Positions 1-64,000 of a stretch of DNA of 64,000 nt are shown here, in pieces. Position 1 is the stretch's first letter. Each line of letters begins with the position of its first letter. This DNA is from Candidatus Marinacidobacterales bacterium. Lineage in GTDB: Bacteria > Acidobacteriota > Vicinamibacteria > Marinacidobacterales > SMYC01. The translations under genes were made by a program, and so were the position numbers. Under the pieces are notes generated by a model. It saw only the letters and a list, made by a program, of their open reading frames with translations, had not been told where the DNA came from and made no database searches. The DNA is taken from contig CBDCYI010000011.1 of assembly GCA_965224085.1 (NCBI GenBank), forward strand, positions 672,001-736,000, given 5' to 3'.

Positions 1-1609
1 GAACCGTAACCTCTAGCTCGGATTCTGGAGAAAGCTTCTCGTCGTCCAAGCTGGCAAGGTCGGTGGCGAAATCGACTTCGATGGCGGGCTGTCCCTCCGC
101 ATAAAAGCTGGAGATGGAGACCGACAGCGGGAGGATGTTCTCGCTGGAGTAGAAGTCGGAGGAATCCTGCGCCATGGCCACCTTGACGGATTGCGCCATC
201 AGATGGCTCTCCTCGACAAGCTGCCGTCCCAGATCCCTGTAGGAGCCGAGAAGGAACCGCTGGTACAGGGGGAGGAACATTTGCCGGCTGGTGTACAGGT
301 CGCCCAAAGCCCTCGTCCGGTATGCGAGGACTCTCCGGGGATCGTCGGGCGCCGAGGGCCTGGTGGAGGCGACGCCCAAGTTCAAGGCCAGGGTCCACTC
401 ACCCACCCAGGGGCGCCTTACGAAGTGAAAGGCAAGAGGCTCGGAACCTAATCTCGTTATCTGCCAGGATTCCGTCTTGTCGCTTCCCGAGTAGTAGCGT
501 TCGGGGATTCGCCTGTCGGGAACGCCATGCCGGAGAAAGACAACGCCCCGATGGTCCACCCAATGGCGGCTGCGTTGCGCCAGCTTGAAAAACTCCAGTG
601 AATCGTAGTAGGGAAGCTGGGGCGACAGCGATAGAAACTCGTCCTTGTCGGTGAAGTAGCCTCTACCCGTCGATTGAAGCGGATAATCCGTGACGGCTCT
701 GGCTAGACGACGGTAGTGTCCGGCGATTCGTGGGTTGTCGTCTCGAGTCGGTACTGGATCTCGTCTTTTCCAGAACCGTCGGAAGAAATCCTTTCTCTCG
801 TCGGTGTCCCAGAGATCCGGGTACTCCTCCCATTCCGAGCTCGAAGCGATGGAGGAGATGTCGCGGAATAGCCTCTCAGCCGTTTGGGGCTCCAACCGCT
901 CCAGGACGCCCCGGTAGTAGCTCTCACCTTCTTCGTCCAATTTCATTTCGAACAGGGCACGAGCTTGAGTGAGGTCCAGGAGATTTCGAAGCCACCCTGT
1001 TGGTTCGGTGACGGCGACGTCTCGAAGCTCTTCGAGCGCCGCTTTGGGTTTTTCGAGCCTGAGTTGGATCTCGGCGCGCTGCCAGGCGGCGACGGGACCC
1101 GGGTGCGAAGCGATGACTTTCGCATGACTTTTCAGCTCCTTTTTGCTGGGGTTGAGAGCGAGCCAGAGATCGAAGACCTCGTCACCAAGAGAGGTGAGCT
1201 CCAATAACTCCGCCCTCAGATCCTTGAACTTCACTTTCGGCTCCGCTCTGAGCTCCAAGAGCACGCGGGCATAACGAAGCTTTGGAGAATCCGGTCCGCT
1301 TCGCGCAACCTCGAGGGCCTCCTCGTTTCTTCCAAGCTGGGAGAGAGTGACGGCAAGGCCGAGGCGAGCTTCGGCGTGAGTATCCAAGATGCTCTGGAAA
1401 GCGCCCTCCGCGAGGCCCCAGTCACCGGAGGCCGCATTCACGTATGCTTCCTCGAGACCTGGAGCGGCGGCCGAGGCATCGTCGAGCTCGAGCAAACTCA
1501 CGAGCCGATCGGGTTCGAGACCGATGTAGTGGGCCTCGGTGGTCGTCGATATAAAAAACGCCAGGCTCGCCAGGCTCGCGAGTCGGGACTCCCATCGATT
1601 TCTGCTCAT
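1..1609 (-). CDS. GWxTD-domain-like exported protein with N-terminal TPR-like helices (partial, runs off the left edge)
   Basis: Manual translation from ATG 1609, with GAGG just upstream, stays open to base 1. Contains FFRRFWKRRDPVPTRDDNPRIAGHYRRLARA and WVDHRGVVFLRHGVPD...ESW, matching the FWxxRDP...HYRR...DRG..Y...G.PD pattern of GWxTD proteins. Absent from the ORF track because no stop lies in the window. Confidence 0.75.
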   Translation of the reverse strand, partial: MSRNRWESRLASLASLAFFISTTTEAHYIGLEPDRLVSLLELDDASAAAPGLEEAYVNAASGDWGLAEGAFQSILDTHAEARLGLAVTLSQLGRNEEALEVARSGPDSPKLRYARVLLELRAEPKVKFKDLRAELLELTSLGDEVFDLWLALNPSKKELKSHAKVIASHPGPVAAWQRAEIQLRLEKPKAALEELRDVAVTEPTGWLRNLLDLTQARALFEMKLDEEGESYYRGVLERLEPQTAERLFRDISSIASSSEWEEYPDLWDTDERKDFFRRFWKRRDPVPTRDDNPRIAGHYRRLARAVTDYPLQSTGRGYFTDKDEFLSLSPQLPYYDSLEFFKLAQRSRHWVDHRGVVFLRHGVPDRRIPERYYSGSDKTESWQITRLGSEPLAFHFVRRPWVGEWTLALNLGVASTRPSAPDDPRRVLAYRTRALGDLYTSRQMFLPLYQRFLLGSYRDLGRQLVEESHLMAQSVKVAMAQDSSDFYSSENILPLSVSISSFYAEGQPAIEVDFATDLASLDDEKLSPESELEVTV

Positions 1610-1921
1610 GATGAACCCTCTATGATGTTTACTTGTCAGGCCATGTACGGATTGTTGGTTCGGGGTGCTAGGCGTGTTCGCCAGCGCGCTCCTGTCACTC
1701 GGGTGTGATCCCAACACACGTCAGAAGTCCGAAAGCCAGTGAAGAGCCTCGTGTGTGGTGCGAACGTTCCCGTGCTCCGTTTTCTCATTTTCATGGGAGC
1801 ACCTCCTGTCAGGCTGTCCGCGCTTCGGTTTCTGTAGACTTCCAGCGTAGCTCGCCGAGGGAGCTCCTCCCGTGAAGCACTGCACAAGAGACGGAACCAC
1901 GGAGCGCTACGATGCGAACGT

Positions 1922-3340
1922 ATGCTTATTTTTTCGAAGCGACGCGATGCGGTGTATGGACGAGCACAGTCTGTTGCCCGGGACACGCTTCTGCTCGCCG
2001 CCTTGACACTGATGGCGACGCCGACGACGGCGAGTTTCAGCTTCCTGTCTGCGCGACCCCTGTTCTACCCGTCGCTCGCTTCACAACAAGCGAGCGCGAC
2101 GGCGGAGAAAGAGAAATCCGTCGGAGAGACGCGTCGCGGTACGGAAACGGATGAAGAGAATAGGACTGGCCTCGACGACGAACTAGGCGCGACGTTGAGG
2201 GAGCTCGATGAGCTCCTGCTGCGTGAGCAAGAGCTGCTGGAGGAGAGTCGGGAGGCCGCGGAGTCGAGCTCTTCGGATAGCGGTAGCGCCGAAGAAGGGG
2301 AAGAAGACTCGGCCCGCGACGGTGAGAGTGAGGGTGAGGATAGTGCCCGCACGCCCGGTGGTGGCTCGAGTGGAGGATTCCCCGATGCGCCACCCGCTGT
2401 GCCCCTACCGCCGCCTGCCGGCATGCTCGCGGGCGGGGAACGGACGCAAACGACAATCGGTCGCGCGCCACCGCCACCGGACGTCAGCGACGGCGGAGAG
2501 ACGCGTCGCGGTGCGGAAACGGATGAAGAGAAAAGGGCTGGCCTCGACGACGAACTAGGCGCGACGTTGAGGGAGCTCGATGAGCTCCTGCTGCGTGAGC
2601 AAGAGCTGGCTGAGGAGAACCGTGAGGCCGCGGAGTCGAGCTCTTCGGATAGCGGTGGCGCCGAAGAAGGGGAAGAAAACTCGGCCCGCGTCGGTGAGAG
2701 TGAGGGTGAGGATAGTGCCCGCACGCCCGGTGGTGGCTCGGGCGGAGGATTGCCCGATGCGCCACCCGGTGTGCCCCTACCGCCGCCTGTCGGCATGCCC
2801 GCGGGCGGGGAACGGACGCAAACGACAATCGGTCACGCGCCACCGGACATCGGCGACGTCGGAGAGACGCATCGCGGTACGGAAACGGATGAAGAGAAAA
2901 GGGCTGGCCTCGACGACGAACTGCGCGCGACGTTGAGGGAGTTCGATGAGCTCCTGTTGCGTGAGCAAGAGCTGGTGGAGGAGAGCCGGGAGGCCGCGGA
3001 GTCGAGCTCTTCGGATGGCGGTGGCGCCGAAGGCGGGGGAGAAGACTCGGGCGCGAGCGCCGCGGACGACCGCGAGGGTGAAGATAGTGCCGGCACGCCT
3101 GATGGTGGCGCTGCCGGAGGATTGCCCGATGTGCCCCTACCGCCGCCGACGGGCACTCCCGCGGGTGGCGCGACAACCGGTCGTGCACCACGTCCACCGG
3201 ACGTCGGCGACGGTCGTGATGACGATATCGTGGCACGGCAACTCCGTGAGGCCGCGCAGAATGAAAAAGATCCCGCGCTGCGTGAAAAGCTGTGGGACGA
3301 GTACCGCGCCTACAAGCACGGAGCCAGCGTCAACAAGTAA
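1922..3340 (+). CDS. Acidic Gly/Pro-rich exported protein with three ~123-aa tandem repeats and C-terminal DDDIVARQLREAA..E.DP.LREKLWDEY motif
   Basis: 472-aa ORF with a hydrophobic N-terminal segment and three copies of LDDELxATLRExDELLLREQEL. First gene of the co-oriented cluster. Confidence 0.75.
   Translation: MLIFSKRRDAVYGRAQSVARDTLLLAALTLMATPTTASFSFLSARPLFYPSLASQQASATAEKEKSVGETRRGTETDEENRTGLDDELGATLRELDELLLREQELLEESREAAESSSSDSGSAEEGEEDSARDGESEGEDSARTPGGGSSGGFPDAPPAVPLPPPAGMLAGGERTQTTIGRAPPPPDVSDGGETRRGAETDEEKRAGLDDELGATLRELDELLLREQELAEENREAAESSSSDSGGAEEGEENSARVGESEGEDSARTPGGGSGGGLPDAPPGVPLPPPVGMPAGGERTQTTIGHAPPDIGDVGETHRGTETDEEKRAGLDDELRATLREFDELLLREQELVEESREAAESSSSDGGGAEGGGEDSGASAADDREGEDSAGTPDGGAAGGLPDVPLPPPTGTPAGGATTGRAPRPPDVGDGRDDDIVARQLREAAQNEKDPALREKLWDEYRAYKHGASVNK
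2123..3210 (+). repeat. Three in-frame tandem repeats (372 bp, 366 bp, third more diverged)
   Basis: The GGAGAGACGC.TCGCGGT.CGGAAACGGATGAAGAGAA motif starts at 2123, 2495 and 2861. Confidence 0.95.
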
Positions 3341-3381
3341 CCGGGCAATCATTGAATGACGATAAATGAAGGAGGACAGCG

Positions 3382-4615
3382 ATGCGGAGCCCAGATTTGA
3401 TTCTTCGGTGGACCGTCATCTGTATTTTCGCGGGAGGGCTTTTAGCTCCGTCTCTTTCGGCCAGAGAGAACCGGCAAGTGGACGCCATCCAAGCCCATTC
3501 CGAGATCCCGGAAGAAAGTCTCTTGGACGTAGGGATTCTCGTCTTCGATCCGGGACTGCCAGAAGACGAAGAGGAGGTCTACGATTTGGAAGCAAAGGGC
3601 GTCTTCGAAGGTGTCCGCAAGGCCGAGGCACGCTACATAGCAATCCAGCTCCAGCGGACTCTGGAGTCCACCGGTAACTGGGGCGCCGTGCGCGTCGTCC
3701 CGGCCGCGAATCGAGTGGACGTGAAAGTGTCGGGGCGCATCGTCACCTCGACGGGAAAGACTCTGGTCGTGAAGCTCCGCGTGGTGGATGCCCGCGGCCG
3801 CATTTGGCTGAACAAAAAATACAAGGGCAAGGCGAATGTAGGCTCCTATAGGCGTAAGGAAAGGTGACCGGCGGGATCCCTTTCAAAGCCTCTACAACCG
3901 AGTCGCCAACGACATGCTGAAGTTTCGCGACAAGAAACTCGACGCGGAGGATTTTCGGCAAGTGCGCATGGTCTCCCGCCTCGAGTTCGCCGGTGATCTT
4001 GCTCCCACCATCTTTGCCGACTATCTGCGCGTGGATAGGAAGGGACGCCGTTTCATCGAAAAACTGCCGGCGGAAAACGATCCCATGATGGAGCGGATCG
4101 CCGAGATTCGCGAACGGGATCGGATGTTCGTCGATACTCTCAACGAGCATTATGCCGACTTCTACACGAAGATGGATGAACCCTATGACAGTTGGCGATC
4201 CTTCGCCTACGAAGAGCAGAGAGAGCTCGACAGCCTGAAGAAAAAATCGAAGTGGGCGAAGATTCTAGGGACGGCGGCCGTCATCGGCGGTGCCGTGGCG
4301 GCCGCGAAGGGCGGAGCAGGAAGCTTTGCCGGACAAGCGGGTATCGGTGGCGGGATCGCCGCGATTACCTATGGGATGAAGCAGTCGGGGGATATCAAGA
4401 TGCACCTCGAGGCCATGCGTGAGCTCGGGGCCTCGCTCGATACCGACGTCTCCCCGATGGTGATCGACGTGGAAGGCGAGGTCACGAAGCTCAGCGGCTC
4501 TGTGGACATCAAGTACGCCACGTGGCGCCGGTTATTGCGGGAGATCTTCGCCGCCGAAACGGGGATTCCCATCGACCCCAACACGGAGGTCGATCTGGGC
4601 GCCCCGAGCAACTGA
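3382..4615 (+). pseudogene. Secreted hypothetical protein split by a +1 frameshift near 3850-3870
   Basis: ORF 3382..3867 has a signal peptide. The frame of ORF 3914..4615 is open upstream as KGDRRDPFQSLYNRVANDML and overlaps the end of the first ORF. Gly-zipper-like hydrophobic stretch (ILGTAAVIGGAVAAAKGGAGSFAGQAGIGGGIAAI). Could be a sequencing error. Confidence 0.7.
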
Positions 4616-4710
4616 GTCGTTCGCGACACCTGCACCAGCGTCATGTATGCGCTAGTGCAAGGTCAATCGCTCCATCGAAGGTTGACGTGAGTCAGAGAGA
4701 GGTGTGGCTG

Positions 4711-5895
4711 ATGCAATATCAGGAAAGTTCGGAACGCGCGGTGGCCACGCGTGCCGAGAAGTTCAAGCTCAGGCCTCCGCCGCGTGTGACGGTGAAACCC
4801 ATTCCGCTGGAATCAAAACGCCGGGTCAACGAGCTTCAGGGCGGAAAAAGTGGCGTCGGGTGGATCACGGTGACGGCCCTCGTCATCCTTCTCCTGATGG
4901 CGTTCTCGGTTTTCTTCGTCCTGCCGACGTGGGTGCACGACCGTTCGGCCCAAGCGGCGTTCATTGTCGAGCCTGTTGAGAGTGCCGAGCCTGTCGAGCC
5001 TGTTGAGCGTGTTGAGCCCGTCGAGCGTGCAACCGACGTTGCGGTAGCGTCCGCTGCGCCATTGCCCGTCACGGCGATCGAGAGCTCGCGGGCGCCGGCG
5101 TCTCCCAAAGATGAAGCGGAGCCTGCGCGGGAGCGCGCGACGGCCTCCCAACACGAAGCCGCGGCCGTCGGTCCGGTGGACGGGACGACCACCGAGCAGG
5201 CCTTTATCGAGGTCATGTCCCAAGGGATGGCGGCGCTCGAACGCGGAGACTACCGTGCCGCACGGGATGCTTTCCAGCGAGCCAACAGAATGCGACCAGC
5301 GGCGGCACAAGTCGCCGATGGACTGGCGCAGGCCGAGCAAGGCCTGAATCTTGAGGCGATGGCCGCCCTTCGCCAAAAGGCGCTCGCCTTCGAGGCGCGG
5401 GAGGCGTGGCGGGAGGCGTCGAAGCACTATCAAGCGGTGCTGGAGCTGGACCCGGCGATTCGCTTCGCTCAGCAAGGAAAGGCGCGGTCTCTAGAGCGAG
5501 CCGAGCTCTCCAAGCTGCTGGAGTTTCAACTGAAAAACCCATCGCGACTGTCCGATGACAAAGTGCTCGAAGAGGCGTCCGCGCTCCTCAGCACCTCTTC
5601 GGGAATCGAGCCCGCCGGTCCCGAGCTCCGGCGGCAGTTGAGCGCGCTCGAAGCGCTCATCGCCAAGGCCTCGATGCAGGTACGCGTCGCTTTCGAATCC
5701 GACGACTTGACCGAGGTCGTGATCTACAAAGTGGGCCGCCTGGGAAAATTCGCTCACCGGGAGCTGGACCTTCGTCCTGGCACTTACACGGTCGTGGGTA
5801 GCCGGCGCGGCTACCAGGACGTGCGGCGGCAACTCGTCGTCGCGGCGGGCGTCGGGCCCGAGCGCGTGGTGGTGCGCTGCGAGGTGAAGATTTGA
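4711..5895 (+). CDS. Membrane-anchored TPR-repeat protein
   Basis: ATG 4711 after GAGAGGTG. One TM helix (WITVTALVILLLMAFSVFFVLP), a VEPVE low-complexity linker, TPR-like helices (GMAALERGDYRAARDAFQRA; WREASKHYQAVLELDP) and a C-terminal beta domain (LRPGTYTVVGSRRGYQDVR). Confidence 0.8.
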   Translation: MQYQESSERAVATRAEKFKLRPPPRVTVKPIPLESKRRVNELQGGKSGVGWITVTALVILLLMAFSVFFVLPTWVHDRSAQAAFIVEPVESAEPVEPVERVEPVERATDVAVASAAPLPVTAIESSRAPASPKDEAEPARERATASQHEAAAVGPVDGTTTEQAFIEVMSQGMAALERGDYRAARDAFQRANRMRPAAAQVADGLAQAEQGLNLEAMAALRQKALAFEAREAWREASKHYQAVLELDPAIRFAQQGKARSLERAELSKLLEFQLKNPSRLSDDKVLEEASALLSTSSGIEPAGPELRRQLSALEALIAKASMQVRVAFESDDLTEVVIYKVGRLGKFAHRELDLRPGTYTVVGSRRGYQDVRRQLVVAAGVGPERVVVRCEVKI

Positions 5896-8324
5896 CGTCA
5901 CCGATCTACATCGAGGATGTTCGAGGCAGCCGCGTCGTCGCGGCTGGTGCGTTCCCCTTGACGCTGGGCGGGCCGGATGCTGACGTGGAGCTTCCAGGCG
6001 TTCACGCTCCCGAGCCCGTGGGCTACCTCGGTCTCTCGGAGGGAGAGCTCTTCGCACAGCCCGCAGAGACCGGCCCAGGGCTGGTCGGTAACGGCGCCCG
6101 TGTGTCGACGTCTCAGTGGCTCCACCCCGGTGACGTTCTCGTCATCGGTCACGCCCGGATCGTCGTCGAGCATGATGGGACGCTCACCCGATTGCGAGTG
6201 GAAGCAAACGGCGTGGAGAACAAAACGGACCCGCCCGAGGTGGTTTCTGCAGCGGCGCCACCGAAGCTCCATGCCGAGCTTTCCTCGAGCACGATCAAAC
6301 CCGTCGCTTTCGAGCCCGCTTCCATCACCACCGGACGTGGCAAGCGGCGCGCCCCTCGTCCTGCGGTGCTCGCGTTTTGGACCTCCGTGGTGCTTCTCGT
6401 CGCTTTCGGCTGGCTCGTCTTCAGCACACGATCCATCGAGGTTCGGATCGAGCCGCCAGCGGAGAGAGTCTTCTTCGAGGGCGGTCTTTATGCTCTCGAG
6501 CTGGGCGGCCGGCATCTCGTGCGCTCCGGGAGCTATACCCTCGTCGCGGAGAAAGAAGGTTATCGAAAACTGGAGGCTCGAGTCACGGTGACGAGTGAGG
6601 GCGGTCAAGTCTTCCGCTTCACCCTGCAGGAGCTCCCGGGTCGTCTCACCGTCGAGACGCCGGTGGATGGCGCCGTTATATGGATCGACGGCGAGAAGGC
6701 CGGGGTGACGCCGCTCGATCCGGTAGAGCTCCCAGCGGGCGAGCACGAGGTGCGGATTCGAGCCGAGCGCTATCAGGAATTCTCCACCCGGGTGAGCATC
6801 CAGCGTCGTGGCGTCGAAATATTGAAGGCCGAGTTCGTACCACGCTGGGCGCCCATCACGTTCCGCTCGGCGCCTGAGGGCGCCATCGTGCGCGTCGATG
6901 GCAAGAATCTGGGCACAACCCCCATCACGGTGGATCTCTTGGAGGGAGCTCATGCATACGAGCTGAGCGTGCGGGGGCGCAAACCACACCGAGGCCGGGT
7001 CACCGTCGTGGCCCGCGAAGAAAAAACTCTGCCCACGATGAGCCTTGCCCTCGTCGATGGGAATCTGCATCTCGAATCCAGCCCCGCGGAGGCCAATGTA
7101 ACCATCGACGGCGTCTACCAGGGTCAGACCCCATTGGACGTGGATCTTTCGCCCGGGGACGAACACGAGATGGGTGTGTCACGAGCCGGCTACGAGTCCC
7201 AATCGCGCCGAGTGCGGATCGACTCGGGCGTGAGCCAAACTCTGCGTGTCGATCTCGCCGTTCAACTCGGCGAGCTCGCGATCGCGGCCGACCCGCCCAC
7301 CGCCGAGTTCTTCGTCAACGGCGAGCCTCGCGGCCAGGCTAGCCAGCTCATTCGCCTTCCCGCCGTGGCGCAGCAGATCGAGATTCGGAAGGCGGGCTAC
7401 GAATCCTTCACCACAAACATCACTCCGCGGCCCGGATTCCCGCAAAGCATCGAGGTCACTCTCAAAACGTTGGAGGAGGCCATCACGGATGCCAGACGAC
7501 CCGTCATCAAAAGCGCTCAAGGACACGAGCTGCGGCTCATCGCCCCGCGCCGCTTCCAGATGGGCGCCTCGCGCCGCGAGCCGGGACGGCGGGCCAACGA
7601 GGCCATCCGGGACGTCGAGCTCACCCGCTATTTCTATCTCGGGACCAAGGAAGTCACCAACCGAGAGTTTCGCGCCTTCAAACCGGAGCACCGCTCGGGC
7701 TCGGTGAGAGATATCAATTTGGAGGGTGACCTTCTCCCCGTGGTTCGCGTGACCTGGGAAGAAGCGGCCGCGTACTGTAACTGGCTGAGCGATCGGGATT
7801 CACTCCCCCACGCCTACGTCCAGAAGGGAGCGACGCTGGCGCCGGTAACGCCTCCGAACACCGGTTACCGGCTGCCCACGGAAGCGGAATGGGCGCGGGC
7901 GGCGCGCTATCCCGATGGGGAGCGCGGGCGCAAATACCCTTGGGGTGGCGCGCTGCCAGTAGCCCCGGGCTCGGGAAATTATGCCGATGCCTCCGCCCAG
8001 GCATTGGTGGCCGCCATCCTGCCGAAATATAACGACGGGTTTGCGGCGACGGGCCCCGTGGATAGCTTCGACCCCAACCCGATGGGTCTTTTCAACCTGG
8101 GAGGAAACGTCGCGGAGTGGATCCAGGATCTTTATACGATCCGCCCATCGGGCACATCCAAGCTCGTACGGGATCCGCTGGGCCCCACGCAAGGGAAGTT
8201 TCATGTCATTCGGGGGTCGAGCTGGATGCACGGCCGAGTGACTGAGCTCCGTCTGAGCTTCCGCGACTACGGAAATAAGAAGCGGCCCGATGTGGGGTTC
8301 CGCATTGGGAGATACGCCGAATAG
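5892..8324 (+). CDS. FHA-like/TM/multi-PEGA/FGE-sulfatase (SUMF1) domain protein
   Basis: N-terminal beta domain, TM helix, about five PEGA-type repeats (GAVIWIDGEKAGVTPL, GAIVRVDGKNLGTTP, ANVTIDGVYQGQTP) and FGE-fold motifs (FQMGAS, EVTNREF, VTWEEAAAYCNWLS, YRLPTEAEW, NPMGLFNLGGNVAEW, GFR). 4-nt overlap with the upstream gene. Confidence 0.9.
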   Translation: MTSPIYIEDVRGSRVVAAGAFPLTLGGPDADVELPGVHAPEPVGYLGLSEGELFAQPAETGPGLVGNGARVSTSQWLHPGDVLVIGHARIVVEHDGTLTRLRVEANGVENKTDPPEVVSAAAPPKLHAELSSSTIKPVAFEPASITTGRGKRRAPRPAVLAFWTSVVLLVAFGWLVFSTRSIEVRIEPPAERVFFEGGLYALELGGRHLVRSGSYTLVAEKEGYRKLEARVTVTSEGGQVFRFTLQELPGRLTVETPVDGAVIWIDGEKAGVTPLDPVELPAGEHEVRIRAERYQEFSTRVSIQRRGVEILKAEFVPRWAPITFRSAPEGAIVRVDGKNLGTTPITVDLLEGAHAYELSVRGRKPHRGRVTVVAREEKTLPTMSLALVDGNLHLESSPAEANVTIDGVYQGQTPLDVDLSPGDEHEMGVSRAGYESQSRRVRIDSGVSQTLRVDLAVQLGELAIAADPPTAEFFVNGEPRGQASQLIRLPAVAQQIEIRKAGYESFTTNITPRPGFPQSIEVTLKTLEEAITDARRPVIKSAQGHELRLIAPRRFQMGASRREPGRRANEAIRDVELTRYFYLGTKEVTNREFRAFKPEHRSGSVRDINLEGDLLPVVRVTWEEAAAYCNWLSDRDSLPHAYVQKGATLAPVTPPNTGYRLPTEAEWARAARYPDGERGRKYPWGGALPVAPGSGNYADASAQALVAAILPKYNDGFAATGPVDSFDPNPMGLFNLGGNVAEWIQDLYTIRPSGTSKLVRDPLGPTQGKFHVIRGSSWMHGRVTELRLSFRDYGNKKRPDVGFRIGRYAE

Positions 8325-8351
8325 GAAGAACTTGGACTAAGGAGGCCTGAG

Positions 8352-8544
8352 ATGAGATTCGTTCTATATGCGCTCTTGGCATTGACTCTTTTGGGAGCTC
8401 GTCTGGCATCGACGATGACCGTTACGAGTGGACAAAGCAAACAGAAACAAGACGAGCTTCCCACGTTGAGACGAGCTTCCCACGTTCACCCCTACGGAGA
8501 AAGTACCCGCGGGCATTGCTGTCTCGTTTCCCGCGGATATCTAA
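8352..8544 (+). pseudogene. Small secreted protein (restored C-terminus FTPTEKVPAGIAVSFPADI) frameshifted by a 19-bp tandem duplication
   Basis: GGAGG RBS and signal peptide. AGACGAGCTTCCCACGTT occurs at 8450 and 8469. Removing one 19-bp unit gives a frame ending at TAA 8542-8544, 4 nt before the MotA/ExbB start. Confidence 0.7.
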
Positions 8545-8548
8545 GTAA

Positions 8549-9346
8549 ATGAAAAAAAACTACCCGGTCGAATTCATGTATCAGGCGTTCTCGTTGCTCG
8601 TGGCGGTGATCCTCGTCCACGCGGTCTACGTGTTGCTGGTGAGGCCGAAAGCGGATGTCGTCCTGGCCACCGCGCAGGCGTTCATGGAGGTCGAGAAGGG
8701 CTACGTCCAGGAGCGATCCTTCTGGGTCATCGTCCGCGATATCGAACAGGAATCCTGCTTCATCCTCATGTTCTGGGCGCTGGCCATCATCGCGTATAAG
8801 GGTGTGCTGGCCTCTCGCGAGCACCAGCTTCTGCAGAAGGACCTCGTGCCGCTCGCCGCAGGCTCGAAGGTCCTTCCCGAGGACGCCCGGGAATATGCCC
8901 GGCAGATCCAGTCGCTTCCCGATATCGAGCGAAGCCGCTTATTGCCGCGCGCTCTTCTGTCGGCGCTCGGCCGCTTCCGAGCCACGCGCAACATTCAGGA
9001 CGTTTCCGCCACCGCCCACGCGGTGTGCGCCTCGGAATCGGATCGGCTCGAGTCGGAGCTTTCCATGGTGCGCTATATCGCCTGGGCCATTCCTTCCATA
9101 GGCTTCATCGGAACCGTCCGCGGCATCGGCGAGGCCCTCGCCCAGGCCCACAAGGCGGTGGAAGGCGACATCGCCGGGGTTACCCAGAGCTTGGGTGTCG
9201 CCTTCAACTCCACTTTCGTCGCGCTCCTCATCAGCATCTTGCTGATGTTCGTCCTGCATCAGCTTCAGCTTCAACAGGATCGACTCGTTCTGGAGACGGA
9301 CAACTATCTCGACGGCCGCCTCATCGAGCATCTTCAGGTCTCCTAG
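8549..9346 (+). CDS. MotA/TolQ/ExbB proton channel family protein
   Basis: Motifs WAIPSIGFIGTVRGI and LGVAFNSTFVALLISILLMF. Four hydrophobic segments. Confidence 0.92.
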   Translation: MKKNYPVEFMYQAFSLLVAVILVHAVYVLLVRPKADVVLATAQAFMEVEKGYVQERSFWVIVRDIEQESCFILMFWALAIIAYKGVLASREHQLLQKDLVPLAAGSKVLPEDAREYARQIQSLPDIERSRLLPRALLSALGRFRATRNIQDVSATAHAVCASESDRLESELSMVRYIAWAIPSIGFIGTVRGIGEALAQAHKAVEGDIAGVTQSLGVAFNSTFVALLISILLMFVLHQLQLQQDRLVLETDNYLDGRLIEHLQVS

Positions 9347-9376
9347 CGATCGAGGTTTTCACTATTTTGGATTCTC

Positions 9377-10468
9377 ATGGCGCGCAGCACACCTAATGTT
9401 TTAAGCCTGTCCTTTCTGGACGCGATGACCTGCGGGTTCGGCGCCGTGGTGCTGCTCTTCATGATCCTCAGCGCCGGCTTCGGCGAGCGCTCGGGGAAAA
9501 TGAGCGGGGAGCTTCAAGGTGAGGTCGACCGTCTGCACAAGGAGGTTTTGGAGGGTTATCAGAACCTGGTGGTGCTCCGAAACTCCGTCACGGAGATCGA
9601 TCGGGAAAACGTCGTCACCGCGGGTCTTTCGAAGCGGCTCCTCGAGACCCTCGAGACGATTCGAGTCGAGCTGGCCAATGACGAGAACGAGACGCTGGCG
9701 CGACGAGAGCACGTCAACAAGCTCAAGGCGGATCTCAAATCGCTCGAGGAGGATGTCAAACGCCTTTCCGCGGCGGCCCCGAGCGAAGAGACGCCGGGCG
9801 ACAAGCTTCTGAGCTTCGTGGGAAGCGGGGACCGGCAGTACCTCACCGGCCTGAAGGTCGGCGGAAGACGTATTCTCGTGCTCGTCGACACCTCGGCGAG
9901 CATGCTGGGGGAGACCATCGTCAACATCATTCGCCGGCGCAACATGCCCGACGAGGCGAAGATCCGCGCCGCGAAATGGCAGCAGACCCTTTCGACGGTG
10001 AACTGGATCGCCACTCAGATCCCCCCCGCGAGCAGCTTTCAAATCTATACGTTCAACACTCGAGCAGGCGCCGTGGTGGCGGGGACCGACGGGACGTGGC
10101 TGAACGGGGGCAACCGTGGGGATCTCGACAAAGCAGTCCAGGCCTTCCGACGCGTGGTTCCGGAGGGCGGCACCAATCTCTATCAGGCCTTCAAGGCCAT
10201 CGAGACGCTGCGCCCGGCGCCGGACAATATCTTTCTTCTCACCGACGGGCTCCCCACACAAGGGAGGAAGCCGCCCCGTGGCCGTACCGTGTCCGGTAAG
10301 GATCGCGCCAAGTTTTTCAACGAAGCTCTCTCCAAGCTCAGCGGTAGAACCCCCGTCAACGTGATCCTCTTCCCCATAGAAGGCGATCCCCAGGCGCCCA
10401 GTGCCTTTTGGAAGCTGGCCGTCTCCTCGGGAGGCGCCTATGTGAGCCCTTCGGAGGACTGGCCATGA
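9377..10468 (+). CDS. ExbD/MotB-like TM + coiled coil + vWA domain protein (1)
   Basis: N-terminal TM with Asp (LSFLDAMTCGFGAVVLLFMIL), heptad region, MIDAS DTSAS, GGTNL and LLTDGLP. Confidence 0.88.
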   Translation: MARSTPNVLSLSFLDAMTCGFGAVVLLFMILSAGFGERSGKMSGELQGEVDRLHKEVLEGYQNLVVLRNSVTEIDRENVVTAGLSKRLLETLETIRVELANDENETLARREHVNKLKADLKSLEEDVKRLSAAAPSEETPGDKLLSFVGSGDRQYLTGLKVGGRRILVLVDTSASMLGETIVNIIRRRNMPDEAKIRAAKWQQTLSTVNWIATQIPPASSFQIYTFNTRAGAVVAGTDGTWLNGGNRGDLDKAVQAFRRVVPEGGTNLYQAFKAIETLRPAPDNIFLLTDGLPTQGRKPPRGRTVSGKDRAKFFNEALSKLSGRTPVNVILFPIEGDPQAPSAFWKLAVSSGGAYVSPSEDWP

Positions 10469-10496
10469 AGAGAGCTCCCGGCGCGGTGGTGTAGAA

Positions 10497-11474
10497 GTGT
10501 TCAGCCTCTCTTTCCTGGACGTCATCTGTTGCGGCTTTGGCGCCATCATCCTACTTCTCGTATTGGTCAAGATTGGTGAGCCGAGGGCACTCGAAGCCGC
10601 TCAGGCGGAACGGATAGGCCTGGTGGCAAAGCTGCAAGAAGAGCTATACGAGATCCGGGGGGAGACGAACGTGCTCAACCGCAAGCTCGTGACGAAACGG
10701 GAGCAAGTCTCCGAGGAGACGGTCAAGGTTGCCAGGCTCCGGGGCGACCTCAGCAAGATCCAAGGACAATTTGCCGCCAGCGCGCAGCTCTCCCAAGTCA
10801 GCGACATCGTCGAGGGGAGGTTGTTGGCCGCGCAGCAGGAGCTGAGCGAAGAACAGAAGCGCCTTCGCGGCAAGCGCTCTCGGCCGCGCCCGAAAGACGC
10901 TCCCATCGGCGGGATCCCCGTGGACAGCGAGTACATCATCTTCATCATCGACACCTCGGGCAGCATGAAGAGATTCGCCTGGCCTCTGGTGATGAAGAAG
11001 CTAGTGGAGACGCTGAGCATCTACCCCAAAGTGAAGGGCATCCAGGTGATGAACGATATGGGGCAGTACCTGTTCAAGAGCTACTCGGGAAAGTGGATTC
11101 CCGACACGTCCGGCCGGCGCAAAGTGATTCTGGACCGGCTGCGTGGCTGGGCCCCGTTCAGCAACTCGAGCCCGGTGGAGGGGATCACCCGCGCCATACG
11201 AACCTACGCCAGCCGGGACCACAAGGTGAGTCTCTACATCTTCGGCGACGAGTTCACGGGAGATTCCATCGATGCGGTGGTGGAAACGGTGGATCGGATC
11301 AACCGGAAAGATGCCGATGGCCATCGTTTGGTGAGAATCCACGCCATCGGTTTCCCCACCGTGTTCTCGAATGCTGGATTTTCGCAGAACACCGGGATCC
11401 GCTTCGCCACCTTGATGCGCATCCTCGCCCGCAAAAACGGCGGCGCCTTCGTGGGACTGAGCCGGGCTCGGTAG
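10497..11474 (+). CDS. ExbD/MotB-like TM + coiled coil + vWA domain protein (2)
   Basis: LSFLDVICCGFGAIILLLVLV and MIDAS DTSGS. The ATG at 10465 overlapping the upstream stop is out of frame by one base, so the true start may be frameshifted. Confidence 0.85.
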   Translation: MFSLSFLDVICCGFGAIILLLVLVKIGEPRALEAAQAERIGLVAKLQEELYEIRGETNVLNRKLVTKREQVSEETVKVARLRGDLSKIQGQFAASAQLSQVSDIVEGRLLAAQQELSEEQKRLRGKRSRPRPKDAPIGGIPVDSEYIIFIIDTSGSMKRFAWPLVMKKLVETLSIYPKVKGIQVMNDMGQYLFKSYSGKWIPDTSGRRKVILDRLRGWAPFSNSSPVEGITRAIRTYASRDHKVSLYIFGDEFTGDSIDAVVETVDRINRKDADGHRLVRIHAIGFPTVFSNAGFSQNTGIRFATLMRILARKNGGAFVGLSRAR

Positions 11475-11855
11475 CTCGTCGACGGTATTGTCAAGTTGAG
11501 GGCTTCAAGGCCGATTCGACCCCAAGGTATGGGTTGACGGCGTGTCCTCGAGCCCCACGATATTGGGGCGCGATTCGACAACTAATAAGAAACTCAGGGT
11601 GTAGCGTTTGGGGGCAGTGACGTCAAAACCGAGCTCCCTCAGGCGTCGTGTTGAGCCGGTGCCACCTCCAGAGACTACCGCGTTTCATTCATTCGGGGTG
11701 GCCGTCAGGCCGTGGAAAACTTGACAGCAATGGTACCGCCCGCGTGGGCGGAGGTCATCGGGGAGTGACCGAAATCGTTCGTTCACTCGAAAGTACCTGA
11801 TGGCCTAACCTGTCGATGCCAGCGCTTTGAGCCGCTGCTCCGCATCCGCGGCTAG

Positions 11856-13857
11856 CCCATGTTTCCCTTTTAGGTCTCTAAGTCATCATAAACAAAGGAC
11901 TGAGATCCGCGGTTTGTCTCTACGCTGACAGCACCTCCTCGGAGAAGGCTGGCGGGTCGCGTTCAACGATTCCGAGTGCAGTCAGGATCGAGTTGGCGCG
12001 AGCGGTGCCGCGCGTGACGACGCGCTTGGTCCGCCCAGAACCCAGCTGTAAGTCGACGAGCCGGACCGAGCGTAGCGCTTGTAGTGCCTCGGTTGCGGAC
12101 AGGTCGAGTTCGGCGACCTTGAGCTTTTTCTCAAGAGCCCGATGCACAAGGAAGGCCAGCGTAGCTACGAAAAGATGTGCCTCCACACGCTCATCGGTCT
12201 GGTGGTAAACGGGACGCATCTCAATGACATCCTTAAGGCATGAGAAGGCTCGCTCGACCTCGTTTAGGTCCTTGTAAAGGCGCACGGCGTCGACCGGAGA
12301 GAGGTTTTGCTCCTCGGTTTGAATAACGTACTTACCCTCGTAGGCTTGCTCGCGCTTGAGGTTGACCGGGTGCTCGAAGAAGCGGAAGCGAGCGTTTTTG
12401 TACTCCCAGTCGTAGTAACGGTGACCGTGGTGGCGTGCCTGTATGCGCGCGGCGGCGGCACCGATTTTCTCGGGGGCTTTCAATCGTCCCTCGCGCACGC
12501 GGCGCTCAAGGGCCTCGAATGCCGCACGGGCACGTCCCATGGCCCGCAGCCTCTGCCCGCGCTCGTAGGCGAGCCTTTCGTCGCTGTGAACGACGAAGAT
12601 GCGCACGCCAGACTGCTCGGAGCGGACTTCTTGCACACGAGTCTTAGGTGGCTCGGCTTTTTCGCTCACCGTGATGCCACCAGGGCAGTCGATCCACTCT
12701 CCGCTGGCGCGCTCGATGTAACGATAGACCTCCTCGCGCCGTCGTCTTTGCAGCCCGACGAGATAGCCCTGCTTGCGCGAGCGCACCACCGCCAGGCTGT
12801 CGCTCGTTACCATCCCTCGGTCGCCGACAAAAACCACGCGGTGCAAACCGAATCGTTCGTTGAGATCGTTGAGCACCTGCGGCACCGTTTTCGCGTCACG
12901 CCAGTTGCCGGCGAAAACATGGTGGGCGATCGGCCAACCGTCCACCATCACCAGACCGACAAGCACTTGCCGGTTACGCGGTCTGCGGTCGCGACTGTAG
13001 CCGTGGGCGCCGAGCCCCGGAGGGCCTTGACCTTCGAAGTACGTCGACGTCAGGTCGTAAAACACCATGTCAACCTCAAGCGAAAACAGATCCCGCAAGC
13101 GCAAAAACAGCTCTTTCTCGATCTGTTCTTTGCGGGCATGCAGCTGGTCGAGCGTTCGGTACCATTGCTTGAGTTGGCAAAACTCCACGCGAACCCGCGG
13201 GGAGCGACTCGCTCGCCGCTCCCCATCATCGCGCCACTGCGGCACCCACCGCCGCCCCTGCCGGTCGCAGACGAAGTCGGTCTCGAGCCAGCGCGCCAGA
13301 CCGTGCTCGCTTGACGGAGCACATAGCCGGTTGGCGACCAGCACCAAAGCTCGCTCGCTTAGCGCCACTCCGTCGCGCTTGCCGCGGCCTCCGAGCCGGT
13401 CGAGAATCTGCTCCAGTCCGAGCTCGCGCCACAGCGTCGCCGTCACCACCATCGGACCCCAATCCCACGCGTCTGCCCCCGCGATCTGCTCGGCTGCTCG
13501 CTCGGTGTCGGCCGGTTCACCGGCCCCAAGCAACCGATTGAGGGAGTCGAGATTGGCAACTAGGAGATCCTTGCGCCCCAAGTTGCACACTACGCGTTGC
13601 TTCGGCTTGCCGTGCTCCCGATACGACTCGACCAGGCGGACATACTCATGTTGAACCCCTTTGCCGCCTGCGGCCCGAACGATGCGGAAGAACATAACCT
13701 GTCCTCACGCATACTACATATCATTGTCCACGATTACAACGTATTAATGGCGCTCAAAGCACAATATCTGTCTCTACGTTTTGGGCAAATTCAACCCCCG
13801 TTCCTTTGAATTCAGTCACTTACGAGCGTTAGGGTGCCCATAAAGGGTAAACATGGG
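11856..13857 (-). mobile_element. IS1634-family insertion sequence
   Basis: Terminal IRs CCCATGTTT...AAACATGGG with CTAG duplicated on both flanks (11852-55, 13858-61). Confidence 0.88.
11920..13695 (-). CDS. IS1634 family transposase
   Basis: YVRLVESYR..GKPKQRVVCNLGR N-terminus. DDE motifs FYDLTSTYFEG, FVGDRGM and VERAFSCLK. Confidence 0.92.
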   Translation of the reverse strand: MFFRIVRAAGGKGVQHEYVRLVESYREHGKPKQRVVCNLGRKDLLVANLDSLNRLLGAGEPADTERAAEQIAGADAWDWGPMVVTATLWRELGLEQILDRLGGRGKRDGVALSERALVLVANRLCAPSSEHGLARWLETDFVCDRQGRRWVPQWRDDGERRASRSPRVRVEFCQLKQWYRTLDQLHARKEQIEKELFLRLRDLFSLEVDMVFYDLTSTYFEGQGPPGLGAHGYSRDRRPRNRQVLVGLVMVDGWPIAHHVFAGNWRDAKTVPQVLNDLNERFGLHRVVFVGDRGMVTSDSLAVVRSRKQGYLVGLQRRRREEVYRYIERASGEWIDCPGGITVSEKAEPPKTRVQEVRSEQSGVRIFVVHSDERLAYERGQRLRAMGRARAAFEALERRVREGRLKAPEKIGAAAARIQARHHGHRYYDWEYKNARFRFFEHPVNLKREQAYEGKYVIQTEEQNLSPVDAVRLYKDLNEVERAFSCLKDVIEMRPVYHQTDERVEAHLFVATLAFLVHRALEKKLKVAELDLSATEALQALRSVRLVDLQLGSGRTKRVVTRGTARANSILTALGIVERDPPAFSEEVLSA

Positions 13858-14202
13858 CTAGTTCCCGGGTCAGATCGCCGGCGCCGATTTCGCGGCCGAG
13901 ACTGCCGCCTGTCCCGACCACAGCGAAGAGAAATCGCTGGACCCTGCCGCCTCCGCTTTTGCTTTCAGCGGCGCCAGGGCCCTGCCAGCCGTCGGGAACG
14001 CTGGCGCCCGGTCCGACATCGGCCCGACCTCCCGCATGACTCGATTCATCAGCCCCCGCGACGGTCTGCCGGAAAACACGTTGGTCCATGCAGTTTGGTC
14101 GTCACGCGCGGCGCGTAGTGCAGCGCGGTGTAGATCCGTGATCAACGACTCCGGCGTGAAAAGGTAAGCGGTGCCGATTTGAGCACCTGCCGCGCCGAGA
14201 GC

Positions 14203-15688
14203 TGCTGCTCACACAGACCTCACGGACAATTGCGAGCAGGTTTTCGACGAGCCCCTGTTCTGGCGACACTCCAGACAGCAGGGCCGGCGCGTGAAGAGTT
14301 GTAGCGATAGCAACTCACTGCTCGATTGGCCGCGCTCCTGACCTGCTGCGCCCTCTTGCGGTGCTCGGAGAGCCGCTCTAGCAGATTCTCCTCACGGCCG
14401 AAGTACACCTCGTCTGGTGTACGACCGCCGAGAACGGCGCGCGCGATCTTTTCATTGTGCTCACCGACGTAGAAGGCGACGAGACGCCGTACCGCCGCCG
14501 TACTGTCGAGGGCGTTCAGGAAGAGCCATGCGTGCTTCAATTGTCGCCAAAACGCTTCGATCAAAGAGTTCGAGCAGACTATGTCGATTTGCGCGAGCAC
14601 GCGACTGAGAGAACTTGAATCCTTGAGAAGTTGATCTACCTCGCCGAAGTTCTCCGAACCGCCGTCGGTGACGACAAGCACGCTGGCGTTCGCTGCGGCG
14701 ACAGGGACGTTCTCTGAGGCCTCAATGAGCAGCTCGCGTGTTGTTGCCGAGCTCAGAGCGTCGCTCACCCGCCAAGCAAGAATCCTTCGGCTGAAGTTGT
14801 CGATGACCGCTTGGAGGTAGATTCGGATGCCGGTCGTCAGCCGGAGCACGGTTGTGTCGATTTGCCAATACTCGTTGGGCCGCGTTGCTCGGAGGCCTTC
14901 TTTGGGCTTCGCGGGATGCACCCGCCTTCGAGGACGCTTCCAGCTGCGCTCGTGGATCATCTTGTACCAAGTGCTCACACAGGCGAAGAGCTTGCCAAGG
15001 CGCTGCACGTAGAGAGCCACGTTCTGGATCGCTATATGACGATATGTCTCGGCCTCGACAAAATCCCTCATCGTGGAGACTTCGTCACGCGTGAGCTGGC
15101 TGGGAAAGGATTTCGGACAGCTCGATTGATCGTCAAGCCCGCAGCCCTCTTCTTTGCGTCGCCAAGCGTGATAACGCGCCGATGAGATGCCTACGATCTG
15201 AAGTGCGGTGCCCAGCGACAGCAGGCCGGTCGCCGACGCGATCGCGCGCAGAACGGCGGATTGTTTTGCACCATCGGGAAGGCGATCGCCGTCGAGTTTA
15301 CCGCCACGGAGATTCAACAGCCGCACCAGTAATCCGATGATCGCCGACTGCACTCTCGCTCGCTGACATAGTTTATCGACCTGCTCCAACAGTTCGTAGA
15401 CCTCTAGCTCAACGTCGACCGCAGCGACCACTGGACGCACCTCGCCACGTGCCCATGTGCGCCGCGTCGAGGCCGGGATGGAAACGTCCCGGAACAGGTC
15501 CGCGTTACCGGTCGCGGCGATGGCATCGCGCAGCCTATGGTCGTAGGTTTGTCGAACTCGGAGGCTTCCTTCCATGCCCAAGCATGGCAGGCAGCTATTC
15601 ACATGGCCAGCCGGCCACTCATAGAAGTCTGCGAACGATCCTGTCGAACGTTCGCTCTCCTTACTCCAGAATGATCGTGCGAGTAGCA
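14203..15688 (-). mobile_element. IS3/IS481-like insertion sequence (rve integrase-core transposase)
   Basis: Imperfect IRs TGCTGCTCACAC and TGCTACTCGCAC (reverse complement). No target duplication. The flanks come from unrelated genes. Confidence 0.7.
14220..15575 (-). CDS. DDE-type integrase/transposase
   Basis: WQIDTT, IDNFSRRILAW, VTDGGSEN, NSLIEAFWRQLK and LGGRTPDEVY. Confidence 0.88.
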   Translation of the reverse strand: MEGSLRVRQTYDHRLRDAIAATGNADLFRDVSIPASTRRTWARGEVRPVVAAVDVELEVYELLEQVDKLCQRARVQSAIIGLLVRLLNLRGGKLDGDRLPDGAKQSAVLRAIASATGLLSLGTALQIVGISSARYHAWRRKEEGCGLDDQSSCPKSFPSQLTRDEVSTMRDFVEAETYRHIAIQNVALYVQRLGKLFACVSTWYKMIHERSWKRPRRRVHPAKPKEGLRATRPNEYWQIDTTVLRLTTGIRIYLQAVIDNFSRRILAWRVSDALSSATTRELLIEASENVPVAAANASVLVVTDGGSENFGEVDQLLKDSSSLSRVLAQIDIVCSNSLIEAFWRQLKHAWLFLNALDSTAAVRRLVAFYVGEHNEKIARAVLGGRTPDEVYFGREENLLERLSEHRKRAQQVRSAANRAVSCYRYNSSRAGPAVWSVARTGARRKPARNCP

Positions 15689-15873
15689 CTGCAGCGAAGC
15701 ACCAGGCCTTTGTCGGAACCGGCTACTTTGATGCCGTACAGAGCACGATCACCGGCGGCAAAGCATCGATAACCGCGATGCGAGGCAGCACGGAAGAAGC
15801 ACAGTTCTCCCTGCGAGAGGTCGACGAGTCGAACGAAGCGACCCGAACGTCGCCGACACTGGCGGCGCCATGA
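15688..15873 (+). pseudogene. aceA: Isocitrate lyase C-terminal remnant
   Basis: Manual translation [40 protein letters not shown] matches the AceA C-terminal HQxxVGTGYFD...GSTEExQF signature. Begins exactly at the IS end. Confidence 0.85.
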
Positions 15874-15926
15874 TTGCGGGTCGTAGTGCCAACGACAGCT
15901 GAAGTCATTGCGGAACGGCTACACGG

Positions 15927-17633
15927 CTACGCTTTCGAATGAACCGTCTTGCCGCCGACGACCGTGCGCACGATTTCGATCTCCTTGATCGTGTCCGGGT
16001 CCGCCTCGCCGGGGTTTTGTCCGAGGACCACGAAGTCGCCGAATTTGTTCGGGCTAATCGATCCTTTGACGTCCTCTTCGAACGAGGCGTAGGCGCCGTT
16101 TACAGTGCAGATGCGGATGGCCTTCTCGACGCTGACCGCCTGGTTCGCACCCCATACCCTGCCTTCGACGTCCTTGCGCGTGACCATACTCTGGATGGCC
16201 ATCATCGGCTCGTAGGGGCCGGGTACGTAATCCGAGGCCCCGGCGACGCGAATGCCGTAATCGAGGAATGATTTGTGGGCGAACATCCATTTCATCTTCT
16301 CTTGACCGTACTCCTCCCACTTGCGGCCGTGGTAGTGGACGTAGGTGTAGAACGGCGTCGGGATGGATCCGGTGTCGCGAATGCGCGTTAGCAGGTCGTG
16401 GTTTACGAGAGAGCAGTGCTCGAGGCGATGGCGTGCGTCGGCGCGAGGCCATTTTTCGAGCACGCGCTCATAGGCGTTCAGCACCATGTCGATGGCGAGG
16501 TCGCCGTTCGCGTGGATACCGACCTGAAAGTCGTGGCGATGGGCATCCTCGACGGCTTCGTGTATTTCTTCTTGCGTCATCGTGAGGATGCCGTGGTCGT
16601 CGGGGCGTCCTTCATAGGGCGTGCTCATCGCCATCGTGCGGCCCGAGGCGGACCCGTCGGCGCCGAATTTAACGCCGCCCACTTTCAGCATGTCGTCGCC
16701 GAAGCCGGTATAGATACCGGCGGTCTTGCAGCCTTCGAACATCTCGCCCCGCACCATCATGTAAATGCGCATCTTGAGCTCGCTGTTGTGGTAGGCGTCC
16801 TGATAGGCGACGGCGGAGTCGGTGCCGCAGCCCGCGTCGTGCACCGTGGTCAGCCCGGATGAGGTCATCATCTCCGAGATGAGCTTGACGCCGGCGCGGC
16901 GCTGCTCGCGGGTGCTCCCGGAAGGCGTCACTTTGTTGAAGAAGGCGCTGGCGCGCTCGGCGACTTTGCCGAGTAGCTCGCCGTTGTCATCCTTATAAAT
17001 ATGCCCGCCGGGAGGGTCGGGCGTCTGTGCGGTGACGCCCGCGGCTTGGGCGGCTTTGGTGTTGAACCAATAGACGTGGCCGCCTCGGTGGGAGACGTAA
17101 ACGGGGTGGTTCGGTGCCGCTTCGTCGAGGTCCTTCCGATTGATCTGCCGGCCTTCGCGGACTTTCGTGTCGTCATATTTGAAGCCCATCACCCATTCGC
17201 CCGGAGGCGTTTTGGCGGCGCGCTCGCGGATCGCATCCTTGATGGCGTCGATGCTCCGGAGGTCGAGGTTCACGCTCACGATCTCGCGGACGCCGCCCGA
17301 GGCGGGATGCGAGTGCGCGTCGATGAATCCGGGCGTGACCATGAGCCCTTCGGCGTCGATCACCTCGGTACTGTGGTCGATGATGTTGCGGATGTCGTCG
17401 TTCGAGCCGATGGCGACGAAGCGGCCGTTCTTGACGGCGAAAGCTTCGGCGCTCGCGAGTTCGTCGTCCATCGTCATCACACGGCCGTTCACGAGTGCCA
17501 AGTCCGGTTTGGTGGCGTCGAGGGTGCCGCTTGATTGTGCGGCGGCTTTCGCGCCGTACATTCCGAAGGGGCCGACGCCTGCTGCCGCCGCGCCGGTCAT
17601 GCGTAGAAACTCAGAACGTGTGTACCTAGCCAT
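15927..17633 (-). CDS. Amidohydrolase 3 (YtcJ-like), Tat-like signal
   Basis: PGFIDAHSH, KFGADGS, IHANGD, HRLEH and GASDY motifs. N-terminal TRSEFL..GAAAAG. Confidence 0.9.
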   Translation of the reverse strand: MARYTRSEFLRMTGAAAAGVGPFGMYGAKAAAQSSGTLDATKPDLALVNGRVMTMDDELASAEAFAVKNGRFVAIGSNDDIRNIIDHSTEVIDAEGLMVTPGFIDAHSHPASGGVREIVSVNLDLRSIDAIKDAIRERAAKTPPGEWVMGFKYDDTKVREGRQINRKDLDEAAPNHPVYVSHRGGHVYWFNTKAAQAAGVTAQTPDPPGGHIYKDDNGELLGKVAERASAFFNKVTPSGSTREQRRAGVKLISEMMTSSGLTTVHDAGCGTDSAVAYQDAYHNSELKMRIYMMVRGEMFEGCKTAGIYTGFGDDMLKVGGVKFGADGSASGRTMAMSTPYEGRPDDHGILTMTQEEIHEAVEDAHRHDFQVGIHANGDLAIDMVLNAYERVLEKWPRADARHRLEHCSLVNHDLLTRIRDTGSIPTPFYTYVHYHGRKWEEYGQEKMKWMFAHKSFLDYGIRVAGASDYVPGPYEPMMAIQSMVTRKDVEGRVWGANQAVSVEKAIRICTVNGAYASFEEDVKGSISPNKFGDFVVLGQNPGEADPDTIKEIEIVRTVVGGKTVHSKA

Positions 17634-17646
17634 GTCTTACTTCTTT

Positions 17647-19677
17647 TCAGTTGCTGGGCGACGTGGTGCTCGCCGTCCCGTTTCCAATACGATATTTCTC
17701 GAACCATGCCAAGACGTATTCGACCTTCGCGATGAGCTGGCTCGGTCGCCGCACGATGTTATGTGATGCACCGGGAATGCGCACGAGGGCGGTGTCGATG
17801 CGCCGAAGCTTGAGCGCGTGGAAGAACTGCTCGGACTCCGAGAGCGGCGTTCTCAAGTCAGCGTCGCCCGTCAGCATCATCGTCGGCGTCGTAACGTTTC
17901 CGACGAGCGAGATGGGGGAGAACTTCATATACGCTTCCGGGTTTTCCCAGGGCGAGCCGGGGTAGCGGTAGTTGTGGTAGCCGTAATAGTTGTCGGCGAC
18001 GAGCACCTTGCTGTACCAGTTGATGACGGGCTTCGCCGCGACGGCGGCGCGGAAGCGGTCCGTCTTCCCGACGATCCATGCCGTCATGATGCCGCCAGCG
18101 CTTCCTCCTGTCACGAAAAGGTTGCGCGTGTCGATGGTGCCGCGGTCGATGACGGCGTCGACGCCCGACATCAAGTCGTCGTAATCTTGGCCGGGGTAGT
18201 CATGGTAGAGAAGGTCGCCGAACGCGGCGCCGTAGCTCGTGCTTCCCCGCGGATTCGCGTAGAGAACGACGTAGCCCGCGGTCGCGTAAAGTTGGATCTC
18301 GGAGGAGAAACGGTCGCCGTAATTCGAAACGGGGCCGCCGTGGATTTCGAGGAGGAGAGGATACTTTCGGCTCGGGTCGAAATCCGGCGGCGTCACGATC
18401 CAGCCTTGTATCCTGCGCTTGTCGAACGAGGACTCCCACCAAATCTCTTCGACGTTGCCAAGTGTCTTGTTTGCCAGGAGGTCGTTGTTCAGAAAGGTGA
18501 TGCGCTTGATACCCGCCTCATCGCGTGCACCGACGGCGACGTCGCCAGGATGTTCCGGCCGCGTCACCGTGAACGCGACTCGGCCGTCGTCGGAGGTCGA
18601 GAACGATCCGCCGCCATACGGACGACCATAGGAAGTCCCGCCGACATTATCGGCGAGCACGCGGACTTCGCCTTCGTGCGTGACGTGGGCGACCTTCGTG
18701 TTCCCCTCGTCGTCATATTGGAAAAAGATGCCGCGGCCGTCGAGTGCCCAAGCTGGGTTCGAGACAGAGCGGTCGAGGTCTTGGGTGAGAAGGCGCTTTC
18801 CGCTGCCATCCGCGCTCATCACGTAGAGCCCGGTCACTTGGTAGGTCCGAATATGATCGTCGTAGCCGAGATAGGCGATCTGGCGTCCATCGGGCGAAAC
18901 GGTGGGGCTTGTGTCCGGGCCGTTCCTGTCGGTGAGCGCTTGGACCGTGCCGTCGGCGACGGAGACCTTGTAGATCTCGGAGTTCCGGAACTCGTATTCC
19001 CAGTCTTCATTGCGGTTCGCGGAGAAGACGAGCGCTTGGCTGTCGGGCGTCCATACCGGTGCGTCTCGATGATGAAAGGGTCCCGAGGTCACTTGGCGCG
19101 GCGTCCCGCCTTCGACCGGAAGCACGAACAAGTGGTAATAGCCATGGTCGAGATAGCCGACGCCGTCGGCGCGGTTTTTCAAGCGTGTGATGAGCTTCGG
19201 GGGGTCGGCCCACTTGGCACCTTCGGGCTTTTTCGGGAGGGTCGCGAGATGCGGCGGCGGCTCGGGAACGAGCATCGACAACGCGATGTGCCGGCCGTCA
19301 GGCGACCATGCGACGGCGCGCGGCGATTCGGTGAACTGCGTGAGCTTGGCGGTGGCGCCGGTGTCCATCCAGCGCAAGTGGATTTGCGAGCCGTCGATAT
19401 AGGCGAGCTTCGTGCCGTCGGCGGACCAGCGAGCGGCGCTTCCGTTCGAAATCCGCCGGTGGTCGGTGCCATCGGTGTTCACGATCCAGAGCTCGCGGCG
19501 GCTTTTGTCCTCCATGATGTCCATGGAGTTTCTTTCGTAGAGGACCCGGCTTCCGTCCGGTGAGATCTGCGGGTTCGACGCCCACTCGAGCTCGAAAACG
19601 TCCATCGGCTCGAAGTGGCTTTGCGCGGCGACGCTGGCGGCGCACAGGATGGTGAGCGCAGCGATTAAGGGTCTCAT
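17647..19677 (-). CDS. S9 family peptidase (acylaminoacyl/dipeptidyl peptidase)
   Basis: Signal peptide, beta-propeller repeats, IHGGP, NPRGS, GGSAGG nucleophile, DLRTP and ASHNI. Confidence 0.93.
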   Translation of the reverse strand: MRPLIAALTILCAASVAAQSHFEPMDVFELEWASNPQISPDGSRVLYERNSMDIMEDKSRRELWIVNTDGTDHRRISNGSAARWSADGTKLAYIDGSQIHLRWMDTGATAKLTQFTESPRAVAWSPDGRHIALSMLVPEPPPHLATLPKKPEGAKWADPPKLITRLKNRADGVGYLDHGYYHLFVLPVEGGTPRQVTSGPFHHRDAPVWTPDSQALVFSANRNEDWEYEFRNSEIYKVSVADGTVQALTDRNGPDTSPTVSPDGRQIAYLGYDDHIRTYQVTGLYVMSADGSGKRLLTQDLDRSVSNPAWALDGRGIFFQYDDEGNTKVAHVTHEGEVRVLADNVGGTSYGRPYGGGSFSTSDDGRVAFTVTRPEHPGDVAVGARDEAGIKRITFLNNDLLANKTLGNVEEIWWESSFDKRRIQGWIVTPPDFDPSRKYPLLLEIHGGPVSNYGDRFSSEIQLYATAGYVVLYANPRGSTSYGAAFGDLLYHDYPGQDYDDLMSGVDAVIDRGTIDTRNLFVTGGSAGGIMTAWIVGKTDRFRAAVAAKPVINWYSKVLVADNYYGYHNYRYPGSPWENPEAYMKFSPISLVGNVTTPTMMLTGDADLRTPLSESEQFFHALKLRRIDTALVRIPGASHNIVRRPSQLIAKVEYVLAWFEKYRIGNGTASTTSPSN

Positions 19678-19686
19678 GGTTACCTC

Positions 19687-20991
19687 CTACAAAGTGCGTG
19701 ACTTCGCGTTCCATTGGCGCTCCAGGTTGGCGATGAGCTGCTCGCTCAAGTGGCAATAGGCCTGCTCGCGCGCGTAGGTCGCCATGTAGCGCCGGAAAAT
19801 GTCGAAGGGCTCCGCCTGGACCCGGATGGCTTTGCGGTTGCCGGAGGCGCTCACCATCCCCGCGCCCACCGCGTTTTGTAATGCGCTCTCGACGGCAGCG
19901 TCGAGCTCTTCGGGAGGATGGACTTCGTTGATGAGCGCTTTCGCTTCGGTGCTTTCTACGGGAAATCGACGGTCGAACATAATGGCGTCGCGCGCGAGGC
20001 CTTCGCCCAGAAAGCGCGGAAGCCGCAAGTTGGCGGCTCCCGGGATAATACCTTCTTTGCGTGCGGGGAGGTTGAAATAGGCCCCCGCCTCGGCGATGAC
20101 GTAGTCGACGACGAGAAGGAGCTGACAACCGCCGCCAATCGCGAAGGCTTCGACGACGGCCATCCACGGTTTCTCGAGCGTCGTCTCTGGCTCGTCGGGA
20201 TGATAGGGCTCCTGTGCGAGGCCGCGATAGAGTTTGTGGACGAGCCCTAGGTCGCGCACGAGGTAGAAAAGGTACGAGACCTTGCCGTGGTAGATCTTTG
20301 TGAGATTGATGCCGGCCGAGAAGATGCGGCGGTCTTTGTATTTCGGGTGCTCGACTGGGTCGCCGCGGAGGACCCCCATTTTCACGTCAGGGTGGAGCAA
20401 TACGAGGTCGATCGCGACCTCCAGAGGGCCAAGAGTTTCGTCATCCTCCGCGTTCAGGTAGCGCGGGTTGCTCATGTACACATAGCCGACTTCGCCGTCG
20501 ACCTCGACGCGAGCGCCGCCTAGATCGACGGCGCCTTTGTCGACGAGCTCGTCGACACGGCTTCGTGCCTCCGCCGTCGGCGCGAGCATGCTTGTCACGA
20601 GATGCGCGCCGATCTCGGGGTCGCTCAGCATCTCCGAGAGGAAGATCCCTTGCTGGATCTCGCGGCCGTCTTTGTCTGCCTGCATCCGCTCGGCTTCTTC
20701 CGAGACTTCGGCAGCAGTCGGGACGAGCTCGGGCCAGAGCTCGGCGGCGCGCCAGACGAGCTCGTCGACGCGCACGGAGCACGTCCTGCCGTCGGTCAGG
20801 CGATCGTAGATTTCGCGCCGATGCGTGCGGCAAAGGCTCGAGCAGAGCTTGGCCATCTCGCGGACGCGCTGGGCGCCGCGGGCCTTATCGGCGTCGTTTC
20901 GGGTGGAGCGGGGAGGGAAGCTCGCGAGCTCGCGCCAGCCGCGGGCGAAGACTTCGCGGGCGTGAGAGGCCTCCTGTTCCAATGCGCTCAA
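19687..20991 (-). CDS. dpgC: DpgC-like crotonase-fold protein ((3,5-dihydroxyphenyl)acetyl-CoA 1,2-dioxygenase family)
   Basis: EIQQGIFL, YLNAED, HPKY..RRIFSAGINL, EKPW.A.VEAFAIGGG.QLLLV and EGIIPGAANLRL are collinear with recalled DpgC motifs. 434 aa. Confidence 0.8.
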   Translation of the reverse strand: MSALEQEASHAREVFARGWRELASFPPRSTRNDADKARGAQRVREMAKLCSSLCRTHRREIYDRLTDGRTCSVRVDELVWRAAELWPELVPTAAEVSEEAERMQADKDGREIQQGIFLSEMLSDPEIGAHLVTSMLAPTAEARSRVDELVDKGAVDLGGARVEVDGEVGYVYMSNPRYLNAEDDETLGPLEVAIDLVLLHPDVKMGVLRGDPVEHPKYKDRRIFSAGINLTKIYHGKVSYLFYLVRDLGLVHKLYRGLAQEPYHPDEPETTLEKPWMAVVEAFAIGGGCQLLLVVDYVIAEAGAYFNLPARKEGIIPGAANLRLPRFLGEGLARDAIMFDRRFPVESTEAKALINEVHPPEELDAAVESALQNAVGAGMVSASGNRKAIRVQAEPFDIFRRYMATYAREQAYCHLSEQLIANLERQWNAKSRTL

Positions 20992-21084
20992 GGGACTTCC
21001 GGCGAATTGTAATGCAGATGGTTGAACGAGAGAAACAGAGCGCTCATGAATGACACCTGACGTCGGGGATTTTACTAGACTCCG

Positions 21085-21990
21085 CTATCCGATGACGTCC
21101 GCGTAGAGCCGATAAAGATTTTTCCCCCCGATTTGTTCGACGGCGTCTTCCTTGTAACCGCGCTTCTCGAGCCCTTGCAACACGACTTCCATGCGGCGCG
21201 GTCCGTTCAGCTCCGACACGTAGAGCGGCCAGTGCTCGGGTTGGAACTGCGCGCCTTCTTCTTCTTGTAGGATGCGGATCTCTTCGGGATTGTCTTCGAT
21301 CACGCGGTGGTCGCGGTCGCTTCCGATGCAGACGTGCTCGAGGCCAGCGATGTTGACGGCGTGGTCGATGTGGTCGAAATAGCTGCTGAGGTTGTCGCTC
21401 GTCTCGTCGGTGATGAACGGGCGGATCTGGCAGATGCCCACGACACCGCCTTTGTCGGCGAGTTTCTTGAGGTTCTCGTCCGTCGTGTTGCGCACGTGGT
21501 GGTGCACGCTCTCGCAGCACGTGTGCGAGATGATGATGGGCGAGCGCGAGAGCTCGATCGCGTTCATGCACTCGATGAGCTCAGCTCCGAAGGCACTGAT
21601 GTCACCGCCGCGATTGTCACGCTCGCGGCAGCCCGAGCCGACGTAATTCTGGTAGTTGTAGGTGAGCTGAATGTTGCGAATGCCGAGGTTTTTTAGAAGC
21701 TCTACGCGGTCGAGGTCTCTTTGGATGGGTGTCGCGTTTTGAAGCTGATAGAAGATCGAGAGCCGGTTCTCTCGCATGGCGGGCTCGATCTCGTTCACCG
21801 ACGTAACCTTCGCGACATATTCTACGGCTTTGATCGTCTCGTCGAAGGCAGCCTCACCGTAGGTCTTGGGGTCGCAGAGGGTCACGGAGATGTTGTTCGT
21901 CCCGCTGTCGAGGATTTCCGCGATGAGATCCATGGTGTGGGTCAGTCGGATCTCGCCGAGGGCGTCGAGAATCATCATGGGGCGGATCAT
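21085..21990 (-). pseudogene. Membrane dipeptidase (M19) with an internal in-frame deletion
   Basis: IQLTYNYQNYVGSGC, PIIISHT, RNTTDE.LK.LADKGGVVGI, HVCIGSD and GKNLYRL are present. The usual ..VDLSH.. segment between CMN and IIISH is missing. Confidence 0.7.
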
Positions 21991-22019
21991 AACCTCGTTT
22001 GGCGGAACGGAGTGCCTCG

Positions 22020-22290
22020 AAGGGCGTATGGAGTGTGTCGTCACCGAGCTCTCGAAACCCGTACTTCTCGTAGAAGCGTTTCGCGGAGTCGTTCTTGGCA
22101 TCACTTCCATGGCAAACGAACCGACTTCCTCGCTGGCACGCAGGCTGCGCCCAAGCCCATCGACGAGTAGAAACTCTCCGAGCCCCTTGCGGCTTTCACC
22201 TCTGTGAACGGCGAGTCGAGCGAGGTGAACGATAGGCACACGATATCGCGGCAGCTTCTTGGACTCGTCTTTTGGCAGATCACCGCACGC
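22020..22290 (-). pseudogene. GNAT acetyltransferase (TacT/AtaT toxin-like) remnant
   Basis: KLPRYRVPIVHLARLAVH..RKGLGEFLLVD, then after a frameshift DAKNDSAKRFYEKYGF. N-terminus absent. Confidence 0.75.
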
Positions 22291-22510
22291 GATCTCGCCT
22301 GCAGTATGCTGAGGAGCTTGGGCTCGATGCGAATCAGTTCCCAAAAGACTCGGTCGATCCCGAGAATCACAAGCGGATGAACGCCGATATTGCGGAGGCT
22401 CGCTCCCTTGGTGTGACAGGGACACCGGGCTTTTTCGTCAACGGACGTTTCCTCCGGGGGCCAAGCCGTTCGAGGATTTCGCGAAGGTCATCAACGTAGA
22501 ACTCACGAAG
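22290..22510 (+). pseudogene. DsbA-family C-terminal remnant
   Basis: YAEELGLD...ADIAEARSLGVTGTPGFFVNGR. The CxxC part is missing. Confidence 0.75.
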
Positions 22511-22659
22511 AAGAACATCCCCATCCCGGCGGGGCACCGACGGCTTAGGAATTGACGGTGCGCTTCTTGCTAAAGCTAGCAAGGTGAAGCTAAAAGCTGG
22601 CCCGGGCGCACCCCCTCGCTTCGCTCGTCGACCTCTCAACGATGGAGAGGTTGCACGAG

Positions 22660-22860
22660 GCGGGTCTCGGAACGCTCTCGAGACCGCCTCGTCCTTGCTG
22701 TTGAACACCCAGCTCATCGAGGATGATCTGGACGTGGCTTCTCATGGTGAAGACACTCAGAGCGAGCTCGCGACCTCTTCGTTGTTTTGACCGTTGGCGA
22801 GGAGTCGTAATACCGCTTGGCGGCCGGTGAGCTCCGGTATGAGCTATTCGTGCATCAAAG
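22660..22860 (-). pseudogene. LuxR-type HTH regulator remnant (frameshifted)
   Basis: Across frames: ELTGRQAVLRLLANGQNNEEVA / RELALSVFTMRSHVQIILDELGV / NSKDEAVSRAF. Confidence 0.65.
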
Positions 22861-22959
22861 CCCACTTGCGCGCGAGAAATCCGAATTTCCGGTTGACAGG
22901 GAAATTTGTATATACCACTATTAAGATGTATCAACTACTAGTATCACCACCTGAACCGC

Positions 22960-23868
22960 TTGGGGGCTCTCGGCTATCGGCACCTCGAGCGCGAGCTCGG
23001 CGGCGACCTTCAAGTGCAATGGGGCGGGAGCCTCGAATGGTACGGCGTCCCGGATCGGGCGCGTTGGCTGCGCCAGCAAGTTGCGAGCAAGCAAGCGTGG
23101 GGCTATCCGGCGCGCTTGATTGACGTCGCCGAGTTCGAGAAGCTCGAAAGTGGCGTCGTGCCGGGCGACGTGCTAACCGCCTCGTATAGCGAGCAAGACG
23201 GGAGCATCGACCCCGTCCAAACGACGGAAGTGCTGCTCGATCACGCCAAAGCTCGAGGTGCTGAGATCCTCTTTCCCTGCGAAGTGACTGGGCTCGACTT
23301 GAAATGGGGACGGCTTAAGGGCGTTGCGACGACCCAAGGCGATTTCGAGCTCGATGTCCTCGTGATTGCTGCGGGCGTAGATACGCCGAAGCTCGCCGCG
23401 ATGGCCGGGCTCAAAGTGCCGCTGGTGGAGTCTCGTGGCGTTCTCGCGCATACGAAGCCCGCCGAGCGACTCATTGACCGAGTCGTGTTGTCGCCGGGTG
23501 CGCACATGAAACAAAAGCTTGACGGCCGCCTCGTCGCGGGCATGGGATTCGGCTCGGCGCCGGTCACCGAGGCGACGGAGGCCGAAGGCGAGAAGGTGCT
23601 CGCCTCGGGGAAGAACTATCTTCCCGGAATCGGTAAGCTCGAGCTCGAGCGCGTCACGCTCGGCTATCGGCCTTTGCCGCGCGACGGTTTTCCCGTGATC
23701 GGTTTTTCCGAAGGGGTCCCGGACGTCTATCTCTCGGTCATGCATAGCGGTGTGACCTTGTGTCCGGTGGTCGGCCGTTTGGCCGCGCTCGAGATTCTGG
23801 ACGGGATCGAGGTCGAGCTACTCGATCGCTACCGCTACGGCCGCTTCGAGAAGAAGAGGTCCAGCTGA
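22960..23868 (+). pseudogene. FAD-dependent oxidoreductase (DAO family), 5'-truncated
   Basis: DGSIDP, LVIAAG, GYRPLPRDGFPVIG and HSGVTL.P motifs. The N-terminal GxGxxG Rossmann motif is absent. Confidence 0.75.
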
Positions 23869-23934
23869 GCTACCGCTAGCAAGAAGTAGGGCGAACGGTG
23901 TTTCAGGCAAGAGCTTCCACTCGACAATGACGTA

Positions 23935-24050
23935 TCAATAGACAAAAACCACAGGGCGCACTCGCATTCCGTCTCCGTCTTTGACGTTGAGTGGAACGCC
24001 GACAAAAACCATCCGCTCGTTACCCAGAAGCTTGTCTATTTTGAACGCGA
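23935..24050 (-). pseudogene. Possible cyclase-family C-terminal remnant
   Basis: KIDKLL...FVGVPLNVKDGDGMRVRPVVF resembles the cyclase PLK..GGDG.PVR end motif. Confidence 0.45.
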
Positions 24051-24240
24051 CTTCGTGCTCGTCCCCGAATCGAACGCCGATAAGAGTCGTGCCGTTTACG
24101 GCGACGCGCGGCGGTGCATTGAGGGATGGGGGGCTGCACAGGTAATACTCGCCAACAGGACCCACCCTGAGAAGCGTTTCATACGAACCCCTACGGTATT
24201 CGGAGCGCGACCTCGTGTCATATACTTCGGGGCCACTAAC

Positions 24241-24765
24241 ATGCGCTTTCTCACGCTTCTGGTCGGAAGCCTACTCCTGGTCATCGTGGCCGTCGCCCTG
24301 CTTCTCTCGACGCCCGAGCTCGGTGACGTGGGCGGAAAGCCGCACGAGCGTTTCTCCACGATGGCGAGTGGCGGGTCGGGAAGCGCCCGCCACGCCAACG
24401 TGTTGTGGCTCGGTGGACTCTTCGGCGCTGCTGCGCTCGTTTACTGCGTGGCGCTCATGGCTTTCGGTGCGCGTAAGGACTCGTCGCTCCGAGGATTAGG
24501 CAAGCCCCTCGCCGCAAGCCTCGGGGTCTCTCTCGCGTTCTGGGTTTGGCTTCTCGTGAGCTACGCACGCGCCATAGACGGTGGCGCCGTGTCGTTTTTT
24601 CTGACGCTCCCCGGACCGTCGGCGATCGTGCTCTACGGTCTCTTCCCCGTGACGATCCTCTTCAATCTGCTATACGTGATCGGCTACAACCGCTGGATTC
24701 TCAGCGCGGACGACTACCAGGAATACAAGCGGCTGGTCGAAAGAATCCGGAGCCGGTCGTCGTGA
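24241..24765 (+). CDS. Multi-TM membrane protein, putative symporter partner
   Basis: Four hydrophobic segments. GTGA overlap with the symporter gene. Confidence 0.7.
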   Translation: MRFLTLLVGSLLLVIVAVALLLSTPELGDVGGKPHERFSTMASGGSGSARHANVLWLGGLFGAAALVYCVALMAFGARKDSSLRGLGKPLAASLGVSLAFWVWLLVSYARAIDGGAVSFFLTLPGPSAIVLYGLFPVTILFNLLYVIGYNRWILSADDYQEYKRLVERIRSRSS

Positions 24766-26258
24766 GCGAGCTCCGAAGCCCGATCATTCTCGGAATCGTC
24801 GGGCTTTATATGGGACTCTGTATCGTCGTCGGCTTCTGGGCGATGCGGCGGACTCATTCGGCGAAAGATTTTTTCATGGCCGGGCGTCAGCTCGGCATCA
24901 TGATCACGGGCATCGCCATTTTCTCGAGCACGATGAGTGGCTTCGGTTTCGTCGGTGGGCCGGGACTCGTCTACTCGCTCGGGATGAGCTCGGTGTGGAT
25001 GGTGATCTCGGTGTCCACGAGCTATGCGGTCGCCGACTTTCTGCTCGGAAAGCGATTGCGATTGCTCGCGGGTGCTTTCGACTCGATCTCGCTTCCCGAC
25101 GTCGTCGCAGCGCGCTACGGGAGCGAGGCGACCCGCTTTCTCACCGCGATCGCGATTCTTCTCGGCATCCTCGGCTACCTCGCGACGCAGACACTCGCGA
25201 TGGCGACCGTATTACAGAATATTCTCGTGAACACGAGATACTTTCCCGAGGTCAGCCTCGTGACCTGTGTCGTGATCTCGTCTTCCGTTCTCGTCTTCTA
25301 CTGTGTGACCGGCGGCATCCTGGCTTCCGTCTATTCCGACATGTTTCAAGGCGTCGTGATGGTCGTCGCCGGATTTCTCGTGTTCCTCACGACGCTTATC
25401 GCATTCGACGGCGGCGCTACGGCGGCGGTAGCAACGATATTGACAGATGATGCCGAGGCGGCCGGCCCATGGGGCACCGTGGGGATGATTGGCTGTCTTT
25501 CGTGGTATTTCATGTTTACCGTGGGCGCGGCCGGGCAGCCTCAGATTCTCACGAAGGGGATGATGATCGCGCGCGTTCAGAACTATCGATGGGTACCGCT
25601 GGTCACTGTCTTCGGCTATACGCTCACGGCACTTCTGTGGGTGAGCATTGGCCTCGTCATGCGTGCGCTCGTGCTCTCGGGGGCGCATCCAGAGCTCGCC
25701 GGCGCCGACGCGGCCGCGCCGGCGTTCCTGCAACACTACGCGCATCCGGTGCTCGCGGGTATCGTCTTCGCGGGACTCTTCGCCGCCATCATGTCGACGG
25801 CGGATAGCTTTCTCAATATCGGCGCCGCGGCCCTCGTACACGACATCCCGAAAGCACTTACCGGACGCTCGCTCACAAACGAGCTTATCTGGGCACGCAT
25901 CGGCACCGTGGCCCTTGCGGTGCTCGCGGCGCTCTTCGCGCTCTATTCGCACTACGAGAACGCGCGGCTGGTGGCACTTCTCGGCGCGTTCGGATGGGGA
26001 ACCTTCGGCGCCGCGCTCGTGCCGGCGATCGGGATCGGTTTCAACTGGAAGCGTGCCACCCCCCTCGCTGCGAGCGTTGCGATCGCGGTAAGCTTGGTCT
26101 TGAATTTCATCATCGAAGTGTTCGATATCCGGCTGCCCCACAACATCCACGGCGGCACGGTGTCGCTTCTCGCTTCGACGACGATTTTCTTTCTGATCTC
26201 GTTCCTGTCACGCCCTCCCGTTCTCGACTCGGACGTCGAGGCGATCATGGAGATTTGA
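24762..26258 (+). CDS. Sodium:solute symporter (PutP/PanF-like)
   Basis: DFFMAGRQLG, SGFGFVGGPGL, GQPQIL and AAIMSTADS motifs. About 13 TM segments. Confidence 0.93.
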   Translation: MSELRSPIILGIVGLYMGLCIVVGFWAMRRTHSAKDFFMAGRQLGIMITGIAIFSSTMSGFGFVGGPGLVYSLGMSSVWMVISVSTSYAVADFLLGKRLRLLAGAFDSISLPDVVAARYGSEATRFLTAIAILLGILGYLATQTLAMATVLQNILVNTRYFPEVSLVTCVVISSSVLVFYCVTGGILASVYSDMFQGVVMVVAGFLVFLTTLIAFDGGATAAVATILTDDAEAAGPWGTVGMIGCLSWYFMFTVGAAGQPQILTKGMMIARVQNYRWVPLVTVFGYTLTALLWVSIGLVMRALVLSGAHPELAGADAAAPAFLQHYAHPVLAGIVFAGLFAAIMSTADSFLNIGAAALVHDIPKALTGRSLTNELIWARIGTVALAVLAALFALYSHYENARLVALLGAFGWGTFGAALVPAIGIGFNWKRATPLAASVAIAVSLVLNFIIEVFDIRLPHNIHGGTVSLLASTTIFFLISFLSRPPVLDSDVEAIMEI

Positions 26259-26271
26259 TTGCGCCTTTGGC

Positions 26272-26790
26272 TTGTTGAAGGTTCACGAAGGCGAAGACGC
26301 GGATATCTGGGATTTCGTCCAGCGCGAGATCTACAGAGCCGTCGGTATCCCGCACGCACCCATCAACAAGACTCTAGAACCGGGCGGATCGGACGAGCTG
26401 CCGCTCATCGCCGGCGGCTATTATCCGACGCTCGAAGACCTCGCGCGTATCGCGACGTTGATTCACAACGACGGCGCTCACGACGGGCGCCAAATCCTCC
26501 ATCGTGAAAAGCTCGCTGAGATGATGTACGAAACGGATGTGCGCGGGCTCGGCTTCGGGACGTCGGGCGGCACCTATCACATGGGGATGTGGCATCGGCC
26601 TTTCGAAGTTTCACCGGAGTGCCAGATCGAGCTCCACTCGATGTCGGGGTGGGGCGGTCACCGGGTGTTGATGCTTCCGAACGGACTCACGGCCATCCAC
26701 ATCTCGAGAGAAGATCCGGCGGCCAGATCGAGCGGCGGTCTGAGCGAGATGGCTGCCGTCGCACACGCCATTCGGCCGCTATGCCCCTGA
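26272..26790 (+). pseudogene. Serine hydrolase (beta-lactamase-like) C-terminal remnant
   Basis: TLEDLARIATLIHNDG.HDGRQIL and MSGWGG motifs. The SxxK portion is absent. Confidence 0.6.
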
Positions 26791-26810
26791 TGGAGGGGCG
26801 AGGGGGAGCC

Positions 26811-28418
26811 ATGACCGCAACGCGAGCTCTACTTTGGGTGATTGCCGTGCTCGTCTCGAGAGCGCTAGGAGCGCAAGATTTTCCGCCCGGCTATCTCGAC
26901 CCCGAGCCCGTGCTGCGCGCGGCTGAGCGGGCCATCGGTGCGGACCGACTCCATTGCGTCACGATCGGCGGCACGGCGCAGGTAGCGGTCGTCGGCCAGC
27001 AACGCCTGCACGGGTATGAAGTGGACTGGCCGGACGCTCAGCCGCTTCGGAACTATGTCCGCATGATGAATTGGGAAGACGGCACCATGAAAGAAGTGTT
27101 CGATCGCGAGCCTGGACAAAATCCGGCATCTTGGAAATACGGGCTCGGGTGGCGGGGGGGAGAGCCGCTGCAAGAGCACGAACGTCAGAACTTCATAGTC
27201 AAAGGCAGGCGCGGCTGGTATCAGGACGGCGTCGAGTCCGAGCCCGTGGCGGCGCGGCCCGAGGACGCGGAACGCTGGCAGCTCGACTTGTGGATCAACC
27301 CGCACGGATTTCTCAAAGCGGCGCGACTTCCTGGAGCGAACCCGAAAGCTGTCTGGCGTTGGGAGCTCGGCGAAATGGGGCGGGACGGCGCCACGACGAA
27401 GCCCGAGAGGGTGACGATTGTTTCGATCAACGCGCTCGGGAAATACCGCGTGGACGCGACCATCAACCAGGAAAACCTTCTGCAGCGGATTCACACATGG
27501 GTGCCTGACCCCGTTCTCGGTGACATGAACTACGAGCACGAGTTCACGAATGCCAGCTATGTCGACTTGGGAAACGGTATTCGCTTTCCGACAGGATGGC
27601 ACCATCACGAGGGCTGGGACGACAACTACCAAGCGCAGAGCGCAAACGCGGGTCACAACGCGTTCGGCGGCGCGCTCGACGACATCGAGCCCAACGTCTG
27701 TGGCGATCCCTTCGAGATACCGGAGTCAGTGCGTCTCGCCGCTTTCCCGACGCGTGTCGAAACGGAGGAGCTGGCCGACGGCGTGTGGCTTCTCGGCGGC
27801 GTGTCGCATAATAGTGTTGCCGTGGAGTTCGAGGAATACATCGTAGTGATCGAAGCGCCGCTCGACGAAGCGCGCAACTTGGCGGTGATCGAAGAGGTCG
27901 TGAGGCTCGCGCCGGACAAACCGATCCGCTTTGTCGTCAACACGCATCAGCATCACGACCATATCGGTGGCCTCCGCACCTATATGCATCTCGGCACGAC
28001 GATCATCACGCACTGGAAGAACTACGACTTCTACACGCGGGATGTGCTCACCTATGCTCCGCGAACATTGGCGCCCGACATGGTGTCGCTCTGGCCGCCG
28101 ACCGAGCTCGCCGAGGGCTACCAATACGAGACCGTCCGCGAGAACTACTGGATCGATGATGGAACGAGGTCGATGCACATCTCCTATGTCCATCCGCTCC
28201 GACATGTCGAAGGCATGTTGATCGCCTACCTGCCCGCGGAGAAGATCCTGATCGAGGCGGATCTCTACGACCCGCCCGCCGCAAACGCGAACGACGCGCA
28301 TCGAAGTTTTTACCGGCACGTCGAGCGGCTCGGCTTGGATGTCGAGACGATCATTCCCATTCATGGCCGTCCCGTTCCGTGGCGTGCATTTCTCGCGCTG
28401 GTGGAACGTTCCGAATAG
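26811..28418 (+). CDS. Exported MBL-fold metallo-hydrolase
   Basis: Signal peptide, NTHQHHDHIGG, LIEADLY and IIPIHG. Confidence 0.88.
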   Translation: MTATRALLWVIAVLVSRALGAQDFPPGYLDPEPVLRAAERAIGADRLHCVTIGGTAQVAVVGQQRLHGYEVDWPDAQPLRNYVRMMNWEDGTMKEVFDREPGQNPASWKYGLGWRGGEPLQEHERQNFIVKGRRGWYQDGVESEPVAARPEDAERWQLDLWINPHGFLKAARLPGANPKAVWRWELGEMGRDGATTKPERVTIVSINALGKYRVDATINQENLLQRIHTWVPDPVLGDMNYEHEFTNASYVDLGNGIRFPTGWHHHEGWDDNYQAQSANAGHNAFGGALDDIEPNVCGDPFEIPESVRLAAFPTRVETEELADGVWLLGGVSHNSVAVEFEEYIVVIEAPLDEARNLAVIEEVVRLAPDKPIRFVVNTHQHHDHIGGLRTYMHLGTTIITHWKNYDFYTRDVLTYAPRTLAPDMVSLWPPTELAEGYQYETVRENYWIDDGTRSMHISYVHPLRHVEGMLIAYLPAEKILIEADLYDPPAANANDAHRSFYRHVERLGLDVETIIPIHGRPVPWRAFLALVERSE

Positions 28419-28656
28419 ACGCTCCTGTGTTCAAGCTGCCCGGTGCGTACAAACGAACATCCTAGATGCGATGCCTGAAGCCGACCTCCACGTCTACGCT
28501 ATTATCAGTCGGGAGAAAGAGCGCCTGCTCCGAAATTTGGAGCGAGCGTTGTCGCGCCGACCATAATCTTGGGCCAGCGACTGGCCGGTCCGGCCGCTCC
28601 CGGAAGTCGCGACTCGGCAGGCTCATACTGTAACATTGAGCTGACGTGCTGCTCGC

Positions 28657-30057
28657 ATGACGAGACGACTTGCGATTTTCGGTGGAAGCTTCAATCCGCC
28701 TGGTCTGCACCACCGCGCCATCGCCGAAGAGCTCAGCCGCTACTTCGATGAGGTCGTCGTCGTTCCTTGCGGGCCGCGGCCCGACAAGCCTGCGACCAAC
28801 GAAGTCGACACCGTCGCGCGCGCGACCATGGTCGATGCTACGTTCCGGAAGCTCGCCGGCGTCCGTGTCGATCTCTTCGACCTCGAGCAAGCCACGTTCA
28901 CCCTCACCCACCGCCTCGACGAGATCTATCGCGGCGAGGGTGAGGTTTGGCACGTCGTCGGGACCGATTTGACCGAGCCAGGCGAGGACGGTCTTTCTTT
29001 CATTCAGCGAAGCTGGGTGAAGGGAGCGGAGATCTGGAGCTCGCTGCGCTTCGCGATTTTCGTGCGGCCAGGCTACGATGCTTCCAAGAGCGAGCTGCCG
29101 CCTCACCACGAGCTCTTCCCGATGCAGGGGACCGGCGCGAGCGCGACGATACGCGAGCGCGTCTTCAAGCACGAGCCGATCGCAGACCTTGTGACGGAAG
29201 AGGTCACGGCCTATATCGAACGATACGGACTCTACCGCGGCGCGGTGATGCGGCGTCGGGCACGGCTCGATCTCGAAACGCCACGCCCGTTCGTCGTGGT
29301 GGACGACCGCAACGCGCGCGCGACGGCTATTGCAGCGCGCTTCGAGCGGCGCTTTGGTGGCGTTGGGCTCGATGCCGCAAACCTCATCGTCGTGATTGGT
29401 GGCGACGGATCGATGCTGCACGCGATCCGGAAGCACTGGCGCAGCCGCTTTCCGTTTCTGGGAGTGAACGCGGGGCATCGGGGCTTTCGCTTGAATGGCG
29501 ATCCTGGGCTCGAGAACGGCGAAATCCCGATTGCCAATCTCACGATTCAGCATTCTCCGCTTCTCTACGTCGAAACCTGCTCGGTGGTGGGCGAGAGGAG
29601 GACCGCGCTCGCGTTCAACGACGCGTGGGTCGAGCGAGCTTCCGGCCAGACGGCTTGGCTGGAAGTGAAGGTCAACGACGACGAGCGCCTGCCGCGACTC
29701 ATCGGCGACGGCGCCCTCGTATCGACGGCGGCGGGCTCCACGGCTTATGCACGGGCGATGGGTGCGACGCCGCTTCTCGTGGATACACCGGCGCTCGTGC
29801 TCGTCGGCTCGAACGTGATGGAGCCCCCCGGTTTCAAGTCGGCGCTCTTATCGTTGGATGCTCGCGTGAGCCTCCGCACGCTCGAAGCGTCCAAGCGGCC
29901 GGTCGCCGCTTTCGCCGATGGCGTGCCTCTCGGAGAGGTCGTTTCTTTCGAAGCGAGAGTGAGTCGGATCGCCGCTGTCGAGCTCGTGTTCACGCCCGGC
30001 CATGACATGGCCGAGAAAATCGCGCAGATCCAGTTCCCTGGCTTGAGTGGACAGTAA
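28657..30057 (+). CDS. NadD-like nucleotidyltransferase fused to NAD(+) kinase
   Basis: N-half: AIFGGSFNPP, HVVGTD, SATIRERV and VTAYIERYGLY. C-half: GGDGSML, FNDAWV and GDGALVSTAAGSTAYA. Confidence 0.85.
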   Translation: MTRRLAIFGGSFNPPGLHHRAIAEELSRYFDEVVVVPCGPRPDKPATNEVDTVARATMVDATFRKLAGVRVDLFDLEQATFTLTHRLDEIYRGEGEVWHVVGTDLTEPGEDGLSFIQRSWVKGAEIWSSLRFAIFVRPGYDASKSELPPHHELFPMQGTGASATIRERVFKHEPIADLVTEEVTAYIERYGLYRGAVMRRRARLDLETPRPFVVVDDRNARATAIAARFERRFGGVGLDAANLIVVIGGDGSMLHAIRKHWRSRFPFLGVNAGHRGFRLNGDPGLENGEIPIANLTIQHSPLLYVETCSVVGERRTALAFNDAWVERASGQTAWLEVKVNDDERLPRLIGDGALVSTAAGSTAYARAMGATPLLVDTPALVLVGSNVMEPPGFKSALLSLDARVSLRTLEASKRPVAAFADGVPLGEVVSFEARVSRIAAVELVFTPGHDMAEKIAQIQFPGLSGQ

Positions 30058-30105
30058 CTCGAAAGCGGAAGAAAAAGGGGGACAGGTACATTTTTCCTTC
30101 ATTCC

Positions 30106-31686
30106 TCAGTTGACGCCCCCGACCCAGAGGACGGTCGTGCCTGCCTCGAACGATCCGCGGCTCTCTTCGTGTCCCGTCGGCCACGTCACGCGAATTTCTT
30201 CGACGCGGGCTTCGTCTCCGAGGCCAACATGCACCACGTGCTCGCTTTGCGAGAGATAGCTCGTGGCCGCGGCTGACTCGAACCGCCGAGACCCAGCTTC
30301 GATCACCGCACCGGTGCCATCGCGATTCGCCTGTCGGCCGACGAGGTGTACGCGTAGCGAGCCTCCGCCTTCGGTGTCGTTTCGCAGAATCTCCGGGGCC
30401 GCTCCCGAGCTCGAAATGGCTACATCGAGATCGCGGTCGCCGTCCCAGTCCGCGACAGCAAGGCCTCGGCTCACGCGTGGGGCGCCCAGGTCGGTGGCCG
30501 AGAAAATGCCTCCGCCGTCGTTGTGGTAGACCTGATTCGTTTGAGCGTAGTCGCTGCCGTGGAGTACTTCCGCGTTGTCGAGCACGTGGCCGTTGGCGAC
30601 GATGAGGTCGTCCAGTCCGTCATTGTCGAGGTCTGCGAACACGGTGCCGAATCCTAGCCGGTGCAAGGATGGCCGGCCGACGCCGGCGCGCATCGCGATG
30701 TCGGTAAAGAATCCGTTCGCCTCGTTTCGATAGAGGGTGTTCGATTCACCTTCGAAGTTCGTGACGAAGAGATCCAAATCGCCGTCGCGATCGTAGTCGC
30801 TTCGATCGACACCCATGCCGGCGAGCGCGTTACCGTCGGCATCGTAGGAGACACCAGTAATAAGCCCGATCTCCTCGAACGCGAGGTCGCCACGATTCCG
30901 GAAGAAGAAATTGGGCATCGTATCGTTCGCAACATAGAGGTCGAGGAGCCCGTCGTGGTCGTAGTCGAGGCTCACCACCCCGAGGCCTTTACCGCTCGGA
31001 AGGGCGATCCCGGCTGGACTTCCCGCCGATTCAAAAGTGCCGTCGCCCCGGTTGCGGTAGATCTCGTCAGGTACGCCGCCAAACGCGTCCGGCAGGCAAT
31101 AGGCGCGAATTACGGTCCCGTCTCGCGTCTGGCTGCAGTTCGGGTTGTTCGTGAGGCTGAAGTCCACATAGTTCGTCACGTAGAGATCGAGATGGCCGTC
31201 GTTGTCGAGATCGGCCCAGGTCGCGCTCGCGCTCCACTGGGCGTTCCCTACGCCGGCCTCGGTGGTGACGTCGCTGAACGTGCCGTCGCCGTTGTTGCGA
31301 AACAAAACGTTGGGTCCGTAATGCGTCACGTAGAGATCGGCGTCGCCGTCGTTGTCATAGTCGCCGGCGGTCGCTCCCATCCCGTATCCAAGGTGCTCGA
31401 CGCCAGCCGTTAGCGACACGTCGGTGAAACTCCCTTGCCCGTCGTTACGATAAAGTGTCGCAGCGGAAATCGACAAGGCCCGCCCTCCGGTCGGATCGCC
31501 TCCATTGATGAAGAGCAGGTCGGGATTGCCGTCCGCGTCGTAATCGAAGAACACGACGCCCGCCCCCATCGTCTCCGTCATGTACTTCTCACCCGTGGCA
31601 CCGGTCTCATGGCGAAATTCGACGCCGCTTTCGCTCGTCACGTCGACGAGTCGGATTGCAGCCGCGAGGATGGCGGTTGCGATCAT
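30106..31686 (-). CDS. CRTAC1 family protein (FG-GAP repeats + ASPIC/UnbV)
   Basis: Repeated DYD.DG..DLYV motifs, LYRNDG.GSFTDV and C-terminal SYLSQS..VHVGLG. Confidence 0.92.
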   Translation of the reverse strand: MIATAILAAAIRLVDVTSESGVEFRHETGATGEKYMTETMGAGVVFFDYDADGNPDLLFINGGDPTGGRALSISAATLYRNDGQGSFTDVSLTAGVEHLGYGMGATAGDYDNDGDADLYVTHYGPNVLFRNNGDGTFSDVTTEAGVGNAQWSASATWADLDNDGHLDLYVTNYVDFSLTNNPNCSQTRDGTVIRAYCLPDAFGGVPDEIYRNRGDGTFESAGSPAGIALPSGKGLGVVSLDYDHDGLLDLYVANDTMPNFFFRNRGDLAFEEIGLITGVSYDADGNALAGMGVDRSDYDRDGDLDLFVTNFEGESNTLYRNEANGFFTDIAMRAGVGRPSLHRLGFGTVFADLDNDGLDDLIVANGHVLDNAEVLHGSDYAQTNQVYHNDGGGIFSATDLGAPRVSRGLAVADWDGDRDLDVAISSSGAAPEILRNDTEGGGSLRVHLVGRQANRDGTGAVIEAGSRRFESAAATSYLSQSEHVVHVGLGDEARVEEIRVTWPTGHEESRGSFEAGTTVLWVGGVN

Positions 31687-31771
31687 TTCTCGAGCTCGCG
31701 CGCGGCTTCGTCCTCGCTGAGCCGTCCACCTCGTCCGAGGGAGCCGTTCGCTCGGTTGAGCATTTTCTTCG

Positions 31772-32611
31772 TCAACCCGCGCGATTGATCGCGTAGCTGG
31801 TGCGCTTCGAGAAGGGGAGGAAGAGCATGCTGGGTAAACGGTTGCAGAGCGACGGGTCGCGGAGGCCGCGAAGGCCGATCGTCATGGCTTCGTGGCCTGC
31901 TCTTGGCTGCGCGCGGTAGGTGGCGAAGAGTCGATCCCACCACGGGAGGCTGAAGCCAAAATTCGTATTGGCCTCGTCGACTTCGACCGAGTGATGCACG
32001 CGATGCATGTCCGGCGTCACGACCAGCCAGCGAAGCCACCGGTCCACGTTCACCGGAAGTCGAAGGTTACTGTGGTTGAATATCGCGGTGGCGCTCAGAA
32101 GCACTTCGAAGGCGACGACGGCGGCGGCCGAAGCGCCGAGAAGCGCCACGACCGCGAGCTTGGTGATCATGGAGAGTACCATCTCGATCGGATGAAAGCG
32201 CGCGCCGGTCGTGACGTCGAAATCGAGATCGGCGTGGTGTACTTGGTGGAGTCTCCACAAAAGCGGCACGGCGTGGAACAAGATGTGCTGAAAGTAGATC
32301 GCGAGGTCCATCGCCACGACCGCGATCGCGAAGAGCGCCCAAGTGGGAAGGCCGCTCGCGGGAAGAAGGCCGAATCCCGAGGCTTCCGCGAGTGCCGCGG
32401 TACCTAGCGCCGCGGTCGGGAAAAGAAGCCTCAGCACGATCGTGTTCGACGCTACGAGCGCGAGATTGCTGGCCCAACGTCCGGTTTTCGCGACGGTCAG
32501 CTTGCGTCGCGGGATAACGATTTCAGCGAGCGCTATCAGGGCGAAGACGAAAAAGAAAACGCCGAGTCGAATCGGCATCTCGTGATCGCGGGCCCACTCA
32601 TCGAGCGGCAT
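31772..32611 (-). CDS. Sterol desaturase / fatty acid hydroxylase family protein
   Basis: His boxes HILFH, HQVHH, FNHSN and HRVHH. Confidence 0.9.
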   Translation of the reverse strand: MPLDEWARDHEMPIRLGVFFFVFALIALAEIVIPRRKLTVAKTGRWASNLALVASNTIVLRLLFPTAALGTAALAEASGFGLLPASGLPTWALFAIAVVAMDLAIYFQHILFHAVPLLWRLHQVHHADLDFDVTTGARFHPIEMVLSMITKLAVVALLGASAAAVVAFEVLLSATAIFNHSNLRLPVNVDRWLRWLVVTPDMHRVHHSVEVDEANTNFGFSLPWWDRLFATYRAQPRAGHEAMTIGLRGLRDPSLCNRLPSMLFLPFSKRTSYAINRAG

Positions 32612-32666
32612 CAATGTCGATCTCTCGCGAAGCGCTGTCGCGCCGCGGTTCGTCGGACTAGACTAG

Positions 32667-34348
32667 TTCCTGTCCAGAAACACCATAACTTGTGGTGTAC
32701 GAGAGGCCTATCGAAGATGTGGGTATTATACGTTTTCAGTCGGCACCTCGTAGGCTCGGAAGCGAATGAAAATCTTGGACGAAACGAGAGGCGAATCGTC
32801 AGCAATCCATGGCTATAAACGCAGTAAGAGCAATCATTATTATCGTAATAGGTGCCTTGCCATTACCAACAGGTTGCAGGTGATGATGGAACTCCATACG
32901 TAGGATTTGAAAGAAGGCAATGAGCGCCATGTGCATCGGTCGAGACCAAAGACTCGTTTCAAGAACGAAATGACGCCTTCGATTCCGCAGCGAAATCGCC
33001 GTAGGCGTTGATAGACCCAGGAACTCTTGACCATATCGGTCACCGCGAAGTGAGCCTTGGTAAAGGCAACATCTTCAACTCCCTTGCCTTTGATGGCTTC
33101 CAAGTTTGCCTTTGAAGAAAACGCGCCATCGTAGGCAACCTGGCGCGGGGCCCGTTCGTAGAGTTCGACTTGACGGTCGATCATGGTTTCCGCGAGAGTT
33201 GAATCGGACGGATTCCCATCCAAGATCACGCAATCCAAAATCATCGAGGACGAGCCACCAGTCAAACACACCTTGTGACCGTAGAGAGTCTCGCGCCGGT
33301 CTTTGCGAATAATGTCGGTGTGTTCTTCGAAGATCGAAACGACCTTTTCCTCCGCAGGCACACGCTCTTCATCAATCACTCTACGCCGAGTTTGGTTGAT
33401 GACTTTTTCGGTGAGGACGAGAAAGTGCTTAAAATCCGCGGCGATCTTCTCCGCACTCGCTCGCTTCACCGGCTCGGTCAAGCCGGACTCGTCCAACTGG
33501 TCTGCAACGCGTTGAGCGGAGCGATAGGTTTCTTCCGACACCTTCAGTAGATCTCGATAGACGCGACGCCTTTGTTCCTTATCCTTCGCGTTTAGAACTC
33601 CCAGTCGACGTCTCTTCGCTTGACGCGTTCGATTGCCGAAGACCACTACTGTACCCAGCAGTTCGCGAGTTCGGCACATGAGGCGAGTGAGAACTCGGAC
33701 GCAGTCATAAAGAAGCTCGGAGTCCGTAGGAGAATGAATATTCGACTCCACTACCGTGCAGTCCACTCGTACTTTTCTTCCTTTTTCGATCGCGGTCTTC
33801 TCGGCAACACTCACCAACTCTCGGTTGATTTTCTCCAGCGTTTCGAACTTCACGGCTTTGATGTTTGCTGCTAGGGTCGACTTCGACGGGCTCGGCTCTA
33901 TGATGCCGAGCTGGCAAAACGTCCGATAGCTTCGAGAGTCTGCCAAGTGAAACGCCAGCTCCCGATAGGTGAACTGATTCAGCTGCTTGACCAACAACGC
34001 CCGGAGAACCTGCTCCGCGCTCATTCCCCCACGACCAACATCGCTCCCTGCCGATGGGGTGACCGACCTCAGGTCTTGCAGTACCAGCTCATTCAGCTTA
34101 GGATGGGCATCGAGCAGCGATGATATCGTTTCGAGCTCGCGTGCGTGCTCCAGCTCCAGCCAGGGCTCGCGAAGGCTTGGTTGTGGGTTGATCGTTTTTC
34201 GCATTTAGGGCTGGTCTCCTTTGGAGTTAAGTCGTTTAGAATCTGCGTTTTTGTCGACTCGATACTAAACGACACTCCCTCAGAAGGCTAGCCCTAAATT
34301 TGCGATTACCCCTTTTTTCTCAACCTCTTACACCTGTCAGGACGGGTA
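32667..34348 (-). mobile_element. ISNCY-family insertion sequence
   Basis: Imperfect IRs TTCCTGTCCAGA and TACCCGTCCTGA (reverse complement). Flanked by direct repeat CTAGACTAG at 32658-32666 and 34349-34357. Confidence 0.8.
32840..34204 (-). CDS. ISNCY family transposase
   Basis: RVDCTVVESNIHSPTDS.LL, SIFEEHTDII.K.RRETLYGHK, AYDGAF and FRCGIEG.IS.LKR.FGL. Confidence 0.88.
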   Translation of the reverse strand: MRKTINPQPSLREPWLELEHARELETISSLLDAHPKLNELVLQDLRSVTPSAGSDVGRGGMSAEQVLRALLVKQLNQFTYRELAFHLADSRSYRTFCQLGIIEPSPSKSTLAANIKAVKFETLEKINRELVSVAEKTAIEKGRKVRVDCTVVESNIHSPTDSELLYDCVRVLTRLMCRTRELLGTVVVFGNRTRQAKRRRLGVLNAKDKEQRRRVYRDLLKVSEETYRSAQRVADQLDESGLTEPVKRASAEKIAADFKHFLVLTEKVINQTRRRVIDEERVPAEEKVVSIFEEHTDIIRKDRRETLYGHKVCLTGGSSSMILDCVILDGNPSDSTLAETMIDRQVELYERAPRQVAYDGAFSSKANLEAIKGKGVEDVAFTKAHFAVTDMVKSSWVYQRLRRFRCGIEGVISFLKRVFGLDRCTWRSLPSFKSYVWSSIITCNLLVMARHLLR

Positions 34349-34420
34349 CTAGACTAGTTGCGAATCGGTGCTCGCTGCGGAATAGTTTCCGAGGCCCACC
34401 GTCTTCGTTACTGTTTCGGG

Positions 34421-34933
34421 TTACTCTTCCGGGTATCGCTCGAAAAGCGTCGTCACGGCCGCGTTAATCTGCTTTTCCGCTTTGTCCGGTGTTTCGAGAG
34501 GGTAGGTCCGCTTCGCGTGCCACACGAGAAAGTTCGATTCGGCTTCGACGAGCTCGATACTGAAATTCGCGAGCTTCTCGCGGTTGAAATCGATCTGCAC
34601 CGAGGAGTTGGCGTCGTCCCAAACGGAACGCTGTTGGGAGGCGCGGCCTTGGACGCGTTCAACGAGCTCCACGCGGTACTGGATGCGCACATCCGGCCGC
34701 ACGGTGTCGGGTCGATAGCCCAGCTCTTTCAACGACTTCTGAACGGCGTTTACGATTCGCAAGTGGTTGGCCATGTTCTCGAGCGGCACCTGCTTCTTGT
34801 TCCAGGCATAGGTCTTGTAGTTCGAGAGGTCGGTAAGGTCTAGCTCGTCGAGATTAGGAAGTTGTGGTAGCTCCGGTTTCTGGGCCGTCTGGACGAACAA
34901 CGTAGCCGCGAGTGCGAGAACGGGACCGATCAT
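34421..34933 (-). CDS. DUF4136-like exported protein
   Basis: GGAGGA RBS, signal peptide, DLSNYKTYAW and LVW...INAAV..LFERYP. Confidence 0.7.
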   Translation of the reverse strand: MIGPVLALAATLFVQTAQKPELPQLPNLDELDLTDLSNYKTYAWNKKQVPLENMANHLRIVNAVQKSLKELGYRPDTVRPDVRIQYRVELVERVQGRASQQRSVWDDANSSVQIDFNREKLANFSIELVEAESNFLVWHAKRTYPLETPDKAEKQINAAVTTLFERYPEE

Positions 34934-35103
34934 CAATTCCTCCAGCACACAGTTTCTCTAATAAGGTGAATCGTTGTCAACTGTACGGACGGCTCGATTG
35001 TATGCATCTAATGAATTGTGTCCATGTGACTGAAAACAAGCCTATTAGAAGATCTATGCTATATACCCTTGAGAGGTACTGGAGCTAATGTTACGGTGCA
35101 ACC

Positions 35104-36486
35104 ATGACAATGTGGCGACCTTCCTTGACGGATTCCGAAACGCCTCTCTATCTTTCGATCGCGAACGCGCTCGCGGAGGACATCACCAGCGGGCTGTTAC
35201 AGGAAGGCGTGCGGCTCCCCCCGCAAAGGGAGCTTGCTGACGAGCTCCACGTGGCGTTGACGACGGTCACCCGCGCGTATACCGAAGCCGAAAGGCGTGG
35301 TCTCGTGAGCGGCGAGGTCGGGCGCGGAACGTTCGTGCGCCAGCAGGAGACTTTTCATCTGCGGCGAACGGAGCCTGAGCCCACCGCCATCGACTTGACG
35401 ACCAACAGCTTGCTGCCTTATCCGAAAGGCAAAGCGCTCGCCGAGAGCATGGCGCGGGTTCTGGCGAAGGGCGACCCGTGGGCGGCGCTCGACTATCAAC
35501 CTCATTACGGCACATGCCGTCAGCGCGAAGCCGGCGCGCGGCTTCTCGAGCGCGTCGGGCTCGATGCTGCCGCGGAGTGCGTGGTCGTGACGAGCGGCGC
35601 CCAGCATGCTATGGCGATGGTGTTCTCGGCTTTGACGAATCCCGGCGACACGGTGCTCACGGGCGAGCTCACCTATAGCGGGATGAAATCGCTCGCGAAT
35701 TTCCTGCACATCCGGCTGCGAGGTCTCGCGATGGACGAAGAAGGCATCCGCGCCGACGCGCTCGAAGCGGCTTGCGCGACGACGGACGCGAAGGCGCTCT
35801 ATTGCATGCCGACGCTCCAGAACCCTACCGCCGCGGTGATGTCGGAGCGGCGCCGCCAGGAGATTGCCGCGGTCGCAGAGTCCTATGGCCTCGCTGTCGT
35901 CGAGGATGACAGCTACGGGTTTCTTCTGCCCGAGGTCAAAGCTCTCGGCGCCTATGCAATAACGAAGAAGAACTTCTTCTACCTCACCGGCACATCGAAG
36001 AGCCTCGCGCCCGGCCTTCGCATCGGGTTTCTTCTGTCGCCGGGAGAGATGGTCGATCGGCTCGCCGCGGCGATTTCGGCGACGACGTTCATCGCCTCTC
36101 CGGTAACAGCGGAGGTCGTCACAGCATGGATCGAGGACGGGACGGCCGATCAAGTGATGGAGTGGAAGCGCGGCGAGGTGCGCCATCGCCAGAAGCTCGC
36201 AAAAAAGCTCTTCAAGAATGTCGACTACCGCGCGCATGCGGCGAGCCCTCATGGGGGGCTCACGCTCCCCGAGCCCTGGTGCGTACGTGACTTCGTATCC
36301 CAGGCGCGAATGCGCGGTGTCATCATCTCGCCAGCGGAAGACTTCGTCGCGGCCCGCTCGACCAATGCGCATGCCGTACGCCTTTGCCTCGGACCAGTGC
36401 GCCAAGCCGGCCGGCTGGAACGGGCTCTCGAGACGCTCGTCGAGATTCTCGAAAGCCCGCCCGAGCCGTGCCGCGCGATGATATAG
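35104..36486 (+). CDS. MocR/GabR-type GntR regulator with PLP-dependent aminotransferase domain
   Basis: RLPPQRELADEL.V...TVTRAY.EAERRGL..GEVGRGTFV, PTLQNPT, EDDSY and SKSLAPGLRIG. Confidence 0.93.
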   Translation: MTMWRPSLTDSETPLYLSIANALAEDITSGLLQEGVRLPPQRELADELHVALTTVTRAYTEAERRGLVSGEVGRGTFVRQQETFHLRRTEPEPTAIDLTTNSLLPYPKGKALAESMARVLAKGDPWAALDYQPHYGTCRQREAGARLLERVGLDAAAECVVVTSGAQHAMAMVFSALTNPGDTVLTGELTYSGMKSLANFLHIRLRGLAMDEEGIRADALEAACATTDAKALYCMPTLQNPTAAVMSERRRQEIAAVAESYGLAVVEDDSYGFLLPEVKALGAYAITKKNFFYLTGTSKSLAPGLRIGFLLSPGEMVDRLAAAISATTFIASPVTAEVVTAWIEDGTADQVMEWKRGEVRHRQKLAKKLFKNVDYRAHAASPHGGLTLPEPWCVRDFVSQARMRGVIISPAEDFVAARSTNAHAVRLCLGPVRQAGRLERALETLVEILESPPEPCRAMI

Positions 36487-36637
36487 AACTACGAATAGAC
36501 GCTCGAAAGGATCAATATTACGAAAAAAACTACTATTGATCTCTTGTAGGCCTCCAATTTCGTGCCCTCGAATTCTATCTTGCTGTTCTCCAGCTTCTAG
36601 GCTAGTGTTCCGCATCGATCCTCGAGAGGAGAGAGCG

Positions 36638-38209
36638 ATGCTTTTTCGAAGTCCCCATGCCGACGTTTCTATCCCGAGTCAGCCGCTCACCGACTTCGTT
36701 TTGGAGCCGGCTGCGAAGTGGGCTGACAAGCCTGCCCTCATCGACGGGCCGAGCGGTCGAACCCTGACTTTCAGAGCACTCGGCGATGCGATCCAAAAAG
36801 CTGCCAAGGGCTTCTCCGACAAGGGTATGAAAAAAAGTGAGGTGCTCGCGATTTACAGCCCGAACTTGCCGGAATACGCGGTCGCGTTTCACGGGGTCTC
36901 CGTGATCGGCGGCGTGAGCACGACGATCAACCCGCTTTATACGCCCGAAGAGCTTGCCCGCCAGCTAAACGACAGCGAGGCGCGGTTCCTGCTCACGGTG
37001 CCGCCGTTTCTCGACAAGGCCAAAGCCGCGACGAAGGAATCCGGCGTCGAGGAGATCTTCGTCTTCGGGGAAGCCGAAGGCGCGACGCCGTTCGCTTCGC
37101 TACTCGACAATGACGGGGATGCACCCCGAGTTGATATCGCTCCCGAAGACCTCGTCACGCTTCCTTATTCGAGCGGGACGACCGGGCTCCAAAAAGGCGT
37201 CATGCTCACGCATCGGAACCTCGTGGCGAACCTCACGCAAACCGAGGCCACCTTCGGCGACGGACTGGGCGAGGAGGACGTCGCTATCGGCATCCTCCCG
37301 TTTTTTCACATTTACGGCATGGTCCTGATCATGAACCTGGCGCTTCACCCAGGCTGCACGGTGGTGACGATGCCCAAGTTCGATCTCGAGGAGTTTCTCG
37401 GTTTGATGCAGAAATACAAAGTCACGACAGCGCATCTCGTGCCGCCCATCGTGCTCGCGCTCGCGAAACATCCCGTCGTCGACCAATACGATTTGTCCTC
37501 GCTGCGGTGGCTCATGTCCGGCGCCGCGCCGCTCGGAAAGGACGTGACCGAGGCCTGTTCCAAGCGGCTCGACTGTTTCGTCTTGCAGGGCTACGGTCTT
37601 ACGGAAACGAGCCCAGTCTCGCATTGCAACCCGCCCGACCCGGAGAAGATCAAGGTCGGCTCCGTCGGGCCTTGTATCCCAGGCACAGATTGCAAAATCG
37701 TCGACCCGGGCACCGGAGAGGAGCTTGGACCGAACGAGGAAGGTGAAATTTGGATCCGCGGGCCGCAGGTGATGAAGGGCTATCTCAACAAGCCGAACGC
37801 GACCACGGAGTGCATCGACGCCGACGGCTTCTTCCACAGTGGGGATATCGGCTATGCCGACGAAGACGGCTATTTCTTCATCGTGGACCGGCTGAAAGAG
37901 CTTATCAAGTACAAAGGGATGCAAGTCGCTCCCGCTGAGCTCGAGGCGCTCCTGCTCTCGCATCCCTCGGTGAGCGATGCCGCCGTGATCCCCAAACCGG
38001 ACGAAGAAGCGGGCGAGATACCGAAGGCCTGCGTCGTCGTGCGTGAAGAGATCGATGCTCAGACGCTTCAGGATTTCATCGCGGATCGCGTGGCTCCTCA
38101 CAAGAAAATCCGCGAGATCGAGTTCGTCGACCAGATCCCCAAATCGCCTTCGGGTAAGATCCTGAGGCGCAAGCTCGTCGAGCGGGAGCGTCTGAAGGCC
38201 GCGCCTTGA
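36638..38209 (+). CDS. 4-coumarate--CoA ligase-like AMP-binding enzyme
   Basis: LPYSSGTTGLQKGVMLTH, QGYGLTE, GEIWIRGPQVMKGY, DRLKELIKYKG and PKSPSGKILRR. Confidence 0.92.
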   Translation: MLFRSPHADVSIPSQPLTDFVLEPAAKWADKPALIDGPSGRTLTFRALGDAIQKAAKGFSDKGMKKSEVLAIYSPNLPEYAVAFHGVSVIGGVSTTINPLYTPEELARQLNDSEARFLLTVPPFLDKAKAATKESGVEEIFVFGEAEGATPFASLLDNDGDAPRVDIAPEDLVTLPYSSGTTGLQKGVMLTHRNLVANLTQTEATFGDGLGEEDVAIGILPFFHIYGMVLIMNLALHPGCTVVTMPKFDLEEFLGLMQKYKVTTAHLVPPIVLALAKHPVVDQYDLSSLRWLMSGAAPLGKDVTEACSKRLDCFVLQGYGLTETSPVSHCNPPDPEKIKVGSVGPCIPGTDCKIVDPGTGEELGPNEEGEIWIRGPQVMKGYLNKPNATTECIDADGFFHSGDIGYADEDGYFFIVDRLKELIKYKGMQVAPAELEALLLSHPSVSDAAVIPKPDEEAGEIPKACVVVREEIDAQTLQDFIADRVAPHKKIREIEFVDQIPKSPSGKILRRKLVERERLKAAP

Positions 38210-39372
38210 GGCTTCGGCTCACGTCGGAGGAAGAGGCGTTCCGCACGCGAGTCCGTGCGTTCATCGACGAAAACCTTCCCGCGGATATTCGCGCGCGCGT
38301 CGAAGGCAGTCAGAAACTCCGCCGCGACGACTTCGTTCGTTGGCACAAGACTCTCTATGAGCAAGGATGGATCGCTCCCCATTGGCCGAAGGAGTACGGG
38401 GGAACTGGATGGACACCCGTAGAGCGCTATCTCTTCGAAGAAGAGCTCGGGGCTGCGTCGGCGCCTTACTTGATTCGTTTTGGTCTTCTCATGGTGGGGC
38501 CGGTCATCATGACCTTCGGAAACCATGAGCAAAAGAAGCGTTATTTGCCCCGCATCCTTTCGAGCGACGATTGGTGGTGCCAAGGCTATTCCGAGCCGGG
38601 CTCGGGCTCCGACTTGGCCTCGTTGCAGACGCGCGCCGTGCTCGAAGACGATCACTACGTCGTCAATGGGCACAAGACTTGGGTCACTCTTGCCCAGCAT
38701 GCGAACCGAATGTTCTTTCTCGGCCGCACGAGCGATGTGGGTAAGAATCAAGACGGCATCTCGTTTTTTCTCGTCGACATGGAGACAGCGGGCATCAGCG
38801 TGCGCCCGATCACCACGTTCGACGGCGGCAACGAAATCAACGACGTGATCTTCGAGGACGTCCGCGTCCCGCGTGAGAACCTCGTAGGCGAGGAAGGGAA
38901 GGGCTGGACCTATGCGAAATTCCTTCTCGGCCACGAGCGAACCGGCATCGCGCACATAGGAAGCTTGAAGCGCTGGCTCGGGAAAGTTCGATCTATCGCG
39001 CCGAAGGAGCCGTCGTTCGGGCGCAAGCTTGCCGGTGTCGAAGTCGAGCTGCTCGCGCTCGAATCCATCGTCTTGAAAGTGCTCGCGGAAGAAACGGCAG
39101 GCCACCCGCCGGGACCGGAGGCGTCGCTCTTGAAGATCCGAGCTTCGGAACTCCAACAGACGTTGACGGAGCTCATGTTCGACGCAGCCGGCTATTACGC
39201 CGGGCCCTACTTGCCCAAAGCACTCGAGAACGGTTTCGCCGAAGAGAATTTCGGTCCTTCTCATGCACCTGCGATAGCCCCTCTTTATTTCAATTGGCGC
39301 AAGGCCTCCATCTATGCGGGGTCGAACGAGATTCAAAAGAACATCATCGCGAAGATGGTGCTCGGTCTATGA
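38206..39372 (+). CDS. Acyl-CoA dehydrogenase (PimC-like large subunit)
   Basis: WCQGYSEPGSGSDLASL, NGHKTW and SIYAGSNEIQKNIIA. Confidence 0.92.
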   Translation: MRLRLTSEEEAFRTRVRAFIDENLPADIRARVEGSQKLRRDDFVRWHKTLYEQGWIAPHWPKEYGGTGWTPVERYLFEEELGAASAPYLIRFGLLMVGPVIMTFGNHEQKKRYLPRILSSDDWWCQGYSEPGSGSDLASLQTRAVLEDDHYVVNGHKTWVTLAQHANRMFFLGRTSDVGKNQDGISFFLVDMETAGISVRPITTFDGGNEINDVIFEDVRVPRENLVGEEGKGWTYAKFLLGHERTGIAHIGSLKRWLGKVRSIAPKEPSFGRKLAGVEVELLALESIVLKVLAEETAGHPPGPEASLLKIRASELQQTLTELMFDAAGYYAGPYLPKALENGFAEENFGPSHAPAIAPLYFNWRKASIYAGSNEIQKNIIAKMVLGL

Positions 39373-39406
39373 GCAGCGAGTGGGACCTCGGTCTTTGAGC
39401 GGCGAG

Positions 39407-40516
39407 ATGGACTTCACGCTGAACGAAGAGCAAAAGCTCCTCAAAGAAAGTGTCGACCGGTTCGTGCGGGAGGCCTACACTTTCGACCGTCGGCAGGCGC
39501 TCGTGGCGAGCGAGCTCGGTTTCAGCCGCGAGCATTGGAAGCAGTTCGCGGAGCTCGGCTGGCTCGGGCTCGGTTTTGCGGAAGAACATGGCGGCCTGGG
39601 AGGCTCGGCTCTCGGTAGCGCCGTGCTAATGGAGGCCTTCGGCCGCGCTCTTCTCGTCGAGCCTTACTTCACGACGGTCGTCCTCGGTGGGAAGATTCTC
39701 GAGGCTACGGGCGGGGCGGCTCTCGTCCCGTCGATTGTGGAAGGGGAGCTGCTCATAGCACTCGCGCACACGGAGCCCGAGTCGCGCTTCGACCTCACGG
39801 CGGTCGGGACACGGGCTGAGCCAGCGGGAAGAGGGTTTCGTCTGCAAGGCCGCAAGAGCTTCGTGCTTCAAGCGGCGACCGCGGATAAGCTCATCGTCTC
39901 CGCCCGCACCGGCGATGAAGGCGTATCGCTGTTTCTCGTGGACCGCGAGAGCGAAGGGGTCTCACTGCGCGCCTATGCGACGGTCGATGGATTGCGGGCC
40001 GCGGATATCGCGCTCGAAGACGTGTATGTAGAAGATGAAGCGCTTCTCGGCGAACGCGGCGGGGCGCTCACCGCGATCGAGCCCGTGATAGACCGCGCCA
40101 TCACGCTTCTCGCGGCGGAAGCTGTAGGGGCGATGGGTGCCCTCAATGAGGCGACGTTCGACTATCTCAAGACGCGGCGCCAGTTCGGTGTTCCCATCGG
40201 AAGTTTTCAAGCGCTGCAGCATCGGGCGGTCGACATGTTCGTGGACTACGAGCTATCACGGGCCCTCGCCTACCGCGCCGCCGCGGCGATCGAGAAACTC
40301 GAGGGCCGTGAGCGCGCGTGGGCAGCTTCTGCCGTCAAAGTGCAAATCGGGCGTGCCGGCAAACGGATCGGCAAAGAAGCCATCCAGCTTCATGGCGGGA
40401 TGGGCATGACGAACGAGCTTGCGATCGGCCACTACTTCAAGCGACTCTCAATGATCGATGTGCTCTTCGGAAACGTGGACCACCATCTCGAGCGACTCGC
40501 GACGCTCCCGCTCTAG
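39407..40516 (+). CDS. Acyl-CoA dehydrogenase (PimD-like small subunit)
   Basis: MDFTLNEEQ, R.QFGVPIGSFQALQHR and IQLHGGMGMT.E. Confidence 0.92.
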   Translation: MDFTLNEEQKLLKESVDRFVREAYTFDRRQALVASELGFSREHWKQFAELGWLGLGFAEEHGGLGGSALGSAVLMEAFGRALLVEPYFTTVVLGGKILEATGGAALVPSIVEGELLIALAHTEPESRFDLTAVGTRAEPAGRGFRLQGRKSFVLQAATADKLIVSARTGDEGVSLFLVDRESEGVSLRAYATVDGLRAADIALEDVYVEDEALLGERGGALTAIEPVIDRAITLLAAEAVGAMGALNEATFDYLKTRRQFGVPIGSFQALQHRAVDMFVDYELSRALAYRAAAAIEKLEGRERAWAASAVKVQIGRAGKRIGKEAIQLHGGMGMTNELAIGHYFKRLSMIDVLFGNVDHHLERLATLPL

Positions 40517-41850
40517 GCGGTCGGCAAAAAAATCGTAGCCGTCGTCCCTTGCCCTTCGACGCTCGAAATCTGCAACGACCCGCCAATCTCTTCGACGCTC
40601 GACTTGCTCATTGGAAGCCCGAGGCGCATGCCGATGCGATCGCCTTTACGGGTCAAACCAAAGTCGAAGATCGTTGCGAACGCGGATGACGGGATACCTT
40701 TGCCGTTATCGACAATCTCCACCACGACGCCCTCTCCTGTCTCGGCGACTTGAATCTGAATCTCGCTTTCGACGTCATCGCTATCGAGAGCCTCGACAGC
40801 GTTCTCGAGAAGGCTCAAGAAGACGCGGTTGAGCTTTGCCGGATAGCAGATGACGAGCGCGAGCTTTTCCGGATATTGCCGCACCACGCGAATCCTGCCT
40901 TCTATTCTAGGGTGCATGAGCGACAACGTGTCATCGATACCTTGACGTATGTCGAAAGGCTTACGTTCCGCCTCGTCGAGCGCGACGAAGCGTTTTAGCG
41001 TCTCGAGGGCGTCGCCGACGCGCGCAGCAGCCTGGGTCAGGCTCCTCGAGGCTTCCGTCCCGGCTTGCACTGCACGCTCGACCTGTCCTTCGCGCATCCG
41101 GTCGAAGCTCTTGGCGATGGTATCGGCCGAAGCCCGCAAGGTTCCGAGAGGCGTGTTGACCTCATGGAGAAGCCCGGCGGCCAGTCGTCCGATCGAGGCG
41201 TGCTTTTCAGACTCGACGAGCTCGCTTTGGGAGCGCTCGAGCTCCGCATAGGCCGCCTCGAGAGAGTTCTCCATGGCCGCGCCGCGACGGCGCGAATGGT
41301 GCGTGAAGGTGGCCGTAAGGAGCGCGACCGATGCGAGCGCGACCCAGTGGTAAGCGTCGACCGGTAGGCTGTCATGGATGACGAAGGGGACGATGCGATC
41401 GCCAAAGAACAAGATCCCGAAGAACGATCCAAGGGACATGACCATGAGGATCGTCGCCGTCCACCGATATTGCGGCGGGCAGAAGAGCGCGATCGCGGTC
41501 ACCGAGATGATCAAGTAGTAATGCGAGCCGGACTCTGGGCCAAAGAGCAACACCGCGAATAGGATATAGACGTTCAGCGAGGAGAACAGCCAGACGATCG
41601 CGAGCCAGTACTGTTTCAGCCGATTCAGGCTCAACGCCACCAAGTAGGCCGCGAGGATGCCGAGCGGCATCCCTATCTTTATGAGCGCCGGAAGCTCCGT
41701 ACGAAGATTCATCGCGAGATATACGATGGATATGGGCGACGCGAGGAGCATCACCGTGTTCAAGAGCACGACATAGCGGGCGAGGCGGGGCGGCGTCGCT
41801 TCTTCGACCCCGAGATGCGAGGCGCGTTGCCAGAGCTCTTTGAAAGCCAA
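40513..41850 (-). CDS. Membrane sensor histidine kinase
   Basis: About six TM segments, H-box GLLHEVNTPLG, N-box LLENA, DNGKGI and GQGT. Confidence 0.88.
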   Translation of the reverse strand: MAFKELWQRASHLGVEEATPPRLARYVVLLNTVMLLASPISIVYLAMNLRTELPALIKIGMPLGILAAYLVALSLNRLKQYWLAIVWLFSSLNVYILFAVLLFGPESGSHYYLIISVTAIALFCPPQYRWTATILMVMSLGSFFGILFFGDRIVPFVIHDSLPVDAYHWVALASVALLTATFTHHSRRRGAAMENSLEAAYAELERSQSELVESEKHASIGRLAAGLLHEVNTPLGTLRASADTIAKSFDRMREGQVERAVQAGTEASRSLTQAAARVGDALETLKRFVALDEAERKPFDIRQGIDDTLSLMHPRIEGRIRVVRQYPEKLALVICYPAKLNRVFLSLLENAVEALDSDDVESEIQIQVAETGEGVVVEIVDNGKGIPSSAFATIFDFGLTRKGDRIGMRLGLPMSKSSVEEIGGSLQISSVEGQGTTATIFLPTA

Positions 41851-41879
41851 GTTCTTCAGGCGCGTAGTGCCCGACCCCG

Positions 41880-42659
41880 CTAGTCCTTTCCGTTTCGCTG
41901 GGAGAGGATCCAGGCTATGAGCTCCTCTTCCGCGTAGGCACGGTCCCAGGAGTTGTGGGTCACGCCGGGATATTCGGTGTATTTCACGTTACCCCCGGCT
42001 TTCTCGAGCGCCTCGGTCAGCTTACGTGATTCGGTGACGGAAACGCTGCGATCCGCGTCACCGTGAAAGGCCCAAACGGGCACGCTGCCGATGCCGTCGG
42101 CGGTCTCCGTATAAGGGTCCTCGGGCGCACGGGCGGCGGGATGCCAATTGGGGACCGGAAAGGCGCGCCTCGAAGTGACGCCGCCGCATACGGGGACGAG
42201 CGCCGCGAACTTCTTCGGATATTTGTAGCCGAAGGCCCACGTGCCATAGCCGCCCATGGAGAGTCCGGTCAAATACAGTCTCGCCGGGTCGCCATTGAAC
42301 TCTTTCATCGAGGCCTCGAGCGCTGCGAACGCTTGAGCTTCCATCGCTCTCGCTCCCCACCACGTTCGGCGGCGGCATTGCGGCATGACCACGATCGCGG
42401 GGAAATCCGGCTTTCGGCGAAGGATCTCGGGGAGGCCTTCGTCTGTCTGCCGGGCGCCGTCCGCGCCGCTCTCTCCCGCGCCGTGCAAGAAAAAGATCAC
42501 GGGCCATTTTTGGTTCGGGCTCCATCCGGACGGGACGAAGACTTGATAAAGGTAGGTGACGCCGTCGAGCTCGACGGAGCGCGAGAGAAATCCGGTTTCC
42601 TGAGGCGGTGTCCCACTGAAAAAGGCCGTCAGTAGCAAGAGCAAGAGATTCGATGGCAT
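41880..42659 (-). CDS. Exported alpha/beta hydrolase (predicted peptidase/esterase)
   Basis: FLHGAGESG, YLTGLSMGGYG, WAFHGDAD and HNSW. Confidence 0.88.
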   Translation of the reverse strand: MPSNLLLLLLTAFFSGTPPQETGFLSRSVELDGVTYLYQVFVPSGWSPNQKWPVIFFLHGAGESGADGARQTDEGLPEILRRKPDFPAIVVMPQCRRRTWWGARAMEAQAFAALEASMKEFNGDPARLYLTGLSMGGYGTWAFGYKYPKKFAALVPVCGGVTSRRAFPVPNWHPAARAPEDPYTETADGIGSVPVWAFHGDADRSVSVTESRKLTEALEKAGGNVKYTEYPGVTHNSWDRAYAEEELIAWILSQRNGKD

Positions 42660-42665
42660 ATTTAG

Positions 42666-44175
42666 CCCTAATTGAACAATAATTCATGACGCTAGCGCGA
42701 GTTCGATTCTTTCAAAGAGTGTCTGAGTGGAGGAGTTTGTGGCCATTCGGAGCGCGTTTCGACCACTAACGCGAACGAGGCGGCCGGCTTTGTTGATGAT
42801 GCGGAAGCGGATGGTGCGGATGGTGTGCAGCAGATGGGTGCATGTACGCTTTCGAGAGATGCCTTTCGTTTCGGCGATGGTGTCGAGCTGAAAGCTGCGA
42901 CACAGGTTGTGTGCGAGCACGTTCAACTGTTGCCAGGCGCTATTGGCGGCATAGCTTTTAGTGGGCACGACGTCGAGAGCGAACTGGCTGCGCAATTCGG
43001 CGAAGGTTTTCTCTTGGCCGCCTCGCCCAGCAGCGAAGTACCAAAGGCGTTGGACGGTGAGCGATTTGTTGGTGGCGACGGCTGAGTACTCGAAGTAGCC
43101 GTCGTCTGGAGAAAACAGGTCGAGCTGGAAGTTTTTCGGCGTTCGATGTCGAACTCGCTTCCGATAGGTCGCGATCCGGACGGTGATATTCCAGGGCTCG
43201 ATGAAGTGTTTGATGGAGAAGCCATCGATTTCGTCACTCACGCGGTGCCATCGCTTGCGCCCAGCGACGACCTCCTTTAGGCCGAGCCACGGCCAGAACG
43301 GAGCCTTGATCGCGAACTCGCTTCGGGAGCGCTCTAGCCTCTTGAGAATCTTTTCGTTGAAAAACGCGGCATCCGTGCGGAATTCCAGCTTTCGGGACCG
43401 ACCGAACTGGCCCCGTAGCTCGCCTATCAGCTCCCGTAGAAACGCATCGGCACCCTTGGAGTCGTGAACGTTGCCAGGACGATTTCTGGATTTGAGAATC
43501 TGGCCCGTCTGAGCCAGGTGAGCGAACAAAGGGTAGTAACTTTTATTCTTCTTGCGATGAGGATTGAATCCTCGAAACGCCCATCCAACCTGATTGCCTG
43601 CCTGAACCACGGTGCCGTCCATATCTACCGTCAGACGGTTCAGACCCAATCGCTCGATCTGCTCGTGGACCAATACACCGTTCAACTCCGATAGGCCCTT
43701 GAGCCGCTCTCCCGTGAATTGCTTCAGCCAATTCACGATCGTCGGACGGCTCGGTAGTCTTCTCAACCCACAGAAGCGAAGCAGCATCGGGTCATCACAG
43801 ACATACTGCAGGTGCTCTAGACGACGAGCTCCCACGAGCAGCATCCCAACCAACACCAGAACCAGTCGGACGCTCCCGTAGTCCGACCGAATGCCTTTTC
43901 CTCTGCACGCCTTTCCTACCCGGCGGCTTAGCTCAACCCGGCGCAAATATCGTGAAAACAGTTCCAGTCCACCAAACGAGCTCAGGTTCTGCTCTGTGAA
44001 CTCGATCGGAAGATCCTTGTTGAAGTTCCGGCGAAATCGAGATAGTTTCAAGCGCACTATAGGGGCCTCTGGTCGTTTGGGGTTTTGTTTGGAAGCAACG
44101 CTCCAAACATAAACCCAGAGGCTCCTTTGTCAATACTTTCGCGCTACTTTGCTCTCTTTTTTTTTGCGATTAGGG
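42666..44175 (-). mobile_element. IS1380-family insertion sequence
   Basis: Ends CCCTAATTG... and ...GCGATTAGGG. TTAG duplicated at 42662-65 and 44176-79. Confidence 0.9.
42684..44057 (-). CDS. IS1380 family transposase
   Basis: LSSFGGL, TVDMDGTV, SYYPL, RPGNVH, FRTDAAF and GRGGQEK.F.EL. Confidence 0.9.
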   Translation of the reverse strand: MRLKLSRFRRNFNKDLPIEFTEQNLSSFGGLELFSRYLRRVELSRRVGKACRGKGIRSDYGSVRLVLVLVGMLLVGARRLEHLQYVCDDPMLLRFCGLRRLPSRPTIVNWLKQFTGERLKGLSELNGVLVHEQIERLGLNRLTVDMDGTVVQAGNQVGWAFRGFNPHRKKNKSYYPLFAHLAQTGQILKSRNRPGNVHDSKGADAFLRELIGELRGQFGRSRKLEFRTDAAFFNEKILKRLERSRSEFAIKAPFWPWLGLKEVVAGRKRWHRVSDEIDGFSIKHFIEPWNITVRIATYRKRVRHRTPKNFQLDLFSPDDGYFEYSAVATNKSLTVQRLWYFAAGRGGQEKTFAELRSQFALDVVPTKSYAANSAWQQLNVLAHNLCRSFQLDTIAETKGISRKRTCTHLLHTIRTIRFRIINKAGRLVRVSGRNALRMATNSSTQTLFERIELALAS

Positions 44176-44179
44176 TTAG

Positions 44180-44720
44180 TGTCTCTTCCGGGGATGGTCC
44201 GAAACCCCTCGCCTTTAGGCGAAGAGAAGATCGTGGTATTGTGGTCGCGTGCGTCACTACAGGCACGGAGCGCACACGAAAACGGACCTAAAAGCGCACA
44301 TCGTTTGGATACCGAAATATCGTAAAAAGGTTTTGATCGGTCCAGTAGCGGTTCGTGTGCGCGATCTGATTCGTCAGATCGCGATGGAACATGAGCTGCA
44401 CATAATCTCGGGTAAGGTTGCACGCGACCACGTCCACGTGTTCGTATCCTACCGACCACACCAGGACCTGAGTACGATCGTGCAGTGGCTAAAAGGAATA
44501 AGCTCCCGAGTACTCCTTCAGGAGTTTGCTCACCTGAGGAAGAAGTTTTGGGGCCGGCACTTCTGGGCCCGAGGATATCTGGCGGTGAGTTCAGGAAGCA
44601 TAACGGACGAGATGGTAAAGGAGTACATAGACTCCCAGGATGGCGAGCCTCTTCACGACGACAGTCAATTTCCAATTGACAGCCCTTGAAGCCACCGCCT
44701 TCTAGGCGGTGGTTGTTCAC
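44180..44720 (+). mobile_element. IS200-type element (tnpA only)
   Basis: Subterminal hairpins CTCGCCTTTAGGCGAAG (left) and ACCGCCTTCTAGGCGGT followed by GGTTGTTCAC (right). No tnpB. Confidence 0.85.
44249..44689 (+). CDS. tnpA: IS200/IS605 family transposase (Y1 HUH)
   Basis: HIVWIPKYRKK, DHVH, LKG.SSR, FWARGY and EYIDSQ. Confidence 0.95.
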   Translation: MRHYRHGAHTKTDLKAHIVWIPKYRKKVLIGPVAVRVRDLIRQIAMEHELHIISGKVARDHVHVFVSYRPHQDLSTIVQWLKGISSRVLLQEFAHLRKKFWGRHFWARGYLAVSSGSITDEMVKEYIDSQDGEPLHDDSQFPIDSP

Positions 44721-44761
44721 TTCCTCGTAGCTGCGAGCGTCTTTATTCTACAATCTCGGTC

Positions 44762-45859
44762 ATGGATACCGAACTGGAACGGCTGCGGGCGGAGCTCGAG
44801 GGCATCGACTCGCAGATCCTCGAGCTCGTCGCGGAGCGTGCGCGACTCGCCTCTGCGATCGGGAAAGTGAAACGCGACACCGGCCGCCCGACACGTGATT
44901 TCCGGCGGGAGCGCGACGTCATCGAACGGGCTCGGGCGACGGCCGACAAGCTCAAGCTGCCTTCTCGTATGGTCGAGGAGCTGATGCTGCTATTGATCCG
45001 CTCGGCGCTCGAAGTGCAGGAGAAACAAGAGCTTGTGACGTCGAAAAGCGGCTCGGGAAAGAGCGCTCTCGTGATTGGTGGCTCCGGCAAGATGGGACGC
45101 TGGTTCGTGCGATTTCTGACTTCTCAGGGTTTCGAAGTCGAGATCGCGGACCCGAGGCCGTTCGGAGGCGAGCTTCCGCAGGTACGGGAATGGCAGTCAT
45201 CCAATTTAGATCACGACGTCATCGTTCTCGCGACACCACTCGCGGCAACGGGAGCGATCCTCGGCGAGATGGCAAAGCGGCCGCCCCGTGGCCTCGTTTT
45301 CGACGTCGGCTCGCTCAAGAGCCCGCTTCGTGATGGGCTACTCGCGCTTGCGGGAGCGGGCGCACGGGTGACTTCGATCCATCCCATGTTCGGTCCCGAA
45401 ACGGAGCTCTTGTCGGGGCGCCACGTTATTTTCGTGGATGTCGGTGACGAGGAGGCGACGCGCGAGGCGCGAGAGCTCTTCGCCTCGACGATGGCGGCGC
45501 ACGTTGCGATGGACCTCGAGAGCCACGACCGTTCGATCGCTTACGTGCTCGGTCTTTCACACGCGCTCAACATTGCTTTCGTCACCGCGCTCGTCGAAAG
45601 CGGGGAGGCCGCGCCCGCGCTCGCGCGGCTTTCGAGCACGACTTTCAACGAGCAGCTCGCGGTAGCGCGGAAGGTTACGGAGGAGAGCCCCCGGCTCTAT
45701 TTTGAGATCCAGTCGCTCAACGATTACGGCTCGGAGGCTCTGGCTGCACTTGTCTACGCGGTCGAGCGTTTGCGCTCGACCGTTCTCGCTGGTGATGAAC
45801 AGGGTTTCGCGGCGCTGATGGAGAGAGGCCGGGATTATTTCGGCGCGCGCGACAGCTAG
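44762..45859 (+). CDS. tyrA: Bifunctional chorismate mutase / prephenate dehydrogenase
   Basis: LR.EL..ID..IL.L..ER CM domain, [22 protein letters not shown] and [12 protein letters not shown]. Confidence 0.88.
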
Positions 45860-45865
45860 ACTGCC

Positions 45866-47862
45866 CTAGTCCGCGGCCGTCTTCGAAGTGTCGGTGAAAC
45901 CATCGGGCTCATCCGCAGGCACCGCGAACTCTTCTTCGGGATCGGGATCGGTCTCCGGCTCAGGGGCGGGCGCGGCGGCTTCTTCTTTAGGTACGTCTTC
46001 TTCCGCTTCGGGGGTTTCTTTCTTGGGCGGGGATAACTCGCGGGCGCGCTCGGTCATTTCTGCGGCGCGCTCGTGCGCGCCTTGACGCTCGTATAGCGTC
46101 GCGAGCGATTCGAAATAGATGGCGGCTGTCTCGTTGAGCTCCGCGGCGCGAAGGAGCGACTCTTCGGCTTCTTTGATCCAGTTCTGGTTTTTCATGAGCC
46201 CGAGCCCGAGGAGGTGGTGATACTCGGCCACTTCGCTGTCGAGCTCGATCGCTTGCCGCGAAAGCTGAATGGCTTCCCAGAAATCAGTGACTTCGAAGGA
46301 TTCCTTTGCGCGGCTGAACAGCTCGTCCGCAAAGTCACGCCGCTTCATGCTTCCGGTCGCAGCAGGATCTTCTTCTTGCTTGGGAGGCGCGGGCTCGTGC
46401 TTACCGGAGACGGTGCCGAGCGCTTCGGTCAAGATGGCGCACACACGCGCGAGCTTCTTGCGGTCCGGCGCACTGATGCTGCCTTTTTGGGCATCGGGGT
46501 GGTAGCGCTGCACGAGCTCCAGATAAGCGTTCTTGACTTCAGCGCCGGGGGTACTGATGTCGATCCCGAGAAGCTCCGAGTAACGCTTCTCTTTTCCTAG
46601 GCGCAGTACCCGGTCGACTTCGAGAACGAACATCTCGTCGAGCTCGTGCACCGGCTCGGACGCGGCTTCGTCCTCGACGAAAACGAGAAGGCCTTTTTCG
46701 AAAAAGTCGACGAGTGTGCCAGCGGCCTCGGCTTCGGGAACCGCGCTGACCGTCATAATGTCACGCGCGCGCGAAACGCCGTCGATCCGCGATAGCACGT
46801 ACCCTTGTGTCGGCGTTAGCCTAAAGTCTTGAAGGTCGTCGGAGAGCGTGGCCGAAAAACGCAAGGGCCGGTCGTCCGCTTTCAGCGATTGAATTTCGTC
46901 CGCGCTCGCCTCTCTCGGCGGAGACTCGGGCTCGGCGTGGCGGGGGACGGGTGCGGCCGCCACCTTGGGCGTCTCCGATACCGGGACGGGAGCCATCGGT
47001 CGAGCGCCGAGACGAAGGCTCCGGCCGAAAAAAAACGCTCGTCGGGATCTTTGGCGAGCGTTCTTTCGAGAACCGCCGCGACCTCCGTTGGAAAGGTCCT
47101 CTCCTTCCACGCTTTCGCTTCGAACGGGTTGGAGTTGACGATGCTCAGGAGCACACCCGTAAGGCTTCCACCTCGAAACGGTTTTTCGCCGCAGGCGCAT
47201 TCATAGAGAACGCAGCCGAGCGAGAAGAGATCGCTGCGCGAATCGACTTCCTCACCCTTGGCCTGCTCGGGCGACATGTAGTCGGGCGTTCCTACGAGGC
47301 TTCCAGAGTGTGTGAGGTGCGTCGAGCCGTCGGCTTTGGCAATACCAAAATCTGTAATCCGCGCTTCGAACTCCGGGGTAATCATGATTTTCGCTGGCTT
47401 GATATCGCGATGGATGACTTTGTGCTCGTGCGCGTAGGCGAGGGCTTTGGCTACTTGCGTCACGATGTCGACGATTCTCGCGAGCCCGAGCTTCTGTGAT
47501 TCCATCACCTCTTGGAGCGTGGAGCCTTCGATGAACTCCATGACGATGAAGCCCGTTTCGGGGGTAAAGATGATGTCGTGAATCGTGACGATGTTCGGGT
47601 GATGGAGCTGCGCGGCCACCTGCGCTTCTCGGATGAAGCGTTTGTTGAGCGCTTTTCTCTGGTCCGGTTCGAGCGACGTATCGAGGCGGATGCTCTTGAT
47701 AGCGACAAATCGGTTGAGGAAGGTGTCCTGGGCTTTCAAGACAGAGCCGAACGCGCCCACGCCTAGTCGGCCTAGGATCTCGTAGCGGTCTCCCGGTACT
47801 TTTTCGAGCTCTGAAAGCGCGTCGATAGCACTCGGCTGACTTTGCTCGGTCGATGAGGTCAC
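45866..47862 (-). pseudogene. Ser/Thr protein kinase + J-domain + TPR protein, frameshifted near 47000
   Basis: Kinase motifs (LGVGAFG, VAIK, HRDIKPAK, DFG, YMSPEQ) in ORF 46882..47955. LTPTQGYVLSRIDG, a J-domain (VKNAY.EL..RYHPD) and TPRs in the overlapping ORF 45866..47200. Confidence 0.75.
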
Positions 47863-48094
47863 TGGTCCGGTCCTGGATTGAAGTTCGCGAGGAGCACCCT
47901 GACCATCAATAGGCAAGATGCGTGCCGAACAGCTATCTTCCGAAAGTCTTCGCAAAGATAAGCACTTAGCTGTACTCCGCGCACGTGCTGGCGCGGGAAA
48001 ACCTCTACGCGTTTGGGGGGAAAGCCCCTCAGTGTGCCGAGGCTGCGCGCTTCAAAACTGAACGCGATACTGAAGATCAAAATCTGTCTTAAGG

Positions 48095-48658
48095 CACGCG
48101 GGATGCCGAGCGACGTGAAATAGTCGTCGGGGTTTCCTGTTTTGGGGGGGACGCCGAAATCGTCCGAGCCTTGAGGGCCGACGATTCGATGGCCGTCGAC
48201 GAGAATCTCGTTCCGCTTCGCTTCGCCGCCGAAGATGGGGTGGTTGTCGAGGATCAACGCGCGACCGGCAGGCTGGAGACGGCGGCAGTGATGGGCCGCA
48301 GAGAGACCGGCAATGCCGCCGCCCACGATCACGAGGTCGTAGCTTTCGCCGGTGTCAATAATATCGACCGAGCGTTCATCAAAAGCGCCTTCTCGCAATT
48401 GACGCGCGACCCGCAACACTTCAGGCGTGTTGCCGTGTGACGACGCGTAGTCACCGACGCCGCCGGGACCGTACCACGCTTCGCCGACGTCGAACGCGTA
48501 TTCCGTCGCGCCGCTCTCTTTAATGGGCGGCGTTTCGCTCGGGGTACCGCAGCTCGAGCTCGTTAGTGCGGCGCCGAGCATGGCGGTGAGCCGTGGATGA
48601 AATTCCGGCGGGTGATTGGCTGGTTCTGATCAAGCTCGCGGTTGCGTTTGTTCGGCAT
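48095..48658 (-). pseudogene. Spermidine dehydrogenase-like FAD protein, N-terminal remnant
   Basis: ITRRNFI Tat-like start (frameshifted), YDLVIVGGGIAGLSAA and ILDNHPIFGGEAKRNE. Truncated afterwards. Confidence 0.7.
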
Positions 48659-48676
48659 GGTGAAATGGATGTTACA

Positions 48677-49240
48677 TCAGGGAAGTCGAAAGTCGACGTC
48701 TCCCGGGGTAGCCGAGAACGAACCGCTCACCTCGGCGCGCCGCCGCCGAAGCCCGAACAACGCGCGCGGGTTCCCCGTATAGCCTTCCACGACGAGATCA
48801 AAGCGGCCCTGTACGAGCTCGCTTCCGCTTTCGAGAATCTCGATCGTGCCTGCACCGGTGGAGCCGAGCAGCACAAGCTCCTGGGGATTCATGTCGAAAT
48901 AGAGGAGCACGAAATCCGAGTTCAGCTCGACGTCGTCATAGCCGCCGCTGCTATCGACCTTCGCCACCCCAACCTCATAGGCGCCGGGTTCGGGCATCGC
49001 CGTACCTCGACGCACGAGATAGGCGCCGCCGTCGACGGCTCCCGTGAGCAGGCCGATGATAAAAGCCGGCTCGCCATCGTAGAGTTTCTCGCCTTCTTCG
49101 AAACGGGATGCGCCGAGTTCGAACCCGGAGAGCCCCCCGCTTCTTCGAAATCGGAACTCGCCGATAGTCGCGAGCTCGCAGTCGTAGCCGGTTTGGAGGA
49201 GCGCGACGATGGTCAGAGTGAATGTAGTGAAGAGTTTCAT
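48677..49240 (-). CDS. Hypothetical exported protein
   Basis: GAGG RBS, signal-like N-terminus and a beta-rich 187-aa ORF. Confidence 0.6.
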   Translation of the reverse strand: MKLFTTFTLTIVALLQTGYDCELATIGEFRFRRSGGLSGFELGASRFEEGEKLYDGEPAFIIGLLTGAVDGGAYLVRRGTAMPEPGAYEVGVAKVDSSGGYDDVELNSDFVLLYFDMNPQELVLLGSTGAGTIEILESGSELVQGRFDLVVEGYTGNPRALFGLRRRRAEVSGSFSATPGDVDFRLP

Positions 49241-49305
49241 TCGTGTTCGACCTCACCCTCCGTGCGGTGGCATGAATGGTAGTTGGAGACTAACATGCGT
49301 CCTGC

Positions 49306-49600
49306 GTGTACTGGAATAAACCCAGAGAAACCATCGGGCGGGAGGAGTTCGAGCGCTTGCAGCTCGAGCGTCTGCAGGCGCTCGTCCCCAGGCTTGCTGC
49401 GGACGTTCCCTTCTATCGAGAGTCGCTCGAGAATATCGGTCCCCCGCGCTCGCTCGAGGACCTCGCCTCGCTGCCGTTCACCACGAAGCAGACGCTTCGC
49501 GACCACTATCCTTTTGGCTTGCTTGCGGTCCCTCGCGAACGTATCGTCCGCGTACACGCGTCGAGCGGTACCACGGGTAAGCCCACGGTCGTCGCTTATA
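49306..49600 (+). pseudogene. paaK: Phenylacetate--CoA ligase N-terminal remnant
   Basis: LQLERL, VPFY, LPFTTK..LRDHYPFGL and RVHASSGTTGKPTVV. Breaks off after about 98 aa. Confidence 0.85.
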
Positions 49601-49651
49601 GTTGTCGAACGCGCTCATTGCGAAGCTCGGGGAGGAGCCAGGAGATGAACG

Positions 49652-50821
49652 ATGAATCCGATTGAAGCGCGACGGCGCTTTTTGAGATATCTGGCGGCGA
49701 GCCCCGCGCTCGTCTTGCCGCAATCGACGCTTCGCTATGCCGGGCTCGGGGATGGACCGATCACGGACCCCGAGCAGGCGATCGACGTCTTCGACTTCGA
49801 GGTGGTCGCCGAGAAGGCTCTGCCGCCAGCGCATTGGGGCTACTTGTCGACGGGAACCGACGACGACAACACGATCCGCGCCAATCGCGAGGGCTTCAAA
49901 CGCTACCAGCTCCGTCCGCGGCGGCTCATCGACGTGCGCAAGATCGACATGTCGACGACGCTTTTTGGTGAGACGTTTCCGTCTCCGATTGCCATCTCTC
50001 CGACGGGCCGCAATCAGGCCTTCCACGCGGAGGGCGAGCTCGCCGTCGCCCGGGCGGCGCGCGCCAAGAACCATTTGGAGATGCTCTCGACCGTCGCCTC
50101 GACGGGCGTCGAGGATGTCATCGAAGCGCGCGGCGCGCCGATCTGGTACCAACTTTATGCCAGCTACACCTGGGACATCACCGAAGCGCTCGTCAAACGC
50201 GCAGAAGCGGCTGGGTGTACCGCGATCGTGCTCACCGTCGATCTCCAAGGGGGAAGCAATCGCCAGACAAATAAGCGGTTGGCGAAGCTCGACGCACGCG
50301 AGTGCACGTTGTGCCACGAGCCGGAGTTCGAGGACTACATTCGAACGAAGCCGATGTTCGATGGGCTCGACGTTTCGCGCGCGGATAACTACGGCAGAAG
50401 CTTGACGTGGGACTGGCTGCGCCGCCTGCGCGACATCACGAGCGTGAAGCTCCTCATCAAAGGAATCGTCCGAGGCGACGACGCCGCGCTCGCAGTCGAG
50501 CACGGGATCGACGGAGTTATCGTGTCGAACCATGGCGGCCGCGCGGAAGCCAGTGGTCGTTCGACGATTGCGTGCCTACCTGAGGTCGTCGAGGCCGTGC
50601 ACGGAAGAATGGCCGTGCTGATCGATGGCGGCTTTCGCCATGGGGCGGACTTCTTCAAAGCGCTCGCCCTCGGTGCGGACGCGGTCTGCATCGGAAGGCC
50701 TTACCTCTGGGGGCTCGCGTCGTTTGGGCAAGCAGGTGTCGAAGCGGTGCTTACGATGCTGCGCGCCGAGCTCGAGATGGTAATGCGGCAGGCGGGCACC
50801 CTTCGTATCGACGCGACATAG
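49652..50821 (+). CDS. FMN-dependent alpha-hydroxy acid oxidase/dehydrogenase
   Basis: RRRFL Tat-like start, WYQLY, LTVD, IKGI, VSNHGGR, IDGGFR.G.D..KALALGA and GRPYLWGL. Confidence 0.92.
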   Translation: MNPIEARRRFLRYLAASPALVLPQSTLRYAGLGDGPITDPEQAIDVFDFEVVAEKALPPAHWGYLSTGTDDDNTIRANREGFKRYQLRPRRLIDVRKIDMSTTLFGETFPSPIAISPTGRNQAFHAEGELAVARAARAKNHLEMLSTVASTGVEDVIEARGAPIWYQLYASYTWDITEALVKRAEAAGCTAIVLTVDLQGGSNRQTNKRLAKLDARECTLCHEPEFEDYIRTKPMFDGLDVSRADNYGRSLTWDWLRRLRDITSVKLLIKGIVRGDDAALAVEHGIDGVIVSNHGGRAEASGRSTIACLPEVVEAVHGRMAVLIDGGFRHGADFFKALALGADAVCIGRPYLWGLASFGQAGVEAVLTMLRAELEMVMRQAGTLRIDAT

Positions 50822-50883
50822 ATGCCGACGATCGACCGGTCTTATTTAGCTACCGCCGACGGAGGGTGACGCATACGCGTGGA

Positions 50884-51303
50884 CTACCAGACAGCTTCGA
50901 TGCCTGCAGCATCGGCAATACTTGGATCTCGGGTCACGAGTGGCAGACCGAAGACAACAGCGGTTGCCGCAATGAGACGATCGCCATGCTCTTCGATAGC
51001 GTATAGCTCTTCCGCTTTGCGCACGACGTCCAAACAGAGATCGAGAGCGATGAAGTACGGTGACGACAGCAGCTTGTCACACCAAGTGGCAAATCCGCCT
51101 CGAAGCTCGATGACGCCACGGCGTGACGCTTCGGCTATCTCGACGAGCGCCATTGTCGGGACGTAGACCGCCCCGCCACCCGCTTCGGCTCTCTCGAAAT
51201 GTTTTTTTGCCTTTTTGCCGAGCTTCCGATGCCGTTTTGTTGCGTACCAGATCAATGCGTGGCTATCCGTGACCACCAACTCGGACGCTGAGCTAGAGCT
51301 CAT
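50884..51303 (-). CDS. vapC: PIN-domain (VapC-like) toxin
   Basis: VTDSHALIW, LVEI and DRLIAATA....PLVTRD. Confidence 0.85.
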   Translation of the reverse strand: MSSSSASELVVTDSHALIWYATKRHRKLGKKAKKHFERAEAGGGAVYVPTMALVEIAEASRRGVIELRGGFATWCDKLLSSPYFIALDLCLDVVRKAEELYAIEEHGDRLIAATAVVFGLPLVTRDPSIADAAGIEAVW

Positions 51304-51604
51304 CGGCCTTGGAGGATGAACGCGTAGCCTGGTCTTGCTTGACGCTGACGAGCGCTTGCTCTAGTTCGTCGTCCGCTAGCGGACTGCTCATGCTGCCCGC
51401 TAGCGTGAACGCGCTATCGGCCCGCTGCTCGGCGGCCGCCACGAGCGCTTCCAGATAACGCAATCGCCCCTCGGTGACGAGAGCTAGCCGCTCCTCCATG
51501 TCTCGGTGCTCGATGAAGACGACTCTCTGTGGCGAGCGGCGCAAATATCTGGCGAGCTCCGGCAACCGGGCTCGCGCTTCGGAGATGCTGATACTACGTG
51601 GCAT
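51293..51604 (-). CDS. Phd/YefM-like antitoxin
   Basis: ISISEARARLPEL N-terminus. Overlaps the toxin gene. Confidence 0.75.
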   Translation of the reverse strand: MPRSISISEARARLPELARYLRRSPQRVVFIEHRDMEERLALVTEGRLRYLEALVAAAEQRADSAFTLAGSMSSPLADDELEQALVSVKQDQATRSSSKADEL

Positions 51605-51693
51605 GATGGGCCATTGTACAACATGTAGTACATATCCACAATCTCACACCGATGGGCTGCTCTAGGCGTGGTCGCCGCGCTGCCGCGGCGGCC

Positions 51694-52329
51694 TCAGCGT
51701 GACGGATCCTCTTCAGCCGCACGACCCGTCTCAGCGGCGTTCCAGAGCTTCCTGTACTCGGCCCGAACGCTCTCATCCAGGCGCTCGGCGAGCGAAAGCG
51801 GCAAGCGCAGATGGATAATGAGCTCCTGTACGTCTGCCAAATCTTTGAGTCGGTGGGGAGCGGTAAGTCCAGATGCAAGCTTGAGCTCGATCAACGTCTC
51901 GAGCTCGATGACCCAAAGATTCTCCTTTTTCACACGGGCTTCACCGGGGTCGGGAAAGACAACGGGTTTCCGCTTGCCATCGCCAGGGTAATCGCCGCTC
52001 GTCATGAACTCGACTTTGACCCGAGTACGAGTGTCCCAAAAAGTCTTCTTCGCGCCTTGAAAAGCCTGGAGATAACCCAAGCCAACGATCTTTTCTTGAA
52101 AATGGCGCAGCCCATCGGACGAAAGAAGAATGTCGACGTCTTCGGTGAAGCGGCGATAACCATGTGCAACCAAGGCCATCGCCCCGATCACGGCGTAGTC
52201 GAGTCCCTCGCGCTCGAGACGGGCGACGAGGTTTCGCAGCGTTTCGTAGACGTCTCCTTCTTTCATGAAGAAACGGCTCCCCTCACGATAGTCTTCCCAC
52301 AGGGACGAGCTGGTTGCTTTCATCACCAT
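51694..52329 (-). CDS. Nucleotidyltransferase-fold hypothetical protein
   Basis: YAVIGAMALVAHGYRRFTEDVDILL (G...DxD) and LIELKLASG...RLKDLADV. Start uncertain. Confidence 0.75.
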   Translation of the reverse strand: MVMKATSSSLWEDYREGSRFFMKEGDVYETLRNLVARLEREGLDYAVIGAMALVAHGYRRFTEDVDILLSSDGLRHFQEKIVGLGYLQAFQGAKKTFWDTRTRVKVEFMTSGDYPGDGKRKPVVFPDPGEARVKKENLWVIELETLIELKLASGLTAPHRLKDLADVQELIIHLRLPLSLAERLDESVRAEYRKLWNAAETGRAAEEDPSR

Positions 52330-52510
52330 TATTATAGCGGTTATCAGCCGCATGCCCGTTCAACGGCGACGTCCGGGGCGTCGAAGCCTCACTTGCTGTC
52401 GAGCACTGCCATTAATGATTCTGAGATTGCGGTGTTCCGGATAGCGAGGGCTGGCTCTCTATTGCAAACAGCACCTTGCTTTCGTACATCGGCACTATCG
52501 AGAATCCCTA

Positions 52511-52738
52511 GTGCAGACGTTTCGAGCCATCGTGTTTTCCGTCGTCGTCACGCCATCGGCGACTGCGTGGGCGGACTGCACACCTCTCGCCGGGACAGAG
52601 CATGTCCTCGAGCCGGGTACCGTCGTTTTGCTTGGCGAGATACACGGCACCATCGAGGCACCGGAGGCGGTCTCCCGCCTCGCATATGTCGCTCTCGAGC
52701 AGGGACGCCGCGTGACGATTGGCCTCGACAACAACTAG
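52511..52738 (+). pseudogene. N-terminal remnant of an exported protein (LLGEIHGT motif, erythromycin-esterase-like)
   Basis: Signal peptide, then VVLLGEIHGTIEAP...VTIGL, then an abrupt stop. Confidence 0.5.
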
Positions 52739-52815
52739 TGGCCTTTAAGCGCGCGTTCGTGCGTCGGACCAGTTGCCGTCGGCGCCGCCGCTCGTTAGAA
52801 TTTCTCCTTTTGCGA

Positions 52816-53496
52816 ATGCCGTCGAAATCGAAACTTTGGGCCGTCGCTGCGATGGCAGTGGCGTTGGTCTGCATCTTTGTCGCGATGAAGATCGCCGACT
52901 ATGCCGGCGGGCTCGATCTCGTGAACGCGTGGACGAAGGACGTGGGCGTTTTGGGGATGGTTCTCTTTGCGCTCTTGAGCGGGATGTCGGTCGTCTTCTT
53001 TTTTCCAGGCTCCATCCTCATGACGGCGAGTGGCGCGGCGTTCGGGCTTCGGGACGGCTTCGTCGTGGCGCTCGTTGCGACGAGCGTGGGTGCAGCTCTT
53101 GCATTTCTCGCTTCGCGCTACCTCGCCCGCAAAAGAGTCGAAGAGTGGGTGGCCTCGAAGCCGCGTTTCGCAGCTGTAGACAACGCTATCGGCCACGAGG
53201 GCTGGAAAATCGTTGTCCTCACGCGCTGCTGCCCGCTCTTTCCATATATCTTCCAGAACTACGCCTACGGTCTCACGCGGGTCGGCTTCGGCCATTACGC
53301 TTTGGGCTCGCTGCTCGGGCTCATCCCCTCGACACTCGTCTTCGTTTACATGGGCTCGCTGGGCGCGGAAGCGGCGGTTGGCGCGACGAGTTCGCTCGAG
53401 CTCGGCCTCCGAGTACTTGGCTTTGTCGCGACAGTGGTCGTGAGCATCTACATCACGCGGATCTCGACGCGGGCTCTCGAGCAGGCCGGCCTTTGA
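52816..53496 (+). CDS. TVP38/TMEM64 (DedA/VTT) family membrane protein
   Basis: PGSILM..SGAAFG, GA.LAFL.SRYLAR and LTR..PLFP....NYAYGLT. Confidence 0.9.
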   Translation: MPSKSKLWAVAAMAVALVCIFVAMKIADYAGGLDLVNAWTKDVGVLGMVLFALLSGMSVVFFFPGSILMTASGAAFGLRDGFVVALVATSVGAALAFLASRYLARKRVEEWVASKPRFAAVDNAIGHEGWKIVVLTRCCPLFPYIFQNYAYGLTRVGFGHYALGSLLGLIPSTLVFVYMGSLGAEAAVGATSSLELGLRVLGFVATVVVSIYITRISTRALEQAGL

Positions 53497-53727
53497 GTCA
53501 CGACACCGTCACCCGACTCCTTCTTCACGGCGCCGAGTGCGAGCGGAGCGAGCCCGCCCGAATGGGCCGACGGCGGAAAGCCGAGCGAGGAGCGAGGCGC
53601 CAGGCGCGCGAACGACGAGTGAGCGCGCACTGAGCTGTTCAATGCCCATCGCGCAACTGAGCGCGGTTTGCTATCCTATTTTCAATCAACCCGAACAACC
53701 GAATAATTCCTTACCCGAAAGGCCAGA

Positions 53728-54351
53728 ATGGGCACACCATCTGTCGACCAGCTTCGGCTCTTGTATATCGTCGACCGCTTTACCCATTCAGGGAACAACA
53801 ACAAGCGCCGTTGGTTGAAGGGTTTGCCCCTATCGGTCCTCGTTTATCACGGTATTGCGAGAAAAATTTTCGACGACTACGACTGGGCACCAAGCCTCGT
53901 CGAGTTCCACGGCGTCAAAATGTATGGGAAAGTCAGCCAGGAGGCCCACGCGGATCTGGAAAAACTCCAGCACGCGCAGCTCTTGGAAAAGCTTCATCTC
54001 TCGACCTGCTTGTACGACTCCATCCGGGCCTATCGCACGACGATGGGAGCTGCCGAAGCACTCGAGGCTCTTCCACTAGAGTGCCGAACGGCACTCGATG
54101 CGCTGCTCTCTTGCGGGCATTGCGGGGCGCTCCAGGAGATCCTGGCCTATATCGAGCGAGCGCGCGGTCATTGGAGCGACGTCCGAAACGCCACCGTGAG
54201 CTTCTGCCCTCGATGCTGCACCGTCAAGAAGCGACCGGAAGGTCCGGTCATTTCGTCGCCCAGGGCTAACGGACGCACGACGATCGATTTCTTCGAAATT
54301 GTGGACGTTGTCTATCGCACGAAACCTGCGGACGCGAGAGGATTCACGTGA
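53728..54351 (+). CDS. Hypothetical protein with possible winged-helix N-terminus and Zn-ribbon (CGHC...CPRC)
   Basis: 207-aa ORF with a GTGA overlap into the next gene. Confidence 0.75.
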   Translation: MGTPSVDQLRLLYIVDRFTHSGNNNKRRWLKGLPLSVLVYHGIARKIFDDYDWAPSLVEFHGVKMYGKVSQEAHADLEKLQHAQLLEKLHLSTCLYDSIRAYRTTMGAAEALEALPLECRTALDALLSCGHCGALQEILAYIERARGHWSDVRNATVSFCPRCCTVKKRPEGPVISSPRANGRTTIDFFEIVDVVYRTKPADARGFT

Positions 54352-55742
54352 GTCACGACCACAAGAACCTGCTCTTCGTCGGTCCGAATCCCTTGGTGAC
54401 CTTGGCGGAATGGATCCCGTTCGGAACCAACAATCTCATCCTGCTCGAAGAGAAGCTCGAAGCCCACAACAAGTGGGGCGAGTGCCTGCTCACGGCGATC
54501 ATCGACGAGGATCCAGAAACATCGACCGTGGAACTCGAAGAGCCCGAGACGAAAGTGATGCCGGTCGACGGAAGAGATGGGGAGTGGATCGCGTTTCAGG
54601 CCGAGGTGAACTACAAAGCCACCGGCGGCGAACATCAAGTCGAGCGTTTTACGACCCGCGTCGCAGAGAGCGGCGTCGTGACCTGTGACCTCGAGCTTCT
54701 CGAGACCAACGGCAATGCTGACCAGCACAGCCTCGACGATATCGCTTCTGTTCTAGCGGATCTCGTCGAGGACACGTCGTCGTTGATGAACACGCTCCTC
54801 AATAACTTTCAGCGGCGCTTGCTCGATCTTGTCTATTGCGACCAGGCGAGCCAGCGTGACAAATACGTTCTTATCCTAGCCAATAGTCTCCTCCCGGAAC
54901 GCGATGTCCAAGACTATTTGGACGATCCCGCCTGCGTAGCCGAGCTCCGGCAGATCATCGGCCGTCCGTTCCGGAGCAATGCCTTCACGCTGAAAGATGG
55001 AAGCAAGTTGATTGCCGGCACGAACGGAGCGCTATTCATTTCGAAAGACGCCGAGTCCTACCGACGGGTGCTCGAGCTCTATTGTTTCGCTCGAAGTATC
55101 CAGGCGTTTTTGACGAACACGTTCTCGCGCATGTGGATGACTTGGGATCGCTTGTCCAAGGTGAAAGAGATGATCCGGGATGACGGCATCCGGAAGATCA
55201 TGGAGATCCAGGACATCATCAGCGACTTGACCGGTGACATCTCGATGTTCGACACCATACTTGCTTACGTGAACCGAAGCGCCGCCCAAGGCGACGAGAT
55301 TCTCCCAGCGATTCGAAACGGGGTCATGGCCGAAGAGGATGACGTGTTGAGCGGGCTCCGGCTCAGCGATGAAGTCGCGAAGCTCAAAAACAGGGTCAAC
55401 GACGCGCACTTGATCGTCGAAGGCCTGCAAAAAGAGATCCAGAGCGTGCGTGCGCTGGCCCACACGCTAGGGGAGAAGGAGACCTATCGCATCAGCCAGT
55501 TCATGAACGTGCTAACCATCGTCTCTGTCATCGTTCTGCCTTTGTCGCTCATTACGGGTTTTTATGGAATGAACTTCCAGGCTTACATGCCTTCGGGGGA
55601 GATGGTAAACCCGTACAACATGCCAGAGCTCTACACGCCCCTCGGCTATTTCGGCGCGATTGGTATCATGTCGCTCATCGCGCTCGTACAAGTGCTCTAC
55701 TTCCGACGCCTCGGCTTCCTCGGTCGGGGCAAACGCCGCTAG
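54348..55742 (+). CDS. CorA-family divalent cation transporter-like protein with a long atypical N-terminal domain
   Basis: C-terminal MNVLTIVSVIVLPLSLITGFYGMNF...NMPEL..PLGY plus a second TM helix. Confidence 0.85.
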   Translation: MSHDHKNLLFVGPNPLVTLAEWIPFGTNNLILLEEKLEAHNKWGECLLTAIIDEDPETSTVELEEPETKVMPVDGRDGEWIAFQAEVNYKATGGEHQVERFTTRVAESGVVTCDLELLETNGNADQHSLDDIASVLADLVEDTSSLMNTLLNNFQRRLLDLVYCDQASQRDKYVLILANSLLPERDVQDYLDDPACVAELRQIIGRPFRSNAFTLKDGSKLIAGTNGALFISKDAESYRRVLELYCFARSIQAFLTNTFSRMWMTWDRLSKVKEMIRDDGIRKIMEIQDIISDLTGDISMFDTILAYVNRSAAQGDEILPAIRNGVMAEEDDVLSGLRLSDEVAKLKNRVNDAHLIVEGLQKEIQSVRALAHTLGEKETYRISQFMNVLTIVSVIVLPLSLITGFYGMNFQAYMPSGEMVNPYNMPELYTPLGYFGAIGIMSLIALVQVLYFRRLGFLGRGKRR

Positions 55743-56284
55743 CGCCCGAGCTTTCTAAAAGCCAGTTCAGCAATTGCGGCGTCCTGAGCGCCCACGCCTG
55801 TGAGGTCGCAGACGATGAGCTCGTCCCCCTCGCGACCGGGTTTTTTTCCGGTCACGACATCGCCGAGCTCTGCACTCACGTCGTCCTCGGTCATGAGCTT
55901 CGCCTCCACCGTGTGATGGATCTCCCCGAGGCGCACGCATTGCGAGAAACGATCCGCGATCACTTTGCCGGCCCGCGCCAGGATCTCGGCGTCGATCTCT
56001 CGTTTGTCGGGGCCGTCAGAGCCCACCGCGAGAATCGTCGCGCGCGGCGACACCGCGGCCGCATCGACGATGGGCGTCCGCGCGGTCGTCACCGTCAGCA
56101 CGAGCGAGAACTCCTCAAGAGCGTCTTCGGGGCCGCTCATATCGCGCAAACGGGATCGCGAGCTCGTCTTCCATCTCGCGGCCATAGCGCTCCACGTGGG
56201 CGGGCGTACGGCTCCAAGCGAAGACGTTCGGCCTGCTCTTCTTGGATGAGCTCACGCTGCTCGGACTCGGTGACAGCGCGCACG
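55739..56284 (-). pseudogene. Ornithine cyclodeaminase/mu-crystallin family remnant (internal deletion and frameshift)
   Basis: LAVGSDGPDKRE, ELGDVVTG.KPGR and DLTGVGAQDAAIA. The start MRAVTESEQRELI is joined directly to the mid-protein segment VFAWSRTPAHVERY. Confidence 0.78.
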
Positions 56285-56285
56285 G

Positions 56286-56735
56286 CTAGTCGATCCTCTC
56301 CATGCGAAAGGGTTTCACGCCTTCGATCCGGATCCGGTCGCAAGCTTCCGCGAAGCCGTCGAGGTTGTCTACGATGCGTCCGAAGAGATTCATCGCGACG
56401 GGACCGGTCGGCATACTGGGTCGAGCGCCGCGGCCATAAAACAACGCGATCTCCGAGAAGTCATCGGGCCAGCCGGCGATCCGTCCACCGTCGACGCAGT
56501 AATAGCCGATGTCGCCGATTTGCGATTGCGTCGTCTGGTTTTCCGGAGCGATTCGGATCTGGGGATCGATGGGAAGATAGGTTTCCGGTCCGGACCAAAT
56601 CGCGTGATAGAGCGTGCCGTCGAAGGGCAGGGCTTGCCAAAGCGCCGAACACGTCTCGGGGGCGTCGCGCTCGAGCAGCTCGGCGGAAGCGACGACACTG
56701 TCCTGGGCAAAGGTCAGCCTGGTCCGTTTCAGCAT
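56286..56735 (-). CDS. DUF3830 family (cyclophilin-like) protein
   Basis: AELLERDAPETC.ALW.ALP....HAIWSGPE, ENQT and EIALFYG. Confidence 0.78.
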   Translation of the reverse strand: MLKRTRLTFAQDSVVASAELLERDAPETCSALWQALPFDGTLYHAIWSGPETYLPIDPQIRIAPENQTTQSQIGDIGYYCVDGGRIAGWPDDFSEIALFYGRGARPSMPTGPVAMNLFGRIVDNLDGFAEACDRIRIEGVKPFRMERID

Positions 56736-57147
56736 GTGAGGATTTCCCTACACCTTGCGGGGGGAATTTAACATGATCTAGGACACTGTATCTCGAGTGT
56801 ATCGTGCATAGAGTGCGAGGCGTTGCCCGTGCGGATGGCTGGACTGGCGTGCAGGACGCTTGGCGGGTTCGGACATCTGCCCGCCGGCAACGACGCTTGT
56901 GGGGACGTACGACGCCGAATGGCTGCGTTCACCTCAGGCGGGAGGGGGCGGCCGGGCCGGCCTCAAATCTTGTTTGAGCTCATTTGTCCGTGCCGTCTCC
57001 TCTTTATTTCTCGATTCGGCCCCGCGCCACATTATCGTGAATTAGTGGCGGCTCTGTGACCGGACGAGTATGCGTCGGATCCAGTTTCGAATTTCGAGAG
57101 CGCGTTGGGACCGTTTCGTGAACTTGTCGAGCTAGAGTGCCATCAGG

Positions 57148-57984
57148 ATGCCGCGATCGTATAGACGTTTCGGACCGTGGGCCTTCGGGTTCTTCGTGGT
57201 TGGAGCCGTAGTGGTTTGCCTCTCCTCTCGAGATCGGGTCGAGGGCTCGCTTGCGGCGAGAGCGACCGACGATGTTGAACCGCGCCGGCCCGTCCTGCTC
57301 GAGCTGTTTACCTCGCAGGGATGTTCGAGCTGCCCTCGAGCGGACGCCTTGCTGACGGAGTTCGCTGAGACGCAACCTTTCGCAGGGGTGGAGCTCATCC
57401 CACTCTCGCTTCATGTCGATTATTGGAACCGATTGGGTTGGACCGATCCTTTCTCGCATCCGAAGTTCAGCGGAAGGCAACGCGACTACGCCGATAGTCT
57501 TCCGGAGCGCGGCCGGGTCTACACACCCCAGCTCGTCGTTGACGGCAGATTCGGGATCGTAGGAAGCGATCGGTCCGGTGCCCGCCGCGCCGTTGCATCG
57601 CTCGCCAAAGAGCCTTATGTCCGGCTCATCGTGAAACCGCGGAAAGCTCCGGGAGTCACCGAAATCGAGGTCGATGTCCAAGCTGAGCCCGACCCTCGTT
57701 TTGCCGATCGTGACGCGGAGCTCTTTGTCGCGCTCACGGAAGACGGGTTGACGTCCGACGTGCCGCGCGGTGAGAATGCCGGGCGTCGCCTGGCGCATAC
57801 TTCCGTCGTTCGCATCCTCGAGTCACTGGGAACGGTGACGTTGTCCGCGCATGAGTCCGCTACCCGGACTGTTCGACTATCGCTCGAGCGAGAGTGGAGC
57901 CCCGATGAGCTTTACGTTGTCGCCTGGCTACAAGACCAGCGCAAACGCGTCGTCTTGGGCGCAACGCGCGCGTACCCGTTTTAG
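57148..57984 (+). CDS. DUF1223 thioredoxin-like exported protein
   Basis: LELFTSQGCSSCP.AD, HVDYWNRLGW.DPF, YTPQ.VVDG and GENAGRRL.H. Confidence 0.9.
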   Translation: MPRSYRRFGPWAFGFFVVGAVVVCLSSRDRVEGSLAARATDDVEPRRPVLLELFTSQGCSSCPRADALLTEFAETQPFAGVELIPLSLHVDYWNRLGWTDPFSHPKFSGRQRDYADSLPERGRVYTPQLVVDGRFGIVGSDRSGARRAVASLAKEPYVRLIVKPRKAPGVTEIEVDVQAEPDPRFADRDAELFVALTEDGLTSDVPRGENAGRRLAHTSVVRILESLGTVTLSAHESATRTVRLSLEREWSPDELYVVAWLQDQRKRVVLGATRAYPF

Positions 57985-59113
57985 TAAGAGAGTGCCAGCG
58001 CAACGTATTCCTGTTCCAACCGTTCGATCGTCATGCGCGTGCTTGCCAAAAGAAAATTAACCACGTCGTCGTTTCGTTGAAGTCGGCCACTATTAACCCT
58101 AATCGCAAAATCTTCGAAGCACGAAAACGCGAAACAGCCGCACTTGGGCGCAGGCGAGAAGCTCGTGCTGGGGCACCCGCTCGCCGCCACTATAGGTGAT
58201 TCTGCACGGTGTATGCAGAACCTGGAAAAGGTGCTATTCACGGGGCCAAAGACCTCAGACACGGTGACGTTTATTTGCGATTAGGGTTAAGTCCATCGAT
58301 GAGCTCTGACATAGTGGACGGATGTTTCGCAAAAAGGTAGAAAATTAGCATTCCGGCTTGAGAGTAAACCTGACTGGCATCGCGTCCATAGAAGGTGTTT
58401 CGCGACATTCGTAGTAATGTTCCTAGCGGAACCAGCCCTTTTCCGTGCCAGGCGTTGAAATTTGTCTTCAACCAATCGATTGGCTCTGAAACAACGAGGT
58501 CATCCCCGATGAAGTGCCCCGATTCGTAGTACATACCGGTACCTTCCTTGATCCACGGGTTGTCTTCAGACGCTTCATAGGTGAAGAAAAGAAAACTGTG
58601 GCCGATTTCGTGGAGTTGCGTTGCAAAATCCGGTATTCGGAAGGGCACGATAAACCATCGGTAGAACCGCTCCGATTCATCGAAGCAAGTTGTTACCTGC
58701 CTACCTCCTGGAATTACGATGGATGGACAGAAAGCGAAGACTCGCTGATATAAAGAAACATTCTCCGTATAGTACAGTTCAATGCGTCGGCCGGGCGACC
58801 GAGCAAAAACTCGCGAGAAGAACCGCCATACATTGTCCGCGTGATCCGCGTGCTCTCTCGAAAAATTCTCGCTGATGTCTGAGCGCACCTGGACGCTCCC
58901 CTTGTCGGAACGAAAGGGGTACAGTGCGAATAGATCTTCCAGCCGGTTCGGTTCGGGAATAGCCGAGGTTTCCGCTCTCCCCTTGGGCTGCACTTGTGTG
59001 ACCTGCGCGGGTCCATGAGCGCGGGCTGCAACGGAGCCGCTGCTCGAGACGGGCGGAGGTGTCAAGAGAATGCCGGAAAGAACGAGCGCGATGCCTGCAC
59101 TTCGGTTAGCCAT
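57981..59113 (-). pseudogene. Exported gluzincin-like metallopeptidase interrupted near its 3' end by a MITE
   Basis: QLHEIGH...PWIKEGTGMYYE. Removing the MITE and one TTAA joins DGL to NSGRLQRNDDVV...LALSY* in frame. Confidence 0.78.
58097..58286. mobile_element. 190-bp MITE with IS1380-type ends
   Basis: Perfect 13-bp IR CCCTAATCGCAAA, identical to the IS1380 end at 44163-44175. TTAA duplicated at 58093-96 and 58287-90. Confidence 0.92.
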
Positions 59114-59134
59114 CGTCGATTTTACATTTGCCGA

Positions 59135-59625
59135 TTAGGCGTCCAGATTTATCCAGGATGTTTTTACCTCGGTATATTTGTCGAGTGCCAAAAGTGACTT
59201 GTCATAGCCGCTACCGGACTGCTTCATACCGCCCAGGGGCACGGTGATATCCGAGCCGCCATAGCAGTTCACGTGAATCAAACCAGACTGTACCTGACGA
59301 ATCATACGGTGCGCCCGGGATAAACCGCGGGTCCAAACCCCGGCGGCCAAACCGAAGGCTGTGGAGTTGGCCAGCTCAACGGCCTGCTGCTCATCTTCAA
59401 ACGGCGTAACCGCCAGGACAGGCCCAAAGACTTCCTCCTGGGCGATGCGCATGTCTGGCCTGACGTCAGTGAAGACCGTCGGGCTCATATAGTAGCCACC
59501 ACTGCTTTCACGGATGCGCTTCCCGCCTGTGCGAAGCACCGCGCCCTCTGTTATGCCCGCATCCACATAGGAGAGGTCGATTTCCAGCTGCTCCAAACTG
59601 TGCACGGCGCCGACATCCGTTGTCA
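59135..59625 (-). pseudogene. Aldehyde dehydrogenase C-terminal remnant
   Basis: IAQEEVFGPVL, ANSTAFGLAAGVWT and PLGGMKQSG. Confidence 0.85.
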
Positions 59626-59927
59626 TGCGAGGCAAACCGCTTACACACCCAGCAAACGCCATTGGCGGGATGATCCAGCACACCGCAGGCAAGGCCAGTC
59701 TCCTCGATTTTACCGTTGAGATTGGCCCTGGAAGTCAGCCCGATTTTGTAGCCCTTGATCGACCTGCCGGCCGAAATTTTTCGATCCACCCAGCACTTCT
59801 GGATGGCATAGGCCACGTCCAGCGTCATCTCAGGGTGCGAAACGGTCAAGGCCGCAATCTGATAGCGCCGCTCTTCCGCATCGGCTATCTGCGCCGCGAG
59901 CGCCTCGATCTGGGTATCATTCAGCAT
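59626..59927 (-). pseudogene. hpaH: 2-oxo-hept-4-ene-1,7-dioate hydratase remnant with an internal deletion
   Basis: AYAIQ..W......GRSIKGYKIGLTSRA is fused directly to NGKIEETGLACGVLDHPANGV.W. Confidence 0.8.
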
Positions 59928-60063
59928 TTCGCCGTTAGTCCTTGTACGCCATTCTCGGGGAGATTAGCAATACAGATCTCGATGTCTGGCAAACCCAACC
60001 GTTAGCTGCCTCGGGGTACCCATCCACGCGGCGCTCCTGTATGATGGGCCGGAGGTGTCGCCC

Positions 60064-61512
60064 ATGCGCTTTGCGCTTTTCGTTTCCGTCATTGGGATCG
60101 CAGCGCCGGCCGCTGCTGTCGCGCAAGCGACGACGGAGCTACTCATCCGCAACGGTGTCATCGTGAACGCCGACGGAACGGCCCGGACGGATTTGCGGAT
60201 CGAGAACGAGACCATCGTTGAGATCGGCCCCAACCTTTCCGCCGGACCCGAAGCGCGCGTGATCGACGCGACTGGGCTGCTGCTGATTCCCGGCGGCATC
60301 GATCCGCATACCCACCTGGCTCCCAACGACAATTACCACGACGACTACGAGAGCGGATCGGCCGCCGCGCTTGCCGGAGGCGTCACGACGATCTCGAATC
60401 AGGTACCGGCCCAGCCCGGCGAAGCACTTACCCTTTCGCTGGATCGCGCCACCGCGCTCGTCCGCACGCAGGCGATTGCCGACGTTTTCCTGCACCCCAT
60501 CGTCCTCGACCCCGCCGCCGAAACCCCTGAGGCGTTGCAGGCGCTCGTCGACTACGGCCAACCGAGCGTCAAAGTACGGCTCCATCGCGGGGCGTACACG
60601 ACCGATCCGTACGGCTATACGACGGGTCTTGCTAACGCGTCCGATGCTGGCGTCGTCACGATGGTGCACGCCGAGGATGGTCCCATCAACCATACGCGCG
60701 CCGAACGGCTCATCTCCGAAGGCCGCGGGTCGATCCACAACTTGATCGAAAGCCGACCGGACGTCTCGGAAGAAGTCGGCGCCCAGCGCGCCGCCGCGAT
60801 GAGCGAAGCCACGGGGGCCCCCGTCTACATCGTCCATCTGGCGGCGAAGCGCGCGCTGGATGTCGCGACCGAGGCGCGGGGCCGCGGTGTCCCCATCTTC
60901 GTGGAAACCCGTCCAGTGTATCTACACTACACCGCCGACGTCTATCAGCAGGAGGACGCAGCGCTCTATCTCGGGGTTCCGCCCATCCGCCCTCAGCGGG
61001 ATCAAGACGCTCTGTGGGAAGGGATCGCCGAGGGAACCGTCCACGTCGTCGGCACCGACCATGTGCCGTACACCAAAGAACACAAGCTCGATCCCACGCA
61101 GAAAGTGGGGCAGGGCAATTTTCAGGCAGGCATGCCAAATCTTCAGGAATACATGCCGATGCTCTATTCGGAAGGCGTCGTCAAAAAGCGCATCACCATC
61201 GAGCGCTTCGTCCAGGTCACGTCGTCGAATCCCGCCAAGCTCTTCGGACTCTACCCGCGAAAAGGCGTGCTCGCCGTCGGCTCCGATGCCGACCTCGCGC
61301 TCTGGGATCCCAACAAGACGCGAACAATCCGAGACGAGGACATGTTGTCGGGCTCCGGCTTTTCGGTCTATGCCGGCTGGGTGGTAACCGGATGGCCTCT
61401 GATCACGATTCGGCGCGGTGAAGTCGTCTACGAAGACAGGAACGTGATCAGCGAGCCCGGCAGCGGAAAACTGCTGGAGCGGAGGAAATGGAACAATCCA
61501 ACCCTTCCGTAG
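60064..61512 (+). CDS. Dihydropyrimidinase/hydantoinase-like amidohydrolase with signal peptide
   Basis: GGAGG RBS, PGGIDPHTH, VHAED, YIVHL, GTDH and NPAKLFGLYPRKG..AVGSDAD. Confidence 0.88.
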   Translation: MRFALFVSVIGIAAPAAAVAQATTELLIRNGVIVNADGTARTDLRIENETIVEIGPNLSAGPEARVIDATGLLLIPGGIDPHTHLAPNDNYHDDYESGSAAALAGGVTTISNQVPAQPGEALTLSLDRATALVRTQAIADVFLHPIVLDPAAETPEALQALVDYGQPSVKVRLHRGAYTTDPYGYTTGLANASDAGVVTMVHAEDGPINHTRAERLISEGRGSIHNLIESRPDVSEEVGAQRAAAMSEATGAPVYIVHLAAKRALDVATEARGRGVPIFVETRPVYLHYTADVYQQEDAALYLGVPPIRPQRDQDALWEGIAEGTVHVVGTDHVPYTKEHKLDPTQKVGQGNFQAGMPNLQEYMPMLYSEGVVKKRITIERFVQVTSSNPAKLFGLYPRKGVLAVGSDADLALWDPNKTRTIRDEDMLSGSGFSVYAGWVVTGWPLITIRRGEVVYEDRNVISEPGSGKLLERRKWNNPTLP

Positions 61513-63317
61513 CCGCCCTCGTTCTGGCGAGTGCGGCACTCTTGGCCGCTCCCGTGGAGTCTTCCTACCGACATGCGTCCATCGACGTGGACGGCGTCGA
61601 GGCGCACTACATCGAAGCCGGCGAGGGCGAGCCGTTCCTCCTGATCCACGGCGGACTCGCGTGGTCCTCGGGCGAAGCCAACTATGCGGAGCTGATGGCG
61701 CCGCTGAGCGAGCACTTTCGCGTTATCGCCCCCGACGTGATTGGCTTCGGCCGGACAGCGCCGCGTGGAGCTCGAGACTATTCGGGCCAAGCCCAGGGAG
61801 ATTTCCTGATCGGCTTCATCGAAGCGCTCGGTCTCGGCCCGGTGTCTCTCACCGGCAACTCACATGGCGGATTCCTCGCTCAATACATCGCGCACAAACG
61901 GCCGGACCTCGTGCGCCGACTCGTCATCACCAACTCCTTGAACGGGACGGTTCCGATCCCTTCGCTTCCGGAAGGCGGGGGCTATATCTATGCGGCCGGT
62001 GGGCACCAGTACCAGGCGATGACGAAGGACGAGATCCACGCGATGCTCTTGAGCTACTACCAGCATCGCGAGCTCGTGACCGAGGCGAGAGTTGACCTCG
62101 TGGTCGACAACTACCAGCGGAACTGGGAATACGCCCACGCGCGAGGCACGGCCGTATCGTCTTCGGTGGACGTGCTGAATCGAAATTTGAGCTACGAAGG
62201 AAAACACATCTCGGAGCGCGCGAAGGAGCTTCAGATGCCGGTCCTCCTCATGTGGAGCGAGCCCGGCTCGAAGATCGAATGGGGCCTTCCGCATTTTTTT
62301 ACCGTTCCCGGAGCCGAGATGCATCTTCTTCCTTGGTCCGGTCATCATCTGTTCACCGACCAGAGCGCGCGCTGGGCGCAGGTCGTCACCGACTGGCTGA
62401 CGAACGATCCCGCGCGGCGCCCGGGTGCAAGCGAGCCCGAGCCCAGGGAGACGGGCGGTCACCGCCGCTTCATCGATGTCGACGGCGTCCAGACGCACTA
62501 CGTCGAGGTGGGGCAGGGCCCTCCCTTCGTTCTCGTTCACGGCGGCGGCGCGACGTCCTCCGGCCAGGCCAACTACTACGACGTCATCGTTCCACTCAGT
62601 GAGCACTTTCATGTCATCGCTCCCGACGTTGTCGGCTTCGGCTACACCGCGGGAGGAGCCGGACACTACTCGGGCGAGGCACAGGGCGATCACCTCACGC
62701 GCTTCATCGAGGCGCTCGACGTGGGGCCCGTCTTTCTCAACGGGAATTCGCACGGTGGATTTCTGGTTCAATACGTCGCCCTGAAGCGACCCGACCTCGT
62801 TCGAAGGCTGGTCATCACGAACAGCCTGAACGGGACGTTTCCGATCCCCTCGCTACCCGAAGGCGCCCCGTATATCTACGCGCCCGGCGGGCACCAATAT
62901 CCCGAGCGCACCATCGAGGGGACCCGGGCGTCGCTCGAAACGTTCTACCAGCACGAAGACCTCGTGACCGAGGAGCGCGTCCGGCTCGTCCACGACCTCT
63001 ATGAAAGAAACCACGCCTATGCTCACGAGAGAGGACTGGCTGTCTCGAGCACCGTGGACGCTTTCAACACGAACCTGAGCTACCAGGGAAGGCACATCAC
63101 CGAGTGGGCCGCGGAGCTCGAGATGCCGGTCCTGCTGTTGTGGAGCGAGCCGGGCTCCAAAATCGAGTGGGGTCTGTCGCACTTCTTCCGGGTCCCGGGT
63201 GCAGAGATGCATCTGTTTCCCTGGTCGGGCCATCATTTGATGGCGGACCAGAGAGATCGCTGGGTACAGGTCGTGACCAACTGGCTTTCGAACGAACCTG
63301 CTCGTCGACCAAATTGA
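61488..63317 (+). CDS. Exported protein with two tandem alpha/beta-hydrolase domains
   Basis: Signal peptide. Both domains carry HGG, APD..GFG.T, GNSHGG and PWSGHHL. Confidence 0.88.
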   Translation: MEQSNPSVAALVLASAALLAAPVESSYRHASIDVDGVEAHYIEAGEGEPFLLIHGGLAWSSGEANYAELMAPLSEHFRVIAPDVIGFGRTAPRGARDYSGQAQGDFLIGFIEALGLGPVSLTGNSHGGFLAQYIAHKRPDLVRRLVITNSLNGTVPIPSLPEGGGYIYAAGGHQYQAMTKDEIHAMLLSYYQHRELVTEARVDLVVDNYQRNWEYAHARGTAVSSSVDVLNRNLSYEGKHISERAKELQMPVLLMWSEPGSKIEWGLPHFFTVPGAEMHLLPWSGHHLFTDQSARWAQVVTDWLTNDPARRPGASEPEPRETGGHRRFIDVDGVQTHYVEVGQGPPFVLVHGGGATSSGQANYYDVIVPLSEHFHVIAPDVVGFGYTAGGAGHYSGEAQGDHLTRFIEALDVGPVFLNGNSHGGFLVQYVALKRPDLVRRLVITNSLNGTFPIPSLPEGAPYIYAPGGHQYPERTIEGTRASLETFYQHEDLVTEERVRLVHDLYERNHAYAHERGLAVSSTVDAFNTNLSYQGRHITEWAAELEMPVLLLWSEPGSKIEWGLSHFFRVPGAEMHLFPWSGHHLMADQRDRWVQVVTNWLSNEPARRPN

Positions 63318-63419
63318 GGACTTTGCCCGCATGCGTTTTGCCGTGCTCGGGGTCGTCGACCGATTGCAAGGCTTACTTGACCGCGGAGTGTACGGCCTCT
63401 AAATCTAAGCTGCGTCATC

Positions 63420-63545
63420 ATGCGAGAGCTCTTATTCAAGATACTGGAACGGCTCCGCGCAGGCGAGTGGATCCCGCGGTTGGTCGTCCGAACGACCATC
63501 GGCTTCATGTTCTTCGGTTCGGGGCTCAACAAGCTCCTCGAGCTC
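63420..63545 (+). pseudogene. DoxX-family N-terminal remnant
   Basis: IPRLVVRTTIGFMFFGSGLNKL, after which the similarity ends. Confidence 0.55.
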
Positions 63546-63594
63546 ACAATATCGCGTGACCCTGAGCCACCTGAAGGAAAAACCGCTGACCGGA

Positions 63595-64000
63595 TCATTT
63601 GTCCGCGCCGCCTCGTCTTGCTGTTGCTTCCGCCTCGGCACGCGCCATTTCGAGTTCCATCCTCGCTTCTTCGACGAGCATCTCTGTTTCCACGAGCGCG
63701 GTCTCGGCTTCCTCCGCGCTCATGTGAGCGCGATCGATCTGGTCGTGGAGTCGCTCGAGTTGCTTGGTCAAGCCATCCACACGCTTGGTCACGGTGTCCT
63801 TTGCGCCGCGCGCCTCGTCGAGGTTCGCTTCACGCTGCCTCAAGAGCTCCTCGGCGCGCGCCACATCATCACGAATTTCTGCCGGCTCTTCTCGCTTCGG
63901 TTCTTGCGCCGGCGCGGGCTTCAGCGCGGCAAAGGCGGCGAAGCCCGGCGGCTCGAGATCGCGTGTGAGTCGGCCGTCCATAGGCTCGGGATTGGCGCTT
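63595..64000 (-). CDS. Coiled-coil hypothetical protein (C-terminal part, 5' end outside the window)
   Basis: The frame of ORF 63595..63981 is open to the window edge. Heptad-rich E/A/R sequence. Confidence 0.6.
   Translation of the reverse strand, partial: SANPEPMDGRLTRDLEPPGFAAFAALKPAPAQEPKREEPAEIRDDVARAEELLRQREANLDEARGAKDTVTKRVDGLTKQLERLHDQIDRAHMSAEEAETALVETEMLVEEARMELEMARAEAEATARRGGADK

Follow-up and report, generated by a model that had tools for sequence, protein, structure and literature searches.

Ion motors of 5:2 architecture drive flagella, nutrient uptake, outer-membrane constriction, gliding and phage defence. The MotAB and Zorya ZorAB stators are built in this way and carry an Asp in the B subunit. 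A motor axle that ends in metal-dependent adhesion domains was first predicted in 2025, in the relevant passages of PMC12204202 (Mol Biol Evol 2025). They predict a TolQ-like pentamer with a heterologous pair of Asp-bearing TPH-vWA proteins, modelled with AF3. The reference for the pair is Idiomarina iohensis, Proteobacteria and Verrucomicrobia are listed, and gliding is suggested for the other, TolA-like vWA family of the same paper. In the Agl-Glt system, as described in part of PMC11761067, AglR5 is combined with an AglQ/AglS heterodimer, GltG docks on AglR through an FHA plus TM, and TPR proteins and MreB take part. A third point of comparison is the MoxR-vWA ternary conflict systems; the passages of PMC7159879 that describe them mention neither ExbB nor TolQ.

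Here we describe a gene cluster in a 64,000-nucleotide stretch of DNA (the window), together with its second copy on contig C5 of the source genome and its relatives.

Organization of the cluster

Eight genes, all on the plus strand, lie between positions 1922 and 11474 of the window. Rechecking of the coordinates upheld this arrangement, which had been given by an earlier sequence-only reading. A Pfam scan was run on 46 ORFs, chosen as likely genes out of 99 listed at ≥150 aa. As the reading had stated for the neighbourhood, no TonB, TonB-dependent receptor, Pal or flagellar family was matched among these 46 ORFs. Its statement that all eight products are exported or membrane-bound needs a qualification at g1 (1922-3340), where no hydrophobic segment exceeds the threshold, so that export can only be presumed there. 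Most of the g1 protein is disordered; one helix is conserved, and so is a helical motif at the C-terminus (DDDIVARQLREAA...). Its middle block is present three times in the window copy, in units of ~124 aa. A lipobox-like pattern occurs in 33/76 homologues, and g1 was seen in 40 of 41 flanked loci. No Pfam family matched g1 above cut-off, and its Atlas matches are all unnamed clusters.

The A subunit and the two vWA subunits

The product of g6 (8549-9346) belongs to the MotA/TolQ/ExbB family of A subunits (Pfam MotA_ExbB, E 3.8e-14). It has three strong hydrophobic segments and a pore helix aligned with TolQ. Pro182, Thr189 and Thr222 are invariant in 40/40 aligned sequences and align with the TolQ pore helices.

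g7 (vWA1, 9377-10468; Pfam VWA_2, E 5.4e-06) encodes an Asp-bearing TM, a coiled coil of ~100 residues and a vWA head with a complete MIDAS (D171-S173-S175, T266 and D290). Asp15 of the TM is kept in all 55 aligned sequences and Cys19 is invariant. g8 (vWA2, 10465/10497-11474, numbered from the GTG at 10497) is a paralogue of g7 with the same layout: Asp8 is kept in 45/45 aligned sequences, Cys12 is invariant, and the head contains D152-S154-S156 and D251, of which the DxSxS pattern and Asp251 are invariant. Pfam gave no vWA match for vWA2; it aligns with vWA1 over 307 columns (hhalign 99.5%), with 24% identity between profiles. The coiled coils match GCN4 and SMC-type proteins at residues ~40-150, and the TM columns hold no His and no SHLS motif. 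The motifs picked out by the sequence-only reading were found, PSIGFIGTV in the MotA/TolQ-like protein and SFLD in both vWA paralogues, and profile matches and invariant residues agree with the coiled coil and MIDAS that it assigned to the pair.

No gene with an ExbD/TolR domain (PF02472) was present at the window cluster or the C5 cluster, and all three ExbD genes of the source genome adjoin its two other PF01618 genes. The Asp-to-MIDAS spacing is typically 156 in vWA1 and 143 in vWA2, and 132-140 and 131-137, respectively, in a divergent group. This spacing co-varies between the two B subunits (rho 0.67, n=72, relatives not being independent). The earlier proposal of a 5:2 stator with a heterodimeric, Asp-bearing and vWA-tipped core has good sequence support, from the invariant Asp, Thr and Pro, from the lack of an adjacent ExbD gene and from the joint shortening of the two B-subunit stalks.

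The match of g6 to TolQ is weak (E 0.035), which counts against a motor. At the acidic position of TolQ helix 3, g6 has Val, Thr or Ile and never Glu. This residue and the weak similarity to solved motors would fit a non-conducting scaffold that reuses the 5:2 fold, as would the degeneracy of several accessory domains (FGE, Hsp70-fold and the g4 FHA). However, both membrane Asp and both pore Thr are invariant across three phyla, as ion conduction would conserve them, and we regard such a scaffold as very improbable.

g2 and the small FPxDI protein

g2 (3382-4615) encodes an exported protein with an N-domain of the TolB_N/FlgT/PelC/CsgG type, a helix of ~70 residues and a Gly-rich hairpin. Its frame is broken in the window; in relatives it is a single ORF of ~410 aa. 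The intact C5 paralogue gave a structure model with a pLDDT of 81. VIA comparison of the model placed TolB first (Z 11.5, rmsd 2.7, 101 aligned), with the FlgT ring at 11.0, PelC at 10.3 and CsgG at 9.9. A lipobox-like pattern was seen in only 48/79 g2 homologues. The likeness in fold does not by itself demonstrate a ring.

g5 (the FPADI gene, 8352-8544) encodes an exported protein of ~57 aa that ends in FPADI. Its homologues are present in 63/63 loci with room for the gene. In all 150 best matches, which are 40-124 aa long, FPxDI forms the last residues; the shortest protein has ~15 residues once the signal peptide is removed. In the source genome the motif is confined to the two cluster genes, and no large protein was found among the 150 best matches, so FPxDI is not a general sorting tag. 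The penultimate residue is Asn in 17/95 loci, and the Asp side chain therefore cannot serve as a universal MIDAS ligand.

By analogy with CsgF in CsgG, the small protein could be a plug or adaptor in a transport system, in which uptake or export is energised through a g2 outer-membrane pore and the shaft pulls the plug or substrate. The CsgG and PelC scores of the g2 N-domain, followed by the long helix and Gly-rich hairpin, point this way. So do the lack of a linked TonB or receptor and the non-catalytic FGE domain of g4, which could bind cargo. Against it, the conserved gene order includes no cargo, ABC transporter or catabolic gene across the loci compared, and FPxDI does not behave as a sorting tag. 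We consider transport improbable.

g3, g4, the kinase and the Hsp70-fold protein

The product of g3 (4711-5895) has one TM, a periplasmic TPR region (Pfam TPR) and a C-terminal PEGA-like beta domain. In many relatives a Ser/Thr kinase is fused to g3 or encoded just upstream, and the kinase is present in 31/41 flanked loci. g4 (5892-8324) encodes a degenerate FHA-like domain, a TM, five PEGA repeats and a non-catalytic domain of the FGE/SUMF1 fold; Pfam matched the five PEGA repeats and FGE-sulfatase. The FHA match is weak (E 0.19 in L001). A TM His is found in 11/78 g3 and 13/78 g4 proteins and is not conserved.

The catalytic Cys region of FGE aligns with non-Cys residues in g4, and Cys is entirely absent from 24/52 FGE domains. 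A formylglycine-generating enzyme was rejected as an identity for g4, since the two catalytic Cys of the C-terminal core are lacking. GldK and GldJ were likewise rejected, with scores far under the equivalog cut-offs (105.7 vs 350 bits and 39.5 vs 458, respectively); of the earlier comparison with these gliding proteins, the resemblance in fold remains.

The Hsp70-fold-FHA protein of the C5 copy has an actin-like nucleotide-binding fold (Foldseek E 6.8e-19). VIA comparison gave Ssz1 a Z of 30.8 (rmsd 3.4, 324 aligned) and MreB 25.3. The canonical phosphate loops of Hsp70/DnaK are Gly-rich. In the cluster protein they are replaced by E/D-[IL]-N-D and D-x-[GH]-L-H-R, and an FHA stands where Hsp70/DnaK have the substrate-binding domain. 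The Hsp70-fold gene is missing from 8/79 loci and the kinase from 35/79. Wherever the kinase is present (44/44 loci) the Hsp70-fold gene is retained together with its FHA, compared with 16/35 kinase-less loci.

These parts recall the Agl-Glt list of AglR5, AglQ/AglS, GltG, TPR proteins and MreB in the relevant part of PMC11761067, and raise the question of a surface motility or adhesion machine analogous to that of Myxococcus, with the vWA as adhesive and the actin-fold protein in place of MreB. The gliding proposed in PMC12204202 for its TolA-like vWA family and the resemblance of the FGE domain to GldK lend this some weight, as does the absence of a FliF match in 25/34 carriers. On the other hand, no TonB_C domain was matched in the cluster proteins and the cluster has no beta-barrel gene. 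The vWA heads are tethered at the inner membrane and are not surface lipoproteins. The actin-fold protein is nearer to Hsp70 than to MreB, has degenerate ATP motifs and is dispensed with at some loci, the GldK score is well under cut-off, and the cluster persists in genomes of 1.7-2.0 Mb (G321, G056 and G404). Motility by this route is thus unlikely, though we would not call it far-fetched.

Conservation and distribution

Gene order is kept in Acidobacteriota, Desulfobacterota and Gammaproteobacteria. All seven large genes are held by 40 of the 41 fully flanked GTDB loci, so the order is well above chance; the synteny check proposed in the sequence-only reading came out in its favour. When loci were chosen by MotA alone, g2-g4 and both vWA genes were present in 15/20 strong and 10/10 mid-range matches. 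L093 lacks g1-g5 but has MotA and both vWA genes, and in L092 and L097 MotA stands alone; these arrangements indicate that the accessory set is not obligatory.

The cluster was found in 36/400 sampled Gammaproteobacteria genomes (~9%) and in nearly all members of the acidobacterial family of the source. A separate TolB is present in 33/34 carriers and FliF in 9/34, the source genome having no FliF. The T6SS sheath VipB was above cut-off in 0/34 carriers, some of these genomes being incomplete. The cluster is independent of flagella and T6SS and is additional to Tol-Pal.

Post-translational control of T6SS uses kinase, FHA and FGE parts. The similar parts here could belong to a sensor of envelope damage or of contact, on the pattern of Zorya or TagQRST/PpkA; the motor would then signal to a phospho-threonine pathway rather than doing bulk mechanical work. 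The nearest sister MotA group is consistent with such signalling: one Asp-bearing TM-vWA gene lies beside FHA, PP2C, kinase or trypsin-FHA genes (L116, L118 and L119). There is also a weak ZorA profile match (E 2.7e-05), limited to the shared pore helices. However, the carriers lack the T6SS sheath at cut-off, the kinase is missing from many loci, and the cluster has no nuclease, helicase or long ZorA tail. PADLOC on 10 cluster proteins gave no match for 8, and the kinase matches were generic. One cluster copy is present in 17/18 family relatives, compared with the patchy spread typical of defence systems; two copies were found in the source genome alone. On this evidence a sensor seems decidedly improbable.

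The window copy and the intact C5 copy

The sequence-only reading took the window cluster for a complete machine. It is in fact a reduced and partly broken second copy: the cluster on contig C5 is intact and adds the kinase and the Hsp70-fold-FHA gene, two signalling parts which, with the FHA-like N-terminus of g4, were missing from the earlier parts list. In the window, a scar of the start of the deleted Ser/Thr kinase domain stays at 4643..4690. When it was aligned with the first kinase residues, 0/5000 shuffles reached the score for L003 and 2/5000 for L001; no significant alignment was obtained with the L023 and L081 kinases.

The g2 frameshift is genuine. The frame breaks near 3860, with a stop at 3865-3867, and the read-derived contigs of X2 and X4 show the same break. 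In the window strain the natural start of vWA2, the ATG at 10465, does not share the reading frame of the gene. This leaves the GTG at 10497 as the start and removes the basic N-terminal tail. X2 and X4 give the same reading as the window at this point; the related strains X10 and X20 differ by a net -2 and -5, which brings the ATG into frame. The apparent frameshift in the FPADI gene is an assembly artefact: the 19-base duplication at ~8450 is absent from runs X2, X4 and X20 and from contig L126.

The window copy is probably an eroding extra copy, because the switch is gone and g2 is not intact in this strain. MotA of the window lineage has a dN/dS of 0.37 against L126 (15 differences) and 0.23 against L127, so purifying selection persists, and the Hsp70-less junction is also found in relatives. 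Taken together, these two observations suggest that in sister strains the reduced form may be functional.

Proposed mechanism and significance

The reading that we favour, with somewhat less than even confidence, is that the cluster encodes an ion-driven 5:2 motor in the inner membrane, TolQ/ExbB/MotA-like in type, whose mechanical work is directed at the outer envelope. It draws on the invariant Asp, Thr and MIDAS residues, the synteny, the unlinked ExbD genes, the co-varying spacing, the g2 and Hsp70 folds, the retention of the Hsp70-fold gene wherever the kinase occurs, the single copy in most relatives and the independence from flagella, T6SS and Tol-Pal. The AF3 model of the same architecture in PMC12204202 is independent support.

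In such a motor, five A subunits would encircle one vWA1 and one vWA2 helix, and ion flow would make the coiled-coil shaft and the pentamer move against each other. The metal-dependent vWA heads would hold an acidic ligand in the periplasm; the likeliest candidate is the small FPxDI protein, through its free C-terminus. Two arms that cross the membrane once, g3 (TPR) and g4 (PEGA5-FGE), would stand on the side of the pentamer and extend with g1 to g2. As g2 is probably an outer-membrane ring or tether, force could reach the outer membrane or cell wall. In many lineages an optional cytoplasmic switch may act from the kinase through phospho-Thr to the FHA of the Hsp70-fold pseudo-ATPase. The C5 copy would be the working copy.

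A more specific version is possible but rather doubtful. It would be a self-contained trans-envelope machine, so far undescribed, with a heterodimeric shaft that the PMF drives. The two integrin-like MIDAS heads of the shaft would grip the free C-terminus of a dedicated, genome-encoded microprotein and exert a pull or twist on an outer-membrane ring with the TolB_N/PelC/CsgG fold, and a kinase-FHA switch would dock the Hsp70-fold pseudo-ATPase as a cytoplasmic clutch. If true, this would add another functional class to the 5:2 motors, one that brings force-bearing adhesion in the manner of integrins into the bacterial periplasm.

The 2025 prediction now has a parts list attached: a fixed core of eight genes, to which a phospho-switch may be added, and a tiny, obligatory motif at a C-terminus. 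Since the cluster is spread in Gammaproteobacteria and in an acidobacterial family, very small genomes among them, it likely has a basic role in marine and sediment bacteria. The small FPxDI motif is a clear handle for mutagenesis, and the vWA1 homologue found in a Methylophaga isolate would open the question to testing. The window copy is less important, being partly broken, and demonstrates that the switch can be shed. The intact C5 copy is the better object of study.

Comparison with known systems

Like the MoxR-vWA systems in the passages of PMC7159879 concerned, the cluster combines vWA, FGE-fold, PEGA, FHA and Hsp70-fold domains. Those systems, in contrast, rest on a MoxR ATPase or GTPases, and the cluster has no MoxR. 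The likeness to Zorya is confined to the ZorA pore helices; the cluster lacks the long cytoplasmic tail on the A subunit and ZorC/D/E, and, unlike ZorAB and MotAB, its B subunits have no OmpA-like peptidoglycan-binding domain.

With Tol-Pal and Ton, the cluster shares a PF01618 A subunit with the pore Pro/Gly/Thr pattern, an Asp-bearing B helix and a TolB_N-fold partner. It differs in that its B subunits have a coiled coil and a vWA head and no ExbD/TolR domain, and in that it includes no TolA/TonB-type transducer (SHLS His), Pal or receptor. Agl-Glt, as described in part of PMC11761067, likewise has a pentamer with two unlike B subunits; TPR proteins and an FHA-TM arm are common to both, and somewhere each system also includes a vWA domain and a protein of the actin fold. 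However, AglQ and AglS are TolR-like, the Agl-Glt vWA (CglB) is a surface adhesin, and Agl-Glt requires TonB_C-bearing GltG/J and outer-membrane beta-barrels, neither of which the cluster has.

The accessory parts (the g2 fold protein, the TPR and PEGA5-FGE arms, the FPxDI protein, the kinase and the Hsp70-fold-FHA protein) were found nowhere described in our literature searches. The PEGA, FGE, kinase, Hsp70-fold, TolB_N-fold and small-peptide partners are unnamed in the relevant text of PMC12204202, although its Figure 4c and supplement may show some. No Idiomarina protein was among the named homologue matches. The term "uncharacterised" used in the sequence-only reading holds in that the passages on this family report no experiment, but the core had already been predicted and modelled with AlphaFold3, and the idea of the three-gene core is published there. 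Judged from the features described in those passages, the cluster matches this class: a tolQ-like gene is tightly linked to TM-tethered vWA genes with no linked tolR, exbD or motB, the vWA pair is heterologous with a TM Asp in each member and no SHLS, and the pore threonines of the A subunit are conserved.

Gene content of the cluster and its flanks

The eight co-oriented genes of the sequence-only reading were confirmed at 1922-11474 on the forward strand, with close spacing. Pfam matched MotA_ExbB on the A subunit (MotA, 8549-9346), FGE-sulfatase and five PEGA repeats on g4 (5892-8324), TPR on g3, whose gene ends at 5895, and vWA on the first of the two proposed paralogues (vWA1, 9377-10468). 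The second, vWA2, has no Pfam vWA match and aligns to vWA1 over 307 columns. No Pfam family was found for g1 or g2. Between g4 and MotA lies the eighth gene, a small ORF with an FPADI end. As had been claimed, no TonB, receptor, Pal or flagellar neighbor appeared among the 46 window ORFs scanned with Pfam, which are likely genes chosen from 99 listed at lengths of at least 150 aa.

Within g1, positions 2120-3230 hold three tandem copies of a middle block of ∼124 aa, each with a conserved helix. Short-read contigs fragment at this triplicate region. Two transposase genes (DDE_Tnp_1 and rve by Pfam; 11496-15689) lie directly downstream of the cluster, and more transposases are found at 32840-34204 and 42684-44057. 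Read depth over 11496-12200 is in the thousands in sequencing runs X2 and X4, which points to a highly repeated element. Upstream, a divergent gene with TPR and a GWxTD domain (2-1717, reverse strand) was not seen in the conserved gene order. An isolated 34-codon fragment with 62% identity to the C-terminal part of g2 lies at G000:C11:1138889-1138990 of the host genome, distant from both cluster copies.

Conservation of gene order

GTDB was scanned with vWA1, and the best 80 of 95 relatives were kept. They belong to Acidobacteriota, Desulfobacterota, Gammaproteobacteria and a few other groups. Among these 80, all 41 fully flanked loci carry g3, g4, MotA and both vWA genes, so the proposed synteny held; g1 and g2 are present in 40 of the 41. 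All 63 loci with room for the small FPxDI gene contain it.

To make the selection independent of vWA1, we used a MotA profile as a second query. Among 400 sampled Gammaproteobacteria it matched 36 (E < 1e-50), a count that includes the search centre and G043 (a genome flagged unpublished) and in which G252 is unscored. Matches were also found in 4 of 200 other Acidobacteriota (E < 1e-100) and in 3 of 200 other genomes in the phylum of genome G002 (E < 1e-75). In the host genome's family, 17 of 18 members have one copy each. A sensing or defence system is decidedly unlikely; the stable single-copy inheritance and the absence of effectors speak against defence. A plasmid search returned nothing but distant PF01618 genes.

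From the strong matches we inspected 20 regions, 16 of the 24 in Gammaproteobacteria and all 4 in Acidobacteriota, and from the 13 mid-range places another 10. The whole gene set is present in 15 of the 20; two are interrupted by contig ends, and two (L092 and L097) have MotA without the rest of the set. In the remaining region, L093, only MotA and the two vWA genes are present. Each of the 10 mid-range regions contains g2, g3, g4, the peptide gene, MotA and both vWA genes. In L093 (2633-7852), where g1-g5 are absent, MotA and the vWA genes adjoin a thrombospondin-3-repeat/OmpA protein that could be an alternative partner on the outer side.

Motor core

Pro182, Thr189 and Thr222 of the A subunit are invariant in 40/40 sequences. 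Against the PDB, TolQ gave the sole matches to the A-subunit profile (E 0.035), and the A subunit has no Glu at the TolQ helix-3 position. The transmembrane Asp noted in both vWA paralogues proved invariant (Asp15 in 55/55 vWA1, Asp8 in 45/45 vWA2), and DxSxS and the distal Asp are kept in both heads, consistent with the MIDAS-type assignment. A PDB sequence search with the g2 and vWA profiles gave only coiled-coil and weak integrin matches. A conserved transmembrane histidine is absent from g3 and g4. The three ExbD genes of the genome adjoin its two other PF01618 genes.

An invariant Cys follows the Asp by four residues, one helical turn, in each B-type helix (9419-9433 and 10518-10532). A disulfide or metal link could possibly join the two helices here. 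MIDAS typically lies 156 residues from the membrane Asp in one vWA subunit and 143 in the other. In a divergent group these distances shorten jointly to 132-140 and 131-137, and over 72 loci, in which related loci are not independent, they correlate with rho 0.67. This joint shortening fits a matched heterodimeric shaft formed by the vWA1 and vWA2 stalks. That the proteins form only a passive scaffold is very improbable.

In a neighbor-joining tree, which carries no support values and in which the rows of L059 and L067 are misplaced, the window MotA falls among acidobacterial loci bearing the kinase and Hsp70-fold genes described below. A sister MotA group (L116, L118 and L119, also L117, L120 and L121; E 1e-20 to 1e-29 against the cluster's MotA family) neighbors a single TM-vWA gene with a helix Asp (ALDLF motif), together with FHA, PP2C phosphatase, Ser/Thr kinase and trypsin-TM-FHA genes. 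By gene content it appears to be a second motor-vWA system rich in phospho-signalling. In L122 (8272-13876) and L124 (5004-9988), a more distant MotA is followed by genes with Glu/Asp in the N-terminal helix and no vWA or ExbD match. An FGE-domain gene comes next in order, and SPOR too in L122. This group is possibly another undescribed 5:2 variant.

Hsp70-fold gene and kinase

A gene of ∼470 aa, missing from the window copy, lies between MotA and vWA1 in 70/70 GTDB loci that include MotA and in 67/68 metagenome loci with room. Its model (pLDDT 91.6) has the Hsp70 nucleotide-binding fold, with Z scores of 30.8 to Ssz1 and 25.3 to MreB. The phosphate loops are replaced, and an FHA domain is found at the C-terminus. 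A surface motif, T-R-F-D-P-x-H, is invariant in L081:8676-10091 and its homologues, and an H-R pair that is nearly so stands where the second phosphate loop would be. Together these likely form a binding site and not an ATP site.

A Ser/Thr kinase is fused to g3 or precedes it in 31/41 loci. Among 79 loci chosen for having the core, the Hsp70-fold gene with FHA is kept in all 44 with the kinase versus 16 of 35 without it, which suggests that a kinase-to-FHA switch may regulate the cluster. In seven divergent loci the Hsp70-fold gene is missing along with the kinase and both FHA domains; locus L089 is identical in make-up to the window copy. The eight-gene form is thus a natural one.

The window copy is a reduced duplicate

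A complete cluster copy is present on C5, another contig of the same genome, with 48-75% protein identity to the window copy. At 4643-4690 the window has a scar of the kinase start: 0 and 2 of 5000 shuffles reach its score against two relatives, and it is not significant against two others. L127, the nearest sister of the window copy (82% DNA identity), retains the Hsp70-fold gene. The kinase and Hsp70-fold losses are therefore secondary. Two further candidate remnants were rejected. One, a further kinase remnant immediately upstream of g3, was not significant. The other, a supposed Hsp70-FHA scar between MotA and vWA1, matched the gene's last codons in 2/4 relatives, but without significance (1555 and 1595 of 5000 shuffles).

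Contigs from runs X2 and X4, from two studies of which one is possibly the window's own source, cover 2893-10952 and are base-identical to the window except for 19 bases missing at 8450. Without these bases the peptide gene is intact; the identity elsewhere means that this strain does carry the frame break in g2 and does have the vWA2 ATG out of frame. The vWA2 ATG is in frame in related strains X10 and X20, whose listed pieces exclude the g2 break. The direct MotA-vWA1 junction is common to X20 and locus L126, and purifying selection still acts on the window-lineage MotA (dN/dS 0.37 and 0.23), so the reduced form is a lineage trait. This strain's copy is eroding beyond it, and the window cluster is a reduced, partly broken duplicate. 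Contigs of RNA run X20 match most genes at ∼92-99% identity; DNA is possibly in the library, and expression is not inferable from contigs.

Accessory proteins

We modeled g2 from its C5 paralogue (pLDDT 81). The N-domain resembles TolB (Z 11.5, rmsd 2.7, 101 aligned), the FlgT ring (Z 11.0), PelC (10.3) and CsgG (9.9). The long helix and Gly-rich hairpin that follow were barely covered by structure search. A lipobox-like pattern is found in 48/79 g2 homologues. Atlas searches with g2 and g1 gave clusters without a common Pfam family. The FGE domain of g4 lacks the catalytic cysteines.

At E 0.001 or better, 2303 representatives of the FPxDI peptide family were found. The best 150 of these are all 40-124 aa long with the motif at the C-terminal end. 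A general sorting tag was rejected: no large protein among these 150 bears the motif, and in this genome it is confined to the two cluster genes. Pro and the C-terminal Ile are conserved without exception (61/61); the penultimate residue is Asp in 78/95 and Asn in 17/95. In divergent loci the peptide is pared to about a signal peptide and ∼15 residues. Since a free acidic C-terminus is required and two intact MIDAS sites are adjacent, we infer that the peptide is the simplest candidate ligand of the MIDAS heads. A complex of the C5 FGE domain, both vWA heads and the peptide's last 32 residues scored 0.76-0.77 in three runs, 0.00 in two controls with the peptide replaced and 0.76 even when the FGE chain was replaced; the score may stem from a kept chain and comes with no interface, and we count it neither for nor against binding. 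Peptide charge correlates weakly with that of the vWA1 basic loop (rho 0.28). Co-variation of the peptide D/N position with partner residues was discarded, as matches occurred in every protein with one clade as the source.

Function and comparison with known systems

Of 34 genomes with this MotA, several of them incomplete and 29 with the neighborhood inspected, 33 have TolB_N and 9 have FliF, and none has a T6SS sheath match above the cut-off. The cluster is thus additional to Tol-Pal and not bound to flagella or T6SS. Our favored reading, held tentatively, is that it acts mechanically on the outer envelope by way of g2. Transport as its task is quite unlikely. A motility or adhesion machine is unlikely, although the parts list parallels that of Agl-Glt (PMC11761067). 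Agl-Glt has TonB_C arms and outer membrane barrels, whereas the cluster has neither, and the cluster is kept even in genomes of 1.7-2.0 Mb.

The central idea drawn from the sequence, a heterodimeric vWA stator, is not new. PMC12204202 already describes TM-tethered vWA genes as heterologous pairs beside tolQ homologues, without tolR or exbD, and its AF3 model puts both Asp residues in a threonine ring. Compared by description with the Idiomarina iohensis family of that paper, the cluster has every testable feature of this predicted class (TPH-vWA). The section on TM-tethered vWA pairs names none of the accessory genes. A literature search, with most subscription papers outside its scope, gave nothing closer; PMC7159879 and PMC11761067 are less close. 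Within that literature the novelty lies in the accessory machine, for which we found no description, the vWA-motor core having been predicted earlier. The cluster does not belong to Tol-Pal, Ton, Agl-Glt, Zorya or the T6SS control. Judged by its proteins, it probably works like a 5:2 motor of the Tol, Ton or Agl type, built on a core known as a prediction.

Follow-up and report, generated by a model that had tools for sequence, protein, structure and literature searches.

A translationally coupled CorA-superfamily protein and winged-helix/zinc-ribbon partner in Marinacidobacterales: a candidate two-subunit cation channel

A gene pair in Candidatus Marinacidobacterales bacterium couples a soluble protein with a winged helix and a zinc ribbon to a CorA-superfamily membrane protein with a canonical GMN/MPEL pore, and the two genes are found side by side in bacteria and archaea and fused into one chain in further relatives. 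Our reading, to which we give about an even chance, is that the pair is a self-contained bicistronic operon that would encode a pentamer conducting divalent cations and, as an obligate component, a soluble regulatory subunit. For most prokaryotes CorA is the principal route of Mg2+ entry, and its gating is regarded as a property of the channel protein. If a CorA-type pore invariably came with a soluble partner of its own, channels of this kind would have a second mode of regulation.

The first-pass annotation of this DNA, made from the sequence, had called the module undescribed. A literature search over the main text of articles found no publication on PF27230/PF27231, MJ1566 or MJ1567, and to that extent the description stands; wider searches brought up nothing of relevance but the report on the CRISPR-associated CorA treated below. 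Both halves are, however, already present in Pfam 38.1 as families of unknown function.

Organization and distribution of the gene pair

The window, that is, the whole 64,000-nt stretch analyzed, corresponds to positions 672,001-736,000 of contig CBDCYI010000011.1 (GCA_965224085.1) and carries the pair, its parts and the promoter-like site described below on its forward strand. In the ORF list, gene 1 (53728-54351) starts with ATG and encodes a soluble protein of 207 aa (pI 8.7) belonging to the MJ1567 family (PF27231). Gene 2 (54348-55742) starts with GTG and encodes a CorA-superfamily membrane protein of 464 aa (pI 4.8) with a PF27230 cytoplasmic part. As noted in the first pass, the genes overlap by 4 nt: the start codon of gene 2 and the stop codon of gene 1 share the bases GTGA (54348-54351), an arrangement of translational coupling. 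According to the ORF coordinates, the 4-base overlap recurs at two related loci (L010 and L011), and the two genes directly abut at the Thermococcus locus L014. Purine-rich, Shine-Dalgarno-like stretches are located 5 nt upstream of both start codons, AAAGG before the ATG of gene 1 and GAGAGGA before the GTG of gene 2.

A promoter-like site (TTTTCA, a 17-nt spacer and AATAAT; 53679-53707) lies 20 nt upstream of gene 1, within the 231-nt gap that separates it from a gene for a VTT-domain protein. The consensus scan behind this assignment, a pattern match only, returned 2 such sites where shuffled sequence would lead one to expect 0.7. An Rfam search (E <= 1, positions 52500-56500) revealed neither a Mg2+ riboswitch nor any other element upstream of the pair, and sub-threshold matches to a snoRNA and to the SorX sRNA on the opposite strand of the same interval were judged to be due to chance.

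Gene 2 is located directly downstream of gene 1, on the same strand, in 11 of the 13 genomes or contigs with a gene 1 homologue, including four Thermococcus-lineage archaea; the two exceptions are a genome with a gene 1 remnant (G001) and one in which the genes are split over contig ends (G004). Furthermore, 54 representatives of the gene 1 family exceed 300 aa, and in 36 of these the chain continues into an EWIPFG-type block; a Candidatus Wallbacteria protein and an oomycete protein are named examples of such fusions. The characteristic blocks recur as DYDYAP and EWLPFGENN in the Thermococcus proteins and as DYDYAP, SQEG and EWIPFGANQ in the fused protein P0057, which bears out the first-pass remark that similar blocks occur in archaeal and sometimes fused proteins. 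The initial description of the genes as a coupled pair thus holds, with adjacency kept in bacteria and archaea, translational coupling kept and fusions present. The first pass had mentioned algal proteins as well; the oomycete is the only named eukaryote that we met among the relatives. An apparent in-frame fusion in two genomes (G013 and G016, 680-aa open frame) was rejected, since tblastn placed gene 1 and gene 2 in different frames.

The two genes occur in the same relatives, the gene 1 profile being detected in 8 and the gene 2 N-terminal domain in 7 of 41 genomes. The pair is present in 7 of the 18 genomes of the same family, in none of 22 genomes from the two other families of the order, in none of 400 other genomes of the phylum and in 4 of 133 genomes of the Thermococcus phylum, and the family as a whole comprises at least 280 sequence clusters at 50% identity. 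Within the lineage, the pair occupies a fixed chromosomal slot, between FMN_dh and OCD/DUF3830. Its function is dispensable and the pair is decaying in three relatives, with lesions in 3 of the 8 carriers: an insertion sequence plus a frameshift, a nonsense codon, and a remnant.

The pore and the cytoplasmic part of gene 2

The C-terminal part of gene 2 belongs to the CorA superfamily. The Pfam CorA model (PF01544) matched residues 288-454 with 72.1 bits (cut-off 27), covering profile positions 143-292 of 292, and the two C-terminal transmembrane (TM) helices with GMN and MPEL reported in the first pass were confirmed. TM1 (approximately residues 385-406) leads into GMN at 407-409 (TM1 and GMN, 55500-55574; GMN, 55566-55574), the outer loop (55575-55643) contains MPEL at 425-428 (55620-55631), and TM2 (approximately residues 433-454) is followed by the basic C-terminal tail RRLGFLGRGKRR and the stop codon (55644-55742). 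The outer loop is 12 residues longer than that of T. maritima CorA, and E427 of MPEL is invariant. T. maritima CorA was matched by HMMER (E 3e-14, residues 365-458), with MxVLTI, PL, GxYGMNF, MPEL and the basic tail in common, and an hhalign comparison with 20 ordinary CorAs (probability 99.8%, E 2.7e-28) was confined to residues 309-464.

Like canonical CorA (PF01544; T. maritima and M. jannaschii, also ZntB, CmaX and Mrs2), gene 2 combines two C-terminal TM helices, a GMN motif ending TM1, an MPEL loop and a basic tail with an acidic cytoplasmic domain and a long stalk helix running into TM1. It differs from canonical CorA in being about 100 residues longer, with extra beta-strands at residues 61-120, and in coming with an obligate-looking soluble partner gene, which to our knowledge is not a feature of ordinary CorA. 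The greater length, already remarked upon in the first pass, amounts to 464 aa against 322-410 aa in the ordinary CorAs returned by protein searches. Gene 2 failed the NCBIfam corA equivalog model TIGR00383 (79.7 bits, cut-off 200.75, profile positions 143-320), and the same genome encodes one full-length ordinary CorA elsewhere (226.8 bits, profile positions 2-292). Thus, the pair represents an extra, specialized copy.

The alpha/beta cytoplasmic domain of gene 2 (residues 1-234; 54348-55049) is acidic (pI 4.4), includes the EWIPFGTNN block (residues 21-29; 54408-54434) and is followed by a stalk of long helices (residues 235-384; 55050-55499). For residues 1-308, a sequence-level relation to CorA was not detectable by profile-profile comparison with 20 ordinary CorAs or by BLASTP; BLASTP with residues 1-364 found no ordinary CorA below E 0.8, and the best score in an Atlas look-up of residues 1-285 (0.81) was inside the chance range. 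The first ~300 residues belong to PF27230, presumably MJ1566_N, an indirect assignment that rests on the PF27230.1 tag precomputed on homologues of gene 2 down to 30% identity. The earlier remark that the N-terminal residues are unlike those of the usual CorA accordingly applies, in sequence, to about 300 residues. The designation of this domain as foreign appears overstated: the best structural matches of the full-length model are all CorA-family proteins, and some of the alignments extend into the N-terminal alpha/beta region. Most of them start at approximately residue 145-158, so that the first ~140 residues may be a different fold, and the model is of moderate confidence over residues 31-110 (pLDDT 38-69). 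Judging from the model, we would rather see in the N-terminal part an enlarged and strongly diverged version of the CorA-type cytoplasmic domain, one that Pfam lists as PF27230.

R349 and D352 (55392-55403), located in the stalk, are invariant in 17 of 17 aligned relatives. In the hhalign alignment, D352 lands on the D of the 'RD..DH' motif of ordinary CorA, which we take to be D253 of the regulatory Mg2+ site of T. maritima CorA, and PDB titles among the structural matches of gene 2 name D89/D253 mutants. D352 is a possible retained regulatory site. The first-pass annotation had undertaken to drop its reading should gene 2 align to CorA or ZntB over its full length and gene 1 not be syntenic with it elsewhere; the CorA sequence match begins only at about residue 288, and adjacency is the rule at 11 of the 13 loci described above.

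The GMN motif is not common to the whole family. At the aligned position, the archaeal partners have AIE, AVE or MVE and the fused forms AFD; GMN is absent in 4 of 4 archaeal relatives checked and in all 35 representatives longer than 600 aa, and neither YGMNF-type nor MPEL-type motifs were found in the 54 long gene 1-family relatives. The common function of the family thus need not be Mg2+ transport, and it is the acidobacterial form that connects the family with genuine CorA channels. We tentatively suggest, as a possibility that we consider somewhat doubtful, that the acidobacterial pair is a 'living link' and that CorA Mg2+ channels gave rise to the entire MJ1566/MJ1567 family, with its split pairs in archaea and its one-chain fusions in some bacteria and protists. 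Control of gating would then have passed from the built-in Mg2+ sensor of CorA to gene 1, as a sensor in the cytoplasm that can detach, and the filter Asn would later have changed to Glu or Asp in most lineages. If this is true, gene 1-type proteins would constitute a new class of channel subunit, the change from Asn to Glu/Asp in the filter may have altered ion selectivity, and the GMN-bearing bacterial version would be the one member readable directly by standard Mg2+/Co2+ transport assays.

Alternatively, the GMN pore could be a lineage-specific graft, in which recombination brought the last ~100 residues of a bacterial CorA onto an MJ1566-type scaffold; the native membrane part of the scaffold would not have been a Mg2+ pore, and GMN would say little about the function of the family. 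The absence of GMN from the archaeal partners and from the longest representatives is in line with such an event, and so is the extent of the two homologies: the relation to the non-GMN archaeal and fused relatives covers residues 9-412 of gene 2 (hhalign E 4e-76) and that to CorA residues 309-464, with the strong HMMER signal limited to the part from about residue 365 onward. In its C-terminal module, gene 2 resembles an ordinary Sphingobacteriaceae CorA (50% over 80 aa) as much as the GMN-bearing relatives P0055 (48.5% over 101 aa) and P0053 (44% over 90 aa), identities that do not separate a graft from an ancestral GMN. We nevertheless regard a graft as unlikely, given that the non-GMN family can be aligned with ordinary CorA, weakly yet in colinear order, as far as TM1/TM2 (hhalign E 1.2e-3, probability 19%), that G404 and Y406 are retained in it along with an acidic residue (E or D) at the position of the N of GMN, and that the whole gene 2 model is CorA-shaped. 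Moreover, GMN occurs in three divergent lineages, namely the acidobacterial clade, P0053 (39% identity) and P0055 (30%), and the loop start FQAY.PS is common to the window protein and P0055, which fits one old origin. The acidobacterial version also joins the catalogued MJ1566_N family to CorA in sequence, whereas the weak alignment of the non-GMN members alone does not.

The soluble partner and the proposed two-subunit channel

The predicted model of gene 1 (pLDDT 92.2) contains two units. Residues 1-127 (53728-54108) form a three-helix core with a beta-hairpin wing, that is, a winged helix-turn-helix domain, which carries the family-wide motifs Y51-D52-x-x-P55 and S70-x-E72...D76. Residues 129-163 (54112-54216) form, according to the sequence and the secondary structure of the model, a zinc-ribbon-like unit, in which two CxxC knuckles, CGHC (129-132) and CPRC (160-163), flank a beta-hairpin (strands 137-144 and 152-159); metal binding by this unit is putative. 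Accordingly, the first-pass label of a Zn-ribbon/wHTH-like protein proved apt at the level of fold, and the two CxxC motifs and conserved-looking blocks that it singled out, DYDWAP (residues 50-55) and VSQEAHADL (residues 69-77), are all in place. All four Cys are invariant in 20 of 20 acidobacterial homologues, as are the segments Y51-P55 and V69-A73. Across 61 family members, only C129 and C160 of the four Cys reach 90%, and among 79 distant short representatives 22 contain two or more CxxC motifs, 20 contain one and 37 contain none. Close to the end of the protein is the motif IDFFEIVDVVYRTK (54283-54324), with a nearly family-wide invariant Y196; the stretch matching this motif in the fused relatives runs into the EWIPFG block.

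Assignment of gene 1 to PF27231 relies on tags and a cluster rather than on a direct model match: PF27231.1 is precomputed on 32 of 34 homologues, one of them at 89% identity, and the nearest Atlas cluster (score 0.96) is 97% PF27231 MJ1567. A Foldseek search of the PDB with gene 1 yielded nothing at E <= 1e-3; its top hit, a chain of a DarTG complex (2e-3, TM 0.43-0.47), is a weak lead. Structural matches of gene 1 to MukE and of gene 2 to MukF were judged to reflect generic winged-helix and helical-bundle resemblance.

PF27231 (MJ1567) and PF27230 (MJ1566_N) are uncharacterized families named after adjacent Methanocaldococcus genes. The archaeal pairs resemble the acidobacterial one in their families, gene order, coupling and winged-helix-plus-ribbon partner. 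In contrast to them, the acidobacterial clade keeps the canonical GMN/MPEL pore, and gene 1 of the window is slightly basic and has the complete set of four zinc-ribbon Cys, as against only two Cys in the Thermococcus protein.

For the proposed channel, we infer physical binding, a pentameric state, ion conduction together with the identity of the ion, and gating regulation by the partner. Gene 2 most likely assembles as a pentamer, like CorA, and its two C-terminal helices would form a GMN/MPEL pore that lets divalent cations through (Mg2+, perhaps also Co2+ or Ni2+). Gene 1 is most likely an obligate accessory subunit that attaches to the cytoplasmic domain of gene 2 peculiar to this family, and it would set or sense the open or closed state of the channel. 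Such regulation would either supplement the Mg2+-sensing inherent in the cytoplasmic part of ordinary CorA or take its place.

Complex prediction for gene 1 and gene 2 gave a score of 0.55 (runs 0.55, 0.62 and 0.42; best control 0.00), a mark that 58 of 80 solved complexes attained but only 2 of 110 mismatched pairs; just 7 of the 80 solved complexes, and both of the passing mismatches, did so with scores at 0.60 or under. The runs agreed in at least 0% of contacts with a partner pLDDT of at least 78, and no interface was returned. The prediction thus lends weak support to a contact between the two proteins.

A winged-helix protein tied to a membrane protein could also act as a relay. In that case gene 2 would tether gene 1, a regulator that binds DNA or RNA, to the membrane, gene 1 would be released or altered in activity on cation sensing, and the module would be a one-step membrane-to-genome signalling device, not primarily a transporter. 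This appears improbable to us, given that the helix at the 'recognition' position (residues 71-82, QEAHADLEKLQH) is acidic, with S70, Q71, E72 and D76 conserved. Moreover, the gene 1 domain is covalently fused to the membrane protein in the 36 of 54 long relatives mentioned above, so that release cannot hold for the family in general. In many members the zinc ribbon has degenerated, as in the 37 of 79 short representatives devoid of CxxC, and no conserved target gene adjoins the pair. Returning to the channel reading, retention of the canonical GMN/MPEL pore means that Mg2+-auxotroph complementation, Co2+-sensitivity and liposome-flux assays apply directly, and the acidobacterial version is the practical entry point to a family for which the literature search found no studied member.

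Defence and housekeeping alternatives

The first-pass annotation had also raised abortive-infection defence, and a divergent CorA with an N-terminal domain of its own is already known as an immune effector. This protein, the CRISPR type III-associated CorA effector of B. fragilis, binds SAM-AMP, and only its C-terminal 172 aa resemble CorA (PMC10600005). The effector is like gene 2 in being CorA-like only C-terminally, in having a large cytoplasmic N-terminal domain of its own kind that is presumed to gate the pore, and in being genetically tied to a second protein (PMC10600005). The present pair differs from it: no cas10, other CRISPR, NrN or SAM-AMP lyase gene was found among the scanned neighbours; the partner of gene 2 is a winged-helix/zinc-ribbon protein and not a nuclease or lyase; and the pair is also present, in fused form, in an oomycete.

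By analogy, gene 2 could be a membrane-permeabilizing effector of anti-phage or abortive-infection defence, kept shut or triggered by gene 1. The patchy distribution of the pair (7/18, 0/22, 0/400 and 4/133, as above) and its frequent inactivation would suit such a role, and PIN and AbiEii genes are located just upstream in the window, the neighbours within about 4 kb being PIN, AbiEii, VTT, OCD and DUF3830. However, the toxin-antitoxin neighbours are absent from the same chromosomal slot in two other genera, and at L010 that slot lacks PIN, AbiEii and VTT, which thus represent a local insertion rather than partners of the pair. Neighbours in Thermococcus, judged by eye from translations, are housekeeping-like, and no sensor enzyme (cyclase, Cas10 or nuclease) is adjacent to the pair. 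The CorA-like models of PADLOC-DB 2.0 matched only the pore helices of gene 2 (25.5 and 21.7 bits; residues 357-414 and 358-452), and gene 1 had no match in the same database. Neither protein was found by tblastn in 72,556 plasmid and 50,697 phage records, and a PHROGs search returned nothing meaningful, a single gene 1 match at E 0.25 being ignored. Furthermore, the pore of gene 2 keeps the full selective GMN/MPEL signature. With its toxin-antitoxin neighbours local, its PADLOC matches limited to the pore, no plasmid or phage copies found and housekeeping-like archaeal neighbours, the proposed defence role is not supported, and we consider it quite improbable.

The least probable explanation, an ordinary housekeeping CorA that follows an unrelated small gene by chance, has in its favour the canonical pore motifs and the JGI label 'Mg2+ and Co2+ transporter CorA' on some gene 2 homologues, yet it is already contradicted by the synteny across two domains and the fusions, and the CorA-unlike sequence of the N-terminal 300 residues, the separate full-length CorA in the genome and the failed corA equivalog model leave it only the slimmest chance.

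Ordinary CorAs made up most of what was recovered in a metagenome scan with a pore-helix pattern, in which 1 of the 80 kept loci (L020) was a true relative of the pair. A further word-index protein search added only one relative, the Thermococcus protein P0249.

Linkage of the two genes

The two genes lie on the same strand and share four bases: gene 1 (53728-54351; 207 aa, ATG start) encodes a small winged-helix/zinc-ribbon protein and gene 2 (54348-55742; 464 aa, GTG start) encodes a CorA-type membrane protein, with GTGA being common to the stop of the former and the start of the latter. A purine-rich Shine-Dalgarno-like stretch is present 5 nt before the start of each gene, and a promoter-like site was identified upstream of gene 1 (53679-53707). 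Apart from two sub-threshold matches on the opposite strand, no Mg2+ riboswitch or other Rfam element was found (E <= 1). The GC content of the two genes (0.57 and 0.56) is slightly lower than the window mean (0.605).

Among 41 relatives of the window genome, the gene 1 profile was detected in 8 and the gene 2 N-domain in 7, the carriers being identical except for one genome with a gene 1 remnant only. Of 13 genomes or contigs in which a gene 1 homologue occurs, 11 have gene 2 directly downstream on the same strand (G000, G003, G009, G010, G013 and G016, contig L020 from a metagenome, and four archaea of the Thermococcus phylum), and by ORF coordinates two further acidobacterial genera share the 4-base overlap. 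Thus, the synteny on which the regulated ion-channel module proposed in the first-pass annotation depended does hold elsewhere. In the two exceptions, either gene 1 is reduced to residues 1-102 and carries stop codons (G001), or the two genes fall on two contig ends (G004). A search of 1.84 billion proteins with the gene 1 profile yielded 280 representative clusters (E <= 1e-3). The best 150 of these contributed 147 new proteins, 54 of which exceed 300 aa; in 36 of the 54, an EWIPFG-type block, as found in the N-terminal part of gene 2, follows in the same chain, and these are therefore natural fusions, including a Candidatus Wallbacteria protein and an oomycete protein.

The prior for binding between the two proteins is already high because such fusions exist, and structure prediction for gene 1 with residues 1-380 of gene 2 lends it weak support, with a score of 0.55 (runs 0.55, 0.62 and 0.42) against 0.00 for the best control. 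Of 80 solved complexes, 58 attain this mark, as do 2 of 110 mismatched pairs; among scores <=0.60, only 7 of the 80 solved complexes attain it, together with both passing mismatches. At least 0% of contacts agree between runs, and the partner pLDDT is at least 78.

The gene 1 protein had no meaningful match in the Pfam, NCBIfam, PADLOC and PHROGs libraries. A word-index search recovered 34 homologues, 32 of which carry the precomputed tag PF27231, named MJ1567 in Pfam 38.1 according to Atlas. The structural model is confident (pLDDT 92.2, pTM 0.87; 61-sequence alignment) and predicts a zinc-ribbon arrangement in residues 129-163, where a beta-hairpin is flanked by CGHC and CPRC. An acidic helix occupies the recognition position of the winged-helix domain, and Y51, D52, P55, S70, E72, D76, C129, C160 and Y196 are conserved across the family. 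Because of this helix and this set of residues, we infer that the domain serves to bind a protein or ligand more than to read DNA. With a pI of 8.7, the gene 1 protein is mildly basic.

In the reading that we favour, and for which we judge the chances to be about even, gene 2 would form a pentameric CorA-type channel for divalent cations, whose cytoplasmic domain would be bound by the gene 1 protein; the latter would act as an obligate accessory subunit that sets or senses the gating of the channel; binding, oligomeric state, ion and gating are what we infer here. The pair offers a test system suited to standard Mg2+ transport assays. That the gene 1 protein is instead a nucleic-acid-binding regulator sequestered at the membrane appears improbable, as the recognition helix is acidic and the two proteins are covalently fused in other organisms.

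Some long fused relatives have further domains. The N-terminal 770 residues of a 1507-aa protein of Globisporangium splendens (KAF1331198.1) correspond to WDR35/IFT121 (beta-propellers and TPR, E 1e-101), followed by an MJ1567-like domain (836-958) and the EWIPFG block at 1052. This protein may reflect either two genes merged in annotation or a genuine fusion with an intraflagellar-transport protein, and its architecture probably explains the JGI label 'WD repeat-containing protein 35' on bacterial homologues. In one of two other fused proteins, P0210 (1299 aa) and P0195 (1041 aa), a SprT-like metalloprotease precedes the MJ1567-like domain (E 6.3e-6; 26.4 bits versus a cut-off of 25.6); the corresponding match in the second is weak and below the cut-off (21.2 bits).

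The gene 2 protein and its relation to CorA

The Pfam CorA match on gene 2 is limited to residues 288-454, and the protein scores below the corA equivalog cut-off (79.7 versus 200.75 bits). Residues 365-458 match T. maritima CorA (E 3e-14, profile HMM search of PDB sequences), and profile-profile comparison with 20 ordinary CorAs covered residues 309-464 (E 2.7e-28). BLASTP with residues 1-364 retrieved family members only and no ordinary CorA. Sequence alignment to ordinary CorA is confined to the C-terminal part. All motifs quoted in the first-pass annotation were recovered in place and are kept in homologues.

The pore part is canonical, with YGMNF at the end of TM1 and a basic tail after TM2; the loop that holds MPEL exceeds that of T. 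maritima CorA by 12 residues. The AlphaFold model, of moderate confidence (pLDDT 74.5; weak at 1-4, 35-53, 409-419 and 458-464), places an alpha/beta N-terminal region before three long helices, of which the third continues into TM1; TM2 follows. All 17 aligned members share R349 and D352, and hhalign aligned D352 to the D of the 'RD..DH' motif of ordinary CorA. As a lead only, we take its counterpart to be D253 of T. maritima CorA, in the regulatory Mg2+ site.

Neither a YGMNF-type nor an MPEL-type motif was found in any of the 54 relatives longer than 300 aa (best 150 of 280 clusters). Four archaeal partners (L014 6547-7977; L016-L019) have two C-terminal hydrophobic helices and read GVYA[IV]E where gene 2 reads GFYGMN. 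The residue aligned with the GMN Asn is Glu in the archaeal proteins and in P0054, a relative lacking GMN, and Asp in the consensus of the fused proteins; the non-GMN alignments retain G404 and Y406. The non-GMN family matches ordinary CorA weakly (probability 19%, E 1.2e-3), although colinearly through both TM helices, whereas its homology to acidobacterial gene 2 is clear (residues 9-412, E 4e-76). Being homologous to this family over 9-412 and to CorA over 309-464, acidobacterial gene 2 is, at the sequence level, a bridge between the two.

GMN is also present in two other divergent members, P0053 (39% identity) and P0055 (30%), and the C-terminal module of gene 2 is about equally similar to P0055, P0053 and one ordinary CorA. 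A CorA pore grafted by recombination onto a scaffold of other function is a rather unlikely alternative, and one that bears on the history of the protein more than on its present mechanism. Pfam 38.1 already lists both PF27231 and PF27230 (MJ1566_N) as uncharacterised families, and full-text literature search found no papers on the gene 1/gene 2 family. The window adds a GMN-bearing form that ties the MJ1566_N/MJ1567 family to CorA.

Chromosomal slot, distribution and decay

In three genera the pair is found at a common slot, with genes for OCD (ornithine cyclodeaminase/mu-crystallin), DUF3830 and a PQQ-type propeller downstream. A chance pairing of gene 1 with an ordinary CorA, which we consider scarcely credible, is contradicted by the synteny of the two genes. 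One ordinary full-length CorA is encoded elsewhere in the window genome. The OCD gene of the window (55739-56185, minus strand), whose end overlaps the gene 2 stop by 4 bases, encodes 148 aa covering profile positions 183-305 of 314 and is probably a 5'-truncated remnant; its counterparts in two other genera encode 343 aa (L010) and 316 aa (L011).

FMN_dh lies upstream of the pair in both the window and L010. Between FMN_dh and gene 1, the window carries about 2.9 kb of extra genes. A PIN-domain toxin gene (50884-51303) and a gene for an AbiEii-like nucleotidyltransferase (51694-52353) lie on the minus strand, and a VTT/DedA-type membrane protein is encoded on the plus strand at about 52828-53496. 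A small ORF (51293-51604) that overlaps the PIN gene on its upstream side has no Pfam match and may encode the antitoxin. Because they are missing from the L010 slot, the PIN, AbiEii and VTT genes look like a later local insertion, not partners of the pair. By analogy with CRISPR-associated CorA (PMC10600005), the pair might be an anti-phage effector; we regard this as quite unlikely, since it has no defence context, mobile-element copies or adjacent sensor enzyme. Neither protein had a match among plasmid and phage sequences.

The distribution of the pair is very patchy: outside its own family it was found in 0 of 22 genomes from the two other families of the order, 0 of 400 other genomes of the phylum and, in the Thermococcus phylum, 4 of 133 genomes. 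Nine public runs from three studies each contain at least half of the words sampled from 53650-55800; their organism labels are coded and differ from 'metagenome', and none is recorded as RNA.

The window also adds evidence for vertical retention of the pair at a single slot within one acidobacterial family, with decay under way in some of its members. Decay was observed in three carriers, G001 (remnant only), G003 and G013. In G003, of the same genus (L101, G003:C1 5784-9600), a 3.8-kb insertion encoding a 711-aa DDE_Tnp_1 transposase and bordered by 16-nt inverted repeats (94% complementary) splits gene 1 after about residue 31, and gene 2 has a frameshift near residue 56-69 and is missing beyond residue 321. 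Gene 2 of G013 (L005, G013:C2) carries a single in-frame TGA at codon 80, the W80 position, and is otherwise full-length and 72% identical; in its sister G016, gene 2 is intact.
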